Source of the DNA: Cetorhinus maximus
Lineage: Eukaryota
Direction: 5' to 3'
Length of the DNA: 64,000 nucleotides
Assembly (NCBI RefSeq): GCF_964194155.1
Contig: NC_135916.1
Coordinates: 930,001 to 994,000, forward strand
The translations under genes and the position numbers were made by a program. Below are positions 1-64,000 of this stretch, piece after piece. Each line of letters starts with the position of its first letter. The stretch's first letter is position 1. The notes beneath the pieces are model-generated. The model was not told the origin of the DNA, made no database searches, and worked only from the letters and a program-made list of their open reading frames with translations.

Positions 1-19
1 CAACGGGAAATGCATCAAT

Positions 20-60
20 GGCCCTTTTAAGGGCCACTTAATCAGCCAACGAAAGAGCTG
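20..60 (+). terminator. Histone 3' processing signal (stem-loop + HDE) of a histone gene upstream of the window
   Basis: GGCCCT-TTTA-AGGGCC 16-nt hairpin at 20-35, followed by the purine-rich U7-binding element GAAAGAGCTG at 51-60. Confidence 0.9.
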
Positions 61-217
61 TGATCTCCTAGAGTCCCGCACATAAAACATTCCATAATTG
101 CACCAGCTGCTTACTTCCTGCTCAATTCTCACTCCTTGAAGGAGAAATAAAGTATCCTCCGATGGGAATCAGTAATTTGGAGGCGGCGATGTTTGTTTTA
201 TTATTCATTTATAGTTT

Positions 218-3200
218 TTTAAAAAATTCATTCACGGAATGTGGGCGTCGCTGGCTGGGCCCAGCATCTATTTCCCATCCCTAGTTGCCCCTTGAGAAGG
301 TGGTGGTGAGTTGCCATCTTGAACCGCTGCAGTCCCTGTGGTGTAGGCACACCCACAGTGCTGTTAGGGAGGGAGTTCCAGGATTTTGTCCCTGTGGTGT
401 AGGTACACCCACAGTGCTCTAAGGGTGGGAGTTCCAGGATTTTGTCCCTTGGGGAAGGTAAACCCACAGTGCTGTTAGGGAGGGAGTTCCAGGAATTTGT
501 CCCTGTGGTGTGGTGTACCCACGGCGCTGTTAGGGAGGGAGTTCCAGGATTGTGTCCGTGTGGTGTAGGTACACCCACAGTGCTGTTAGGGAGGGAGTTC
601 CAGGATTGTGTCCCTGTGGTGTAGGTACACCCACAGTGCTGTTAGGGAGGGAGTTCCAGGATTTTGTCCCTGTGGTGTGGTATACCCACGGCGCTGTTAG
701 GGATGGAGTTCCAGGATTTTGTCCTTGTGGTGTAGGTACACCCACAGTGCTGTTAGGGAGGGAGTTCCAGGAATCTGTCCCTCTGGTGAAGGAACACCCA
801 CAGTGCTGTTAGGGAGGGAGTTGCAGGATTTTGTCCCTGTGGTGTAGGTACACCCACAGTGCTGTTAGGGAGGGAGTTCCAGGATTTTGTCCCTGTGGTG
901 TAGGTACACCCACAGTGCTGTTAGGGTGGGAGTTACAGGATTTTGTCCCTGTGGTGTAGGTAGACCCACAGTGCTGTTAGGGAGGGAGTTCCACGATTTT
1001 GACCCTGTTGTGTAGGTACACCCACAGTGCTGTTAGGGAGGGAGTTCCAGAATTCTGTCCCTGTGGTGTAGGTACACCCACAGTGCAGTTAGGGCAGTAG
1101 TTCCAAGATTTTTTCTCTTTAGTGTAGGTACACCCACAGTGCTGTTAGGGAGGGAGTTCCAGGATATTATCCCTGTGGTGTACGTACACCCATAGTGCTT
1201 TTAGGGAGGGAGTTCCACGATATTGTCCCAGTGGTGTAGGTTCACCCACAGTGCTGTTAGGGAGGGAGTTCCATGATTTTGTCCGTGTGGTGTAGGTACA
1301 CCCACAGTGCTGTTAGGGAGGGAGTTCCAGGATTTTGTCCCTGTGGTGTAGGTACACCCACAGTGTTGTTAGGGGGGGGGATTTCCACGATTTTGAGCCT
1401 GCGGTGTCGGTACACCCACAGTGCTGTTAGGGAGGGAGTTCCACGATTTTGACCCCGTGGTGTAGGTACACCCACAGTGTTGTTAGGGAGGGCGTTCCAC
1501 CATTTTGTCCCTGTGTGTAGGTACACCAACAGTGCTGTTAGGGAGGGAGTTCTAGGATTTTGTCCCTGTGTGTAGGTACACCCACAGTGCTGTTAGGGAG
1601 GGATTTCCAGGATTTTGTTCGTGTGGTGTAGGTGCACTCACAGTGCTGTTAGGGAGGGAGTTCCAGGATTTTGTCCCTGTGGTGTAGGTACACCCACAGT
1701 GCAGTTAGGGAGGGATTTCCAGGATTTTGTTCGTGTGGTGTAGGTGCACTCACAGTGCTGTTAGGGAGGGAGAACCATGATTTTGACCCTGTGGTGTAGG
1801 TGCACCCACAGTGCTGTTAGGGAGCGAGTTCCAGGATATTGTCCCTCTGGTGTAGGTACAACCATAGCGCTGTTAGGGAGGGAGTTCCAGGATTTTGTCC
1901 TTGTGGTGTAGGTACACCCACAGTGCTGTTAGGGAGGGAGTTCCAGGATTTTGTCCCTGTGGTGTAGGTACACCCACAGTGCTGTTAGGGATGGAGTTCC
2001 AGGATTTTGTCCCTGTGGTGTAGGTACACCCACAGTGCTGTTAGGGATGGAGTTCCAGGATTTTGTCCCTGTGGTGTAGGTACACCCACAATGCTATTAG
2101 GGAGGGAGTTCCAGGATTTTGTCCCTGTGGTGTAGGTACACCCACAGTGCTGTTAGGGAGGCAGTTCCAGGATTTTGTCCCTGTCGTGTAGGTACACCCA
2201 CAGTGATGTTAGGGAGGGAGTTCCTGGATTTTGTCCCTGTGGTGTAGGTGCACCCACAGTGCTGTTAGGGAGCGAGTTCCAGGATTTTATCCCTGTGGTG
2301 TGCGTACACCCACAGTGCTGTTGGGGAGGTAGTTCCAGGATTTTTTCCCTTTGGTGTAGGTACACCCACGGCGCTGTTGAGGAGGGAGTTCCAGGATTTT
2401 GTCCCTGTGGTGTAGGTACACCCACAGTGCTGTTAGGGAGGGAGTTCCAGGATTTTGTCCCAGTGGTGTAGGTACACCCACAGTGCTATTAGGGATGGAA
2501 TTCTAGGATTTTGTCCCTGTGGTGTAGGTGCACCTACAGTGCTGTTAGGGAGGAAGTTCCAGGATTTTGATCCTGTGGAGTAGTTACACACTGTGCTGTT
2601 AGGGCGTGAGTTCCAAGATTTTGCTGTTAGGGACGGAGTTCCAGGATTTTATCCCGGGGTGTAGGAACACCCACATTGCTGTTAGGCAGGAGTTCTAGGA
2701 TTTTGTCCCTGTGGTGTAGGTACACCCACAGTGCTGTTAGGGAGGGTGTTCCAGGATTTTGTCCGTGTGCTTTAGGTGCACTCATAGTGCTGTCAGGGAG
2801 GGAGAACCAGGATTTTGACCCTGTGGTGTAGGTACACCCACAGTGCTGTTAGGGAGGGTGTTCCAGGATTTTGTCCGTGTGCTTTAGGTGCACTCATAGT
2901 GCTGTCAGGGAGGGAGAACCAGGATTTTGACCCTGTGGTGTAGGTACACCCACAGTGCTGTTAGGGAGGGAGATCCAGGATATTGTCCCTCTGGTGTACG
3001 TACACCCATAGTGCTTTTAGGGAGGGAGTTCCACGATATTGTCCCTCTGGTGTAGGTAGACCCACAGTGCAGTTAGGGCAGGAGTTCCAGGATTTTATCC
3101 CTCTGGTTTAGGTACATCCACAGTGCTGTTAGGGAGTGAGTTCCCGGATTTTGTCCCTCTAGTGTAGGTACATCCACAGTGATGTTAGGGTGCGAGTTCC

Positions 3201-4512
3201 AGGATTTGTCCCTGTGGTGTAGGTACACCCACAGTGCTGTTAGGGAGGGAGTTCCAGGATATTGTCCCTGTGGTGTACGTACACCCACAGTGCTGTTAGG
3301 GATGGAATTCCAGGATTTTGTCCCTGTGGTGTAGGTACACCCACAGTGCTGTTAGGGAGGGAGTTCCAGGATTTTGTCCCTGTGGTGTAGGTACACCCAC
3401 AGTGCTGTTAGGGAGGGAGTTCCAGGATTTTGTCCCTGTGGTGTAGGTACACCCACAGTGCTGTTAGGGAGGGAGCTCCAGGATTTTGTCCCTGTGGTGT
3501 AGGTACAACCACAGTGCTGTTAGGGAGAAAGTTCCAGGATTTTGTCCCTGTGGTGTAGGTACACCCACAGTGCTGTTAGGGAGAGAGTTCCAGGATTTTG
3601 TCCCTGTGGTGTAGGTACACCCACAGTGCTGTTAGGAATTGCGTTCCAGGAATTTGTCCGTGTGGTGTAGGTACACCCACAGTGCTGTTAGGGAGGGAGT
3701 TCCAAGATTTTGCTGTTAGTCACGGCAAGATTTTGTCACGGGGTGTAGGAACACCCACACTGCTGTTAGGCAGGAGTTCTAGGATTTTGTCCCTGTGGTG
3801 TAGGCACACCCACAGTGCTGTTAGAGAGGGAATTCCAGGATTTTGACCCTGTGGTGTAGGTACACCCAGAGTGCAGTTAGGGAGCGAGTACCAGGATATT
3901 GTCCCTCTGGTGTAGGTACAACCATAGTGCTGTTAGGGAGGGAGTTCTCGGATTTTGTCCCTGTGGCGTTACTATACCCACCGTGCTGTTAGGGAGGGAG
4001 TTCCAGGATTTTGTCCCTCTGGTGTATGTAGACCTACAGTGCAGTTAGGGAGGGAGTTCCAGGATTTTGTCCCTGTGGTGTAGGTACACCCACAGTGTTG
4101 TTAGTGAGGGTGTTCCAGGATTTTGTCCCTGTGGTGTAGGTACATCCACAGTGCTGTTAGGGAGGGAGTTCCAGGATTTTGTCCCTGTGGTGTAGGTACA
4201 CCCACAGTGCTGCTAGGGAGGGAGTTCCAGGATTTTGTCCCTCTGGTGACGGTACACCCACAGTGCTGTTAGGGAGGGAGTTCCAGGATTTTGTCCGTGG
4301 TGTTGGTACACCCACAATGCTGTTAGGGAGGGATTTACAGGATTTTGTCCGTGTAGCGTAGGTACACCCACAGTGCTGTTAGGGAGGGACTTCCAGGATT
4401 TTGATCCTGTGACAGTGAAGGAACTGCCAATATATTTCCATGTCAGGATGGTGAGTGAATTGGAGGGGAACTTCCAGCTGTGGTGTTCCCATCTATCTGC
4501 TGCCCTTGCCCT
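218..4512 (-). mobile_element. 3' fragment of a CR1/L2-group LINE split by an internal tandem amplification
   Basis: On the minus strand, 4512->4404 reads ...LTILTWKYIGSSFTVTGSKSW and 331->218 reads LQRFKMATHHHLLKG plus a tail ending TGAATGAAT-A-rich. An unamplified relative is at ~50270-50525 (+). Confidence 0.8.
332..4403. repeat. 56-bp minisatellite, ~72-73 head-to-tail copies
   Basis: Unit GTCCCTGTGGTGTAGGTACACCCACAGTGCTGTTAGGGAGGGAGTTCCAGGATTTT. Period of 56 checked at 841 vs 897; no unique spacers. Confidence 0.97.
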
Positions 4513-4824
4513 TGTTGGCCAGGCCAACGATTATTTCCCGTCCCTCAAGTGCCCTTGAGAAGGTGGTGTTGAGCTGCCTTCTTCAACCGGCGAGTCATAT
4601 ATCTATTAGATCAGACACATCATTGGCTGCAGCTTATGATATGAACACTGGGATGTCCATAGAACGGTTCATGGTGCAGTTATTTTAAATGTCATATTCT
4701 AACGACAGTTGTAAGTAAATGCAATACATTTGGTGAGCGGCGGACATGAAATCTCTGGCTAAAAGTCACGCCGCTGAATGCAAAAACTCAAATCAATGCT
4801 GTTATTATCAAATTTATTATTAAG

Positions 4825-5038
4825 CCTGTGGAATTCGCTACCACAGAAAGTAGTTGAGGCCAAAACATTGTATGTTTTCAAGAAGGGGTTAGATATAGCT
4901 CTTGGGGCGAAAGGGACCAAAGGGTATGGGGAGAAAGCCGGAACAGGCTATTGAGTTGGATGATCAGCCATGATCATAATGAATGGCGGAGCTGGCTCGA
5001 AGGGCCGAATGGCCTACTCCTGCTGCTAGTTTCTATGT
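4825..5038 (+). mobile_element. CR1 (HER1-like) LINE 3' fragment
   Basis: CTGTGGAATTC (LWNS) followed by the tail GATCAGCCATGATC...GAAGGGCCGAATGGCCTACTCCTGCT; near-identical to 35420-35640. Confidence 0.88.
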
Positions 5039-5090
5039 GTAAAATAGCCCCTCTCAGATAATAAGTCACCCTTGCGCAGATAAAGCGAGT

Positions 5091-5106
5091 GGCTCTTAGA
5101 AGAACC
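5091..5106 (-). terminator. Orphan histone stem-loop with no associated CDS
   Basis: Minus strand reads AACACAAA-GGTTCT-TCTA-AGAGCC-AC; the stem is kept by a G-U pair; there is no histone ORF immediately upstream. Confidence 0.6.
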
Positions 5107-5878
5107 TTTGTGTTATCAGTTTAAAGAATGGTGAATTTCCGCCCAATTTTGCCCTCTTGGAAACGCTGGAGTGAGCAGACGAAAAATAAGCGCAGCAAAT
5201 TGTCAGGCGCCAAAGCGCTTTCTTTTCTGAAATTTGAAAAGCCCGCCAATATTTTTGTAAAACAATCAATCAAATATAGAATATCGCATCAGTAGGTAAC
5301 ACTTATCTTCCGACAAACGTGTTTTATATAGAAATATTACCTATTATTGACCATTTCGTCACAAGCTCCACATTCGCCTTCAAAATCGGATTCCTCTCTT
5401 TGTTCAGTTTGAAATAGGCTGAAATTCCCATTCGCAGCACCCGACAATTTTCTGAACATTTTTTTTTAAATTGCAACGATGACCCATCGCGGAGTTGTGG
5501 AGTGAATACCTATCCCTGCATGTCGAACCGAAGTGCAGATTTTCGTTATAAATTGTCGAAAATTGAGATTGGAGCACATGTTTTTACACAATAAGCTCGC
5601 TCACTATTTAAAGGAGGATAATAGACATGCAATGGGTGTGTAAAACATTTAGCAGGACGTATTGTCCAAATAATGTAAAGGAAAATGGCGGAGTGTTAAT
5701 TTTTTTTTAAATGACATTAATTGATAAGGCGTTAAAGAGTGAGAAGCAATTTTCGCATTAATCATCGAAACATACAAAAGTAACAAACCCCAAATGGAAA
5801 TAGAACAATGCACACGTTAATTAAGATTATTAAACGACCCCAGGCCCATGGCTTCGCCCTTTCAGTGAAGTTTTGGGT

Positions 5879-5894
5879 GGCTCTTATAAGAGCC
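5879..5894 (-). terminator. Histone stem-loop of H2B copy 1
   Basis: GGCTCT-TATA-AGAGCC then ACCCA, 41 nt after the stop codon; GAAAGGGCG HDE-like element downstream. Confidence 0.93.
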
Positions 5895-5935
5895 TTTGTG
5901 TTTGAGTTCTTTTGTATCAATGCATTGTGGCGTTT

Positions 5936-6313
5936 CTACTTGGAGCTGGTGTACTTGGTCACCGCCTTGGTGCCCTCCGACACGGCGTGTTTGGCCAGTT
6001 CCCCGGGCAGCAGCAGGCGCACGGCGGTCTGGATCTCCCGGGAGCTGATGGTCTGCCGCTTGTTGTAATGGGCCAGGCGGGAAGCCTCGCCCGCGATGCG
6101 CTCGAAGATGTCGTTGACGAAGGAGTTCATGATACTCATGGCCTTGGAGGAGATGCCGGTGTCCGGGTGGACCTGCTTCATCACCTTGTAGATGTAGATG
6201 GAGTAGCTCTCCTTCCTGGATCTCTTCCTCTTCTTGCCGCTCTTGGGTGGCGTCTTCTTGATGATCTTTTTGGACCCCTTCTTAGCTGCTCCTGATTTCT
6301 TCTCGTCCACCAT
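5936..6313 (-). CDS. H2B: Histone H2B (125 aa, divergent N-terminal tail)
   Basis: MVDEKK...[27 protein letters not shown]...[16 protein letters not shown]; ATG at 6313; TATA, octamer and CCAAT upstream. Confidence 0.98.
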
Positions 6314-6364
6314 TGCGCCGCTTAGCCTTAGACAAACAATTAGCAAACGCGCCCTTGGGAAGCT

Positions 6365-6432
6365 CCTTTTATAGACAACGCCTGACGCCTATGCTAATGA
6401 AGGATCGTTGAAGGTCTGTCTCCTGATTGGCT
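6365..6432 (-). promoter_or_regulatory. H2B promoter: TATA, octamer variant, CCAAT
   Basis: TATAAAA at 6367-6373, ATGCTAAT at 6391-6398, ATTGG at ~6426. Confidence 0.85.
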
Positions 6433-6472
6433 GATTAACGATTATGTCAATTTCTGATACACTGCATCTCTC

Positions 6473-6609
6473 AGCTGTGGCTCAGTTCATAGCAACCCTC
6501 GCCTTTGAGTCAGAGGGTTGTGGGTTTATGTCCCACTCCCGGAAAACCAAGAACTGTGATTGTACTCGAAAGAGTTGCAATCTGTGACTGTTGATAACTC
6601 GAAAGAATT
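6473..6609 (+). mobile_element. tRNA-headed short element with twin GAAA hairpins, copy 1
   Basis: AGCTGTGGCTCAG (A-box-like), GGTT(T)ATGTCC (B-box-like), then two ACTCGAAAGA(G/A)TT motifs. Confidence 0.8.
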
Positions 6610-6736
6610 TTGGTTCCTTTAAAGTTTTTCCTTGATTTTACAGCTGACCTGACTTAGGGGCTGTGCTTAATTTCTCCCTTGTTATTGTTAATTTAGTTAA
6701 TTGTTTTGACCCCAAAAGAGTTACACTGCATCTCTC

Positions 6737-6873
6737 AGCTGTGGCTCAGTCCATAGCACCCTCGCCTTTGAGTCAGAGGGTTGTGGGTTCATGTCCCACT
6801 CCCGGAAAACCAAGAACTGTGATTGTACTCGAAAGAGTTGCAATCTGTGACTGTTGATAACTCGAAAGAGTTT
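6737..6873 (+). mobile_element. tRNA-headed short element, copy 2
   Basis: Near-identical to copy 1; both copies are preceded by TACACTGCATCTCTC. Confidence 0.8.
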
Positions 6874-7189
6874 CTGGTTAGTGGTTGTCTCTGTACCTGT
6901 CAAATTCTGGCATATGATTGGCGGATTTAACCTTGTTAGTCTTTGGATTGTGTTTGATGATTTTCCTCTGCACTTTTCCTTAGCCGAATGTGACTGGGGT
7001 CTACATATAGCGTTTGTGTTAGCTTCTTGTATGAGTGTGGCTTTCAATATGTTCCCCTCAGCGCAGATGAGCCAGTGTGTATTTAAGTTCCCTGTTAGCT
7101 TTCGATACAAGAGAGAGTGTGTGTATTTAATGTGTACATAGCAGTTTCTGATTGGGAGAGATGGGTTTACGCTGCACCTGCACCTACCG

Positions 7190-8915
7190 ACATAGGTGGA
7201 TACAAATAAAATGGCCGCCTGCTTGATAGCTAGGTGGAGGTCTGTTGGAGAATGCAGGGAGATATCAATGGACTACTCCTTTGGGCAGGAAAGTGGCAAT
7301 AGGAATTGTTATGACACAACAGTTGTTAAAGGCTGTTTAAATCCCCGCGGGAATCTTGAACAACTGCCATAACCTATATTTTCAATGAGTATGTTTGCGA
7401 TGCAGCTCTGAATTCAGGAATAAGACCACCAAGCCTCAAAAGGTATTTGTATAAAACTAAATTAAACATTTAAAAAAAAAACAACAAATTGAACACATAC
7501 ACATGTCTACAAATTACTACCATAACAACTTTTAGACAAATCCCCGAATTAATCACTCCTAGGTAAATCTTCATCAAGGCAACAGTAACCCATGGGCTTT
7601 AAACAGACACCAAGAAAAGCACATTTGACCTGACGAATTCGAAATGAGGTAACTTTCAATTTGGTTCCTTGCAGACATAGTTGTGGGTTGGTAAGGCTGG
7701 TTAGATTTTGAATGCATCTGACCTACACACACAAACTCTTTTCTGTTGGTACCTAACTTCCCACTTGAATGTACATTTTCCATTGTATTACTAACTTTTT
7801 AAAAAATTGTATCTCTCCTAACAATAATCCTCTTAGTCCATCAATTTTATTAGTAATATAAACACATTGCTTGGCATCTCCCACCTAGGTGCAAGATTTT
7901 ACCCATTCTTTTGAATGGTTAATTCAACAAGTGCAAATTGCACTTTACCTTTTAACTTCTTTACTTTTATCTAATTCGCATCTCAAAATTACTATACAAC
8001 CAAACACCATGACTTTAATCCAAGTAAGCCACACACAGGCACACACGTAGGCAGAGCTACAATTCCAATTTAAAAATACATTCCATTAACATTATAGATG
8101 TCAATATCTCTTCATGACAGAATTCAGCCCAGGGAATTGTGAGGTGATGCATTTTGAGGGGATCAAGCAAGGCAAAGGAATACACAGTTCACAGGAGAAC
8201 ACTGGGAGGTGTAGAGGAATTGAGGGACAGTAGAGAGGATGCCCACTGGTTCCTGAAGGTAGCAGGACAGGTCGATAAAGGGTTTAAGAAGGCATATAGA
8301 ACCTGTTCCTTTATATGGCAAGGTATGAGTATAAACAGGGAGGTTAGGCTGGAACTTTATTAATCATGAGTGAGGCCACAACTTGAGTCCAATGTGCAGT
8401 TCTGGTCATCTCATTTCATAAAGGGTGTAATGTCATTGGAGAGGATACAGAGGAGATTTCGGAGGATGTTGCCAGGAACTGGAATAATGCGGTCACAATC
8501 AAAGATCAGATGTGTTGGGCTTGTTTTCCTATGGAACAGAGGAGGCTGAGGGAAGATTTGATTGAGATGTCTACAACGTTGTGAGGGGCCTGGATAGAAT
8601 GAAGGAGGAATGTCAATTTACGTTAGCGCAGAGGTCAGTTACTGTGGGTCATAGATTTAAAGGGAATAGTAGAAATATTAGAGAGGAGATGAATTTTTTT
8701 TTTCACCCGGAGGGTAGCAAGGCCTGGAACTCAACGCCTGAAAGGGTAGTAGAGGCAGAAACGCTCAATTCATTTAAACAGTGCCTGGATATGGAGCTCA
8801 AGTGCCATAACCCGCAGGGTTACGGAGCAAGTGATAGAAAGTGGGAATAGGTTGGATGGCTGGTGCAGACACAATGGGCCAAGAGGCTTCCATCTGTGCC
8901 ACAAAATTCCTATGC
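7190..8915 (+). mobile_element. Degraded CR1 LINE fragment interrupted by a solo LTR
   Basis: AAGTGGCA..GGAAT|TC..TGTGAGGTGATGCATTTTG continues across the insert; VQFWS and WNS motifs and the 3' tail are present. Confidence 0.8.
7307..8119 (-). mobile_element. Solo LTR (813 bp), probably Gypsy-type
   Basis: Ends TGTTATGA...TCATGACA (TG..CA, 7/8 inverted match); 4-bp TSD GAAT at 7303-7306 and 8120-8123; related partial LTR at ~33530-33793. Confidence 0.8.
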
Positions 8916-9639
8916 TTCTATGTGAATTTACTATTCGTCTGTATGTGTCAGTCTCTTGACTGTGAACGTGAGTTTTGCCCCACCCTCCGTGTCAATGCCT
9001 GATATGTGATTGTGAGGTTTACTCGGTATTTCAGTTGTCTGTGATTTTTCAAGGTTTAATTCATAACTGTCAGTCTGCCATATTGGTAGCCTTGTGTGCT
9101 CTGTGCCTATCAGTTTGTAACATGAGAGTGCGGGTTTCATGGTGTACCTGTGCTCCTATGCTTTATGGAAACCTGTGTTACTGCACCAGTCAAAAAGAGG
9201 ATTTTAATTTTCTGTCAATATATGCCCCAAAGGTGGTTGTCCCTCTGTATCTATCAGCATCTAGCTTATGTTTTCTTGGAGGCTAAGGTGGTGTAATTTG
9301 GATTACCCCACAACTGTCAGTTTTGGTTATTGGAATTCATCCGCCATTATTAATTGAATCAATCTGATTATGTAAGCTGAAACTATCATTTACAGTATGC
9401 GTTGAATGTTCTTGTTTGTTTCATCATTTCTCTGTGAAGATTTCAGTTACGGGCATGTGGATGTGGTTTTCGCTCTATACCTATCACTCTTTGGGATGTT
9501 GGTGTGTGTGTTTGCCCTGTGCATGTCTGCCCTGTGCGTGTCACTGTCTGCTTTCGAGATATGTCAATTATCCTGTACCTGTTGCTGTTTAGTAAGTGAA
9601 TGTAGGGCTTAGGTCGCACCTGCGAATCTCGAGGAGAGA

Positions 9640-10070
9640 TTGGGTCGACTAGGCCTGTATTCACTGGAGTTTAGAAGAATGAGAGGGGATCTCAGTGAAA
9701 AGTATATAATTCTGATGGGACTGGACATGCTGGCTGCAGGGGTGATGTTTCCTCTGGCTGGGTGGTTGCGAACAAAGGGTTACAGTGTCAGGATATGTGG
9801 TAGGCCATTTTGAACTGAAATGAGGAGAGGTTTCTTAGCTCTGAGGGTGGTGAACCTTTGGAACTGTCTACCACACAAGTCTGTGAAGGCCAAGTCACCG
9901 ACTATACTTAAGAAGGAAATAGATAGATTTAAAGACACAAAATGAGTCAAGAGGTGTGGGGAGAGCGCGGGACTTTGGTGTTGAGATAAAGGATCAGCCA
10001 TGGTCATACTGTATGGTGGAGCAGGCTTGAAGGGCCGAGTGGCCTACTCCGGCTCTGATTTTCTATGTTA
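9640..10070 (+). mobile_element. CR1 LINE 3' fragment
   Basis: AGAAGAATGAGAGGGGATCTC (RRMRGDL), TGGAAC and the GAAGGGCCGAGTGGCCTACTCC tail. Confidence 0.85.
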
Positions 10071-10215
10071 CTCCATGCCTACCTGTCTGTGCCATGATCC
10101 TAAATTTAATTATTCTCTGCCAGTATCTGTATTAAATGTTTTATCCTATACCTGCCAGTTTGCTATTTAAGGGTTAGATTTCATCAGTCCTTACAGTTCC
10201 TAGTCTGGATGTACA

Positions 10216-11101
10216 TGTCATAGGGTTTTACAGCACAGAAACAGGCCCTTCAGCCCATCGTGTTTATGCTGGACATCAAGCAACTATCTATCCCAATCCC
10301 ATTTTCCAGCACTTGGCCCTTAGCCCTGTATGCTATGGCGTTTCAAGTGCTCATCTAAATACGTTTTAATTGTTGTGAGGGTTCCTGCCTCTACCACCCC
10401 CTCAGGCAGTGTGTTCTAGATTCCAACCACCCTCTGGGTGATTTTTCTTATCCCTCAAATCCCCTCTAAATCTCCTGCCCCTCACGTTAAATCTTTGTCA
10501 CCTGGTTATTGACACCCCTGCTCAGGAGGAGACGTTCTTCCTATCTACTCCCCACGTAATTTTGCATACCTCTATCAGGGACCCCTCGGCCTTCTCTGCT
10601 CTAAGGAAAACAACCCGAGCCTCTCTTCATAGCTGAAATGCTCCAGCCCAGGCAACACCCTGGTAAATCTCCTCTGCACTCTCTCCAGTGCAATCACATC
10701 CTTCCTATAATGTGGCGACCAGAACTGCACACAGTACCCCAGCTGTGGCCTCATCAAATGATTTATACAGCTCCAACATAACCTCCCTGCTCTTATATGC
10801 TATTCCTCAACTAGTAAAGGCAAGCATCCCAAATGCCTTCTCAAACACCTTATCTACCTGTACTGCTGCCTTCAGGGATCTATGGACATGTGTACCAAGG
10901 TCCCTCTGATCCTCTGTACTTTCTAGGGTCCTGCCATTCATTGTGTATTCCCTTCCTCCCAAAACACATCGCCTCACAGTCCTCAGGATTAAACTCTATT
11001 TACCATTGCTCAACCCATTTTACCAGCCCATCTATATCGCTTTGTAATCTAAGGCTTTCCTCCTCACTATTTACCACCCCACCAAATTCTGTGTCATCTG
11101 C
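10216..11101 (-). mobile_element. CR1 LINE 3' fragment (RT C-terminus)
   Basis: Minus-strand ADDTEFGGVVNSEEE and [31 protein letters not shown]. Confidence 0.9.
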
Positions 11102-11158
11102 GTGTGTTTCGGTGCGGGTGTGCGCGTCTGGGTGATTTTCCAGTTCCCTGTTCCAGAC

Positions 11159-11331
11159 TTTTTTTTTAAAGTGAAAAATAAACATTATTCATAAAATATC
11201 TGTAAGGTCATTACAAAACATTTCAAAATGGCCATCACAAAAAAAATAGTCAACGTTTCCACATAGATCATGAGGTGCTTCAGTACAATCAATGAACATT
11301 ACAGACATCTCAGCATGGTCATTACAGTCAG
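11159..11331 (-). mobile_element. Short Tx1-type 3' UTR/poly(A) insertion
   Basis: Poly(T) followed by the reverse complement of a tail resembling 31380-31450; flanked by the direct repeat GTTCCCTGTT(C/T)CAGAC at ~11143-11158 and ~11332-11347. Confidence 0.65.
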
Positions 11332-11665
11332 GTTCCCTGTTTCAGACATTGTCACAATCTCATTGTAACAAAGGATGCCGAAATCCGCCCACCTTCCGCT
11401 CTCTTTTACCTGCGGGAGGAATGGTGATTCGGGTGTCAAACCATCAGGTTTCAAACGACTCCTCCACGCCACCCCCACACCCCCACCATTGAATAAACAT
11501 TATTCATAAAATATCTGTAAGGTCATTACAAAACATTTCAAAATGGCCATCACAAAAAAAATAGTCAACGTTTCCACATAGATCATGAGGTGCTTCAGTA
11601 CAATCAATGAACATTACAGACATCTCAGCATGGTCATTACAGTCAGGTTCCCTGTTTCAGACATT

Positions 11666-14600
11666 CAGACTAAAGGTCTGGGACTCTCAGAGACAGTGGG
11701 TTTGGTAGGAGAATAAATGCTTTAATATGGGTTTAAAGATTGTATCCATAAATGTGCGTAGCATTAAATCTACTACGCGATGTGTTGCGACCTTGGACTA
11801 CCTAGCCAAGGTCAAAGCTGACCTGTTGTTTCTGCAGGAGTGTGCGATACCGCACCTCAGCTCCTACAGGCAATGGTCACGATGGTGGTCCCACGGGCCA
11901 TCGATCTGGTCGGGCGGAAACGACTCTCGTTCCTCCGGCCTGGGTATTCTGCTGCGGGGAGGCAACTTCACCGTCTCCGAGGTCAAGGAGGTGGTGGGCG
12001 GGCGACTCCTGGTAGCAGACGTAATGTACAAGAACGCTCCACTCCGGTTAATTAACGTGTACGGCCCGGCACAAGGGGCTGAGCGGCTGGAGGTTTTTCA
12101 GCAGCTCCCACTGCTGCTGGCGACCTCCAGGCCGGTCATTCTGGGCGGGGACTTCAACTGCATCATCGATGCGGCTGGACGATCCGGCAGGGCCGGAAGC
12201 AGATTGGACGCTACGTCCAGATCCCTGATGGAAACAGTTAAGGATGCCAAGCTGCACGACGTCTTCAGCAACCCTGCAGACGGAGCGCAGCGTAGATACA
12301 CCTGGTCGCGGCCAGACGGGTCCATTCGTTCCAGGATAGACTTCCTGTTTGTGTCCCGTGCATTCACAGTCAGATCCACCGACGTCAAGCCGGTGTTCTT
12401 CTCTGACCACTGCCTCCTACTGGCGGACTGCCACTTGGAGGAAGACCTGAGGGTGGGCAGGGGGGCATGGAAGCTAAATGTGCAACTGCTGACCCCAGAG
12501 AACATTGAGGAGCTCAAGAGGGATTACAAAGGTTGGAGAACCGTGAAACCCCTCTTTGAGTCCCTGACACACTGGTGGGAAGTGATCAAGGGAAGCATCA
12601 AGAGGTTTTTCATCCTCAAAGGCACCCAGAAAGCTAGAAAGGAACAGAGGGAAATGTCCCGACTCCAGGAAAAGATGCAGAATCTGCTCCGGCTGCGGTC
12701 GATGGGGGTCGATGTCAAGGAGGAGCTCCAAGAGGTGAAGGGCCAGCAAGCCTCGCACTTTGCCTCGGAGGCCTCCAAGATCATCTTCCGTTCCAGAGTC
12801 CGCTCCGTGGAGCAGGATGAGACGTGCTCACGTTTCTTCTTCCAAAAGGTACACAGAGAGCGCTCTGTGATCAGCAGCCTGAAGGAAGAAGACGGCTCAG
12901 TAAAGTCATCACGGTCCGACATTCTGAGGATCAGCAAATCCTTTTATGCCGGACTGTATGACGTGAAGCCCACGGACAGCACGGCCTCCCAGTCCTTCCT
13001 GTCCTCTATCACGGAGGTCCTAGACCACAGTACGCGGGAGAGCCTAGACAAACCGCTAACCCCTGACGAACTGACTAAGGCCCTCGAGTCCTTCGAGAAG
13101 AGTAAAACCCCCGGAAGCGACGGCCTGCCGGCGGAGTTGTATTCGGCTCTGTGGGACTTGATCGGCCCAGACCTGCTAGAAGTGTACGAGAGTATGCTCC
13201 TGGCCGGCAGCATGTCAGAATCCATGAGGAAAGGCATCATCACCCTCATCTACAAGCACAAGGGGGAAAGGGAGGAAATTAGAAATTGGCGACCCATTTC
13301 ACTGTTGAATATGGACTATAAGATTCTGTCCAAGGTCATCGCCAACCGGGTCAAATCCGCTCTGGAATTGGTGATTCACCCTGACCAGACCTGCTCTGTG
13401 CCAGGCAGGAAGATCTCTGACAGCCTGGCGCTGCTCAGGGATACGATTGCCTATGTACAGGACAGGAGTGTGGATACCTGCCTCATCAGCTTGGATCAGG
13501 AGAAGGCCTTTGACAGAATATCGCACACCTACATGGGGGATGTGCTCTCCAAAATGGGGTTTGGGGAGGGAATTCGAAATTGGATCCAACTGCTCTACAC
13601 TAACATCAGTAGCGCAGTCTCAATCAATGGGTGGGAAACAGATAGCTTTCCGATTAAATCTGGAGTCAGGCAGGGCTGCCCTCTCTCGCCTGTCCTTTTT
13701 GTGTGCTGCATAGAACCCTTTGCCGAGTCCATCAGGAAGGATCCGGGCATAAGAGGAGTGACGATCCCAGGCAGTGGAGGCACTCAGGTAAAAGCCTCCC
13801 TGTACATGGACGACGTCGCCGTCTTCTGCTCGGATCCGCTGTCGGTGCGCAGACTGATGCACGTCTGCGACCAGTTCGAACTGGCCTCGGGAGCCAAGGT
13901 AAATCGTGGGAAGAGCGAGGCCATGTTCTTTGGGAAGTGGGCTGACCGATCCTTTGTCCCCTTCACTGTCAGGGCTGACGGCCTGAAGGTGCTGGGGATA
14001 TGGTTCGGAGGGACCGGGGCATGCGTTAGAAACTGGAAGGAGCGAGTGGCTATGGTGAAAAGGAAACTGGGCATGTGGGAGCGACGCTCCCTCTCCATTG
14101 CGGGTAAGAACCTGGTCATCAGGTGTGAGGTACTCTCGCTGTTGCTGTACGTGGCGCAGGTCTGGCCCATTCCACACTCCTGCGCGATGGCGATCACTCG
14201 AGCCATCTTCCGCTTTATCTGGAGGTCGAAAATGGATCGTGTCTGCAGGGACGCGATGTACAAGCCTCTAGATAAAGGGGGAAAAAACGTGCCCAACATC
14301 GCCCTCATACTGATGGCCACCTTTGTGTGCGGCTGCATCAAGCGGTGCGTAGACCCTCAGTACGCAAACACCAAGTGTCACTACGTGCTGAGGTTCTACC
14401 TGTCCCCGGTGTTGCGAAGGATGGGTCTGGCCACGCTGCCGCGGAACGCTCCAAGTAGTTGGACCGTGCCGTACCACCTGTCCCTGGTGGAAAAATTTAT
14501 GCAGAAAAACACCTTTGACCACAAGTCCATCAGGCAGTGGTCGGCACGTAACGTCCTAGAGGCCCTGAGGGATAAGGAGAGGGTGGACCCTGTGGGATGG

Positions 14601-15396
14601 TTCCCCGAGCAGACTGTCAAAGTCATTTGGCAGAATGCCTCATCGCCAGAACTTTCCAACAAGCACCAAGACGTAGCTTGGCTGGTGGTGAGAAAGGCCC
14701 TCGCCGTCAGATCCTTCCTACACGCCAGGAGTCTCACCCCCTCTGCACGATGCCCTCGAGGTGGCTGTGGTGGGGAAGAGACCGTTGTTCACCTCCTTGT
14801 GGATTGTGCCTTTGCAAAGAAAGTCTGGAGAGAGATGCAGTGGTTGCTGTCGAGGTTCATCCCGAGCAGTTCTGTGACACAGGACTCTGTGCTCTACGGG
14901 CTGTTCCCAGGGACACACACCGAGACAAACATCAACTGCAGCTGGAGGATCATCAACTCGGTGAAAGACGCGCTTTGGTCTGCCCGAAACTTGTTGGTCT
15001 TCCAGCACAAAGAGTTGTCCCCGACCGATTGTTGCGGACTGGCACAATCCAAAGTCCAGGACTACGTGCTGAGGGACGCACTAAAGCTTGGGGCAGCTGC
15101 CGCAAAGGCGCAATGGGGAAGGGTCGCTGTCTAAGACCTTTCTACCACAGCGCACCGAGAGACTGGGAACTGTTTAGAGCCCCTCGGGCTGTACAGATCA
15201 AAATGAAAGGCTGTAAATGACTGTAATATTGTTTGTACTGATGCACCTGGTGATACATTTTGTAAAAGTTTAACCTGGATTGTACCCTTGTAATGTTGTT
15301 TTTGAAATGGTTTTGAATGTGATTGAAGATTTTTATGAATAAAGTATATTTTTACAAAAAAAAAAAAAACAAAAAAAAAAAAAAAAAAAAAAAAAA
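11666..15396 (+). mobile_element. Tx1-clade (L1 group) non-LTR retrotransposon, 5'-truncated with ORF1 lost
   Basis: Intact ORF2, ~220-nt 3' UTR, AATAAA at ~15338 and a ~40-nt poly(A) at 15356-15396. Confidence 0.93.
11727..15134 (+). CDS. Tx1-type ORF2p: APE endonuclease + reverse transcriptase + C-terminal zinc knuckle (1135 aa)
   Basis: Endonuclease motifs SINVR, LQE, GDFN, SRIDF, SDH; RT motifs PGSDG, WRPISLLN, LDQEKAFD, GVRQGCPLSP, YMDD; CPRGGC...H....C; no stops. Confidence 0.95.
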   Translation: MGLKIVSINVRSIKSTTRCVATLDYLAKVKADLLFLQECAIPHLSSYRQWSRWWSHGPSIWSGGNDSRSSGLGILLRGGNFTVSEVKEVVGGRLLVADVMYKNAPLRLINVYGPAQGAERLEVFQQLPLLLATSRPVILGGDFNCIIDAAGRSGRAGSRLDATSRSLMETVKDAKLHDVFSNPADGAQRRYTWSRPDGSIRSRIDFLFVSRAFTVRSTDVKPVFFSDHCLLLADCHLEEDLRVGRGAWKLNVQLLTPENIEELKRDYKGWRTVKPLFESLTHWWEVIKGSIKRFFILKGTQKARKEQREMSRLQEKMQNLLRLRSMGVDVKEELQEVKGQQASHFASEASKIIFRSRVRSVEQDETCSRFFFQKVHRERSVISSLKEEDGSVKSSRSDILRISKSFYAGLYDVKPTDSTASQSFLSSITEVLDHSTRESLDKPLTPDELTKALESFEKSKTPGSDGLPAELYSALWDLIGPDLLEVYESMLLAGSMSESMRKGIITLIYKHKGEREEIRNWRPISLLNMDYKILSKVIANRVKSALELVIHPDQTCSVPGRKISDSLALLRDTIAYVQDRSVDTCLISLDQEKAFDRISHTYMGDVLSKMGFGEGIRNWIQLLYTNISSAVSINGWETDSFPIKSGVRQGCPLSPVLFVCCIEPFAESIRKDPGIRGVTIPGSGGTQVKASLYMDDVAVFCSDPLSVRRLMHVCDQFELASGAKVNRGKSEAMFFGKWADRSFVPFTVRADGLKVLGIWFGGTGACVRNWKERVAMVKRKLGMWERRSLSIAGKNLVIRCEVLSLLLYVAQVWPIPHSCAMAITRAIFRFIWRSKMDRVCRDAMYKPLDKGGKNVPNIALILMATFVCGCIKRCVDPQYANTKCHYVLRFYLSPVLRRMGLATLPRNAPSSWTVPYHLSLVEKFMQKNTFDHKSIRQWSARNVLEALRDKERVDPVGWFPEQTVKVIWQNASSPELSNKHQDVAWLVVRKALAVRSFLHARSLTPSARCPRGGCGGEETVVHLLVDCAFAKKVWREMQWLLSRFIPSSSVTQDSVLYGLFPGTHTETNINCSWRIINSVKDALWSARNLLVFQHKELSPTDCCGLAQSKVQDYVLRDALKLGAAAAKAQWGRVAV

Positions 15397-15504
15397 TCTC
15401 ATTGTAACAAAGGATGCCGAAATCCGCCCACCTTCCGCTCTCTTTTACCTGCGGGAGGAATGGTGATTCGGGTGTCAAACCATCAGGTTTCAAACGACTC
15501 CTCC

Positions 15505-16267
15505 ACGCCACCCCCACACCCCCACCACTCCCACCCCCCCACCCCCCCCACCACTCCCCCACCCCTACCCCACCACCACTCCCCCCACCACTCCCCCCCC
15601 ACCACCACTCCCCCCACCACCCCCACCCCCCCCGCCCACTCCCCCCACCACCCCCACCCCCCCCGCCCACTCCCCCCACTCCCCACCCCCCCGCCCCCCC
15701 CGTCCACTCCCCCCAACCCCCCCACCCCCACCCCACCCCCCCCCCACCCCCACTCCCCCCACCCCACCCCCACTCCCCCCACCCCCCCCCACCCCCACTC
15801 CCCCCACCCCCCCCACTCCCCCCCACCCCACCCCCACTCCCCCCCCACTCCCCCCCCCACCCCCACTCCCCCCACTCCCCCCACCCCCCCCAACCCCCCT
15901 CCCCCCACCCCACCCACCCTCCCTCCCCCCCACCCCACCCACCCTCCCTCCCCCCACCCCCCCACCCTCCCTCCCCCCCACCCTCCCTCCCCCCACCCCC
16001 CCACCCCCCCTCNNNNNNNNNNNNNNNNNNNNNNNNNNNNNNNNNNNNNNNNNNNNNNNNNNNNNNNNNNNNNNNNNNNNNNNNNNNNNNNNNNNNNNNN
16101 NNNNNNNNNNNNNNNNNNNNNNNNNNNNNNNNNNNNNNNNNNNNNNNNNNNNNNNNNNNNNNNNNNNACCCCACCCCCACTCCCCCCACCCCACCCCCAC
16201 TCCCCCCACCCCACCCCCACTCCCCCCACCCCACCCCCACTCCCCCCACCCCACCCCCACTCCCCCC
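15505..16267. repeat. C-rich tandem/low-complexity tract with an assembly gap (N 16013-16167)
   Basis: Runs of CCCCA/CCCCACT; 20-bp period CCACCCCCACTCCCCCCACC after the gap; G-run-rich minus strand. Confidence 0.92.
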
Positions 16268-16929
16268 TTCGCCATTACAATCCGTCTCTAACCGGACTCG
16301 CTTCTATCCGTTTGAAAATTGTGGGCAGAAAGTTATCTTTTGTTTCCACTCCCACCACTCTATAAGCGGACACACGTCAGTTCAAGCATTGTAAAACAAC
16401 AAGCAGATTGTTGACTGATCCCAGTGCTCTGAACGACAGAGGAGTGTGTGCGTCTGAGTGTCTCTTGAAACTCGTTTCTTTTTTTAAACATACATTTCAG
16501 TATGTTGCAAGGAAGTGTGAATTTCATTGTGTTGTTTAATTTCCGGGTTATGGTGCTTTCATTGTATCTGTCCTTTCCGGTAATTGAAATGTTGTCTTCC
16601 GTCTGTTTATTTGATGTTTAGCGAGTTTTTAAACACAATAATTTCGATTTCTGATATGCGAACCAGTCTCACCATCTCTCGTACCCTCTCTCTCTCTCTC
16701 TCTATACGTGCGAATTGTTGTTATGTGGTGCCAGGTTTCATGCTGTAGCTGCCAGCCTGAATGTCAATGTAAATTTCAATTTGGCAATGATAGAAAGCCA
16801 CGTGTTTACTGAGGCCTTTTCTTATCATTCAACTGCTTAAAGCGGAGGAGACCCGAGACAGAAAAAAAAATAGTTGAACTCACTGCGGCAAAAAAGATAT
16901 TCGAATATTAAAGAGTAGGTCGAGAGAAT

Positions 16930-17212
16930 GGTGGACCAACACACGTTACCAGAATCAAATTATAAATGGCAGGAGTAAATACGATGCGAGAACTTCTTTC
17001 ACCCAGAGGGTGGTTGGAGTCTGGAGAAAACTTCAAGGGTGGAAGCAGGTTCGATGGAGTTATTAAAAATTGGGAACTGAATTAGTACCCGAAGAGAATA
17101 TGTGCGAGGTCACGGGGGATAAGGCCAGGAGTGGTGGAGCTAGGTAGAATGTTCTTTCAGAGATCCAGTACAGGTTCGACGGGCCGAACGGCTTCCTTCT
17201 GCACTGTAAAGA
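16930..17212 (+). mobile_element. CR1 LINE 3' fragment
   Basis: TTCACCCAGAGGGTGG and GGGCCGAACGGCTTCCTTCTGCACTGTAA tail. Confidence 0.75.
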
Positions 17213-17521
17213 TTTGAGACTGTGAAGCCACAAACTCACATCAGGCACTGGCGAATCTCCTTTGGGTATAAAGCCTCTGTCCTAATTAAACGTCACAAGG
17301 GCCAGATAACAACGTGTTCGAAGAAATGGGTTTTAACACATCGATTCTGTAGGTACTAGCGAACATGAGTGGTATAATTTTACAAAACCTCACGAAAAGA
17401 CAACGATAAGCAAGTGCATTACCTTCAACCCGAAAGACTGAACACAATCCCCTTAAATGCAGAATGAGTGTAAGTAACGCCTCTCAGCAAGTAACCAGCC
17501 CTTTACACTGATCAAGTGAGT

Positions 17522-17537
17522 GGCTCTGAAAAGAGCC
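17522..17537 (-). terminator. Histone stem-loop of H2A
   Basis: Canonical GGCTCTTTTCAGAGCC preceded by CCCAAA. Confidence 0.95.
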
Positions 17538-17567
17538 TTTGGGTTCTTAGTTTAAAGAATGGTCGCT

Positions 17568-18071
<504 letters not shown>

Positions 18072-18309
18072 TCACCAATCCGGAGACGCCACGGTGTCCA
18101 AAAAGGGAAGGAGGGCGGATAACGAGCGGCCTCCTGTTTCAAAGTTTAAAGACCGCCCATATTTTCGAAACAATTTTCCTATACAACGTCGCCTTAATAA
18201 ATAGTTTATCTGGAGTTTCAAAACATTTCAAAAGTTATGACCGGTTCCACATCTGATCACGCATTTGTGATTTGCTGTTACTAACTGGTCTCTCCTCGGA
18301 TTTATTCAT

Positions 18310-18925
18310 CGTCACAGAGTTTCACAGCACAGTAACAGGCCCTTCGGCCCATCGTGTCCGTGCCGGCCATCAAGCACCTATCCCATTTTCCAAGCACTTG
18401 GCCCGCAGCCCTGTATGTTATGGCGTTTCAAGTGCTCATCTGAATACCTCTTAAATGCCGTGAGGGTTCCTATATATGCTTCTATAGATATAGCTCTTGG
18501 GGCGAAAGGGATCAAAAGGGTATGGGGAGAAAGCTGGAGCAGGTTATTGAGTTGGATGATCAGCCATGATCCTAATGAATGGCGGAGCAGGCTGGAAGGG
18601 CTGAATGGTCCACTCCTGCTCCTAGTGCCTATGTTTCTACCTCTACCACCCCCTCAGACAGTGCGTTTCAGATTCTAAACCCCCTCTGGATAAAAAAAAA
18701 ATCCTCAAACCCCCTCTAAACCTTCTGCCCCTTTACCTTGAATATATTCCCCCTGCTTATTGGCACCTCCGCTAAGGAAAAAAGTTTCTTCCTCTCTATG
18801 CCCCTCACTATTTTATTGTATACCTCTATCACGTCCCCCCTAAGCCTTCCCTGCTCTAACGAAAACAACCCTAGTCTATCCAGTCTCTCTTCCTAGCTGA
18901 AATGCTCCAACACAGACAACATCCT
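18310..18925 (-). mobile_element. CR1 3' fragment with a nested opposite-strand CR1 tail (~18484-18636)
   Basis: ACAGGCCCTTCGGCCCATC tail in reverse; the internal + strand tail TAGATATAGCTCTTGGGGCG...CTATGTTTC interrupts it. Confidence 0.8.
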
Positions 18926-19059
18926 TATGTGCAATTGCGTTTCAAGCGTTCATCTAAATACTTCTTACTTCACAATGCTTCCTTTCATCCTTTTTGTAAC
19001 TTGCGGTCAAAAAGCTCTTTTTACATACGAAAAGTGGTCTCGTGTCAGTTCAAAATGGT

Positions 19060-19722
19060 AACAAGAAGAACTATGAGGTTGGAAAGTGTGGAAAGAAGAT
19101 CTCCAGAGGAAATGAGGTCAGTAACAGTCCTGGAATAATTGGCTTGATGTTCAGTGGTGGGGTCATGGTCCAGGGGAAGGTAGGAGGAAGTGTCTGCGAG
19201 TTGACGCTCAGCCTCCGCGAGGTAGAGGTCAGCGCGCCAGACAACAACAGCACCACCCTTGTCAGAAGGTTTGATGACAATGTCAGGGTTGGACCTGAGA
19301 GAACGGAGTGCAGTAAGTTCAGAGAGAGACAGGTTAGAATGGGTGAGAGGAGCAGAGAAATCGAGACGACTGATGTCACGCCGAGAGTTCTCAATGAAAA
19401 GATCAAGAGAAGGGAAGAATCCAGAGGGAGGGGTCCAGGTGGAGGGAGAATATTGGAGGTGGGCAAAAGGATCCGTTGAACAGGGAGAGGACTCCTGCCC
19501 AAAGAAGTGAGCACGGAGACGAAGACGGCCGAAGAAGAGTTCAGCATCGTGCCGAGCCCGAAATTCATTGAGATGAGGGCGCAAGGGTATAAAACTGAGT
19601 ACTTTGCTAAGCACTGAACGTTCAGCATCAGAGAGAGGAAGGTCAGAGAGTATGGTGAATACATGATCAGGGCTGGGATTGGAAAACGGGATGGGGACAG
19701 AGGGACAGGCAGGGGTGGAAGG
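19060..19722 (-). mobile_element. Penelope-like element fragment (N-terminal/RT start)
   Basis: LSDAERSVLSK.LSF.P, RLRLRAHFF, IVIKPSDKGGAVVV; homologous to 52150-52450. Confidence 0.9.
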
Positions 19723-20694
19723 TTTTTTTTTGGAAAAATATACTTTATTCATAAAATATCTTCAATCACATTCCAAAAACACCATTTCAAGGGTACAATC
19801 CGGTTCAACTTTTACAAATTGTATCACCAGGTGCATCAGTACAAACAATATTACAATCATTTACAGCCTTTCATTTTGAGCTGTACAGCCTGCGGGGGTT
19901 TAAACAGTTCCCAGCCCCTCGGTGCACTGTGGCAGAAAGGTCTTAGACAGCGACCCTTCCCCATTGCGCCTTTGCGGCAGCTGCCCCAAGCTTTAGTGTG
20001 TCCCTCAGCACGTAGTCCTGGACTTTGGAATGTGCCAGTCCGCAACACTCGGTTAGGGACAACTCTTTTTGCTGGAAGACCAACAAGTTTCGGGCAGACC
20101 AAAGCACGTCTTTCACCGAGTTGATGATCCTCCAGCTGCAGTTGATGTTTGTCTCGGTGTGTGTCCCTGGGAACAGCCAGTAGAGCACAGAGTCCTGTGT
20201 CACAGAACTGCTCGGGATGAACCTCGACAGCAACCACTGCATCTCTCTCCAGACCTTCTTCGCAAAGGCACAATCCACAAGGAGGTGAACAACGGTCCCT
20301 TCCCCACCACAGCCACCTCGAGGGCAACGTGCAGAGGGGGTGAGACTCCTGGCGTGTAGGATTTAATTTGAATCGTTCCTGAGCAAACGTAAGCCTCAAA
20401 TCCAGCAATCAATCAGACAATGGAATAATCCAAATAAGATGGGCATCATGTGGCCTGACTGATGGAGATTAATTAGGAAGGAATGGGCTCAGCTGTAAAC
20501 TAGCAGCTGACATGCTTTCAACTTTCCAAGTAACTCAACTCTTTCAAGTTATCAACAGTCACAGATTGCAACTCTTTCGAGTACAATCACAGTTCTTGGT
20601 TTCCGGGAGTGGGACATGAACCCACAACCCTCTGGTTCAAAGGCGAGGGTGCTATGAACTGAGCCACAGCTGACTCCTGGCGTGTAGGAAGGTC
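19723..20694 (-). mobile_element. Tx1 3' fragment, same family as 11666-15396, carrying a nested insertion
   Basis: DCAFAKKVWREMQW...KAQWGRVAV, 3' UTR and poly(A); highly similar to 14712-15360. Confidence 0.93.
20362..20671 (-). mobile_element. tRNA-headed short element, copy 3 (core 20536-20671 plus ~175-nt 3' extension)
   Basis: 18-bp TSD GACTCCTGGCGTGTAGGA at 20344-20361 and 20672-20689; the site is single-copy in the intact Tx1. Confidence 0.85.
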
Positions 20695-20749
20695 CTTGAT
20701 AGGCGTTGGTATCGATGAGTTGTTGGAGCGTCGGAAGCGACGGAAATCG

Positions 20750-20880
20750 CTTTTTATAGGCAACTGCGCATCCCTATGCTAATGAAGGATGCGCGAAGGG
20801 AATGTTTGTGATTGGTTAACTTAGAATGATGTCAGTTTCAACGTTCTATGTTTCTGATTGGTTGCTTTAGGTAGCCAATA
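20750..20880 (-). promoter_or_regulatory. Orphan H2B-type promoter
   Basis: TATAAAAA at 20751-20758, CTATGCTAATGAAGGAT at the same 17-nt spacing as both H2B genes, two ATTGG boxes; no H2B CDS follows. Confidence 0.82.
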
Positions 20881-21351
20881 ATATTCAGCTCTACTCACAG
20901 CCACAAGCGGCCGCAGCATTCTGGTCTCCCAGTCCCCTTGCCTGTTCCCCTTCACCATTTTCGGGTCCCTGCTTAATCCACCATGGCACAGGCGGCGCTA
21001 AATAATAGCGCCACATTCCAAAGGAATTGTCGGATTTCAAAAGCCCGTCAAAATATTTTTGAAACATGCAAGGGCTTTAATACACAATATCAGGTAAACC
21101 TGTATATCATCTTCCCACGGCAAAGGCTCCGAATATCTCCTGCAGTAAAACGATTTCACATTTCGTCACAAACCCCGGCTTCCCTTTCTAACCCCGATTC
21201 CTATTTGCGTTTATTCTCCGTCCCTTTGAAATCGCCTGTGCTTGCAAGGCCCAATGGACAATATAATCCCTGAGCGGATACACATCTGATCAACCTTTGT
21301 GAATAGGTCATATGGCAGGAGTAATAATTGGTTAACCTTCATGGATGTCGA

Positions 21352-21475
21352 GGGTAGAGGTGTCAGCTGTGGCTCAGTTCATAGAGGGTTGTGGGTTCAT
21401 GTCCCACTCCTGGACAAGAACTGTGATTGTACTCGAAAGAGTTGCAATCTGTGACTGTTGATAACTCGAAAGAGT
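21352..21475 (+). mobile_element. tRNA-headed short element, copy 4 (internal deletion in the head)
   Basis: 14-bp TSD TTCATGGATGTCGA at 21338-21351 and 21476-21489. Confidence 0.85.
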
Positions 21476-21619
21476 TTCATGGATGTCGACCTGGAGCGCA
21501 CAGACTTGTGACGAAAAGTGAGAGTGAAGTCTTGCACCAAGAGTGGCAGATAATTGAATGTTTCATTCAGTAACAATTAAAGGCGATGTATCTTCAAGAA
21601 AAAATGTGATTTTATTTTT

Positions 21620-21742
21620 GATATTACGGGGCATGGAGAGAAAGCGGGAATATGGTGTTGAGATAGAGGATCAGCCATGATCATATCAATAACGGAGCAG
21701 CTCGAAGGGCCGAACGGCCTTCATCTGTTCCTAGTTCCTATG
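21620..21742 (+). mobile_element. CR1 3' tail
   Basis: GAGGATCAGCCATGATC...GAAGGGCCGAACGGCCT. Confidence 0.75.
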
Positions 21743-22003
21743 GAAGGCTGCGTCATTTTGCATTTTATCAGGTCTTTATTCAAATACAGGAAACTTGCAT
21801 TAAAAATTAACACAAGTAAGGAAATTAACTCATTAGACTTAAAGGCCAAACACTGAAACACCATTTGACAGCACGTTAGTGTAATAGAAGCGAGAAAGTG
21901 CGTGTGAGCGGGGTCACGAGAGAGAGAAGAACATGAACATTTTAAACAAGGTGCCAAGTCTATTCTAACAGACGTTGTAGCTCTTGTCACAGAGGCTGTG
22001 GGT

Positions 22004-22019
22004 GGCTCTTAGAAGAGCC
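22004..22019 (-). terminator. Histone stem-loop of H2B copy 2
   Basis: GGCTCT-TCTA-AGAGCC-ACCCA; AAGAGCT HDE downstream. Confidence 0.93.
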
Positions 22020-22059
22020 GTTGTGTTTTGGGTTGAATTTGTTTGCTCAGTTACGATTT

Positions 22060-22437
22060 TCACTTGGAGCTGGTGTACTTGGTCACCGCCTTGGTGCCCT
22101 CCGACACGGCGTGTTTGGCCAGTTCCCCTGGCAGCAGCAGGCGGACGGCGGTCTGGATCTCCCGGGAGCTGATGGTCTGCCGCTTGTTGTAATGGGCCAG
22201 GCGGGAAGCCTCGCCCGCGATGCGCTCGAAGATGTCGTTGACGAACGAGTTCATGATGCTCATGGCCCGGGAGGAGATGCCGGTGTCCGGGTGGACCTGC
22301 TTCATCACCTTGTAGATGTAGATGGAGTAACTCTCCTTCCTGGCCTTCTTCCTCTTCTTGCCGCTCTTGGGTGGCGTCTTCTTGACGACTTTCTTGGCGC
22401 CCTTCTTGGGAGCTCCTGCCTTTTTATCGTCAACCAT
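22060..22437 (-). CDS. H2B: Histone H2B (125 aa, second variant)
   Basis: [16 protein letters not shown]...[20 protein letters not shown]...TKYTSSK; ATG at 22437. Confidence 0.98.
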
Positions 22438-22487
22438 GCTCAAGTTCAACTTCGGAAACAGAATAAATGAAATGCGCTCGCACAGCC

Positions 22488-22595
22488 CTTTTTATAGGCA
22501 ACGCCTGAGGTCTATGCTAATGAAGGATGGGTGAAGGGAACGTTGCTGATTGGCTATTGTACGGTGATGTCAATTTCAGTCGTCCTGATTGGTTA
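22488..22595 (-). promoter_or_regulatory. H2B promoter: TATA, octamer variant, two CCAAT
   Basis: TATAAAAA at 22489-22496, ATGCTAAT at 22514-22521, CTGATTGG twice. Confidence 0.85.
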
Positions 22596-22669
22596 GCGCC
22601 GCGCTCCTTTCACATCCAGTGCTTGCCACAGACACGCACTTGGCAACGCCAATCACGTCCTTCACCTTT

Positions 22670-22805
22670 AGCTCTGGCTCAGTCCATAGCACCCTCGCCT
22701 TTGAATCAGAAGGTTACGGGTTCATGTCCCACTCCCGGAAAAACCAAGAACTGTGATTGTACTCGAAAGAGTTGCAATCTGTGACTGTTGATAACTCGAA
22801 AGAGT
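22670..22805 (+). mobile_element. tRNA-headed short element, copy 5
   Basis: 9-bp repeat TTTAGCTCT at 22667-22675 (overlapping the 5' end) and 22806-22814. Confidence 0.82.
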
Positions 22806-22999
22806 TTTAGCTCTTCAGGCAACAAACCGATCAAATTTTCATCTTGCCTCATTTCTGAGGAAGGCTCGTCGATCTGAAACGATAACTATTGTCATTTTTA
22901 AAAAAAAATCATTCATGGGATGTGGGCGTCATGCAGCATTTATTGCCCCTGTTCAGAGGGCATTTAATTGTCAACCGCACTGATGATGTGGTTTTTTTC

Positions 23000-25900
23000 T
23001 GTAAGTTCCCATTGTTTTAATGCGACTTTAACAATCTACTTGTCAGATTTGGTACGTGTGAGTGTGTTGGGACAGTGACGGTCTTGGATTGTCCTTGTTA
23101 GCTTTTTATATATATATATATATATATAGTGTGTGTTTTATTTTGTACAGGATGCTTTTTTCCAACATTGTGTCTTTCTCTAGTATGTGAGTGTGGGCTT
23201 TAGTTTGTATACTTTTTGCTTTTGATATGATTTCCATTTCTCATTTGTTAATGTGCCTTTTACATTGAGTTGCTCACTCTCCGATGAGTGAGCATCCACT
23301 GTATGTGTCATTTTCTGGTCTGAGTGTGCATTTTATTCTGTCGTTTTCATTCATGGAACTGTTGGATATACACTATTCTTGTTAATTTCTGGCATCCAAT
23401 TGTCACATTTAATTTCATTGCACCTTTCAGTTTCTGAAATGACATTGTAGCTTTTTATCGTTATGAGTGCATTTCTGATAAGCAAGTGTGGGTTTTGATC
23501 TCAATCTCCACGTTGCAGGTATGTTTATGTCAGTTTAGTGTTTATTTTGTACATGTTGAGCTCTGCTGTGAGAATCTGGGCTTTATCCTGAAAGTTACTT
23601 TCTAATAGGAGGTTGTAGATTAGAAACCACAATTTAGATTCAGTTACAGGCATGTGAATGTTAATATTTGTGCCATTTCTGTTAGGTGACTGTAAATATA
23701 ATTCTGTTGCTGTCATTTTATGCTGCAGTGAATGATGTTTTCACTCTGGATCTGTCAATTTCTGATATGTGAATCTAGGTTTTAATTTGCACTTATCCGC
23801 TTTAGGTATGGAAGGAAGGTCCTTACTCTTTACCTGTTAATTTGTGGCAAGTGAATGGGATCAATGTGAACCTATCAGGCTCTGATATGTTATTTTGCAA
23901 TTTAATATTTAGTTGACAGCTTCCAGCCTGTGAACCAGAATTTCCTTCTGTACCTTTCAGTTACACCTATGTGATTATCCATTTTTCTCTGGACAGTTAG
24001 TTTCGGGTATGGGTAAAAAGGTTTCTCCCCTGTATATTTTATATTTGGGCCAGTGAATGTGAGGCCACCCTGTACCTGTCAGTTCCTCATAAGTTGTTTT
24101 GTGTTTTATTCGGCACTTGCCTATTTCCAATATGAGAGTGTTGATTTTATGGTGTACGTTTCATTTACTGCAATAGAATATATCTATATTTATTTGGTAC
24201 CTGTTTTTTCCCCCACATGCTAATTAGGTTTGGATTTTTCTCTGCATCTCTCAATCTCTGGAATGTAGTTATTGCCATAACTTGGCATCTGCATAAGATT
24301 AGTGAATAGTTGCTTTATTTACCCTGGCTATTCCTGACCTGTGAAATTCGATTTTTGATTGGATCTCACAGTGCTATGCTATAAGTGGGATTTGTGATTT
24401 GTCTGCATGCCTATTTTAAGTGAGTGCAATTTTTTTTAACCCCTCAACAGGGTATTTTGCTTGAGTATGACTATTTTTTTTTCTGTGCCTATGAGTTTAT
24501 GGTAAGTGAGTGCATTATTTAATGCTATTCTGCTATGCAACTACTACAGCCACAGGAACAGGTCCAAACAGGTCTGTAGTGAGTGAAAAAAAAATCCTCA
24601 TTCTCCAAAGCCTATTCTGCAACCTACAAGTCAAGAGGTAGTTTACATTGTCTTGGCTGACTGCACCTCCAGCAACACCAAAGGAGTTGTACACCATGTC
24701 AGACGAATTATTTGATTGGCACACAATTCACCATCTTAAACATTTACTCCCTCCCCCACTGTCACACACTGTGCAGCATCTACTGCAGCAAGTCAAGGAG
24801 ACCTCTTCAACATCACCCTCCAAACCTACAAACATTTAGGCCTAGAAGAACATGGACAGTAGGTGCCAATAGGGAAGAACACCACCTGTAAATTCACAGT
24901 CAATACAAACACCATCCTCTCTTGAAAATATTTCACCATTCCTTCATTGTGGCTGGAGTAAAATCCTGTAACCCCCTACATAACCTATGACAGACAGACA
25001 TCAAGGTGAAAGAAGGCAGAACACCACCACCTTCAAAATGGCAATTATGGAGAGAGAAAATTGCTGGCATTTGCAGTGATGGCTGCATTCAAAGAACAAC
25101 TATAACAATACTAGTATCTGGCCTGCATGTGAAATACATTTATTCAGTATATCTTCATTACTGGTTCAATATGTGAGTATGTAAATCATTTTGTATCTGT
25201 CAGTCAATGCAAGTGAATTGTTGTAGGTTTCATTTTGTTTTCATCATTCTCTGCTCCAGTATGTGAGTTTCAGATGAATATCTGCTATTTTCTTCTCTGT
25301 GATTTTCTGGAATGTGGGTGTGGGAATGAAGTCGATATATGACTTTCACTGATTGGAATGCAACTATGGGATTCATGATGTACATTCTAGTCCTTTGAAA
25401 GGTGCTTGGCTGAGATTTTTTTCTGCATCTGTCATTGTCCGTTTTTTGTTATTGTTGAATTATTTCTCTCTCTGTCAATCTGGTACTGCATGTGAGTGCA
25501 GCATCTGTCAGTCTCTGAACTGAATGTGTGAGAGAGACTTATTATGTGTTGGTCAGTCTCTGCTTCTCTATTTGAGTGTTATTTGCGATCTATACCTCCC
25601 AGTCTGCCGACCACTGTTATTGTGTGTGACTGTGGGATTAATTCTGTGATATTCACTCCTTGGGAACCTGTGGCTGTTGGACTCAATCTGTATCTCTCCA
25701 CCTCTCATACATTATTAGGTTAATTCTCTGACTATCATTCCTTGCAGCTGTGTAATTAAGGCCTCAATTCTGCATCTGTTAGTCTCTGATTTAGAATATG
25801 ACTGTGGTATATAGTCTGTATCTTGCCATACATGTCAGTGTGGATTATTTTTATTTCTCCCATTCTCTGGTACTGAACTTGGCAGTTAGTTTAATTATGT

Positions 25901-27330
25901 ACCAGTCAATTTTGTGTGATTTATGTGAAACAGCTTTCAATTGTTTATCTAGCTATTGTACTGTGTGAGAGCATGAGATGAATTATGTGCCTGTCTATGG
26001 AACTGACTGTGAATTTGCAATCTATTTCCTACGTAAATCTTCAGAATTACATGTGGAGCCCATTCTGAAGCTGCCAGTGTGTGGAAGTGGATACCAAGTT
26101 TGACATTAGCTCTGCAGTCATCAGCCTTCGACTAAATGCATCTGTGCATGACTCATTCTGTAAGTATCAGTCTCTGGTATTGTATACAAATGCTGTTTTC
26201 CTTCTGCATCTGTCAGTCATGGTGCTGTGTATGAGTGTCGGATTAACTTTATAGAGTTACTCCGTCATTCTCTGATTCTGGGTGAGTTGCAGATTCATTT
26301 GGCTTCAATATTACTTTTGTTAAATGAGAACCCAAGTGTTTCATTCAGTGCTTTCTTCCAGTTTCCTCTGAAATATAATACTTTTGCTTTAAATCTGCAG
26401 CTGTCAGTCTATGGTATTGCATGTGAATGTGGCATTCTTTCTCTGTCAGTCCCTGCATTTGTACATGAGAGTGCCATTAATTGGAACTCTAACATCCTCT
26501 GGTGCTATCAGTGAAAGTGGGATATAATCTGTAGCCGTCCATATTCTTTTCCTGTCAACATCTTCTACTGCGTTTGATTCAGATCTGTCTTGTATCAGTC
26601 AATCTGTGGCACTTTAAATAATTGGCATTGGTGTATGGCTTTTAGTGTTTTATTTTGCTTTTTTTTCCTGTGTGTGTAATTGTGGTTTTCAATTTGCCTG
26701 TATGAGGTGGGATTAATGCAATGAATGCTATGTGAGTGTGGGCATGTTACTGTATTAGCCAGTCTTATCAAATCAAACGTGAGCATGGATAAATACATTT
26801 TTCATCAACATCTGGCAGGTATTGAGTGCGGGGTTCATTTAATATCTCAGTTTATTGATATTTTATCTGAATGTGCAGCTCAGTGTGTGTCAATGTCCTG
26901 TAAAGTGATTGAGTGCAGAATTTACTTGTACCTGTGACAATGTGATATCTCACAGCATTGTGAGTTTCATTCTGTATTTTCAATCTCTACTGCTTGATGG
27001 CAATGAGGTTTCTTTCTTACCCAACTGCCTAAGTAAATGACTTCATTATATCTTTATCAGTCTCTGGTGCTGTGTATGACATTGGGCTGCTTGCTGCATC
27101 TTCCAGTCAATGTTAATGCAAATAAAAGTAGGTTGAATTCTATATTTGTCAGTTCCTGGATTGAATATGTGTTTTGGATTCATTGTTCATATGCCTGTCT
27201 CTAGGCGAGTATGAGAGTGTGGGATTCATTTTTCTATCTATGTATCTCTGGTGCTGTGTGTAAAGTGTGGAATTTTTTCTGTATTGGTACTTAATATGTA
27301 TCTCAGGCACTGTGTTGTTTAGCTAATTAC
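23000..27330. repeat. Ancient degenerate ~41-46-bp tandem repeat tract
   Basis: Recurring TTCTG(T/C)A(T/C)CTGTCAGT.TCTG..ATGTGAGTGTGG; e.g. 26156 vs 26202 (46 bp) and ~23746 vs ~23787 (41 bp). Confidence 0.65.
24835..25095 (+). mobile_element. Old CR1/L2-group LINE 3' fragment (family that seeded the minisatellite)
   Basis: CCTTCATTGTGGCTGGAGTAAAATCCTG and AGAAGGCAG..CACCACCACCTTC. Confidence 0.65.
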
Positions 27331-28309
27331 TCTACTAATATTTGTTGAACCTTTGCTTTATTGTAAAAGACATATTCAATGATTTTTTTTTTTCCAGAGC
27401 CATAGACTGCATTCAATAGTTCTAAGCAGGTTATGTAGTGGTACTTAATTTATATTTTAATTCGAGTTTGTTTTTCACAGCAATATATGTGTCAACCTGA
27501 TACATGGCCTAGTATGTAATTCCGGCAGTATGTTAAAAGGGAATTATTTCATTAACTGTATGTTCTAGTCTAACAATTTGTGAGATTTTTGGTCTGGTGC
27601 TTGATGCATAGCTCAGTCTAAATTCTGAGGTTCTTAATTGCAATTCATACTGTATCTTACAGTAGGTTCAATTTTGTCTGATCTAGTCAATGATTTGTAT
27701 TTTATTTGTGCCAAAGTGACAACGTGCATTTAAATCTAATCGTGAGGCATTAAGTTGATGGGAAATTGAAACAACTTCTCACACCAGAGCTCTGTTTCCC
27801 TTTTTTATTGAAAGGTTGCCTCTCAACCTTGGAATCTATGTGAACTTGTATATTTTTCTTTGAGGGTGGGCCTAATGATCTGGCACTATCTCTGTGCTTT
27901 GTGGGTGATATTGTACTTACTGTGTGTTGAAACCATCACTTCTGCTTATTTCGAGGAATCATCTGGTTCTTTCAATTACTTCCATCGACAAAGAAAACAT
28001 AACTGCTATACCTGAAGGTTGGGTGAACTGGAAGATACAAAAGTGAACAGTGTATTATATTTTATCCAAGAATAATTATAATGAATAATCGCAAGAGCTA
28101 AACCAACATCGCTTGAGGGCCTGAGCCCACCTTAGTGCTCCAGCAATCTGTCCCTGCTTATCTGTGATTTTGAGCAGCTTTTCACCAATTTTCTGGCATT
28201 CAGAAACAACCCATTCGCTGCCCTGCCCCTTGGATTGGGCAGTCCTATGGAGCAGTGACTGTTGCAAAGTTCGGATTTCTATTTGCAGCTGCCTTTGAAC
28301 GAACTGCCG

Positions 28310-28578
28310 TTTGGTATTGTCACTGTAGTAGAAACCCAGAGGCCCATGCTAATCCTTGTATTCTGCCACGGCAGGAAAAAACCTGGAATTAAAAGTCTGA
28401 TTTGTCAATGGATCGACCCATCTGGTTCACTCATGCCCTTTAGGGAAGGGGATCTGCCACCCTTGCCCGGTCTGGCCTACATGTGACTCCTGACCCACAG
28501 CCAATGTGGTTTACCCTTACATGGCCTCTGAACAAGGCCTGGCCAGCGACACCCACATGAATGAATAACAAAAAAACC
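28310..28578 (+). mobile_element. Shark-type tRNA-derived SINE (internally deleted)
   Basis: CTGGAATTAAAAG, CCCATCTGGTTCACT, GGTCTGGCCTACATGTGACTCC and an ATGAATGAATA-A tail; related to 49900-50150. Confidence 0.75.
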
Positions 28579-28814
28579 GTGCAACTGTTTAAAATGTGAC
28601 TTTCACATTTCCCCACCATGGTGGCTGCATTTGATCTTCTCTGAGTCACTGGAAACATTGTTAGTTTGCTGCAACTTTCTCCCTGTCCAATAACAAGGGG
28701 GCGACCGGGACTGAGCTGGTGCGTACTCTCAGTTTTGAGAGGACAAAGCAGCAACTACCTTAAGTACCTTCTTCGCACACTGTGCAAGCATTGCCAGAGA
28801 ATTGTCTCTCGCTA

Positions 28815-29630
28815 CCTCCCAGCCTCCCCATCCATCTGCCCCCCCCCCCATCCTCCTCCCGCCCCTTCCCCATCCCCCCTCAAAGACCCCGCCCCTCCAC
28901 CCTCCCTCCTCCCGCCCATCCCCTCCACCCTCCCTCCTCCCGCCCATCCCCCCTTCCTCCTACCGTCACCATCCTCCCTCCTCCCCATCCCCTTCCTCAC
29001 CTCCCATTCCCTTCCTCGCCCCACATCCCCTTCCTCCCTGCTCATCCCCTCCCTCCCTCCCCCATCCCCTTCCTCCCTCCCCCATCCCCTTCCTCCCTCT
29101 CCGATCCCCTTCCTCCCCTAACCTCCCCCATCCCCTTCCTCCCTCCCCATCCCCTTCCTCCCTCCCCCATCCCCTTCCTCCCTCCCCCATCCCCTTCCTC
29201 CCTCCCCTCATCCCCTTTCTCCCTCCCCCATCCCCTTCCTCCCTCCCCCCCATCCCCTTCCTCCCTCCCCTCATCCCCTCCCTCCCCCCCCATCCCCTTC
29301 CTCCCTCCCTCCCCATCCCCTTCCTCCCTCCCCCCCCATCCCCTTCCTCCCTCCCCCCCCATCCCCTTCCTCCCTCCCCCCCTCATCCACTTCCTCCCCC
29401 CATCCACTTCCTCCCTCCCCTCATCCACTTCCTCCCCCCATCCACTTCCTCCCTCCCCCATCCCCTTACTCCCTCTCATCCACTTCCTCCCTCCCATCCC
29501 CTTCCTCCCCCCTTATCCCATTCCTCCTCCCCCATCCCCTTCCTCCTACCCCCTCCCCCCCATTCCCTTCCCCTCTCCCCTCCCCCTCTCCCCCTCTCCC
29601 TTCCCCCTCCCCCCCTCCCCACCGTCCCCC
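28815..29630. repeat. Polypyrimidine tandem repeat (~20-bp CCCCTTCCTCCCTCCCCCAT unit)
   Basis: Almost pure C/T with a recurring CATCCCCTTCCTCCCTCCCC. Confidence 0.92.
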
Positions 29631-30130
29631 GGGGACCCGCTCCTGCCCAGAGTGCCCAGCGAAAGCAGCGGCCGCCTCCCTCTCAGCCGCCCTGGTTTTC
29701 AATCCCATTGTCTGAGCAGAACCCGCGGACGCCATTCTAAACCCATCCGCTGCTGTGAGCGGGTGCTGTTTGTTTATTCACCTCTGGGGGGCGATAATAT
29801 CTCCGCCCGCTGCCGAATTAAACCCGATTGTGGGTCACTGAGTGAACGGGGCACGGGGGTGGGGGGGTGGTGGTCCGCGCATGCGCTCCTATCCTCAGGG
29901 GAGCGAGACCGGGTTAAGGCGCGCGTGCGCAGATCTCCTGAACAATTCAGCAGACTGAATGGGAGTTTCTACCAGTTCAATTTCTGAACCTGTGCTGGCG
30001 CGGGGAGTGGGTGTGTGTGTCTGTGTGGGGCAGGGGGTGTGGGTGAGGGGGAGGGGTGGGGGTGTGCCGTTCGGGGCAAAGGGGCGCTGGGTGAAAGTGG
30101 GACCAATAGCGTTTGAAGGGCTATTGTTTG
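29630..30130. promoter_or_regulatory. CpG-rich promoter-like segment with two NRF1-type sites
   Basis: GCGCATGCGC at 29877-29886, GCGCGTGCGCA at 29921-29931, high CpG density, CCAAT at ~30103. Confidence 0.6.
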
Positions 30131-30854
30131 TCCCATTTAGAGATTCAATAACCAGTCACCGCCTGCAAATTATTTGCTCTTATATTGTCACCCATCCCGT
30201 TAAATTTAGATAAAAGCAAAATACTGGGGGTGCTGGAAATCTGAAATAAAAACAAAAATAGCTGGAACAGCTCACAGCATCTGCGGAGTTAAATTTAGAC
30301 TTTCTGTAACCTAGGATGTTAGCAATTTTCTTCATTTTCACCTTTATCAGATTTTACATTGAATTTGATTAAACGTTGTTCACTCTTATATAAATATTAT
30401 CTTTATTGTCCGATTATACAGGGATCATACGGCGCAGAAACAGGCCCTTCGGCCCATCCCGTCCGTGCCTGCCATCAGGCACCTATCCATTCAAATCCCA
30501 TTTTCCAGCACTTGGCCAGTAGCCCTGCATGCTCTGGCGTTTCACGTCTTCTTTGTCGATGGAATTAATTGAAAGAACCAGATGATCCCTCGAAACAAGC
30601 AAACGTGATGGTTTCAACACACAGTAAGTACAGTATCACTCACAAAGCAAGGAGATAGTGCCAGATCATTAGGTCCACCATCAAAAAAAAATACACAGGC
30701 TCACATAGGTTGAGAAGCAACTTTTGCATTAGTACTCCTTAAGAAACAAGTCTGACTCAACAGCTCAATCCTAAATGTATCATGGTCCATCATTTTGTTG
30801 GTCTAAAACATATTCTACCTGGGACAAATACTGGGTGAAACAAAAAAAAACAGA

Positions 30855-31453
30855 ACTCTTGGTTCTACGGGTTGTTCCCAGGGACACACACTGAGACAAA
30901 CATCAACTGCAGCTGGAGGATCATCAACTCGGTCTTTGGTCTGCTCGAAACTTCTTGGTCTTCCAGTGCAAAGGGTTGTCCCCGACTGAGTGTTGCAGAC
31001 TGGCACATTCCAAGGTCCAGGACTACGTGCTGATGGACACACTAAAGCTTGGGGCAGCCGCCGCAAAGGTCCAGTGGGGAAAGGTCGCTGTCTAAGACCT
31101 TTCACCATAGTTCACCCGAGGGGCTGGGGATTGTATAGACCCCCTCGGGCTGTATGACTCACAGTGAATGTATGCAGTGAATATTGCAAGGATCACAATT
31201 GTACTGAAGCACCCTCAGAGTGCAACAAGATCTATGTGGACGACGTAAATGCTATTGCAATGTCTCGTTGTCTGTTATGATCCGCTTGAAATGTCTGCAA
31301 AGTTCCTCTGATTGAATTGAAACACCTTAAGGTGCGACATGATCTATGTGGATAACTTGAAAATGAATGCACTTTTTGGAATGGCCATTTTGAAATGTTT
31401 TGTAGTGTCCTTTCAGATATATTATGAATAAAGTCTATTTATGCTAAGAAAAA
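30855..31453 (+). mobile_element. Degraded Tx1 3' fragment with a different 3' UTR subfamily
   Basis: Matches 14893-15190, then diverges; ends ATGAATAAAG..AAAAA. Confidence 0.85.
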
Positions 31454-32119
31454 CTGCTTCCTGGTTGTGCTATGCTGCCGAATCCAATCTATCAGACTAA
31501 GACTTTAATCAAAGCACTAAACTTAAGTTGCAATCTTCTATAATCATTGCATTTTTAAGTAGCGCCTCTTCATTGCTCGTTTCAGGCCAACACAATAAAT
31601 AGATGAATTCCAAAGCACCCTGTTGTTAATTTAATTCTATTTATGGAATCTCGGCTGAATGATTGCGATTTTATGTAATCTTTTCTTGCGAATGCGACAA
31701 AAGAAATTTACCCTTCCTCATTTTCCAATAGTCCCATTCTTTCCAAAACTGTTATAACGTGCAATGTTTAACATGCTGTTAAATTGCTGCAGTTTCTCTG
31801 TTATGGACACGATGACATTTTATAAACTGCATTTTGGACATCTTATTGAGTCAATGTATTCCCAGTAACCACATTTCTTAAGTTCTGCTTATCAGTGCAT
31901 AAATCTCTCCTTCTGGCACGAGACCTTGATTTGTCCTTGAACCCTTTGAGCACAGCAGAGCCTTTGAATATCTGTAAGACAGCAATAGAGCGATCCTTGA
32001 TAACCAAGGGGTTGAGTTGAGGTTACAATCGCATCAGCCAAGATCTCATTGAATGGCGAAGCTAGCCGGAAGGGCTGAGTGGCCTACTCCTGCTCCAAAT
32101 TAGTACATTTCTATTGTCT

Positions 32120-32665
32120 AACAAAAACAAAAATACCTGGAAAACTCAGCAGGTCTGACAGCATCTGCAGAGAGGGACACAGTTGACATTTCAAGTCCGT
32201 AAGACCCTTCATCAGAACTAAGACATGTAGAAGTGAGAAGAAATATAAGTTGGTAGAAGGGGGTGGGACAGGAGATCTCGATAGGGGGCCAGTGATAGGT
32301 GGAGGCCAAGAAGAAACTGCCAAAGATGTCATAGACAAAAGGACAAAAGGGGTGTTGACGGTGGTGATATTATCTAAAGGATGTGCTAATGGGGACATTA
32401 AGGGAAGCAAGCTAGTGGAAGGTGGCCCTAGTACGGGTGGGGTGGAGGGAAGGGATCGAAATGGACTAAAAGGTGCAGCTGGAACAATAGATCGAAATAA
32501 ATTTTAAAATATGGGGGAAAAGAAAAAATATATAGTTGTAAAAATATATATAAATTATTGGAAAAGGGGGGATCGGAAAGGGGGAGGGGATGGAGGAGAG
32601 AGTTCATGATCTCAAATTGTTGAACTCATTATTAAGTCCAGAAGACCGTAAAGGGCCTAGTTGAA
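32120..32665 (-). mobile_element. Penelope 3' end/pLTR fragment with a minimal hammerhead core
   Basis: Reverse complement of the GIY-YIG C-terminus and pLTR; CTGATGA...GAAA..GTC at 32181-32219. Confidence 0.82.
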
Positions 32666-33019
32666 AGATTTCTATGTATGTTCGTATGTTTATTCTGTTT
32701 AAGCTATTTTAAAAAAAAACTGTCACTATGATGTATTGGCGTCAATGATGTTATTATTAACTTCATCAAGCACCAAGAAGTATTCATAGCAGAGTTTGGC
32801 AGCTGAACTTTGCTTATCTCTATTTTTGTACATTTGAAATCCAGTATTGTTATTATTTCTGACTGAGTACACAGTTAGTAGTTCAGATAACTGTTCATGT
32901 ATTTTAGGAAAGTTTTCTTTAAAACAAAGTGAGCTTGAATTTTACGTTTGAATGTAAAATGTGATGAAAATGTGTTTATTGTTTTATTTCATTATCTCCG
33001 GCTTGGAACTACTACTTGG

Positions 33020-33527
33020 GGATGACACAAAGATTGACCGGGTGGTTAAAACTGAGATTGAGTGTCCTGGGCTGCAGGAAGATATAGACGGGATGGTCAA
33101 ATGGGCAGATAAGTGCCAGATGGAATTTAACCCAGAAAAGTGTGAGGTGATACACTTTGGAAGGAATAATTTGACAAGGAAGTATTCAATGAACGGCATG
33201 ACACTAAGAAGTTCTGAGGAACAAATGGACCTTGGTGTGTGTGTCCATAGATCTCTGAAGGTGGAGGGGCATGTTCGTAGGGTGGGGGAAAAGGCATATG
33301 GGACACTTGCCTTTATCAATCGAGGCATAGATTAGAAAAGTAGGGAGGTCATGTTGGAGTTGTATAGAACCTTGGTGAGGCCACAGCTGGAGTACTGTGT
33401 GCAGTTCTGGTCGCCACATTATAGGAAGGATGTAATTGCACTGGAGGGGGTACAGAGGAGATTCACCAGGATGTTGCCTGGGATGAAACATTTAAGTTAT
33501 GAAGAGAGGTTGGATAGACTTGGGTTG
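33020..33527 (+). mobile_element. CR1 RT fragment
   Basis: [43 protein letters not shown]. Confidence 0.92.
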
Positions 33528-33529
33528 GG

Positions 33530-33793
33530 TGTAAACTTGGTAGTCAGGTTAATTCAGAACTTTGGGATTTGTTGTAGTATAAAATAACTAATCTTATGTA
33601 AATGCTTGATTTTTTTTTTAATTTTGTTAATAAATGTTTCAATTTATGTTTTAAAATCTCTAAAGGTGTTACTGGAGTCATGACATCTGAATTCAGTGCC
33701 CAAATCTTCTCATAACAAGTACAAATTGGGAAACCATTGTGCTAGCGTGGCCAGGATTCCCTTGTAGGACGCATCACCTGCCCTTTTATAACA
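33530..33793 (+). mobile_element. Partial LTR related to 7307-8119
   Basis: AATAAATGTTT, CTGAATTCAG and GATTCCC shared with the reverse complement of 7307-7470; ends ATAACA. Confidence 0.5.
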
Positions 33794-35144
33794 GGTCCCC
33801 CTTTTTCGACGTCGGAGACCCTCTCCACACTGAAGTTCATGACATGAGATTCACAAGTTTATGGCTTGAACAGAATGACCAGAAAAGCAACGTTTCTGCT
33901 GATAATTCACAATCGCTTCATTGAATTACCTGCATCTCTATGTGAAGGGTTGCACTCAGCAATCATGAAATGCAGTTACAATTACAACTACACTACCCAG
34001 AACGCTGTCCCACACCTCGTTCCTAACATTATACTTAATTCTTTATACCTCAACTTAATACTTACAATCACCCCATCGATTAGTCTTCCAATGATATTGT
34101 AGGTCCCTCAGTGGAGTTGACCAGACTCTACCGACTCCCTTGACTGCCTTTAGAAATCAGTGGTGTGCTCTGATTTCTGGCCCCAATTATACCATTTCTG
34201 CTGCTGGGCTTGGCCAACTCATTTCAATGTCCAGGAGTTAGCATCCTTAGTTTAGTCCGCACATAGTCAAGATAAATATGATCAGCTCATGCTGTTTGAA
34301 ACACTGGTCTTTCCTTGGAACATACCTCCCAGACAACTATGATCAGCTCTCACGTTGATTAAGCAATTCTCCTGCTATATATGAGAAAATTTGTCGACTA
34401 GGCTCCAAGGTCCATCAAGCTGTGCAGATGAAAGGCATGCTTCTTGTGCCGTGGTATCGGGTAATCAGTATCTAAACTGCGTTAGGCAATGGCATTTCCC
34501 TGGTACTTTTCCTTTTTCCACAATAGCTATCGGTCACTGTACAATGCCCTTTGATGAGCTACTGTCCTTTACTAAGTGCCTGAATTAACCCCTTGCTGCA
34601 CAGCCCCGAGCCATTGGCTGCAGGCTTGGATTCTGTACTGTGGTGAAAAAAAATAACATGAGGTCAAAACACGTCCGTGGGTTTGGGTTTTATACTCCAT
34701 AAATTTCCTAGTTGGAGCCGATTCCAATCCTCAGAAGCCAAGCACACCACCACGGAACAGATAATTATAGTGACCAACTACAATGGCCCCATATAGATAT
34801 CTACAATGCAGCGAGCAATTAAAAAAATACAATGTAAAATTTAAGATATGATGACATCTACCCTCGAAAAAATTTACATCATCACATCCCTTAAAACAAT
34901 CGGTGTGCCATGGCTAAATCAAAACAAAGGTTTAAACATTAGCTGTGGTCCAATTCCTGCTCAGAGGTAGGCAATTTCACTGAGCGCTTTTAGCTTTACG
35001 CCACTTCTCAAATTTCCATGCAATTAACTAAATTGCAGGCTCATGATCCGATTTCCTCCCATTCTAAGCACCAATGATTCGTTTTGCCCCCATGCTAACT
35101 CATTTTAAGGCTGAACTGATTGCAACCTTAGCACCTCAGTCCGA

Positions 35145-36030
35145 TGTGGAGCGAAGGTTTACCCGACTGATTCCTGGGATGGCGGGACCGACATATGAGG
35201 AGAGATCGAGTCGATTAGGATTATATTCGTGGTAGTTCAGAAGAATGAGGGGGGATCTCATAGAAACCTATAAAATTCTAACAGGACTGGACAGGGTGGA
35301 TGCAGGAAGGATGTTCCCGATGGTGGGGGGAATCAAGAACCAGGGGTCACAGTCTGAGGATATGGGCTAGGTCATTTAGGGCTGAGATGAGGAGAAATTT
35401 CTTCACCCAGAGAGTGGTGAGCCTGTGGAATTCGTTACCACAGAAAGAAGTTGAGACCAAAACATTGTTTGTTTTCAAGATGGAGTTAGATATAGCTCTT
35501 GGGGCGGAAGGGATCAAAGGATATGGGGAGAAAGCAGGAGCAGGATATTGAGTTGGATGATCAGCCATGATCACAATGAATGGTGGAGCAGGCTCGAAGG
35601 GCCGAATGGCCTACTCCTGCTCCTAGTTTCCATGTTTCTATGTCCTGTCAGGCCCTCATAATTCTTGACTCTCTTGTAGATTAAAAATATGCCTAATTCA
35701 GTTTTGGACATATTCAATGACTCAACCCACTGTGCTCTCTGTGGAAGAGAATTCCAGCAACTAACAATCCTCTGAGAGAAGAAATTCCTCCTCATCTTAA
35801 TTCAGAGACTCCTTATTTTTAAACATTGCCCCCTACTTCTAGATATAAACTCTCACCATCTATCCTGCCAAACAACCCCCAACAAAATCTTTCTCATGTT
35901 TCAAGGAGATCATCTTTCATGCTCCGAAGCTCCAATAAGTATAGGCCCAAAATATTCAACCTTTCCTCATAAGCACCCCTTCATCCCAGGAATCAGCACA
36001 GGGAGCCTTATTTGACCAGTTTGCAATGTA
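35145..36030. mobile_element. Two tail-to-tail CR1 3' fragments (+ 35145-35642; - ~35650-36030)
   Basis: MRRNFFTQRVVSLWNSLP on +, MRRNFFSQRIVSCWNSLP on -. Confidence 0.88.
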
Positions 36031-36206
36031 ATGATATCCCTTTCTGATTTTATACATATGCTTGGAGCACATTTATTATTTGTGATATGTGTGTACTCTG
36101 TTGTAACATTGATACTGTATCTGACATCCTCAGCTGATGCATTCGATAGTGAAATACTGTTGCTCATTGTGATATCGACATGTGGTTCGGTATTGGAAGA
36201 TGAAAT

Positions 36207-37460
36207 GTCTCTCCCTCTCCCTCTACTCCCTCTCTCTTTCTCCATCCCTCCCTCNNNNNNNNNNNNNNNNNNNNNNNNNNNNNNNNNNNNNNNNNNNNNN
36301 NNNNNNNNNNNNNNNNNNNNNNNNNNNNNNNNNNNNNNNNNNNNNNNNNNNNNNNNNNNNNNNNNNNNNNNNNNNNNNNNNNNNNNNNNNNNNNNNNNNN
36401 NNNNNNCTTTCCCCCACCGTGTCTCTCTTTCCCACTCCCCCTCTCTCCTTCCCATTCCCTCCTTCTCACTTTCTACCCCTCTCTCTCTCTTCCCCCTCCC
36501 TCCCTAACTCTTTCCCCTTCTCTCTTTTCCCGCTCCCTCCCTCTCTTTCTCCCTCCCTCCCGCTCTATTTCACACTCCCTCCCTCTCCCCTTCCCCCTCC
36601 CTCTCTCTTTCTCCCTACTTCCCTCTCTCTCCCCCTCCCTCCATCCCTCTCTCTTTCCCCTCCCTCACTTTACCCCTCCATCCCTCTCTTTTTCCCATTT
36701 TTTCTCCTACCCCTCCCTATCTCTTTCCCTCTCCCTCTCTCTTTCCTCCTCCCTCCCTCTCTCCTTCCCCTTCCCTCCCTCTCTCTTTCTCCCTCCCTCA
36801 CGCTCTTTTTCACCCTCCCTCCCTCTTTCTCCCTCCCTCCCTCCCTTTTCTCCCTCCCTCTCTCTTTCTCCTTCCCTCCCTCTCTCTCCCTCCCTCTCTC
36901 TTTCCACCCTCCTCTCTTTACCCCTCCCTCGCTCTCTCTTTTCCCCTTCTCTTTTTCCCCCTCCCTGTGTCTCTCTTTCCCACTCCCCTTCTCTCCTTCC
37001 CATTCCCTCCCTCTCACTTTCTACCTCTCTCTCTCTTCCCCCTCCCTCCCTAACTCTTTCCCCCTTCTCTCTTTTCCCCCTCCGTCCCTCTCTTTCTCCC
37101 TCCCTCCCGCTCTATTTCACACTCCCTCCCTCTCTCCTACCCCCTCCCTCTCTCTTGCTCCCTCCTTCCCTCTCTCTTCCCCCTCCCTCCATCCCTCTCT
37201 CTTTCCCCTCCCTCACTTTACCCCTCCCTCCCTCTCATTTCCCCCNNNNNNNNNNNNNNNNNNNNNNNNNNNNNNNNNNNNNNNNNNNNNNNNNNNNNNN
37301 NNNNNNNNNNNNNNNNNNNNNNNNNNNNNNNNNNNNNNNNNNNNNNNNNNNNNNNNNNNNNNNNNNNNNNNNNNNNNNNNNNNNNNNNNNNNNNNNNNNN
37401 NNNNNNNNNNNNNNNNNNNNNNNNNNNNNNNNNNNNNNNNNNNNNNNNNNNNNCTCTCCG
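36207..37460. repeat. CT-rich polypyrimidine tract with two assembly gaps (N 36255-36406, 37246-37453)
   Basis: Nearly pure C/T; an internal block at ~36420-36580 recurs at ~36968-37130. Confidence 0.92.
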
Positions 37461-38509
37461 TTTAATTTTTACATGTTTGTATAGGTTATTTTACATGTCA
37501 TGGACAAAGTAATAGGGTATATAAAAATGGCAGTGTGGACACTCCCGCTGTGTTGTGGGTGAGGCAGTCACTGCCATTTCCCTTCGAGCCTCTCTCCACC
37601 CCCCAACTCCTCTCAGAAGGTAAAACGGTGAAGGGACTTCTATTTTTTTTAAATCTCCAGTTCGGGTCAGCCTGACACTGTCCAAAAATCCACTATCAGC
37701 GAGTGTGGGATTAAGCTTTAATGTAAGGTCTCTGGTTGGTGAGTTTCGGATATATTGTCACTGGTCAGTGCACGGGGAGCAATTAAGACAAGAACATTTG
37801 GAGGTATAGAGAAAGGCTACATTGTCTTTCACGTTCAAGAAACGTATTGATGTCTGCCATCAATGCAAATACTTTAAAACAGACAGGATTGCATCCTGCA
37901 GAGGAATCAGGTCACCTGAATATGTGCGGGACTCAAACCTTAGAGATTTTAAAAGTTAATGATTGAGAATCGAGAATATACCCCCCAGGTCCCACCACCC
38001 CCACCCCGTCTCAGCTCCTCAGGCTCCCCAGAATCGGGAAGGATGGTCGAAAGGAGGGGACAATCTGCCCAGGAATTTTTACATGAGCTGAACTTGCGTG
38101 GATCTGAATTTAGAAAAGGAGAGAGTGCATGAAAGGGGCGGGCAAATCAGACTAATACCGTTGTGTTTGTGCGTCCCTACTGATCGTGAGATTTCCGAAA
38201 CAATATTGTGTAATGTGCATGTAATTCCGATTCAAACATTCCCTCACCTCCCCTACTTAACCCCAAAGTGAGTCTTCGAGGGGATTTCTTTTCTCATTTC
38301 CAGATTTAAGTCCAAAAGTAGAGAAATTCTCAGAGATGGGGTGAGAGAGCATGCCCAGCACGGCGGCAAAACGCGATAATGTCGAGCATGGAGTCTTCAA
38401 TTCGCGTGACATCTTTTCGACAGCAAACATTACAATGTCAGAGATAAGATGGATTCAGTCTGGGAAACTGGAGAGCCGGAATTTCCATGGAATTGGGGAG
38501 TTTGTGAGG

Positions 38510-38592
38510 AGAGAAAAACACAGAGAGGCAGCAGCAGCCTGGAGCTGACAGCAGCCTGTCTCCGCCCCGTCCGCTCGCTGCCTTTAAGTTGC
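38510..38592 (+). promoter_or_regulatory. H1 promoter: H1 box, GC box, TATA-like
   Basis: AAACACA at 38516-38522, CCGCCC at ~38562, TTTAAG at ~38583; near-identical at ~57258-57335. Confidence 0.7.
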
Positions 38593-38668
38593 TCAGTGCC
38601 GCCACCAGCGGCTTCATTTCAGAGGCCGTTCAGATTGACAGAGACACTTTTGTGCAGAATCCCGGAAC

Positions 38669-39325
38669 ATGACCGATACTGCAGCCGCCGAAACGGCTCC
38701 TCCAGCCGCTCCCGCCGCCCAGGTCAAGACTCCCAAGAAGAAGAAGAAGGCGGCTCCCCGGAGCAGTGCAGCCGGTCCCAAGCTGGGCGAGCAGATCCTC
38801 AAGGTGGTGGCGGATTGCAGCGATCGCAAGGGGATGTCGCTGCCCGCGATCAAGAAGGCGCTGCGCGGCAAAGGGCTGGATGTGGAGAAACTGGGCTCCC
38901 AGATCAAGCAAAGCATCAAGAGGAATGTGAAGAATGGCTTCCTGGTTCAGGTCAAGGGCACGGGCGCCTCGGGCTCCTTCAAAGTCCCTAAGAACCCAAC
39001 CCCGGGGAAAGTGGGAAAGAAGGCGAAGGCAGCAGCTGGCAAGAAATCTCCAGTGAAGAAAGCGGCAGCCAAGAAGGTGACAGCAAAGAAAGCAACGGCC
39101 AAGAAGACTCCAGTCAAGAAAGCAACGGCCAAGAAATCTCCAGTCAAGAAAGCAGCGGCCAAGAAATCCCCAGCGAAGAAAGCAGCGGCCAAGAAACCAG
39201 CCAAGAAGGCGGCAACTCCCAAAAAGCCGGTGAAGAAAGCAGCCCCCAAGAAAAAGTCTCCGGCCAAGAAGGTGACGGGCGTCAAAAAAGTGGCGATAGG
39301 GAGGGCCAAGCCCAAAACGAGATAA
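38669..39325 (+). CDS. H1: Linker histone H1 (218 aa)
   Basis: Globular domain ending LVQVKGTGASGSFK and a K/A/P-rich tail with SPxK/TPxK sites; stem-loop follows. Confidence 0.97.
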   Translation: MTDTAAAETAPPAAPAAQVKTPKKKKKAAPRSSAAGPKLGEQILKVVADCSDRKGMSLPAIKKALRGKGLDVEKLGSQIKQSIKRNVKNGFLVQVKGTGASGSFKVPKNPTPGKVGKKAKAAAGKKSPVKKAAAKKVTAKKATAKKTPVKKATAKKSPVKKAAAKKSPAKKAAAKKPAKKAATPKKPVKKAAPKKKSPAKKVTGVKKVAIGRAKPKTR

Positions 39326-39382
39326 GCAAAGACAGGAAAGAAGGGAAAGATCCCGAGCAAATTGTAAACCTCTAAACCCAAA

Positions 39383-39423
39383 GGCTCTTTTCAGAGCCAC
39401 CCACATTTCACATGAAAGAGCTG
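39383..39423 (+). terminator. H1 stem-loop + HDE
   Basis: GGCTCTTTTCAGAGCC-ACCCA then GAAAGAGCTG. Confidence 0.95.
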
Positions 39424-40178
39424 ATCCCCTGATCATTTGATCCCTGTCTCCGCGCTGGGAGCTGATTTCAGGTGGAAATGTTTTATTTTCCTGTAAATCC
39501 AGTTTTCCCCGCTGACTGACTGAAATGCGCTCCACCCGCACTTCCACTCCCTCCCCCAACTCCGACTCTCATTCCTGCAATAACACACATCGATATCCTT
39601 TCCGATTAGTATCCAAGGTGTGTCCGAGAGCACTTAATGTTTATCTTCCTTTATTCACATTTTCAGGGTGGGAGTCTACAATAGAGAAACCAGGTGTAAA
39701 GGAAACTCCTCACAGCTGACACCAAAACCCATTATTTTCTCTCATTCGGTTGGGAGAGATGTTGGCAAAATTCCCAATCCTAGGAGGGGAGTTGTGGGTG
39801 GGGATGGAATTGGAGCTGGGGTTGAAATCGAAGCAGAATTTGACTCGTATGGAAAGTTTATTATTGAGGCGGAAATGATCCGGACAAGACGATGTTTAAT
39901 AGATTCGAGTTGGTAATTAGCTGCTTCATGATATTCAAGTGTGTAAGTTCTGTTCAAAGCGTCTGTTCAATTCCCTTTAGAATTGGACAAAATACAATTC
40001 TGTTTCTGGCAGGCAGGAGGAGGAGCTGGTTTACCAAAGACTTTGTTCTGTCTGTCACTCAGTCTCTCCCGCCCCGCCTCTCTCACACACTCTCTCCGTT
40101 CCTCAGTTAGGTCGGGGCGGGCTGTATAAAAGCGGAACGTGAAGCAGCTCCCAACTCATTCAGCAGGGATTTGACTGA

Positions 40179-40499
<321 letters not shown>

Positions 40500-40532
40500 A
40501 CAAATCGACCCGACTCTCTAACAAAACCCAAA

Positions 40533-40575
40533 GGCTCTTCTAAGAGCCGCCCACAACCTCACATTGAGAGCAGTG
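40533..40575 (+). terminator. H4 stem-loop + HDE
   Basis: GGCTCT-TCTA-AGAGCC then GAGAGCAG. Confidence 0.92.
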
Positions 40576-41675
40576 ACTTCTGAAGGGGGAGAGGGGAAAA
40601 TAAATCTCTGTATGTTTTTATTAAGAGGCACTGCTTTGCCACCAATGCATCCTCTTCTCACAATACCATCGTGAGTCCCCAAAATGCCTTGGTTTAATTT
40701 AAATCAGTTTTCACGAATTACCGTTCTTTCTACCCGAGGACCACGGCTGTACCCAATGTAACGTCGAATTTCATCAGGAGAAACTATTCTTAAACCTTTT
40801 ATTCCCCCTTCGTCGCTCTAATATTATTCATTAATTTTTCCCCATCGGTTTCTGTTCCTGGGTCTTTGACGCATGACAGAACCTGGGCGGTACCAGCTTT
40901 ATATGGATCAGCCTGTATCGATTCAGCATGTCTGAACAGAGCTTTATCCTGGCCTGTCGCTGAACAATCAGATAAAGAATCCGAATTCAAGACAGGTTAT
41001 AAGGCAGACATTGACTGGCTCTTGCTGCCGATTATATTCAGATCAGATTTTACAGCAGCCATGAATCAGACCAATATCGATTTACAGACTTGAAAAATAA
41101 AACTACCCTAAATCACCTCTATTCTGCAACACGGGCCGAACAGAAGGTTTGAACAGATAGCTGTTTGATGGCCGCCCAGGACACGATGGACTGTTTCTAT
41201 GTTTTACAACTTTATTTCTCTATCAGAAGGGAAAACTCTGCTTTTGGCGCTCGGTTTGGACTATACTAAACATGCATTTCGGAATAATTGTGGAAGAGAG
41301 TTTGAATGAAAGTGGGGTATTGGGTAAATCCATTAAATTGAGGTCCACCGGGCAAGGGCACATGGTTGTGATGTACAGTTAAAGGCAAAATGTTATTCAA
41401 ACGCAACACATAATGAAGCCGGAATGAGAGAGGGATGCAGTTTCCGCCAGTTCATTTTACCTAACACGATAATTAGAACATAATCGTTAATCAATGTAAA
41501 TTTCGACAGATACACGGTTTAAATAAACGGTCGGCAAGCCCTCCTCCCCCATAAAGACCCCACCGCGCACCCTTTCACCAGCAGAAACAGGAATCACACC
41601 ATTTTCTCTTTAACATCTATAGCGCGTTGACATTAAAATACCGAGTCGGTTGATGAGGTTTCGATGTGAGTGCCA

Positions 41676-41920
41676 AAATTTCCCCCATCAATAGGAGTTT
41701 AATTCCGCCCTGTTGTAAACCGATCAGGGAAAGAATGAGAATTTAATCCACGTTCCAAAGCAGGAAGTCGGTGCCTGGTTAATTTAAACCGTTATTGTTC
41801 ATAAGGTTTACATGTGTCCGAAAAATTTTCGCCCATCAATAGGAGGCTTATTCCAGCCCGTTATCAACCGAGCAGGGAATGAATGAGAATTTAATCCGAG
41901 TTCCAAAGACAGGAAGTTGT
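41676..41920. repeat. Local duplication (~97 bp x2) in the H4-H3 spacer
   Basis: CCCATCAATAGGAG...GAATTTAATCC...CAGGAAGT at 41676-41772 and 41822-41920; single copy at ~60735 and ~63589. Confidence 0.8.
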
Positions 41921-42039
41921 ATCCGGGTGAAAAATGGGGCGCACAGACATCGAGGTTTACGATTTTTTTTATATTTTGAGATTGAATTTATCTGCCTTCA
42001 AACTCGGTTTAATTAATTTCCTTTTTACTTGTTCCTATG

Positions 42040-42657
<618 letters not shown>

Positions 42658-42700
42658 ACTGAACCCTACCCGACTCTAGACTTACACCGAAAACCACAAA

Positions 42701-42741
42701 GGCTCTTTTAAGAGCCACCAAGTCGGTCAGAGAAAGAGCTG
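42701..42741 (+). terminator. H3 stem-loop + HDE
   Basis: GGCTCT-TTTA-AGAGCC-ACCA then GAAAGAGCTG. Confidence 0.95.
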
Positions 42742-45347
42742 CGATCTATTGTTAAAAGACGCCACCTCTTCTGCATATAATTTCCATTTTTTTTCACCCT
42801 ATACCTTTCCTTTGCTACCTTTGTTGGGCTTTGGAGAGACGGTTATTTTATTATTCCAGGAACGTTTTCCCAAGTAGTGACAATTGAGGAAAACACACAT
42901 CCCATTGGCTTCTGCACATTATCAGTCAGATCTCTGTTTGAGTGACCAATGTGGAGGATCCACGCATTCACTCATTTTATACCTTCGGGAGGAATGGCGG
43001 TGCGGTCAATGCTTATTGGTCCATTTTATTACAGCTGCTAATGTTCTTCCTATTACCAATCAGATCCCTGCATGATTCACCAACGTGGAGCCGTCACGTG
43101 GTTGACGTCCGAAAGTAATGGCGCCAAATCGTCAGTTACCGACCCATTATATATTTCAAATTTGCAAGACCGCCAAAAAAATACGGCACAAAAATCGTAA
43201 TAGCTAATTCCCTTTTTAAATTATAACAATGCGCGATTCACCCAACTCTCTCCATCTTTTGGACATCCTGCAGTTTACCTGTATCTGTTAGTTTCTGACT
43301 TTTGAGTGCGGAGTTTCATGTATCTGACATGAAGCAGAAATTAAAGCGCCAATTTTGCAGGAACCGAGCCTTTGTTTTATTGAACATTGAAAAGCCCGCC
43401 TAAACGTGTGTAAAACGAATAATTAATTTGATACAGAATATTGCCTTAACATATAACACAGTCATTTCCATAGTTTAAAAGATTGGTCTCCCTTATTGCA
43501 CTATATCATATTTGATCACAAGCCCCAAATTGGCTATTAAAATCCGGAATCCATTCGGGTTTAATCTCGGACCGTTTTTCCAGTCCTCTTAGTCTATGTT
43601 CAACATATTCTGGCATTGGAATATGGGCTTTTGTTAGGACTCTCTGCACCTTGTATATCATTGTCCATTCTTTGAATATGATGCTCACTTTTCAACTTTT
43701 TAATGTAGCATGTGAACATGGATTTTAATCAGGACTTATCAGTTGTTGACTGTGTATAAGTGTCATATTCCTTCTGTATGTATCAGCCTCTGGTGCTGTG
43801 TATGAATCTTGCTAACCTTTGTTATGTGCCTGTTGTGGTTCTGGAAATGGCTGCAGAATTAATACTCTAAATGTAAATTTTGGACACTGTGGGCATTGAA
43901 TTCGTTTTTTTTTCACCATATCTGTTAAGAATTGATGAATTGTGTGTTTTATTATGTGTTTTCACTTAGTTGAATACTGTGATAGAGTTGAATTAATCCT
44001 GTACCCACCAGTGTGTTGTATTGTATGTGGAGGAATACATTTTGCCCTCTGTGTAGGACTCTGTACTGCTATGCATGGAAGAGTGCATTCATTCTATCTG
44101 CAATATTTTCTGGTACTATCCGTGAGAGGGATTCCATCTGAATCTGTCAATATCTGGAACTAAATGTGAGAATGAAGTTGATACGGATCCAGCCAAGCTG
44201 TTTGAGAGCAATATTTTTTTGTGTGTCAGTCAATCTGGGCAATTTTATGTCATTCTGGGTTTTTGGCTCTGCGTCCTTAAGACTTTTCTAAAAAGATTTG
44301 TGTATGTCTGTGGCTCCTGCTCTCCATTTAATTCCCTGCTACTCTGTATGTGGTTGAATAAAGCATTGCTTCCCAATATATTGTTAGTTTCTTGCTCTAT
44401 ATTTATTAGTCACTTAAATTGATGGAGTGTGTATTCACTCATTTAGCTGACAGTGAGTGTGATTCATTCAAATTATCCATGCATCTGCTATTGCATGGGA
44501 ATGTGCCACTCTCTGCATGTCTTTCAGTGCCTAGTACAATGCATGATTTTGGGATTAAATTGTACATGACAGCGTCCGGTAAGGTATGTGTTTGTGGAGT
44601 TATTTCTATAATGTTATGGCCTCTATGATTCTATATGAATGAGATTATTTTGGTATACTTCAGTTTCAGGTAGGCTAAGTGAATGTGGGGTTCATTATTT
44701 ATCTTTCAGCCTTGGTGCTTTCCAAGAGTAAGTGCTAAGGGTTAACAAGAAGTGTTCAGAGAACTTACATTATGATTCATAGTGAGAATATTGATATGGC
44801 ACGTGTTGTGTATTAAGGTCTGTATTCATTAAAATTATATTTTACCTTTATTTCAGATATTGTATGAGATCTTTGGTGTGGAATTTAATATGTTGTTCTG
44901 TGGGGCATCTGGGTACATTCTTAGCTTCACATATACAGCTGATTGAAATGCACAGATTTAATGCTAAGACTCCACTCTTGTGAAAGGAATGGATTGTCTT
45001 GCAATCTGAAAATGTTTTTGGATAAGATTGATGGGCCTACCATTCTGTGACACTCAATGAGTGTGAATTGGGGATAATATTCTGTCTCCCCTGTCGTGTT
45101 TGAATGTTGTATTGAACATGTCTGCCCATTTTTGGTTTAACCTATAACATGGGTTCTACCAATGTTATAGCCATAGGTTATATTCTGTAGTTGCATCGGA
45201 GTTCAAGAATGGTACTCAATTTGTAGCTCTGTGAAAACAATTGTGAATAGCTACATCCCCTTCAATCAACTATATAGCCTCACATGTAATTGATGCAGTT
45301 TGTAGTCAAGGAATTACCATTGTACCTTTATTCATGCAGAGCTTTTC

Positions 45348-45827
45348 ATAGAATCACAGAATCACACAGTGCAGAAGAGGTCCTTCAGCCCATCGAGTCT
45401 GCAACAACACGTGAGAAACACCTGACCTACCTACCTAATCCCATTTACCAGCACTTGGCCCATAGCCTTGAATGTGATGATGTGCCAAGTGCTCATCCAA
45501 GTACATTTTAAAGGATGTGAGGCAACCCGCCTCCACCACCCTCCCAGGCAGTGCATTCCAAACCGTCACCACCCTCTGGGTAAAAATTTGTTCCTCACAT
45601 CCTTCATAAACCTCTTGCCCCTCACCTTGAACTTACGCCCCCTCGTGACTGACTCTTCAGCCAAGGGGAACAGCTGCTCCCTATCCACCCTGTCCATGCC
45701 CCTCATAATCTTGTACACCTCGATCAGGTCACCCCTCAGTCTTCTCTGCTCCAACGAAAACAACCCAAGCCTATCCAACATCTCTTCATAACTTCAATGT
45801 TTCATCCCAGGCAACATCCTGGTGAAT
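45348..45827 (-). mobile_element. CR1 3' fragment
   Basis: [32 protein letters not shown] and the tail. Confidence 0.92.
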
Positions 45828-47319
45828 ATTTTGTTAGACTGCTATGAAATATATAGCCCTGTCTAAATTCTGAGGCACTGATTTGCATTTTATTAAGTAC
45901 CTTACAGTGAGCTATCTTATTTTCTGTTCTGGCTAAGAGCAGTTAAATAATATCTGATGAGAATGAAAGAGTGAATATGATATTTGTTGTGTATTCTGTT
46001 AATCCTTTGATATTCTGCTGGATTAGATGCTAGATGGATATATAAAGCAAGTTAATGAAGACTCACCGGATCTGTTTGTCTCTTGGATTGAACAGTTGTC
46101 TCTTCCCTTTGAAACAGTGTGGGAATGAATGATTATTTATTTGTGACAGTGGACATAATGACCTGGCAGCATCTCTGTTCTCTGTGAGCGATGCTGCACC
46201 TACCTTGTGTTGGAACAAGCTCACTTTTCATCTTGCTTATGTTATAACTTTTATAGTTATCACTATTATGTATCCACCTTAGTTACTAGCCTCATCTGTC
46301 AATGCATAGCATTGTTTGTGAGCTGAGATTTGTTCACTTCTTTTTAAATTGATCCTTTCAACCATTTTATGTTTACTATTGTTTCCACTCCATATTAATT
46401 TATTAATTTGCAGGCCTGTACTATTATTTGAGTAATGTTTCCATTTTTAAAAATGAGGCTGAATTTCACTTTCATAACACATGGGTGATAAGATTATTTT
46501 GTCATCTTATTTGAATTAGGATCCCCTTCTTTTCTGCAATTAATTCTATGAATTGCATGTAAAGTCACTGGGATACATTTAGGTATTTTAACCTGTATCA
46601 AATATATTTTTTTCTCTGGAATGGAAGTGTGATGTTGGTCTGTAACTCTCAGGCTGTATTTGCAATTACACTGCACGTTAATTTTGTTGTGAGTGAATGA
46701 CTTTTTAAAAAATCCATCCATGTCTTTTTTTTTTAGCATAAGATGTGTTTCATTCTCTATTTTCCAGTTTTCTTTTAGATAATGAGTGTAAGTTCTGTAT
46801 AATTGTGTGCATTTTCAGGTATGTGAGTATGATTAGTTTTTCTCCTCCAGTTGTATTTATTAATTTCTCAGAGGCTAAAATGTGACTTTGCCATGGTACC
46901 TGTCAGTTACTGGTAAGTGAGTGCTGGTGTTACACTGTCCCTGTGAATATCTGGTGTATGAGCATTACTTTGTAGCACTTCATTACTTGCAAGTGACTTT
47001 TTTTTCTCCCTCTATCTGTCAGTTTGTGGCATGTGAGTTTGAATGTGTGTGTTGGGCTTACTTGGCATTTGACTGTTTTGTTACGTGTCTGCTAAGTTAA
47101 TGTGAATATACACTTTTTTTTTCAGTTTTTAAAATGTAAACATGTGTTTGAGTCTTATTCCCGGTCTCTGACATGAAAATGAGGAAATACCATAAATGTT
47201 TCAGATTTTTTTTCTGTATGTGTCACATATATTCTTTAATCATTCGTCTCTTGTAAAGAAATTCTAAGATTTACTCAGATTCTCTCAGTAAAGTTATGTC
47301 ATTGTGTGATTGTAGAACT

Positions 47320-47572
47320 GTGTGTGAGCCTGTCTGTGTGTGTGTGCCTGTCTGTGTGTGTGCGCCTGTCTGTGTGTGTGCGCCTGTCTGTGTGTGTGCG
47401 CCTGTCTGTGTGTGTGCGGGGGTGTGTGTGTGTGTGTGTGCGCCTGTCCTTGTGTGTGGGTGTGTGTGCCTCCCTGTGTGTGTGCGCCTGTCTGTCTCTT
47501 TGCGTGCCTGTCTGTGTATGCGCTTGTCTGTGTGTGTGCGCCTGTCCTTGTGTGTGGGTGTGTGTGCCTGTT
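47320..47572. repeat. (TG)n-derived 18-bp tandem repeat
   Basis: TGTGTGTGTGCGCCTGTC repeated. Confidence 0.9.
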
Positions 47573-48139
47573 TATGCTCCTTTTGTCTCTCTTATGTGTG
47601 AATGGACTTTTCTCTCTATCTGTCATTTTTCAATATGTACTTGTGCACATTGACTGGCACTCACAAGTATCTGGCATGGTGTTAAAGGCTAATTTTGTAC
47701 ATATCCAGTTTTAGCCTTTCTCTTAGGATAGCCTTGGCTTTAAGTTGTAATATTCGGCTTCTGGTATGGAAGTGCACATTTTACCTGTACCTGACCCTTT
47801 TAGATATGAGATTCTGGTACTGAAATTGTCTGCTCGTTTCTAGCCTCTGATGTGAGCATGACTTTTACTTTTGTTAAAGTTAGCATTTTTAATGAGACTC
47901 TGCATTTACTGTGAATTTCAGTATCTGATCTACGATTGTGGATTTTAATCAGTCCTGATTTGTTTCTGTTTGGGATTGATATCTCTGTTATAGGAGTGAT
48001 ATATTCCATTCTGTTATTGTCTCTTTCTAATGAGGTGAACGATCCTTTTTGATCAGAATCTGTTTAATTTGGTGCCTGAATATGGGATTTGCTTTGCAAT
48101 TGTCAGATTTTGACATGAAGGAATGTTTATAATCTGTAG

Positions 48140-48372
48140 CAAAAGCAAAAACAAAATATCTACAAGTGGATTCTTGAAATCTCAAGAAAAAGGAAACACA
48201 ATTGCTGGGAATACTGAGCAGGCCAGACAACATCTGTGGAGACAAGAGCTGAATTACCCTCCACCTGAAAATTCTGATATCAGAAAAGGTCATTGAACTG
48301 TGATGTTCACTCTCATCCTGTCTCCACAGGTGTTGGCTTCCTTGCTGAGTATTTCCTGCATTGTTGGTGTTT
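48140..48372. mobile_element. Degraded Penelope pLTR remnant (inverted arrangement)
   Basis: TGCTGGGAATACTGAGCAGG...CTTGCTGAGTATTTCCTGCA. Confidence 0.6.
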
Positions 48373-49899
48373 CTTCCTCCCCCTGTACGTGTTAATTTCC
48401 AACAAGTGAATATGGCATCACTGATCACCTGCCAATGTCTGACAAATATGTTTCACTTCTATTCTGACAGGGTTTCAACGTACAATTTGGTGTGCGTGTG
48501 TGCACATGTGCATGTTTCTAGAAAGGAAGAAATTTATTTTTTCTGCACTTTACATAGAATGCTATGCGAATGTCAGTTCAGCCTGTATCTGTCACTTTTT
48601 AACATGTTACTACGAGTCTTATTCTTTACCTGTCTATGAATGGGGATTTTAAAATGCACCTAGTTATTTGCTGCTGTGTGACTTTTTTCTTTTATAGATG
48701 TTTGGAATTAATTATGGGTTTTTAAAAAAAAATATACGTAATTCAAAAATTATCTGAAAGAACATTTCTACATCGCCATCACAAAAAGTGCAATCAGATT
48801 CAACTTTTACACATGGATCAAGAGTTGCTTCTATACAATCAATGAATATTACAATCAATTCAATATGGTCATTACAGGCAGTCAGACAGCGCAATGATAT
48901 TGGAGTTATCAACATACATCATGTTGCACTTTTGAGGTGTTTCAATACTATTACTATTCAGTGCAGATATTTTTTTGTGAGCCGTACAGCTTTACTCTGG
49001 GAATTTAACTCTCTGTAATGCACTTGTGGCTATTACTCTGCACCTGCCAGTGCCTGACATGTGAGGATGCATTTTGCATTCACTGTTGCTGACATGTAAA
49101 GCAAATTTTACTACTTAACTCTCAGTTACTGGTATATAGATGTGCAGATTTTATTCTGTATCTGTAATTCTGTGATATGTCAGTTTGATTCATTTTCCTG
49201 TTGTTTGGCTCAGGGTCAGAAATATGAGCATGGAAAAAAAATATGTTGAAACACTTAGGCTATTTTAAATGAATGAGAATTTAATTATTTGCTTTCAATC
49301 CCCAGAATGAGAATGTGCCCTATGCTTATCATATTCTTGTATGTGAGTATTGTCTTTCCTCCAGGTCTCTATGCACCTTGTAGGTCATGGTCGGTTTTGC
49401 TGTGAACATGTCAGCCTGTATTACTTGATTGTGATGTTCACATTGCAGCTTTCAATTTAGTGTGTGAGCATGGACCATTCGCTCCCTCCCCCCAACCCCT
49501 CAACCCAAACCTACAGATTTTGATGCATGTTCATGTGTGATTTTACCGTAGCTATCAACGTCTGCTTTCTGGGTATCCATTTTCTTCCTATTTTTAAAAT
49601 TCTGTTATGGGAAACTTGATTTTATTCTACACCTCTCTATCGCTGGTATGTGTCTGTGGTTTTACAATGTAAGCATCTGCCCCTGTCATGGGAATTCAGG
49701 TTTCTTCTGTATCTGTCAGTCTCTCCTATGACAGTGCTGTAATGTTATTTGCCGTACTTGTCAATATCTGCTTTGTCAGTTAAGGTTTAACCTATCTTCT
49801 TTGTAGAGATCTGTTGATATAACTATTAGTGAGTATATTGACCTGGCACGTGATGTGTATGTGTGTCTGTCTTAATGAATATGTACTTTATCATTATCA

Positions 49900-50525
49900 G
49901 GGGGAGGCGATGGTGTTGTGATGTTGTCATTGTTGTCACTATTAATCCAAAGACCTAGGGTAATACTCTGGGGACCCGGGTTCGAATCCTGCCGAGGTTT
50001 GGCGGATTGTGAATTCAATAAAAATCTGGAATTAAAAGAATAATGGTGACCATTGTCGATTGTTGTAAGAACCCACCTGGTTGACCAATGCCGGAAACCT
50101 GTTGTCCTTACTTAGTCTGGTCTACATGTGGTGTTGTGTTAGACCCACTTGGCCACTCAGTTGTAATAAACTGCTAAAAAGTCACAAAAATGGAATGGAA
50201 TCAGATGGACCACCCGACACTGACTGAGGCACCGGAAACAAAAATGACTAAATTCAGCCCTGTCGACCCTGAAGGTAGATGGGAACACCTCCAGCTAGAA
50301 TTTCCACTCCAAGTCACTGCACGATCCTGACTTGGAAATATATCCTGTTCCTTCACTGTCGCTGGGGAAAAATTTTGGAACTGCCTCCCTAACAGCAGTG
50401 TGGGTGTACCTACACCACGTGGACAGCAGGAGTTCAAGAAAGCAGCTCACCACCACCTTCTCAAGGGCAACTAAATGGTGGCACAGCCAGAAAAGCAAAC
50501 ATCCCGTGAATGAATTTAAAAAAAG
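49900..50525 (+). mobile_element. tRNA-SINE head/body followed by a LINE 3' tail with a single copy of the minisatellite unit
   Basis: B box GGTTCGAATCC at ~49979; CCCTAACAGCAGTGTGGGTGTACCTACACCAC at ~50387-50418; tail CCCGTGAATGAAT. Confidence 0.75.
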
Positions 50526-51499
50526 ATATTATATGGGATCTTTGGTGTTGAATTTATGGTGTTGCTTTATGAATGCTGGGTGCACTCAAGGATTAATTCT
50601 GTAAATTTCAATCAGCTTTAATACCTGGTATTTAAATTACAGGCGACGTTCTACTCTTGTGACATGAAAGGGCTGCCCTTCAATCTGATAATGGCTGTGA
50701 TTGTTGACTGCAATTGGTGGACCTGCAATTCAGCAGTACTGAGTAGGAGTGTACTGTAGTAAAATTATTCCACCTCCCCTGAGTGTCTGACCATTGGATG
50801 GAGCATTTGTACCTGGGTTTGAGATCAATTTGAGCCTGACTATTTCTGTTCTCGGTGATGGTGGAGCTGATGTTCTGTCTGTATCTCTGCACTCTCGGAG
50901 TAACATCGTGCCTGCTGTCAGTTAGAAAGAGGTGGCTAGACGTTTATTTTTCCTGGGATATCATCAGCTTGAAACTGATCCCTTCATTGATTTGCCTGGA
51001 GGAAGAAACATAAGTCTTGTAACACAAAATCAGCAGAGGACATTGAAAAACAATAGGTCAACATAATCTTTCAACTGACAATAAATAAAAAAATATATAT
51101 CTAGATGCAAAACATAACGATACAATAAATACTACAGTGTCTGATTCCACGTCAGCAACCTGCTTTGGTAGTTTTCAAGCAATTGAGTGACACTCAGAAA
51201 CAATCCACATCTGTATGGCTCCAAGGGTGACACTCCCCGAGGATACAAAGACAGTTCAGATATCAATATCCAGCTCTCAGCCGGTGCTAAAATGTTTATA
51301 TCTTAATAGCTGGTGCCTCCAAAGCGTGACCCCTACATGGTTACTCTCCTCCTTACTCTCTGCCTGTTACCACTGTTCACTGTCCAAATGCCGACAAGTT
51401 GCATGAATCAGCAGCTATACTTGGAATATGCATTACAGGTTTGAGGGGAGAAAATCCCAATAGTTTACAATTGCAGCTTCCTCAGGTTCTGTCTCCCTC

Positions 51500-51970
51500 A
51501 GCAGGGCCACACACAGCCCCAGAAAGGCCTCTCCCCGACCACCCGCTCACTCCAAGTTCCGGAACACGTTCGCGCTCCGCTCCGCCTCTTACAAACAGCC
51601 CCCGGTTCCCCCTGAACTTACCCCGAGTCAATGATGATTTCTGTGTCCACACTGACAAACCGGTGCCCTGCTGGAATCAGAACGCTGTTTACTCGCTTAC
51701 CCGGGCCCTAAGATTTCCATTTCTATCTGTTTGAAACAAAGGTCTCCCGCTCACTGAGTGAAAGGCCCTCAAAGGTCAATTCTTGGGAGAAATGAGGGGC
51801 GCATGCGCTCTTCTAGCCATGTCTGAGAAAACTGAGGGCAGCAATGCGCAAGCGCTTCCCTGGAACAGACGTCACAGAACAGACGTCATTTGCTCCGCCC
51901 CTCAGTCAATGTTCTCCAGCTTGAGCATCACAATGGGTCTGTGTGGAACGGGCAGAGTTTCAGGCAGGTA
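51500..51970. promoter_or_regulatory. CpG-rich promoter-like segment with NRF1-type sites, paralogous to 29630-30130
   Basis: TCACTGAGTGA at 51751-51761, GCGCATGCGC at 51799-51808, TGCGCAAGCGC at 51845-51855, GACGTCA twice, CCGCCC. Confidence 0.6.
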
Positions 51971-52069
51971 GACGATTCCTGAATGAAGCTCAAACTGATA
52001 TCGCTCCCTGCAGCATCTTAGCTGTTCATTCACCGGTTTAGCAAATCAATCCGCCCAGTGAATCTATGT

Positions 52070-54555
52070 CAAAAAAAAACAGAATTACCTGGAAAAACTC
52101 AGCAAGTCTGGCAGCATCGGCGGAGAAGAAATCAGTTAACGTTTCGAGCCGTCTCAATTTCTCTGCTCCTCTCACCCATTCTAATCTGTCTCTCTCTGAA
52201 CTCACTGCACTCCGTTCTCTCAGGTCCAACCCCAACATTGTCATCAAACCCGCTGACAAAGGTGGTACTGTTGTTGTCTTGCGCATGGACCTCTACCTCG
52301 CGGAGGCTGAGCGTCAACTCGCAGACGTTTCCTCCTACCTCTCCCTGGACCATGACCCCACCACAGAACATCAAGCCATTGTTTCCAGGACTGTCACTGA
52401 CCTCATCTCCTCTGGAGATCTTCCTCCCACAGCTTCCAACTTGATAGTCGCCCAACCTCGGATGGCCTGCTTCTACCTCCTACCCAATATCCACAAACAG
52501 AACTGTCCTGGCAGACCGATCGTGTCAGCCTGTTCCTGCCCCACGGAACTCATTTCTCGTTATCTTGACTCCCTTCTCTCTCCCCTTGTCCAGTCCCTTC
52601 CCACCTACATCCGTGATTCCTCTGACACCTTACGTCACATCAACAATTTCCAGTTCCCTGGCCCCAACCGCTTCCTCTTCACCATGGATGTCCAATCCCT
52701 CTACACCTCCATCCCCCACCAGGATGGTCTGAGGGCCCTCAGCTTCTTCCTTGAACAGAGGCCCCAACAATCCCCATCCACCACTACTCTCCTCCGTCTG
52801 GCTGAACTTGTTCTCACACTGATCAATTTCTCCTTTAACTCCTCTCACTTCCTCCAAATAAAAGGTGTGGCTATGGGTACCCGCATGGGCCCCAGCTATG
52901 CCTGTCTCTTTATGGGGTATGTGGAACATTCCTTGTTCCAGTCCTACTCCGGCCCCCTCCCACAACTCTTTCTCCGGTACATCGATGATTACTTCGGTGC
53001 TGCTTCATGCTTTCGTCGGGACCTGGAAAAATTTATTAATTTTGCTTCCAATCTCCACCCCTCCATCATCTTCACATGGTCCATCTCTGACACTTCTCTT
53101 CCCTTCCTTGACCTCTGTCTCAATTTCTGATGATAGACTGTCCACCAATATCCATTACAAGCCTACCGACTCCCACAGCTACCTCGACTACAGCTCCTCA
53201 CACCCCGCTTCCTGTAAAGACTCCATCCCATTCTCTCAGTTCCTTCGCCTCCGTCGCATCTGTTCTGATGACACTACCTTCAAAAACAGCTCCTCTGACA
53301 TGTCCTCCTTCTTCCTTAACCGAGGTTTTCCATCCACGGTCGTTGACAGGGCCCTCAACCGTGTCCGGCCCATATCCCACGCATCCTCCCTCACGCCTTC
53401 TGCTCCTTCCCAGAAACATGATAGGGTCCCCCTTGTCCTCACTTATCACCCCACCAGCCTCCGCATTCAAAGGATCATCCTCCGCCATTTCCGCCAACTC
53501 CATCATGATGCCACCACCAAACACATCTTCCCTTCACCCCCCTTGACGGCATTCCGTAGGGATCGTTCCCTCCGGGACACCCTGGTCCACTCCTCCATCA
53601 CCCCCTACTCCTCAACCCCCACTTATGGCACCTCCCCATGCCCACGCAGAAGATGCAACACCTGCCCCTTCACTTCCTCTCTCCTCACCGTCCAAGGGCC
53701 CAAACACTCCTTTCAAGTGAAGCAGCATTTCACTTGCATTTCCCCTAACTTAGTCTACTGCATTCGTTGCTCCCAATGCGGTCTCCTCTACATTGGAGAG
53801 ACCAAACGCAAACTGGGCGACCGTTTTGCGGAACAACTGCGGTCTGTCCGCAAGAAAGACCCAAACCTCCCTGTCGCTTGCCATTTCAACACTCCACCCT
53901 GTTCTCTTGCCAACATGTCTGTCCTTGGCTTGCTGCATTGTTCCAGTGAAGCCCAACGCAAACTGGAGGAACAGCACCTCATCTTCCGACTAGGCACTTT
54001 ACAGCCCACTGTGCTGAATATTGAATTCAACAACTTTAGATCTTAAACTCCCCCTCCCCCCATCCCCACCCCGTTTCTTTTCCCCCCCCCACCCGCTTTT
54101 TTTTCAATAATTTATATAGATTCTTCTTTCCCCACCTATTTCCATTATTTTTAAATCTAAAACTAAAACCTTTAGTCTTTCCACAGCACCCCCACTAGAG
54201 CTGTACTTTGAATATCCAGTTTTCCATTCTTAATTAGCACTTTTCTCAGACAAAGAACTCCACCTTCAACACCTCTTTGATCCTTTTGTCTGTGACATCT
54301 TTTGATTAACTGCTCACACCACACCCTCAATGTGTCTCTTTCCCCCACCCCCCCACCCCCCACCCACCTTAAACCAATTTATATTTCTCCCCTGTTGAAA
54401 CTATGCTGCAGTTCTGCCGAAGGGCCATGAAAGCTCGAAACGTTAACTGATTTCTTCTCCGCCGATGCTGCCAGACTTGCTGAGTTTTTCCAGGTAATTC
54501 TGTTTTTGTTTTGGATTTCCAGCATCCGCAGTAGCTTTTAGCTTTTTGTTTTTAT
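52070..54555 (+). mobile_element. Penelope-like element, 5'-truncated, with inverted partial pLTR
   Basis: 14-bp TSD CAGTGAATCTATGT at 52056-52069 and 54556-54569; 52075-52148 is the reverse complement of 54433-54506. Confidence 0.93.
52149..54046 (+). pseudogene. Penelope RT + GIY-YIG endonuclease ORF with one frameshift
   Basis: KPADKGG, GRPIVS, MDVQSLYTSI, GVAMG, RYIDD, PFLDL; -2 frameshift at ~53114; NLVYCIRCSQCGLLYIGET..R. Confidence 0.92.
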
Positions 54556-55389
54556 CAGTGAATCTATGTGTTTGCTGTGACCAGGCAGAAGTTAATGTCT
54601 GGTCTTAAAAGTCACTCTTTAATATAATCAGTTTGAACCTCTCAGTCACTGAGTGTCAATTCGAACATTTTGTGTCCAAAGTTTAAAGAGAGCTCCAGAG
54701 GTTATGGATCATTACATTTCGGATACTATTCACCTCACCCACTGGCATTACTTCTGTTTGTGTGATAGAAATGTGTCTGCCTTTGGCCCAGTAATAGCTG
54801 GAGCTGAATCACGTCATCTCTCACCTCTGTGGGTCTGTCAGTTTTAAATTAGTTTTCCCTATCAGGTTCAGAATCTTCGGTGTTTCAAAAAGGAAACCTC
54901 TCAATCTTCTAAGTTCCAATGATTAAAAGTTCAACTTGTTTATGATTCCCTCATCAGCCCACAGCATCATTTCAGGAATCTAGTCAGGAAAATTCACTGA
55001 ATAATTTCAATATAATTATATCCCTCTCTGGTTCTAAAAGATGTTTGGGACAAAATTATTATTTATCATATTTTTATAATCTTTTGAAATAATTATAAAA
55101 TGTATGCCTCTATCCGATGATAGATGCGAGGGCCACTCATTGCTATATTGACACGTGGTAGCAATAGAGAGAGCGATTTCTCTGTTTCTCCCTCCCTTGC
55201 TCCTTTTATCTCCTTCACTCTTGCTCCCTCCCCCCCCCTATCTCGCGACTTCTGTTACTAATGTTAATGATAGGTCAATATACACTGGCAATGTGAACAC
55301 TCGCCCCGTGTTATGAGTCAGAATGTCACTGTTCCTTCTCCTCTCGGAAATTCAGGCCTGACATTTGATCTGATTACTAAATTGATTTC

Positions 55390-55520
55390 AGGTGAAGAAG
55401 AGTCAGACTGACTCGAAAAGTTAACTCTGTCTTCCTCTCCACAGAGGCTCTCAGACCTGCTGAGTTTTTCCAGCTATTTTTGTTTTTGTTTCAGATTTAC
55501 AACACCCGCACTATTTTACT
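55390..55520 (+). mobile_element. Penelope pLTR remnant
   Basis: GAAGAAGAGTCAGACTGACTCGAAAAGTTAACT...CTGCTGAGTTTTTCCAG. Confidence 0.7.
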
Positions 55521-55802
55521 TTTATTTCATCGGATCATCTCCAAACCAAAATCAAAACAAACTCTGAAAACATCTTTCATTTTCAGGAACGTGACTATGC
55601 ACGTCTTTGTGTTCATATATAACTGGCCAGCTCTGGTTGTTGAGGTTGGGGTACATTGCAAACTGTGAAATTGTGACCTGTCAGTTCAGGAGGAGCAACA
55701 TAAACAGGGAAGTCTGGAGGGACCAGTTGCAGTAAATTTGTATTGTCACCAGAAATAAACATCTTGATGTGAGCTTTTCAGATAATAGCGTGAAATGACA
55801 TA

Positions 55803-56690
55803 TCACAGAATCACACAAAGTGCAGAAGAGGCCCTTCGGCCCATCGAGTCTGCACTGACACGTGAGAAACACCTGACCTACCTACTTAATCACATTTACC
55901 AGCACATAGCCCATAGGCCTGAATGTTATGACTTGCCAAGTGCTCATCCAGGCACTTTTAAAAGGTTGTGAGGCAACCCGCCACGACCACCCTCCAAGGC
56001 AGTGCATTCCAGACCCTCACCACCCTCTGGGTTAAAAAAGTTATTCCTCACAGTCGCCATGAACCACCTGCCCCTCACCTTGAACTTATACCCCCTTGTG
56101 ACTGACCCTTCAACTAAGGGGAACACCTGCTCCCTATCCATACTGTCTATGTCCCTAATAATCTTGTACACCTCGATCAGGTCGCCCATCAGCCCTCTCT
56201 GCTCCAACGTAAACAACACAAGAGAATCCAACCTCTTTTCATAACCTAAATGTTTCATACCAGGCCACATCCTGGTGAATCTCCTCTGCACCACCTCCAG
56301 TGCAATCACATCCTTCATATAATGTGGCCACCAGATTGTACTCCAGCTGTAGCCTCACCAAGGCTCTATACAACTCCAACATGACCTCCCTACTTTTGTA
56401 ATCTATGCCTCGATTGATTAAGGCAAGTGTCTCATGTGCCTTTCCCCCACCCCACTAACATGCCCCTCCACCTTCAGAGATCTAGGGACACACACGCCAA
56501 GGTCCCTTTGTTCCTCAGATCTTCCTAGTGTCATGCCGTTCATTGAATACTTCCTTGTCAAATTACTCCTTCCATAGTGTATCACCTCACAGTTTTCAGG
56601 GTAAAACTCCATCTGCCACTTATCTGCCACTTGACCATCCCGTCTATATCTTCCTGTAGCCCAACACACTCAACCTCGCCGTTAAACACC
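55803..56690 (-). mobile_element. CR1 3' fragment
   Basis: DKWQMEFYPENCEVIHYG, KDVIALEVVQRRFTR and the tail. Confidence 0.92.
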
Positions 56691-57413
56691 AATTTGCGAA
56701 TGAGACCATCTACGGCTCCCATGCCTCAGAGAGCTAAACGTTCGCTGAGTTTACAATCGACAATATTCTTCATAGAAAAGGGCGCAAAGTACGAAAAAGA
56801 GGAGGAATTCACGCCTGAGAGATTCACATTATTGACCGTTGTTGCCTGTAAACATGTACATCTGAACATTGTGTAAGAGAGTGTTGGAACTGGGCGGGCG
56901 AGTCAGAGGAATGAAACTGTGTTTGTGTGTCCGTTCTGATCATGAGATTTCCGAGTTCTGCTTGCCTAAACTAAAAATATTTTATATTCAAAAGTTCCCT
57001 CTTTTCCCCAGCTTGACGCCAAAGTGAGATTTAAAGGCAATTTCTTTGTTGTTATCTAGATTTCAGTCGATAAGTAGAGGACATGTCAGAGATCGGGTGA
57101 AGGAGCCGCAGTAAATCCGGTTTTAATCGAAATTCGAGTCTTCAGTTCGCGTCAAATCTTTTCAACAGCGAACATTACAATGTCAGAGATAAGAAGGATT
57201 CAGTCTGGGACACTGGAGAGCCGGAATTTCCATGGAATTGGGGAGTTTGTGAGGAGAGAAAAACACAGAGAGGCAGCAGCAGCCTGGAGCTGACAGCAGC
57301 CTGTCTCCGCCCCGTCCTCTCGCTGCCTTTAAGTTGCTCAGTGCCGCCACCAGCGGCTTCATTTCTCAGCCCGTTCAGATCGACAGAGACACTTTTGTGC
57401 AGAGTTCCGGAAC

Positions 57414-58070
57414 ATGACCGATACTGCAGCCGCCGAAACGGCTCCTCCAGCCGCTCCCGCCGTCCAAGTCAAGACTCCCAAGAAGAAGAAGAAGGCGGCT
57501 CCCCGGAGCAGTGCAGCCGGTCCCAAGCTGGGCGAGCAGATCCTCAAGGTTGTGGCGGATTGCAGCGATCGCAAGGGGATGTCGCTGCCCGCGATCAAGA
57601 AGGCGCTGCGCGGCAATGGGGTGGATGTGGAGAAACTCGGCTCCCAGATCAAGCAAAGCATCAAGAGGAATGTGAAGAATGGCTTCCTGGTTCAGGTCAA
57701 GGGCACGGGCGCCTCGGGCTCCTTCAAAGTCCCTAAGAACACAACCCCGGGGAAAGTGGGAAAGAAGGCGAAGGCAGCAGCTGGCAAGAAATCTCCAGTG
57801 AAGAAAGCGGCAGCCAAGAAGGTGACAGCAAAGAAAGCAACGGCCAAGAAGACTCCAGTCAAGAAAGCAACGGCCAAGAAGACTCCAGTCAAGAAAGCAG
57901 CGGCCAAGAAATCCCCAGCGAAGAAAGCAGCGGCCAAGAAACCAGCCAAGAAGGCGGCAACTCCCAAAAAGCCGGTGAAGAAAGCAGCCCCCAAGAAAAA
58001 GTCTCCGGCCAAGAAGGTGACGGGCGTCAAAAAAGTGGTGATCGGGAGGGCCAAGCCCAAAACGAGATAA
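57414..58070 (+). CDS. H1: Linker histone H1 (218 aa), second copy
   Basis: About six substitutions relative to 38669-39325; stem-loop at 58128-58143. Confidence 0.97.
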   Translation: MTDTAAAETAPPAAPAVQVKTPKKKKKAAPRSSAAGPKLGEQILKVVADCSDRKGMSLPAIKKALRGNGVDVEKLGSQIKQSIKRNVKNGFLVQVKGTGASGSFKVPKNTTPGKVGKKAKAAAGKKSPVKKAAAKKVTAKKATAKKTPVKKATAKKTPVKKAAAKKSPAKKAAAKKPAKKAATPKKPVKKAAPKKKSPAKKVTGVKKVVIGRAKPKTR

Positions 58071-58127
58071 GCAAAGACAGGAAAGAAGGGAAAGATCCCG
58101 AGCAAATTGTAAACCTCTAAACCCAAA

Positions 58128-58168
58128 GGCTCTTTTCAGAGCCACCCACATTTCACATGAAAGAGCTG
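58128..58168 (+). terminator. H1 stem-loop + HDE
   Basis: GGCTCTTTTCAGAGCC then GAAAGAGCTG. Confidence 0.95.
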
Positions 58169-58589
58169 ATCCCCTGATCATTTGATCCCTGTCTCGGGGC
58201 TGGGAGCTGATTTCAGATGGAAATGTTTCTTTATCCTCCCATGTAAATCCTATTTTCCCGCTCACTCACTGACACACTCTCCACCCGTCCCCTCCCGCAC
58301 TGTGCAATAAGACACAGGGATATCCTTACAGCTCCCTATCCGGGATGTGTCCGAGTGCATTCAATGTTTATCTTCGTTCCTTTATTCACATTTTCAGGGT
58401 CTGCAATGGAGTGATAATGGAGTAAAACCCCGTCTCACAACTAATAACCATACCTTTATATTTTCTCTAATTCTGTTGGATGAGGTGTCAAGCGAATTTC
58501 CCAATCCCATTTGGGGGTGTGGAAGGAAGGGTGAGGCTTGAGTCTAGAGATTTGTGTGTATAGAATATTACAAGGATTGAAATAGAAGC

Positions 58590-59022
58590 AAAAACAAAAA
58601 CAAAAATACCTGGAAAAACTCAGCAGGTCTGACAGCATGGGCGGAGAGGAACACAGTTTACGTTTCGAGTCCTCATGACCCTTCAACAGAACTAAGTAAA
58701 AGTAGAAAAGGGGTGAAATATAAGCTGGTTTAAGGGAGGGGGGTGGGACAAGAAGAGTTAGGTAGAGGGCCAGTGATACGTGGAGATAACCAAATGATGT
58801 CCCAGACAACAGGACAAAGAGGTGTTGAAGGTGGTGATATTATCTAAAGGAATGTGCTAATTAAGGGTAGAAAGCAGGACAAGCAAGGTGCAGATAGCCC
58901 TAGTGGGGGTGGGGGTGGAGTGAACGAATCGAAACAGGCTAAAAGGTAGAGATAAAACAATGGATATAAATACATTTAAGAATATTGGAAATATGTGGGG
59001 AAAGAAAAATCTATATACATTA
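58590..59022 (-). mobile_element. Penelope pLTR fragment in the H1-H4 spacer
   Basis: Similar to 32120-32560; absent from the paralogous spacer at 62020-62180. Confidence 0.85.
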
Positions 59023-59243
59023 TTGGATAAATAACTGCGTTTATGGCAGGCAGGAGGAGGAGCTGATTTACCAAAGACCTTGTTCTGACTGGTACTCAGT
59101 GTCTCCCGCCCCGTCTCTCACACACACAAACACACACACACTCTGTTTCTCTCTCTCTCTCCCTTCCTCAGTCAGGTCGGGGCGGGCTGTATAAAAGCGG
59201 AACGTGAAGCAGCTCCCCACTCATTCAGCAGCGATTTGACTGA

Positions 59244-59564
<321 letters not shown>

Positions 59565-59597
59565 ACAAATCGACCCGACTCTATAACAAAACCCAAA

Positions 59598-59640
59598 GGC
59601 TCTTCTAAGAGCCGCCCACAACCTCACATTGAGAGCAGTG
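59598..59640 (+). terminator. H4 stem-loop + HDE
   Basis: GGCTCTTCTAAGAGCC then GAGAGCAG. Confidence 0.92.
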
Positions 59641-61064
59641 ACTTCTGAAGGGGGACAGGGGAAAATAAATCTTTGTATTTTCTTATTAAGAGGCACTGCT
59701 TTGCCACCAATGCATCCTCTTTTCACAATACCATCGTGAGTTTCAAAAATACCTTGGTTTAATTTAGATCTGTTTTCACGAATTACCGTCCTTTCTACCC
59801 GACGACCACGGCTCTACCCAATGTAATGTCGAATTTCATCCGGAGAAACTATTCTTAAACCTTTTATTCCCCCTTCGACGCTCTAATTTTATTTTTTTTC
59901 CCCATCGGTTTCTGTTCCTGGGTCTTTGACGCATGACAGGACCTGGGAGGTACCAGCTTTATATGGATCAGCCTGTATCGATTCAGCATGTCTGAACAGA
60001 GCTTTATCCTGGCCTGCCTCTGAACAATCAGATAAAGAATCCGAATTCAAGACAGGTTATAAGGCAGACATTGACTGTCTCTTGCTGCCGATTATATTCA
60101 GAGCATATTTTACAGCCGGCATGAATCAGACCAATATCGATTTACAGACTTGAAAAGTAAAACTACCCTTAATCACCTCTATTCTGCAACACGGGCCGAA
60201 TAGAAGGTTTGAACAGATAGCTGTTTGATGGCCGCCCAGGACACGATGGACTTTTTCTATGTTGTACAACTTTATTTCTCTATCAGAAGGGAAAACTCTG
60301 CTTTTGGCGCTCGGTTTGGACTATACTAAACATGCATTTCTGAATAATTGTGGAAGAGAGTTTGAATGAAAGTGGGGTATTGGATAAATCCATTAAATTG
60401 AGGTCCACCGGGCAACGGCACATGGTTGTGATGTACAGTCAAAGGGCAAATGTTATTCAAACCCAACAAATAATGAAGCCGGAATGAGAGAGGGATGCAG
60501 TTTCCGCCAGTTCATTTTACCTATTACAATAATTAGAACATAATCGTTCATCAATGTAAATTTCGACAGATACACGGTTTACATAAACGGTCTGCAAGCC
60601 CCCCTCCCCCATAAAGACCCCACCGCGCACCCATTCACCTGCAGAAACAGGAACCACACCATTTTCTCTTAAACATCTATAGCGCGTTGACATGAATAAA
60701 CCGAGTCGGTTGATGAGGTTTCTGTGTGAGTGCCAAAATTTCCCCCATCAATAGGAGTTTTATTCCAGCCTGTTGCAAACCGATCAGGGAATGAATTAGA
60801 ATTTAATCCACGTTCCAAAGCAGGAAGTCGGAGCTGGGACCGAAATGGGACTTGCAAACATTGAGATATTATGATATTTCTACTTTGAGATTTATTTTAT
60901 CTGCCTTCAAACTAGGTTTATTTCAATGTCAGTTACTCGTCCCTCTGAAATTGGCGGGCATTTTGAAATTGATGAACTGTCAGTTTCTGCTCCACCAATC
61001 AGGGCCCAGAAATCCATGCAGCCCGCTGCTCTTTTCAAAGTTCTCGGCGGGATTCCTTCTTATA

Positions 61065-61495
61065 AATCCTTCTTATCTCTAACACTGTAATGTTCGCTGT
61101 CGAAAATATTTCACGCGAATTGAAGACTCCCATTTCGATTTAAACCTGATTTTCTGCGGCTCCTTCACCCGATCTCTGACATGTCCTCTACTCTTAGACT
61201 GAAATATCGAGAACAACAAAGAAATTGTCTTGAAATCTCACTTTGGGGTTAAGCTGGGGAGCAGGGGGTGTATTCCTTTGGAAAATATTTTTATCTTACC
61301 CAAGCGGGGCTCGGAAATTTCCTGATCAGAACGGACACACAAACACAGTTTCATTCCTCTGACTCGCCCGCCCACTTCAAACACTCTCTTACACAATGTT
61401 CACATTTAGAGGTTCATTGGCAACAAGATGAACAATTGTAAATGTCTCGGTAGAGATTTCCTTCTCTTTTCGATCTTTGCTCCGGTTTCTATTTA
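61065..61495 (-). repeat. Inverted copy of H1 upstream region
   Basis: Reverse complement of ~56770-57200 (e.g. AATCCTTCTTATCTCT, TCAGAACGGACACACAAACACAG). Confidence 0.88.
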
Positions 61496-61525
61496 TTTGC
61501 TAACATTAAACACTCTGAGGCATTG

Positions 61526-61615
61526 GAAGAAGGGAAAGATCCCGAGCAAATTGTAAACCTCTAAACTCAAAGGTTCTTCTCAGAGCCACCCACATTTCAC
61601 ATGAAAGAATTGATG
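61526..61615 (+). pseudogene. H1 remnant: 3' UTR, stem-loop and degenerate HDE without CDS
   Basis: GAAGGGAAAGATCCCGAGCAAATTGTAAACC as in both H1 genes; GGTTCT-TCTC-AGAGCC at 61572-61587. Confidence 0.88.
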
Positions 61616-62360
61616 CCCTGATTATTTGATCCGTGTCTCGGAGCTGGGAGCTGATTTCAGATGGAAATGTTTCGTTTTCCTCCCACGTAAATCCTATTTT
61701 CCCGCTCACTCACTGACACACTCTCCACCCGTCCCCTCCCGCACTGTGCAATAAGACACAGGGATATCCTTACAGCTCCCTAACCGGAATGTGTCCCAGT
61801 GCATTCAAAGTTTATCTTTTCTTTATTCACATTTTCAGGGTGAGAGTCTGCAATGGAGTAAAACCCCGCCTCACAACTAATACCCATACCAGTATATTTT
61901 ATCTTATTTTGTTGGATGAGGTGTCAGCGAATTTCTCAATCCCTTTTGGCGGTGTGGAGGGAAGGGTGAGGCGTGAGTCTAGAGATGTGTGAGTATAGAA
62001 TTTTACAAGGATTGAAATAGAAGCAGGCATCTGACTCTTTATAGAAAGTGTAGTATTGAGGGGGGAATATTGCCGACAGTATTGATTTTAATACGATTTT
62101 CTAAATAGCTGGTTTATGATGTTGGCGTGTTTAAGTTACTTTAACAGCTTTCTGTTCAGCTCTCTTCAAAATTTGATAAATAAATGCGTTTTTGGCAGGC
62201 AGGAGGTGGAGCTGGTTTACCAAAGACGTTAGTTGTGTCTGTCACTCGGTCTCTTCGCCCCGCCTCTCTCTCTCTCTCCCTTCCTCAGTCAGGTCGGGGC
62301 GGGCTGTATAAAAGCGGAACGTGAAGCAGCTCCCAACTCATTCAGCAGCGATTTGACTGA

Positions 62361-62681
<321 letters not shown>

Positions 62682-62714
62682 ACAAATCGACCCGACTCTC
62701 TAACAAAACCCAAA

Positions 62715-62758
62715 GGCTCTTCTAAGAGCCGCCCACAACCTCACATTGAGAGCAGTGA
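62715..62758 (+). terminator. H4 stem-loop + HDE
   Basis: GGCTCTTCTAAGAGCC then GAGAGCAG. Confidence 0.92.
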
Positions 62759-63799
62759 CCTCAGAGCAGGAGAGGAAAAGCGATATGTAGTTTTATATAA
62801 ACACTGCGTTTCCATCTGCGCATTCTCCATTAACAATATAATCGTGAGTCACACAAAATTCATGGTTTAATTTAGTTCGGTTTTCAGGAATTCGCTTCCT
62901 TTATACTTGCCGAATCTCGATTCAAAGCTTGACTGAGGAACACGACAGCTCCCAAACTAACACCGAGTTCACAAGATAAAGGCCATCATTTATTACACTT
63001 TAATCAGGAGTAACTATTTTGAGACACATCATTCTCGCTTCTTCGCCCCATTATCACCCTGTCTTCTTTCTTCGCCATCTGTTCCTGGGTCGTTGAGACA
63101 TGACAGGGTCTGGGAGGTACCAGTATACCAGCTTTAAATGGATCAGCCTGTATCCATGCAGCATGTTGTCTGGTTCCTGGGAGCACTGAACAGATTTATT
63201 CTGGCCTGTATCAGGGCGATCAATGAAATAACCCAAATTTAAACGGGAATGTAAGGCGAATATTGAGAGGCTGATTGAAAAATCTGACTACACTTAATCA
63301 CCTCGATTCTGCAACCCAGGACGGACTGAAGGGTGATGTGGAAGATCTGATTTTGGTGCATGGTTTGGACTGCGAAGATGCATTTACGCACATTGTGGAA
63401 GATAGTTCAAATATGTAAACTTAGATATTAACTTGATTTACAGAATGGGTGCGCAATCCGCCCACCCACATCGCCTCCCCCAGCCATAAAACACTAGAAA
63501 CAAGAGCCAAGCCATTCTCTCTATAACATCTATAGGGCTTTGACCTGAATAAACCGATAATGTTGATCAGTTTTAAATGTGAGACCCAAAATTTCGCCCA
63601 TCAATAGGAGTTTGATTCCAGCCTGCTGTAAGCCGATCAGGGAATGAAGGAGAATTTAGTCCGTGTTCGAAAGCAGGAAGTCGGAGCGGGGACCGAAATG
63701 GGGCTCGCAAACTTTCAGACCTTGTGATATTTGTCCATTCAGATTGATTTTATCTGTCTTCAAACTAGGTTTATTTTAATGTCAGTTACTCGTTCCTCT

Positions 63800-64000
63800 G
63801 AAATTGGCGGGCATTTTGAAATTGATGAACTGTCAGTTTCTGCTCCACCAATCAGGGCCCAGAAATCCATGCAGCCCGCTGCTCTTTTCAAATTTCTCGG
63901 CGGGATTGCGCTGCATCCAATCAGGACAGGAGGGAGGTGACGGACATGTCTTAAATAGACAGACACAGAGCGGCTTGATCATTCTCAGAGTCTGTGTTCC
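63800..64000 (+). promoter_or_regulatory. H3 promoter and 5' UTR; CDS expected just beyond the window
   Basis: 63950-64000 matches 42181-42231 (the H3 leader); two CCAAT boxes; TTGGCGG-GCAT-TTTGAA at 63804-63820. Confidence 0.9.

Follow-up and report, generated by a model that had tools for sequence, protein, structure and literature searches.

Five copies of a short repeat lie close to H2B-type promoters in the 64-kb stretch of Cetorhinus maximus DNA analysed here (the window). Does this arrangement reflect a dedicated system guided to H2B promoters, as the initial annotation proposed, or is it the local trace of a wider property of the element?

Repeats at the promoters of the window

The five copies were found where they had been reported, and the description of their ends held up: they lack a poly(A) tail, and the body consists of two terminal hairpins (z = -2.95). 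The element is indeed repeated, but its full length is ~143 bp rather than the ~137 bp first estimated, because the true 5′ end lies 6 nt further out (Table 1). All copies are less than 600 bp from one of three TATA + octamer promoters, the third of which has no H2B gene. The rest of the window is free of the element, as is the 700 bp upstream of its seven H1, H2A, H3 and H4 genes (0/7). On contig C39, intact H1/H2A/H3/H4 genes to either side of the window were also free of it (0/21).

Table 1. Features at the repeat copies (positions in the window)
Feature	Position	Strand	Remarks
H2B gene 1	5936..6313	-	TATA 6367-6374, octamer 6390-6398
15-bp target duplication	6458..6472 and 6722-6736	+	
SINE copy 1	6471..6610	+	5′-truncated by 6 nt
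Tx1 family A 3′ end, 113 bp	6612..6724	+	terminal hairpin common to SINE
SINE copy 2	6735..6873	+	stacked with copy 1
Tx1 family B ORF2, poly(A)-tailed	11727..15134	+	
Presumed Penelope-like fragment	19041..19722	-	just downstream of orphan promoter; frame resumes at 20692-20730
Tx1-B fragment, 5′-truncated	19723..20361	-	94% identical to long copy; copy 3 in its first ~20 bp
3′-transduced flank of copy 3	20362..20536	-	source copy at C9:49.64 Mb
SINE copy 3	20537..20673	-	18-bp duplication 20344-20361 / 20672-20689
Orphan H2B-type promoter	20752..20840	-	TATA 20752-20759, octamer 20775-20783; lacks a histone gene
SINE copy 4	21357..21477	+	5′ end complete; lacks 21 bp internally; 14-bp duplication 21338-21351 / 21476-21489
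H2B gene 2	22060..22437	-	TATA 22490-22497, octamer 22513-22521
SINE copy 5	22670..22807	+	9-bp duplication 22667-22675 / 22806-22814

The direct repeats of 15, 18, 14 and 9 bp are present, but two of them enclose more than a copy of the element: the 18-bp pair also includes a 173-bp transduced tail, and the 15-bp pair contains, besides copy 1, the 113-bp 3′ end of a Tx1 LINE. Copies 1 and 2 therefore form one stack, flanked as a whole only by a 6-bp repeat (6451-6456 / 6871-6876), and the window has four places of insertion, not five. Flanks and duplications differ between the copies, which confirms independent insertion and rules out segmental duplication as their source. Three different retroelements are nested within 70 bp of the TATA box of the orphan promoter, whose sequence matches that of the promoter at 22488-22578 with 78% identity. 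One of them is probably Penelope-like; a 90% identical copy of this fragment gave a weak GIY-YIG match (E 0.022).

By chance, 0.12-0.22 copies are expected per 64 kb, and the probability of at least four is 1e-5 to 9e-5 per window. Since 0.6 to 5.5 windows with at least four places are then expected genome-wide, the window alone cannot prove targeting. When the reads of four runs were placed on positions 6200-7100 in search of an empty allele, no piece spanned the locus.

A dispersed SINE and two Tx1-type families

Two motifs of the element gave 5,701 and 7,745 exact matches in the genome, from which we estimate a total of ~13,300 copies. The spacing of 109 sites on C1 was consistent with random placement (KS p 0.63), and none of 26 unselected C1 sites had a histone gene within 1.5 kb. 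Such abundance and dispersal had been named in advance as incompatible with placement only beside H2B promoters, and that rule is refuted by them and by hits on other histone genes, H3 and H2A, in a second cluster on C32.

The element is short, non-coding and dispersed in many copies, shows 5′ truncation and target site duplications (at least 9 bp at 35 sites) and has a 3′ end in common with a LINE, although only ~15 nt are shared; in these respects it agrees with tRNA-derived SINEs (SINE2). Its 3′ end is a doubled LINE-type hairpin. The head contains a T-arm-like hairpin and, by eye, motifs resembling the A and B boxes of the Pol III consensus. ARAGORN and Rfam returned no tRNA match for the head, and there was no match to snRNA. 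The observations support a young, independently inserting, non-autonomous retroelement with a tRNA-like head. It is a new-looking family of an already known kind, and the label of a new system was not supported. A longer SINE with a similar head is also present in the genome (locus L105).

Transcription by RNA polymerase III is likely, judging from the sequence of the copies and their tails. The SINE has no T-run longer than 3 (no internal T4). The tail of copy 3 was traced to the flank of a SINE on C9, with 1 mismatch in 308 bp, and it breaks off shortly before the first T-run, which is where read-through by Pol III should end. At a second source (L386) a T5 run directly follows the tail; at these two sources the transduced tails end before the first T5/T6 run. 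The L386-derived tail was found in 81 copies, and it lay directly behind the SINE in all 40 examined.

The hairpin at the end of the SINE also terminates a Tx1 LINE, family A, whose 3′ end separates copies 1 and 2. An intact copy (L101) encodes a 721-aa ORF1 with a weak zinc knuckle and a 1296-aa ORF2 (endonuclease + RT). Along its length this ORF2 has 50% identity with Tx1L of Xenopus (UniRef YTX2_XENLA). Two ORFs, an APE endonuclease and RT in ORF2, and closest similarity to Tx1 place family A in the Tx1 clade. Family B is a putative second Tx1 family; its ORF2 (EN + RT + zf-RVT) is 31% identical to that of family A and 30% identical over 900 aa to Tx1L. With 1,663 exact matches it is likewise a dispersed family, and on C1 it adjoins U6 and tRNA genes (Rfam) and, in several loci, U2-like sequence (by eye). 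Tailed SINE copies were beside a family-B end in 7/40 cases versus 1/40 for family A, and one H2B start (L343) holds both SINE and family B. Atlas searches yielded only RT clusters without a name. From these shared ends and associations, the SINE is likely inserted by proteins of Tx1-clade LINEs.

Insertion sites had been said to share no obvious motif. A motif was present at 32 sites outside the window (upstream-only leave-one-out score, p 1e-10), and the window sites score at its 94th-99.96th percentile. Head-to-tail stacks are common (1,723 exact junctions; control 0) and also appear in raw reads of another sample; SINE and LINE ends are stacked on single duplications. A site in a Harbinger-type DNA transposon (1,027 matches, DDE_Tnp_4 upstream) was occupied by family A in 2/20 cases examined. 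Among family-A loci, in a small sample chosen by similarity, 5/19 lay in this site, above the >20% of flanks that Kojima's rule takes as target preference for a multicopy sequence (PMC4494074). The SINE itself stayed below this value (0/26 C1 sites, 1/28 top hits). CpG-island-like flanks (0/26) and nearby Rfam genes (none) were absent from the C1 sites, and only one tRNA gene was near any of 40 tailed copies; a general preference of the SINE for CpG islands or small-RNA genes was not seen.

The nearest published systems are the crocodilian SINEU families, carried by Tx1-Mar LINEs (Kojima 2015, PMC4494074). As described there, they resemble the present SINE in having a Tx1-clade carrier, in tandem insertions sandwiching one duplication and in favouring, weakly in some cases and strongly in others, one site of a DNA transposon. 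SINEU elements differ in their U1/U2 heads, poly(A) tails and lack of a common LINE 3′ end; here we find a tRNA-like head, no snRNA match, no poly(A) and traceable read-through tails, so that the SINE falls outside SINEU. The portions of the main text consulted make no mention of a histone-start excess such as that reported below. Like family A, Xenopus Tx1L and Tx1-9_AMi are Tx1 LINEs with a preferred site in a DNA transposon. For Tx1-9_AMi this transposon is also a Harbinger, but by its description it inserts ~300 bp from the Harbinger 5′ end (PMC4494074), whereas family A sits at the end of an internal ORF, and only about a third of the sampled copies do so. Keno is described as a U2-targeting Tx1 (PMC4494074, PMC6136364); compared with that description, family B shares the U2-like neighbourhood but is dispersed, and its targets extend to U6, tRNA and the starts of histone genes. 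The chondrichthyan SINEs HE1, SacSINE1, SINE2-1_CM and CmiSINE have tRNA-derived heads, but are described with CR1 or L2 partners and a central domain (PMC3747384, PMC5499810), in contrast to a head plus two hairpins and a Tx1 partner. In our search of the open-access literature, neither this SINE nor the targeting of histone starts by Tx1 elements was found to have been described; passages of PMC4455052, PMC4640811 and PMC13343379 contained nothing of relevance.

Insertions at histone gene starts

The second histone cluster, of which 783 kb on C32 were surveyed, has ~100 copies of each gene. Eight of its ten SINE events lie within 50 bp of a histone ATG, all in sense orientation (0.11 copies expected, p 4e-10), and the held-out set alone gave 4/6 (p 8e-5). 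The eight start-codon copies have different junctions. Window copies differ in that four of five are upstream and antisense. Family B showed the same tendency: 13/20 of its ends are within 30 bp of a histone ATG, 13/13 sense, although these copies show no more than 4 distinct 5′ ends and some are duplicates of one event. Between them, the SINE and family B hit the start codons of H2B, H3, H2A and H4.

From -700 to +50 of the start, the SINE was present at 5/97 H2B, 4/90 H3, 1/91 H2A and 0/50 H4 genes. The raw rate was highest for H2B, but the difference from the other histones was not significant (p 0.46), and the claim of H2B specificity was not supported. SINE insertions were seen again in held-out H2B (5/50) and H2A (1/59) genes. 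An H3-specific hotspot, suggested by 4/30, was dropped after 0/60 in further H3 genes. Of the 24 SINE-H3 junctions in the whole genome, 22 stem from amplification of a single locus, on 22 small contigs, and were counted as one. Histone-start sites hold well under 1% of all SINE copies.

Retrocopies of both window H2B genes indicate that these genes are transcribed in the germ line: the promoterless L053 shares 27 nt of the 5′ UTR of gene 1, and L055 and L060 share 27 and 16 nt, respectively, of that of gene 2.

What had been proposed as guided insertion at H2B promoters thus survives as a supported excess of SINE and family B at histone starts, poorly explained by sequence alone and not specific to H2B.

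Explanations for the excess

In the explanation that we consider probable, this is a genome-wide SINE, likely transcribed by Pol III and inserted by Tx1 proteins, and the likely reason for its excess at histone starts is that the DNA there is accessible, strongly transcribed and of a local sequence that suits insertion; a tether specific to H2B is not called for. A Pol III transcript without an internal stop would run to the first T-run in the flank. The family A ORF2 would bind the hairpin common to the SINE 3′ end, and read-through-tailed copies would often be carried by the poly(A)-type family B. Insertion occurs at the motif and leaves duplications of 9-18 bp; nicking by the endonuclease and priming through short stretches of RNA-DNA pairing may lie behind it. 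The duplication recreates the site, whose reuse produces head-to-tail stacks mixing SINE and LINE ends. A single site, where an ORF of the Harbinger-type transposon ends, is preferred both by family A and by the largest SINE stacks. Histone starts of several types are over-hit, perhaps because they are accessible in germ cells and because a cluster with ~100 copies of each gene tolerates insertions.

Some observations point against this explanation: the unrepeated H3 excess, the untouched C39 genes, the antisense window copies, the H2B start site, which by eye does not match the motif, the family-B duplicates, and a head for which ARAGORN and Rfam gave no tRNA. So does the missing general promoter preference at the C1 sites, which plain open-chromatin targeting would not predict.

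Active tethering, in which a protein or nascent RNA would draw Tx1 particles and the SINE to intronless, strongly transcribed genes (histones, U2, U6, tRNA) at their 5′ ends, appears unlikely. Start codons of four histone types with differing sequences are hit, always in sense, and CpG-island promoters generally are not; the small-RNA neighbours of family B on C1 also fit, as do 2/81 daughters of one source at histone starts. H2B mRNA retrocopies lie in the family-A Harbinger site (L054, L060), so the Tx1 machinery handles histone mRNA. However, over 99% of copies lie in other places, and the strand bias could come from priming at A-rich sequence on the sense strand close to the start codons. 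In its boldest form, which we hold possible but doubtful, two distant Tx1 families and their shared SINE would be actively recruited to the transcription starts of highly expressed intronless genes (all core histones, U2, U6, tRNA), for example via nascent histone mRNA or histone-locus bodies. Histone start codons would then be an undescribed vertebrate retrotransposon target set by position, not sequence, and the same machinery would copy histone mRNA.

We give still less credence to an excess produced, with no chromatin effect, by sequence preference, gene duplication and selection that is relaxed because the cluster is redundant. H3 start sites do reach the 98.5-99.9th percentile for the motif, and the amplified H3 locus and the duplicates among the C32 hits would suit it. 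Yet top-1% motif sites occur about every 100 bp, and the cluster spacers, 96% of the DNA and surely no less tolerant, hold only 2/10 SINE events; the differing junctions of the start-codon copies also speak against it. A dedicated system confined to H2B promoters through a factor such as an octamer-binding complex is very improbable: the window hits (2/2 H2B genes and the orphan promoter, 0/7 others) and the raw H2B rate in C32 would suit it, but the copies are dispersed, no copy lies near 92/97 other H2B genes that carry this type of octamer, and the rates for H3 and H2A are similar.

Histone start codons are a measurable hotspot for two unrelated Tx1 families and a SINE. The read-through tails tag single source copies, one of them with 81 daughters, and make target choice and the two LINE partners traceable by lineage. 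If position rather than sequence sets the hotspot, LINE targeting linked to transcription would have a vertebrate example, and histone clusters a source of mutation.

SINE copies in the window and across the genome

The window sits on the margin of a histone cluster, on contig C39 of the 3.99-Gb genome. BLAST of the window found five copies of the tRNA-like-headed SINE, whose complete length is about 143 bp, and none further. The initial annotation held up in its SINE coordinates, the hairpins and the absence of poly(A), with differences in detail, and also in the four direct repeats around the copies and their closeness to three TATA + octamer promoters. The 15-bp repeat flanks copy 1 together with 113 bp of another element, and copies 1 and 2 are therefore a single stack. 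The 18-bp repeat flanks copy 3 together with 173 additional bases.

The annotation had placed the element only beside H2B promoters. Two exact SINE motifs gave 5,701 and 7,745 genome-wide matches (reversed controls 0), and the overlap of the two lists on contig C1 (43/74) leads to an estimate of ~13,300 copies. The spacing of 109 sites on C1 was compatible with random placement (KS p 0.63), and none of 26 unselected C1 sites had a histone gene within 1.5 kb. Copies so abundant and dispersed contradict the proposed confinement on the annotation's own terms. Four SINE places within 16 kb are unusual for a single window, yet chance should produce 0.6 to 5.5 windows of this kind.

Location of the SINE copies, neighbouring window features and selected loci on other contigs
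Feature	Location	Strand	Observation
SINE copy 1	window 6471-6610		
SINE copy 2	window 6735-6873		
SINE copy 3	window 20537-20673	-	
SINE copy 4	window 21357-21477		
SINE copy 5	window 22670-22807		
H2B gene	window 5936-6313	-	
H2B gene	window 22060-22437	-	
Orphan H2B-type promoter	window 20752-20840	-	
Family B ORF2	window 11727-15134	+	
Poly(A) element region	window 11150-15530		second poly(A) element end at apparent decayed H2A start, long family-B copy in its promoter; 133-bp and 174-bp duplications
Tandem repeat	window 330-4400		56-bp unit, ~70 units
Histone repeat units	C39:968,000-1,094,000		~19-kb units with H1, H4, H3, sometimes H2A, without H2B gene
L319	C32:17.84 Mb		back-to-back inverted SINE pair at histone start; a single duplication flanks both, as if own RNA primed each break end
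Inverted SINE pair	C2490:33.3-33.7 kb		back-to-back at histone start
L214	C32:11.53 Mb		H3 start with short direct duplication of hotspot sequence, no insert between
L245-L266	small unplaced contigs		three to five SINE copies at one H3 locus, repeated in at least 22 near-identical contigs
L054	C12:103.47 Mb		promoterless H2B retrocopy exactly in family A's preferred Harbinger-type site
L060	C12:124.96 Mb		promoterless H2B retrocopy exactly in family A's preferred Harbinger-type site
L153	C1:21.14 Mb		complete 5S rRNA copy (94 bits in Rfam) starting directly after Harbinger-type site

Insertions at histone genes

The SINE was absent from the first 28 H2B loci outside the window, six of which are promoterless retrocopies, and present in four of the first 30 H3 loci, at the start codon. 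After the H3 result 60 further stretches were fetched as a held-out set. The total histone-cluster sample comprised 783 kb of unique DNA and 328 genes with complete 5′ flanks. It contained 11 SINE matches, or 10 events once one duplicate was merged. Eight events lie at most 50 bp from a start codon (H3 4, H2B 3, H2A 1), all in sense orientation; 0.11 copies were expected at genome density, and the start-codon excess has p 4e-10 given the fetched DNA. The held-out set alone had 4/6 events at start codons (p 8e-5). Its counts within -700..+50 (H3 0/60, H2B 5/50, H2A 1/59, H4 0/48) involve types different from those of the first set. Over the whole sample H2B was not significantly preferred to the other histones (H2B vs rest, p 0.46). 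On C39 no SINE copy was found at the 21 intact H1/H2A/H3/H4 genes flanking the window or at the seven within it. Ends of family B, a poly(A)-tailed LINE, lie at most 30 bp from H2B, H3 or H4 starts in 13 of 20 cases, all sense, with some duplicates and four distinct 5′ ends visible.

By these counts histone sites hold well under 1% of the SINE family. Among exact SINE-H3 junctions genome-wide, 22/24 represent one amplified locus. Its repetition in at least 22 small contigs reflects either amplification into an array or redundancy of the assembly.

Nested at most 70 bp from the TATA box of the orphan promoter are three retroelements: a Penelope-like fragment, a family-B fragment and SINE copy 3. 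Promoterless retrocopies of both window H2B genes exist elsewhere, which implies germ-line transcription; the nesting and the retrocopies support a local insertion hotspot in the window. Of the window's five copies, four lie upstream in antisense orientation, unlike the sense start-codon copies on C32, another histone cluster, which counts against a simple match with that pattern. None of the 26 C1 sites was CpG-island-like, which argues against general promoter targeting. The bias toward histone starts probably comes from their open, transcribed 5′ ends; active tethering, which would also account for it, appears unlikely.

Probable partner LINE and target sequence

The 113 bp separating copies 1 and 2 are the 3′ end of a Tx1-clade LINE (family A). 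In an intact copy on contig C2, ORF1 encodes 721 aa and ORF2, which contains endonuclease and RT, encodes 1296 aa. The ORF2 protein is 50% identical to Xenopus Tx1L across its length, and the best-matching named homologue of the LINE protein, from stingray (68% identity), fits a cartilaginous fish. The terminal hairpin of family A is the same hairpin that is present twice in the SINE. At several loci SINE and LINE ends are stacked upon one repeated duplication. Exact head-to-tail SINE junctions number 1,723, stacks or partial repeats occur at 5/26 C1 sites, and head-to-tail joints were also seen in raw reads of another sample. The same stacking is described for SINEU-3 in Kojima 2015 (PMC4494074). 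The SINE works like SINEU with Tx1-Mar, yet is not a SINEU. A search of the open literature found neither this SINE family nor a histone-start Tx1 target.

At 35 sites with duplications of at least 9 bp, the duplication starts mostly with T, A/T, C, A/C, and C is favoured at -4 and -1. Because the motif is partly the priming homology, only the upstream eight letters were scored (leave-one-out, 32 non-window sites). The score had p 1e-10, and the five window junctions rank at the 94th to 99.96th percentile; the targets, previously described as sharing no obvious motif, do have one. Sequence preference combined with relaxed selection is a still less probable source of the histone-start bias than tethering. 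Tethering to H2B alone is refuted.

The best site occurs in many copies (1,027 exact matches). It lies downstream of the remnant of a DDE_Tnp_4 transposase, where a facing ORF ends; we take it to be Harbinger-type from this Pfam family and the layout. Sampled sites of this type contained family A in 2/20 and a 5S RNA copy in 1/20. Family A used the site at 5/19 loci vs 1/28 top matches and 0/26 C1 sites for the SINE; counted by eye, ~26 of the first 100 SINE stack junctions used it. The H2B retrocopies lying exactly in this site indicate that family A likely copies histone mRNA, which is normally without poly(A). First-look candidates numbered 1,861 for H2B vs 420 for H3.

Putative read-through tails and the proposed insertion pathway

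Elsewhere in the genome the 173-base tail of copy 3 occurs once, on contig C9, where it immediately follows a full SINE flanked by a duplication of its own. Copy 3 with its tail is identical to this source at 307/308 bases, and the tail ends a few bases ahead of the first T6 run. A second tail occurs 81 times, directly behind a SINE in 40/40 examined cases, and its source locus (L386) has a T5 run just past the daughters' ends. The longest T-run within the SINE is 3. Judged from sequence, the tails indirectly match what Pol III read-through would be predicted to produce.

Family B is 31% identical to family A and has 1,663 exact matches. Seven of the 40 second-tail copies adjoin a family-B 3′ end and one adjoins family A, and 2/30 family-B ends on C1 are directly followed by a duplication and a SINE; the SINE therefore likely uses both LINEs. 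In sense orientation, family-B 3′ ends also adjoin a tRNA gene, a U6 gene and U2-like sequence (L287, L272/L273, L278, L284/L285, L290, L358, L395), and many other family-B sites begin with ATCT.

In the most likely pathway, the SINE RNA would be made by Pol III, the Tx1 endonuclease would nick a loosely defined motif, short homology would prime insertion and the duplicated site could be used again, with insertion favouring the 5′ ends of histone genes, where DNA would be open and transcription heavy. In a sequencing run of one other organism (X16), whose contigs can prove presence, not absence, the SINE body was almost without depth and the LINE end was deep, which suggests that the SINE is a young, lineage-limited family.
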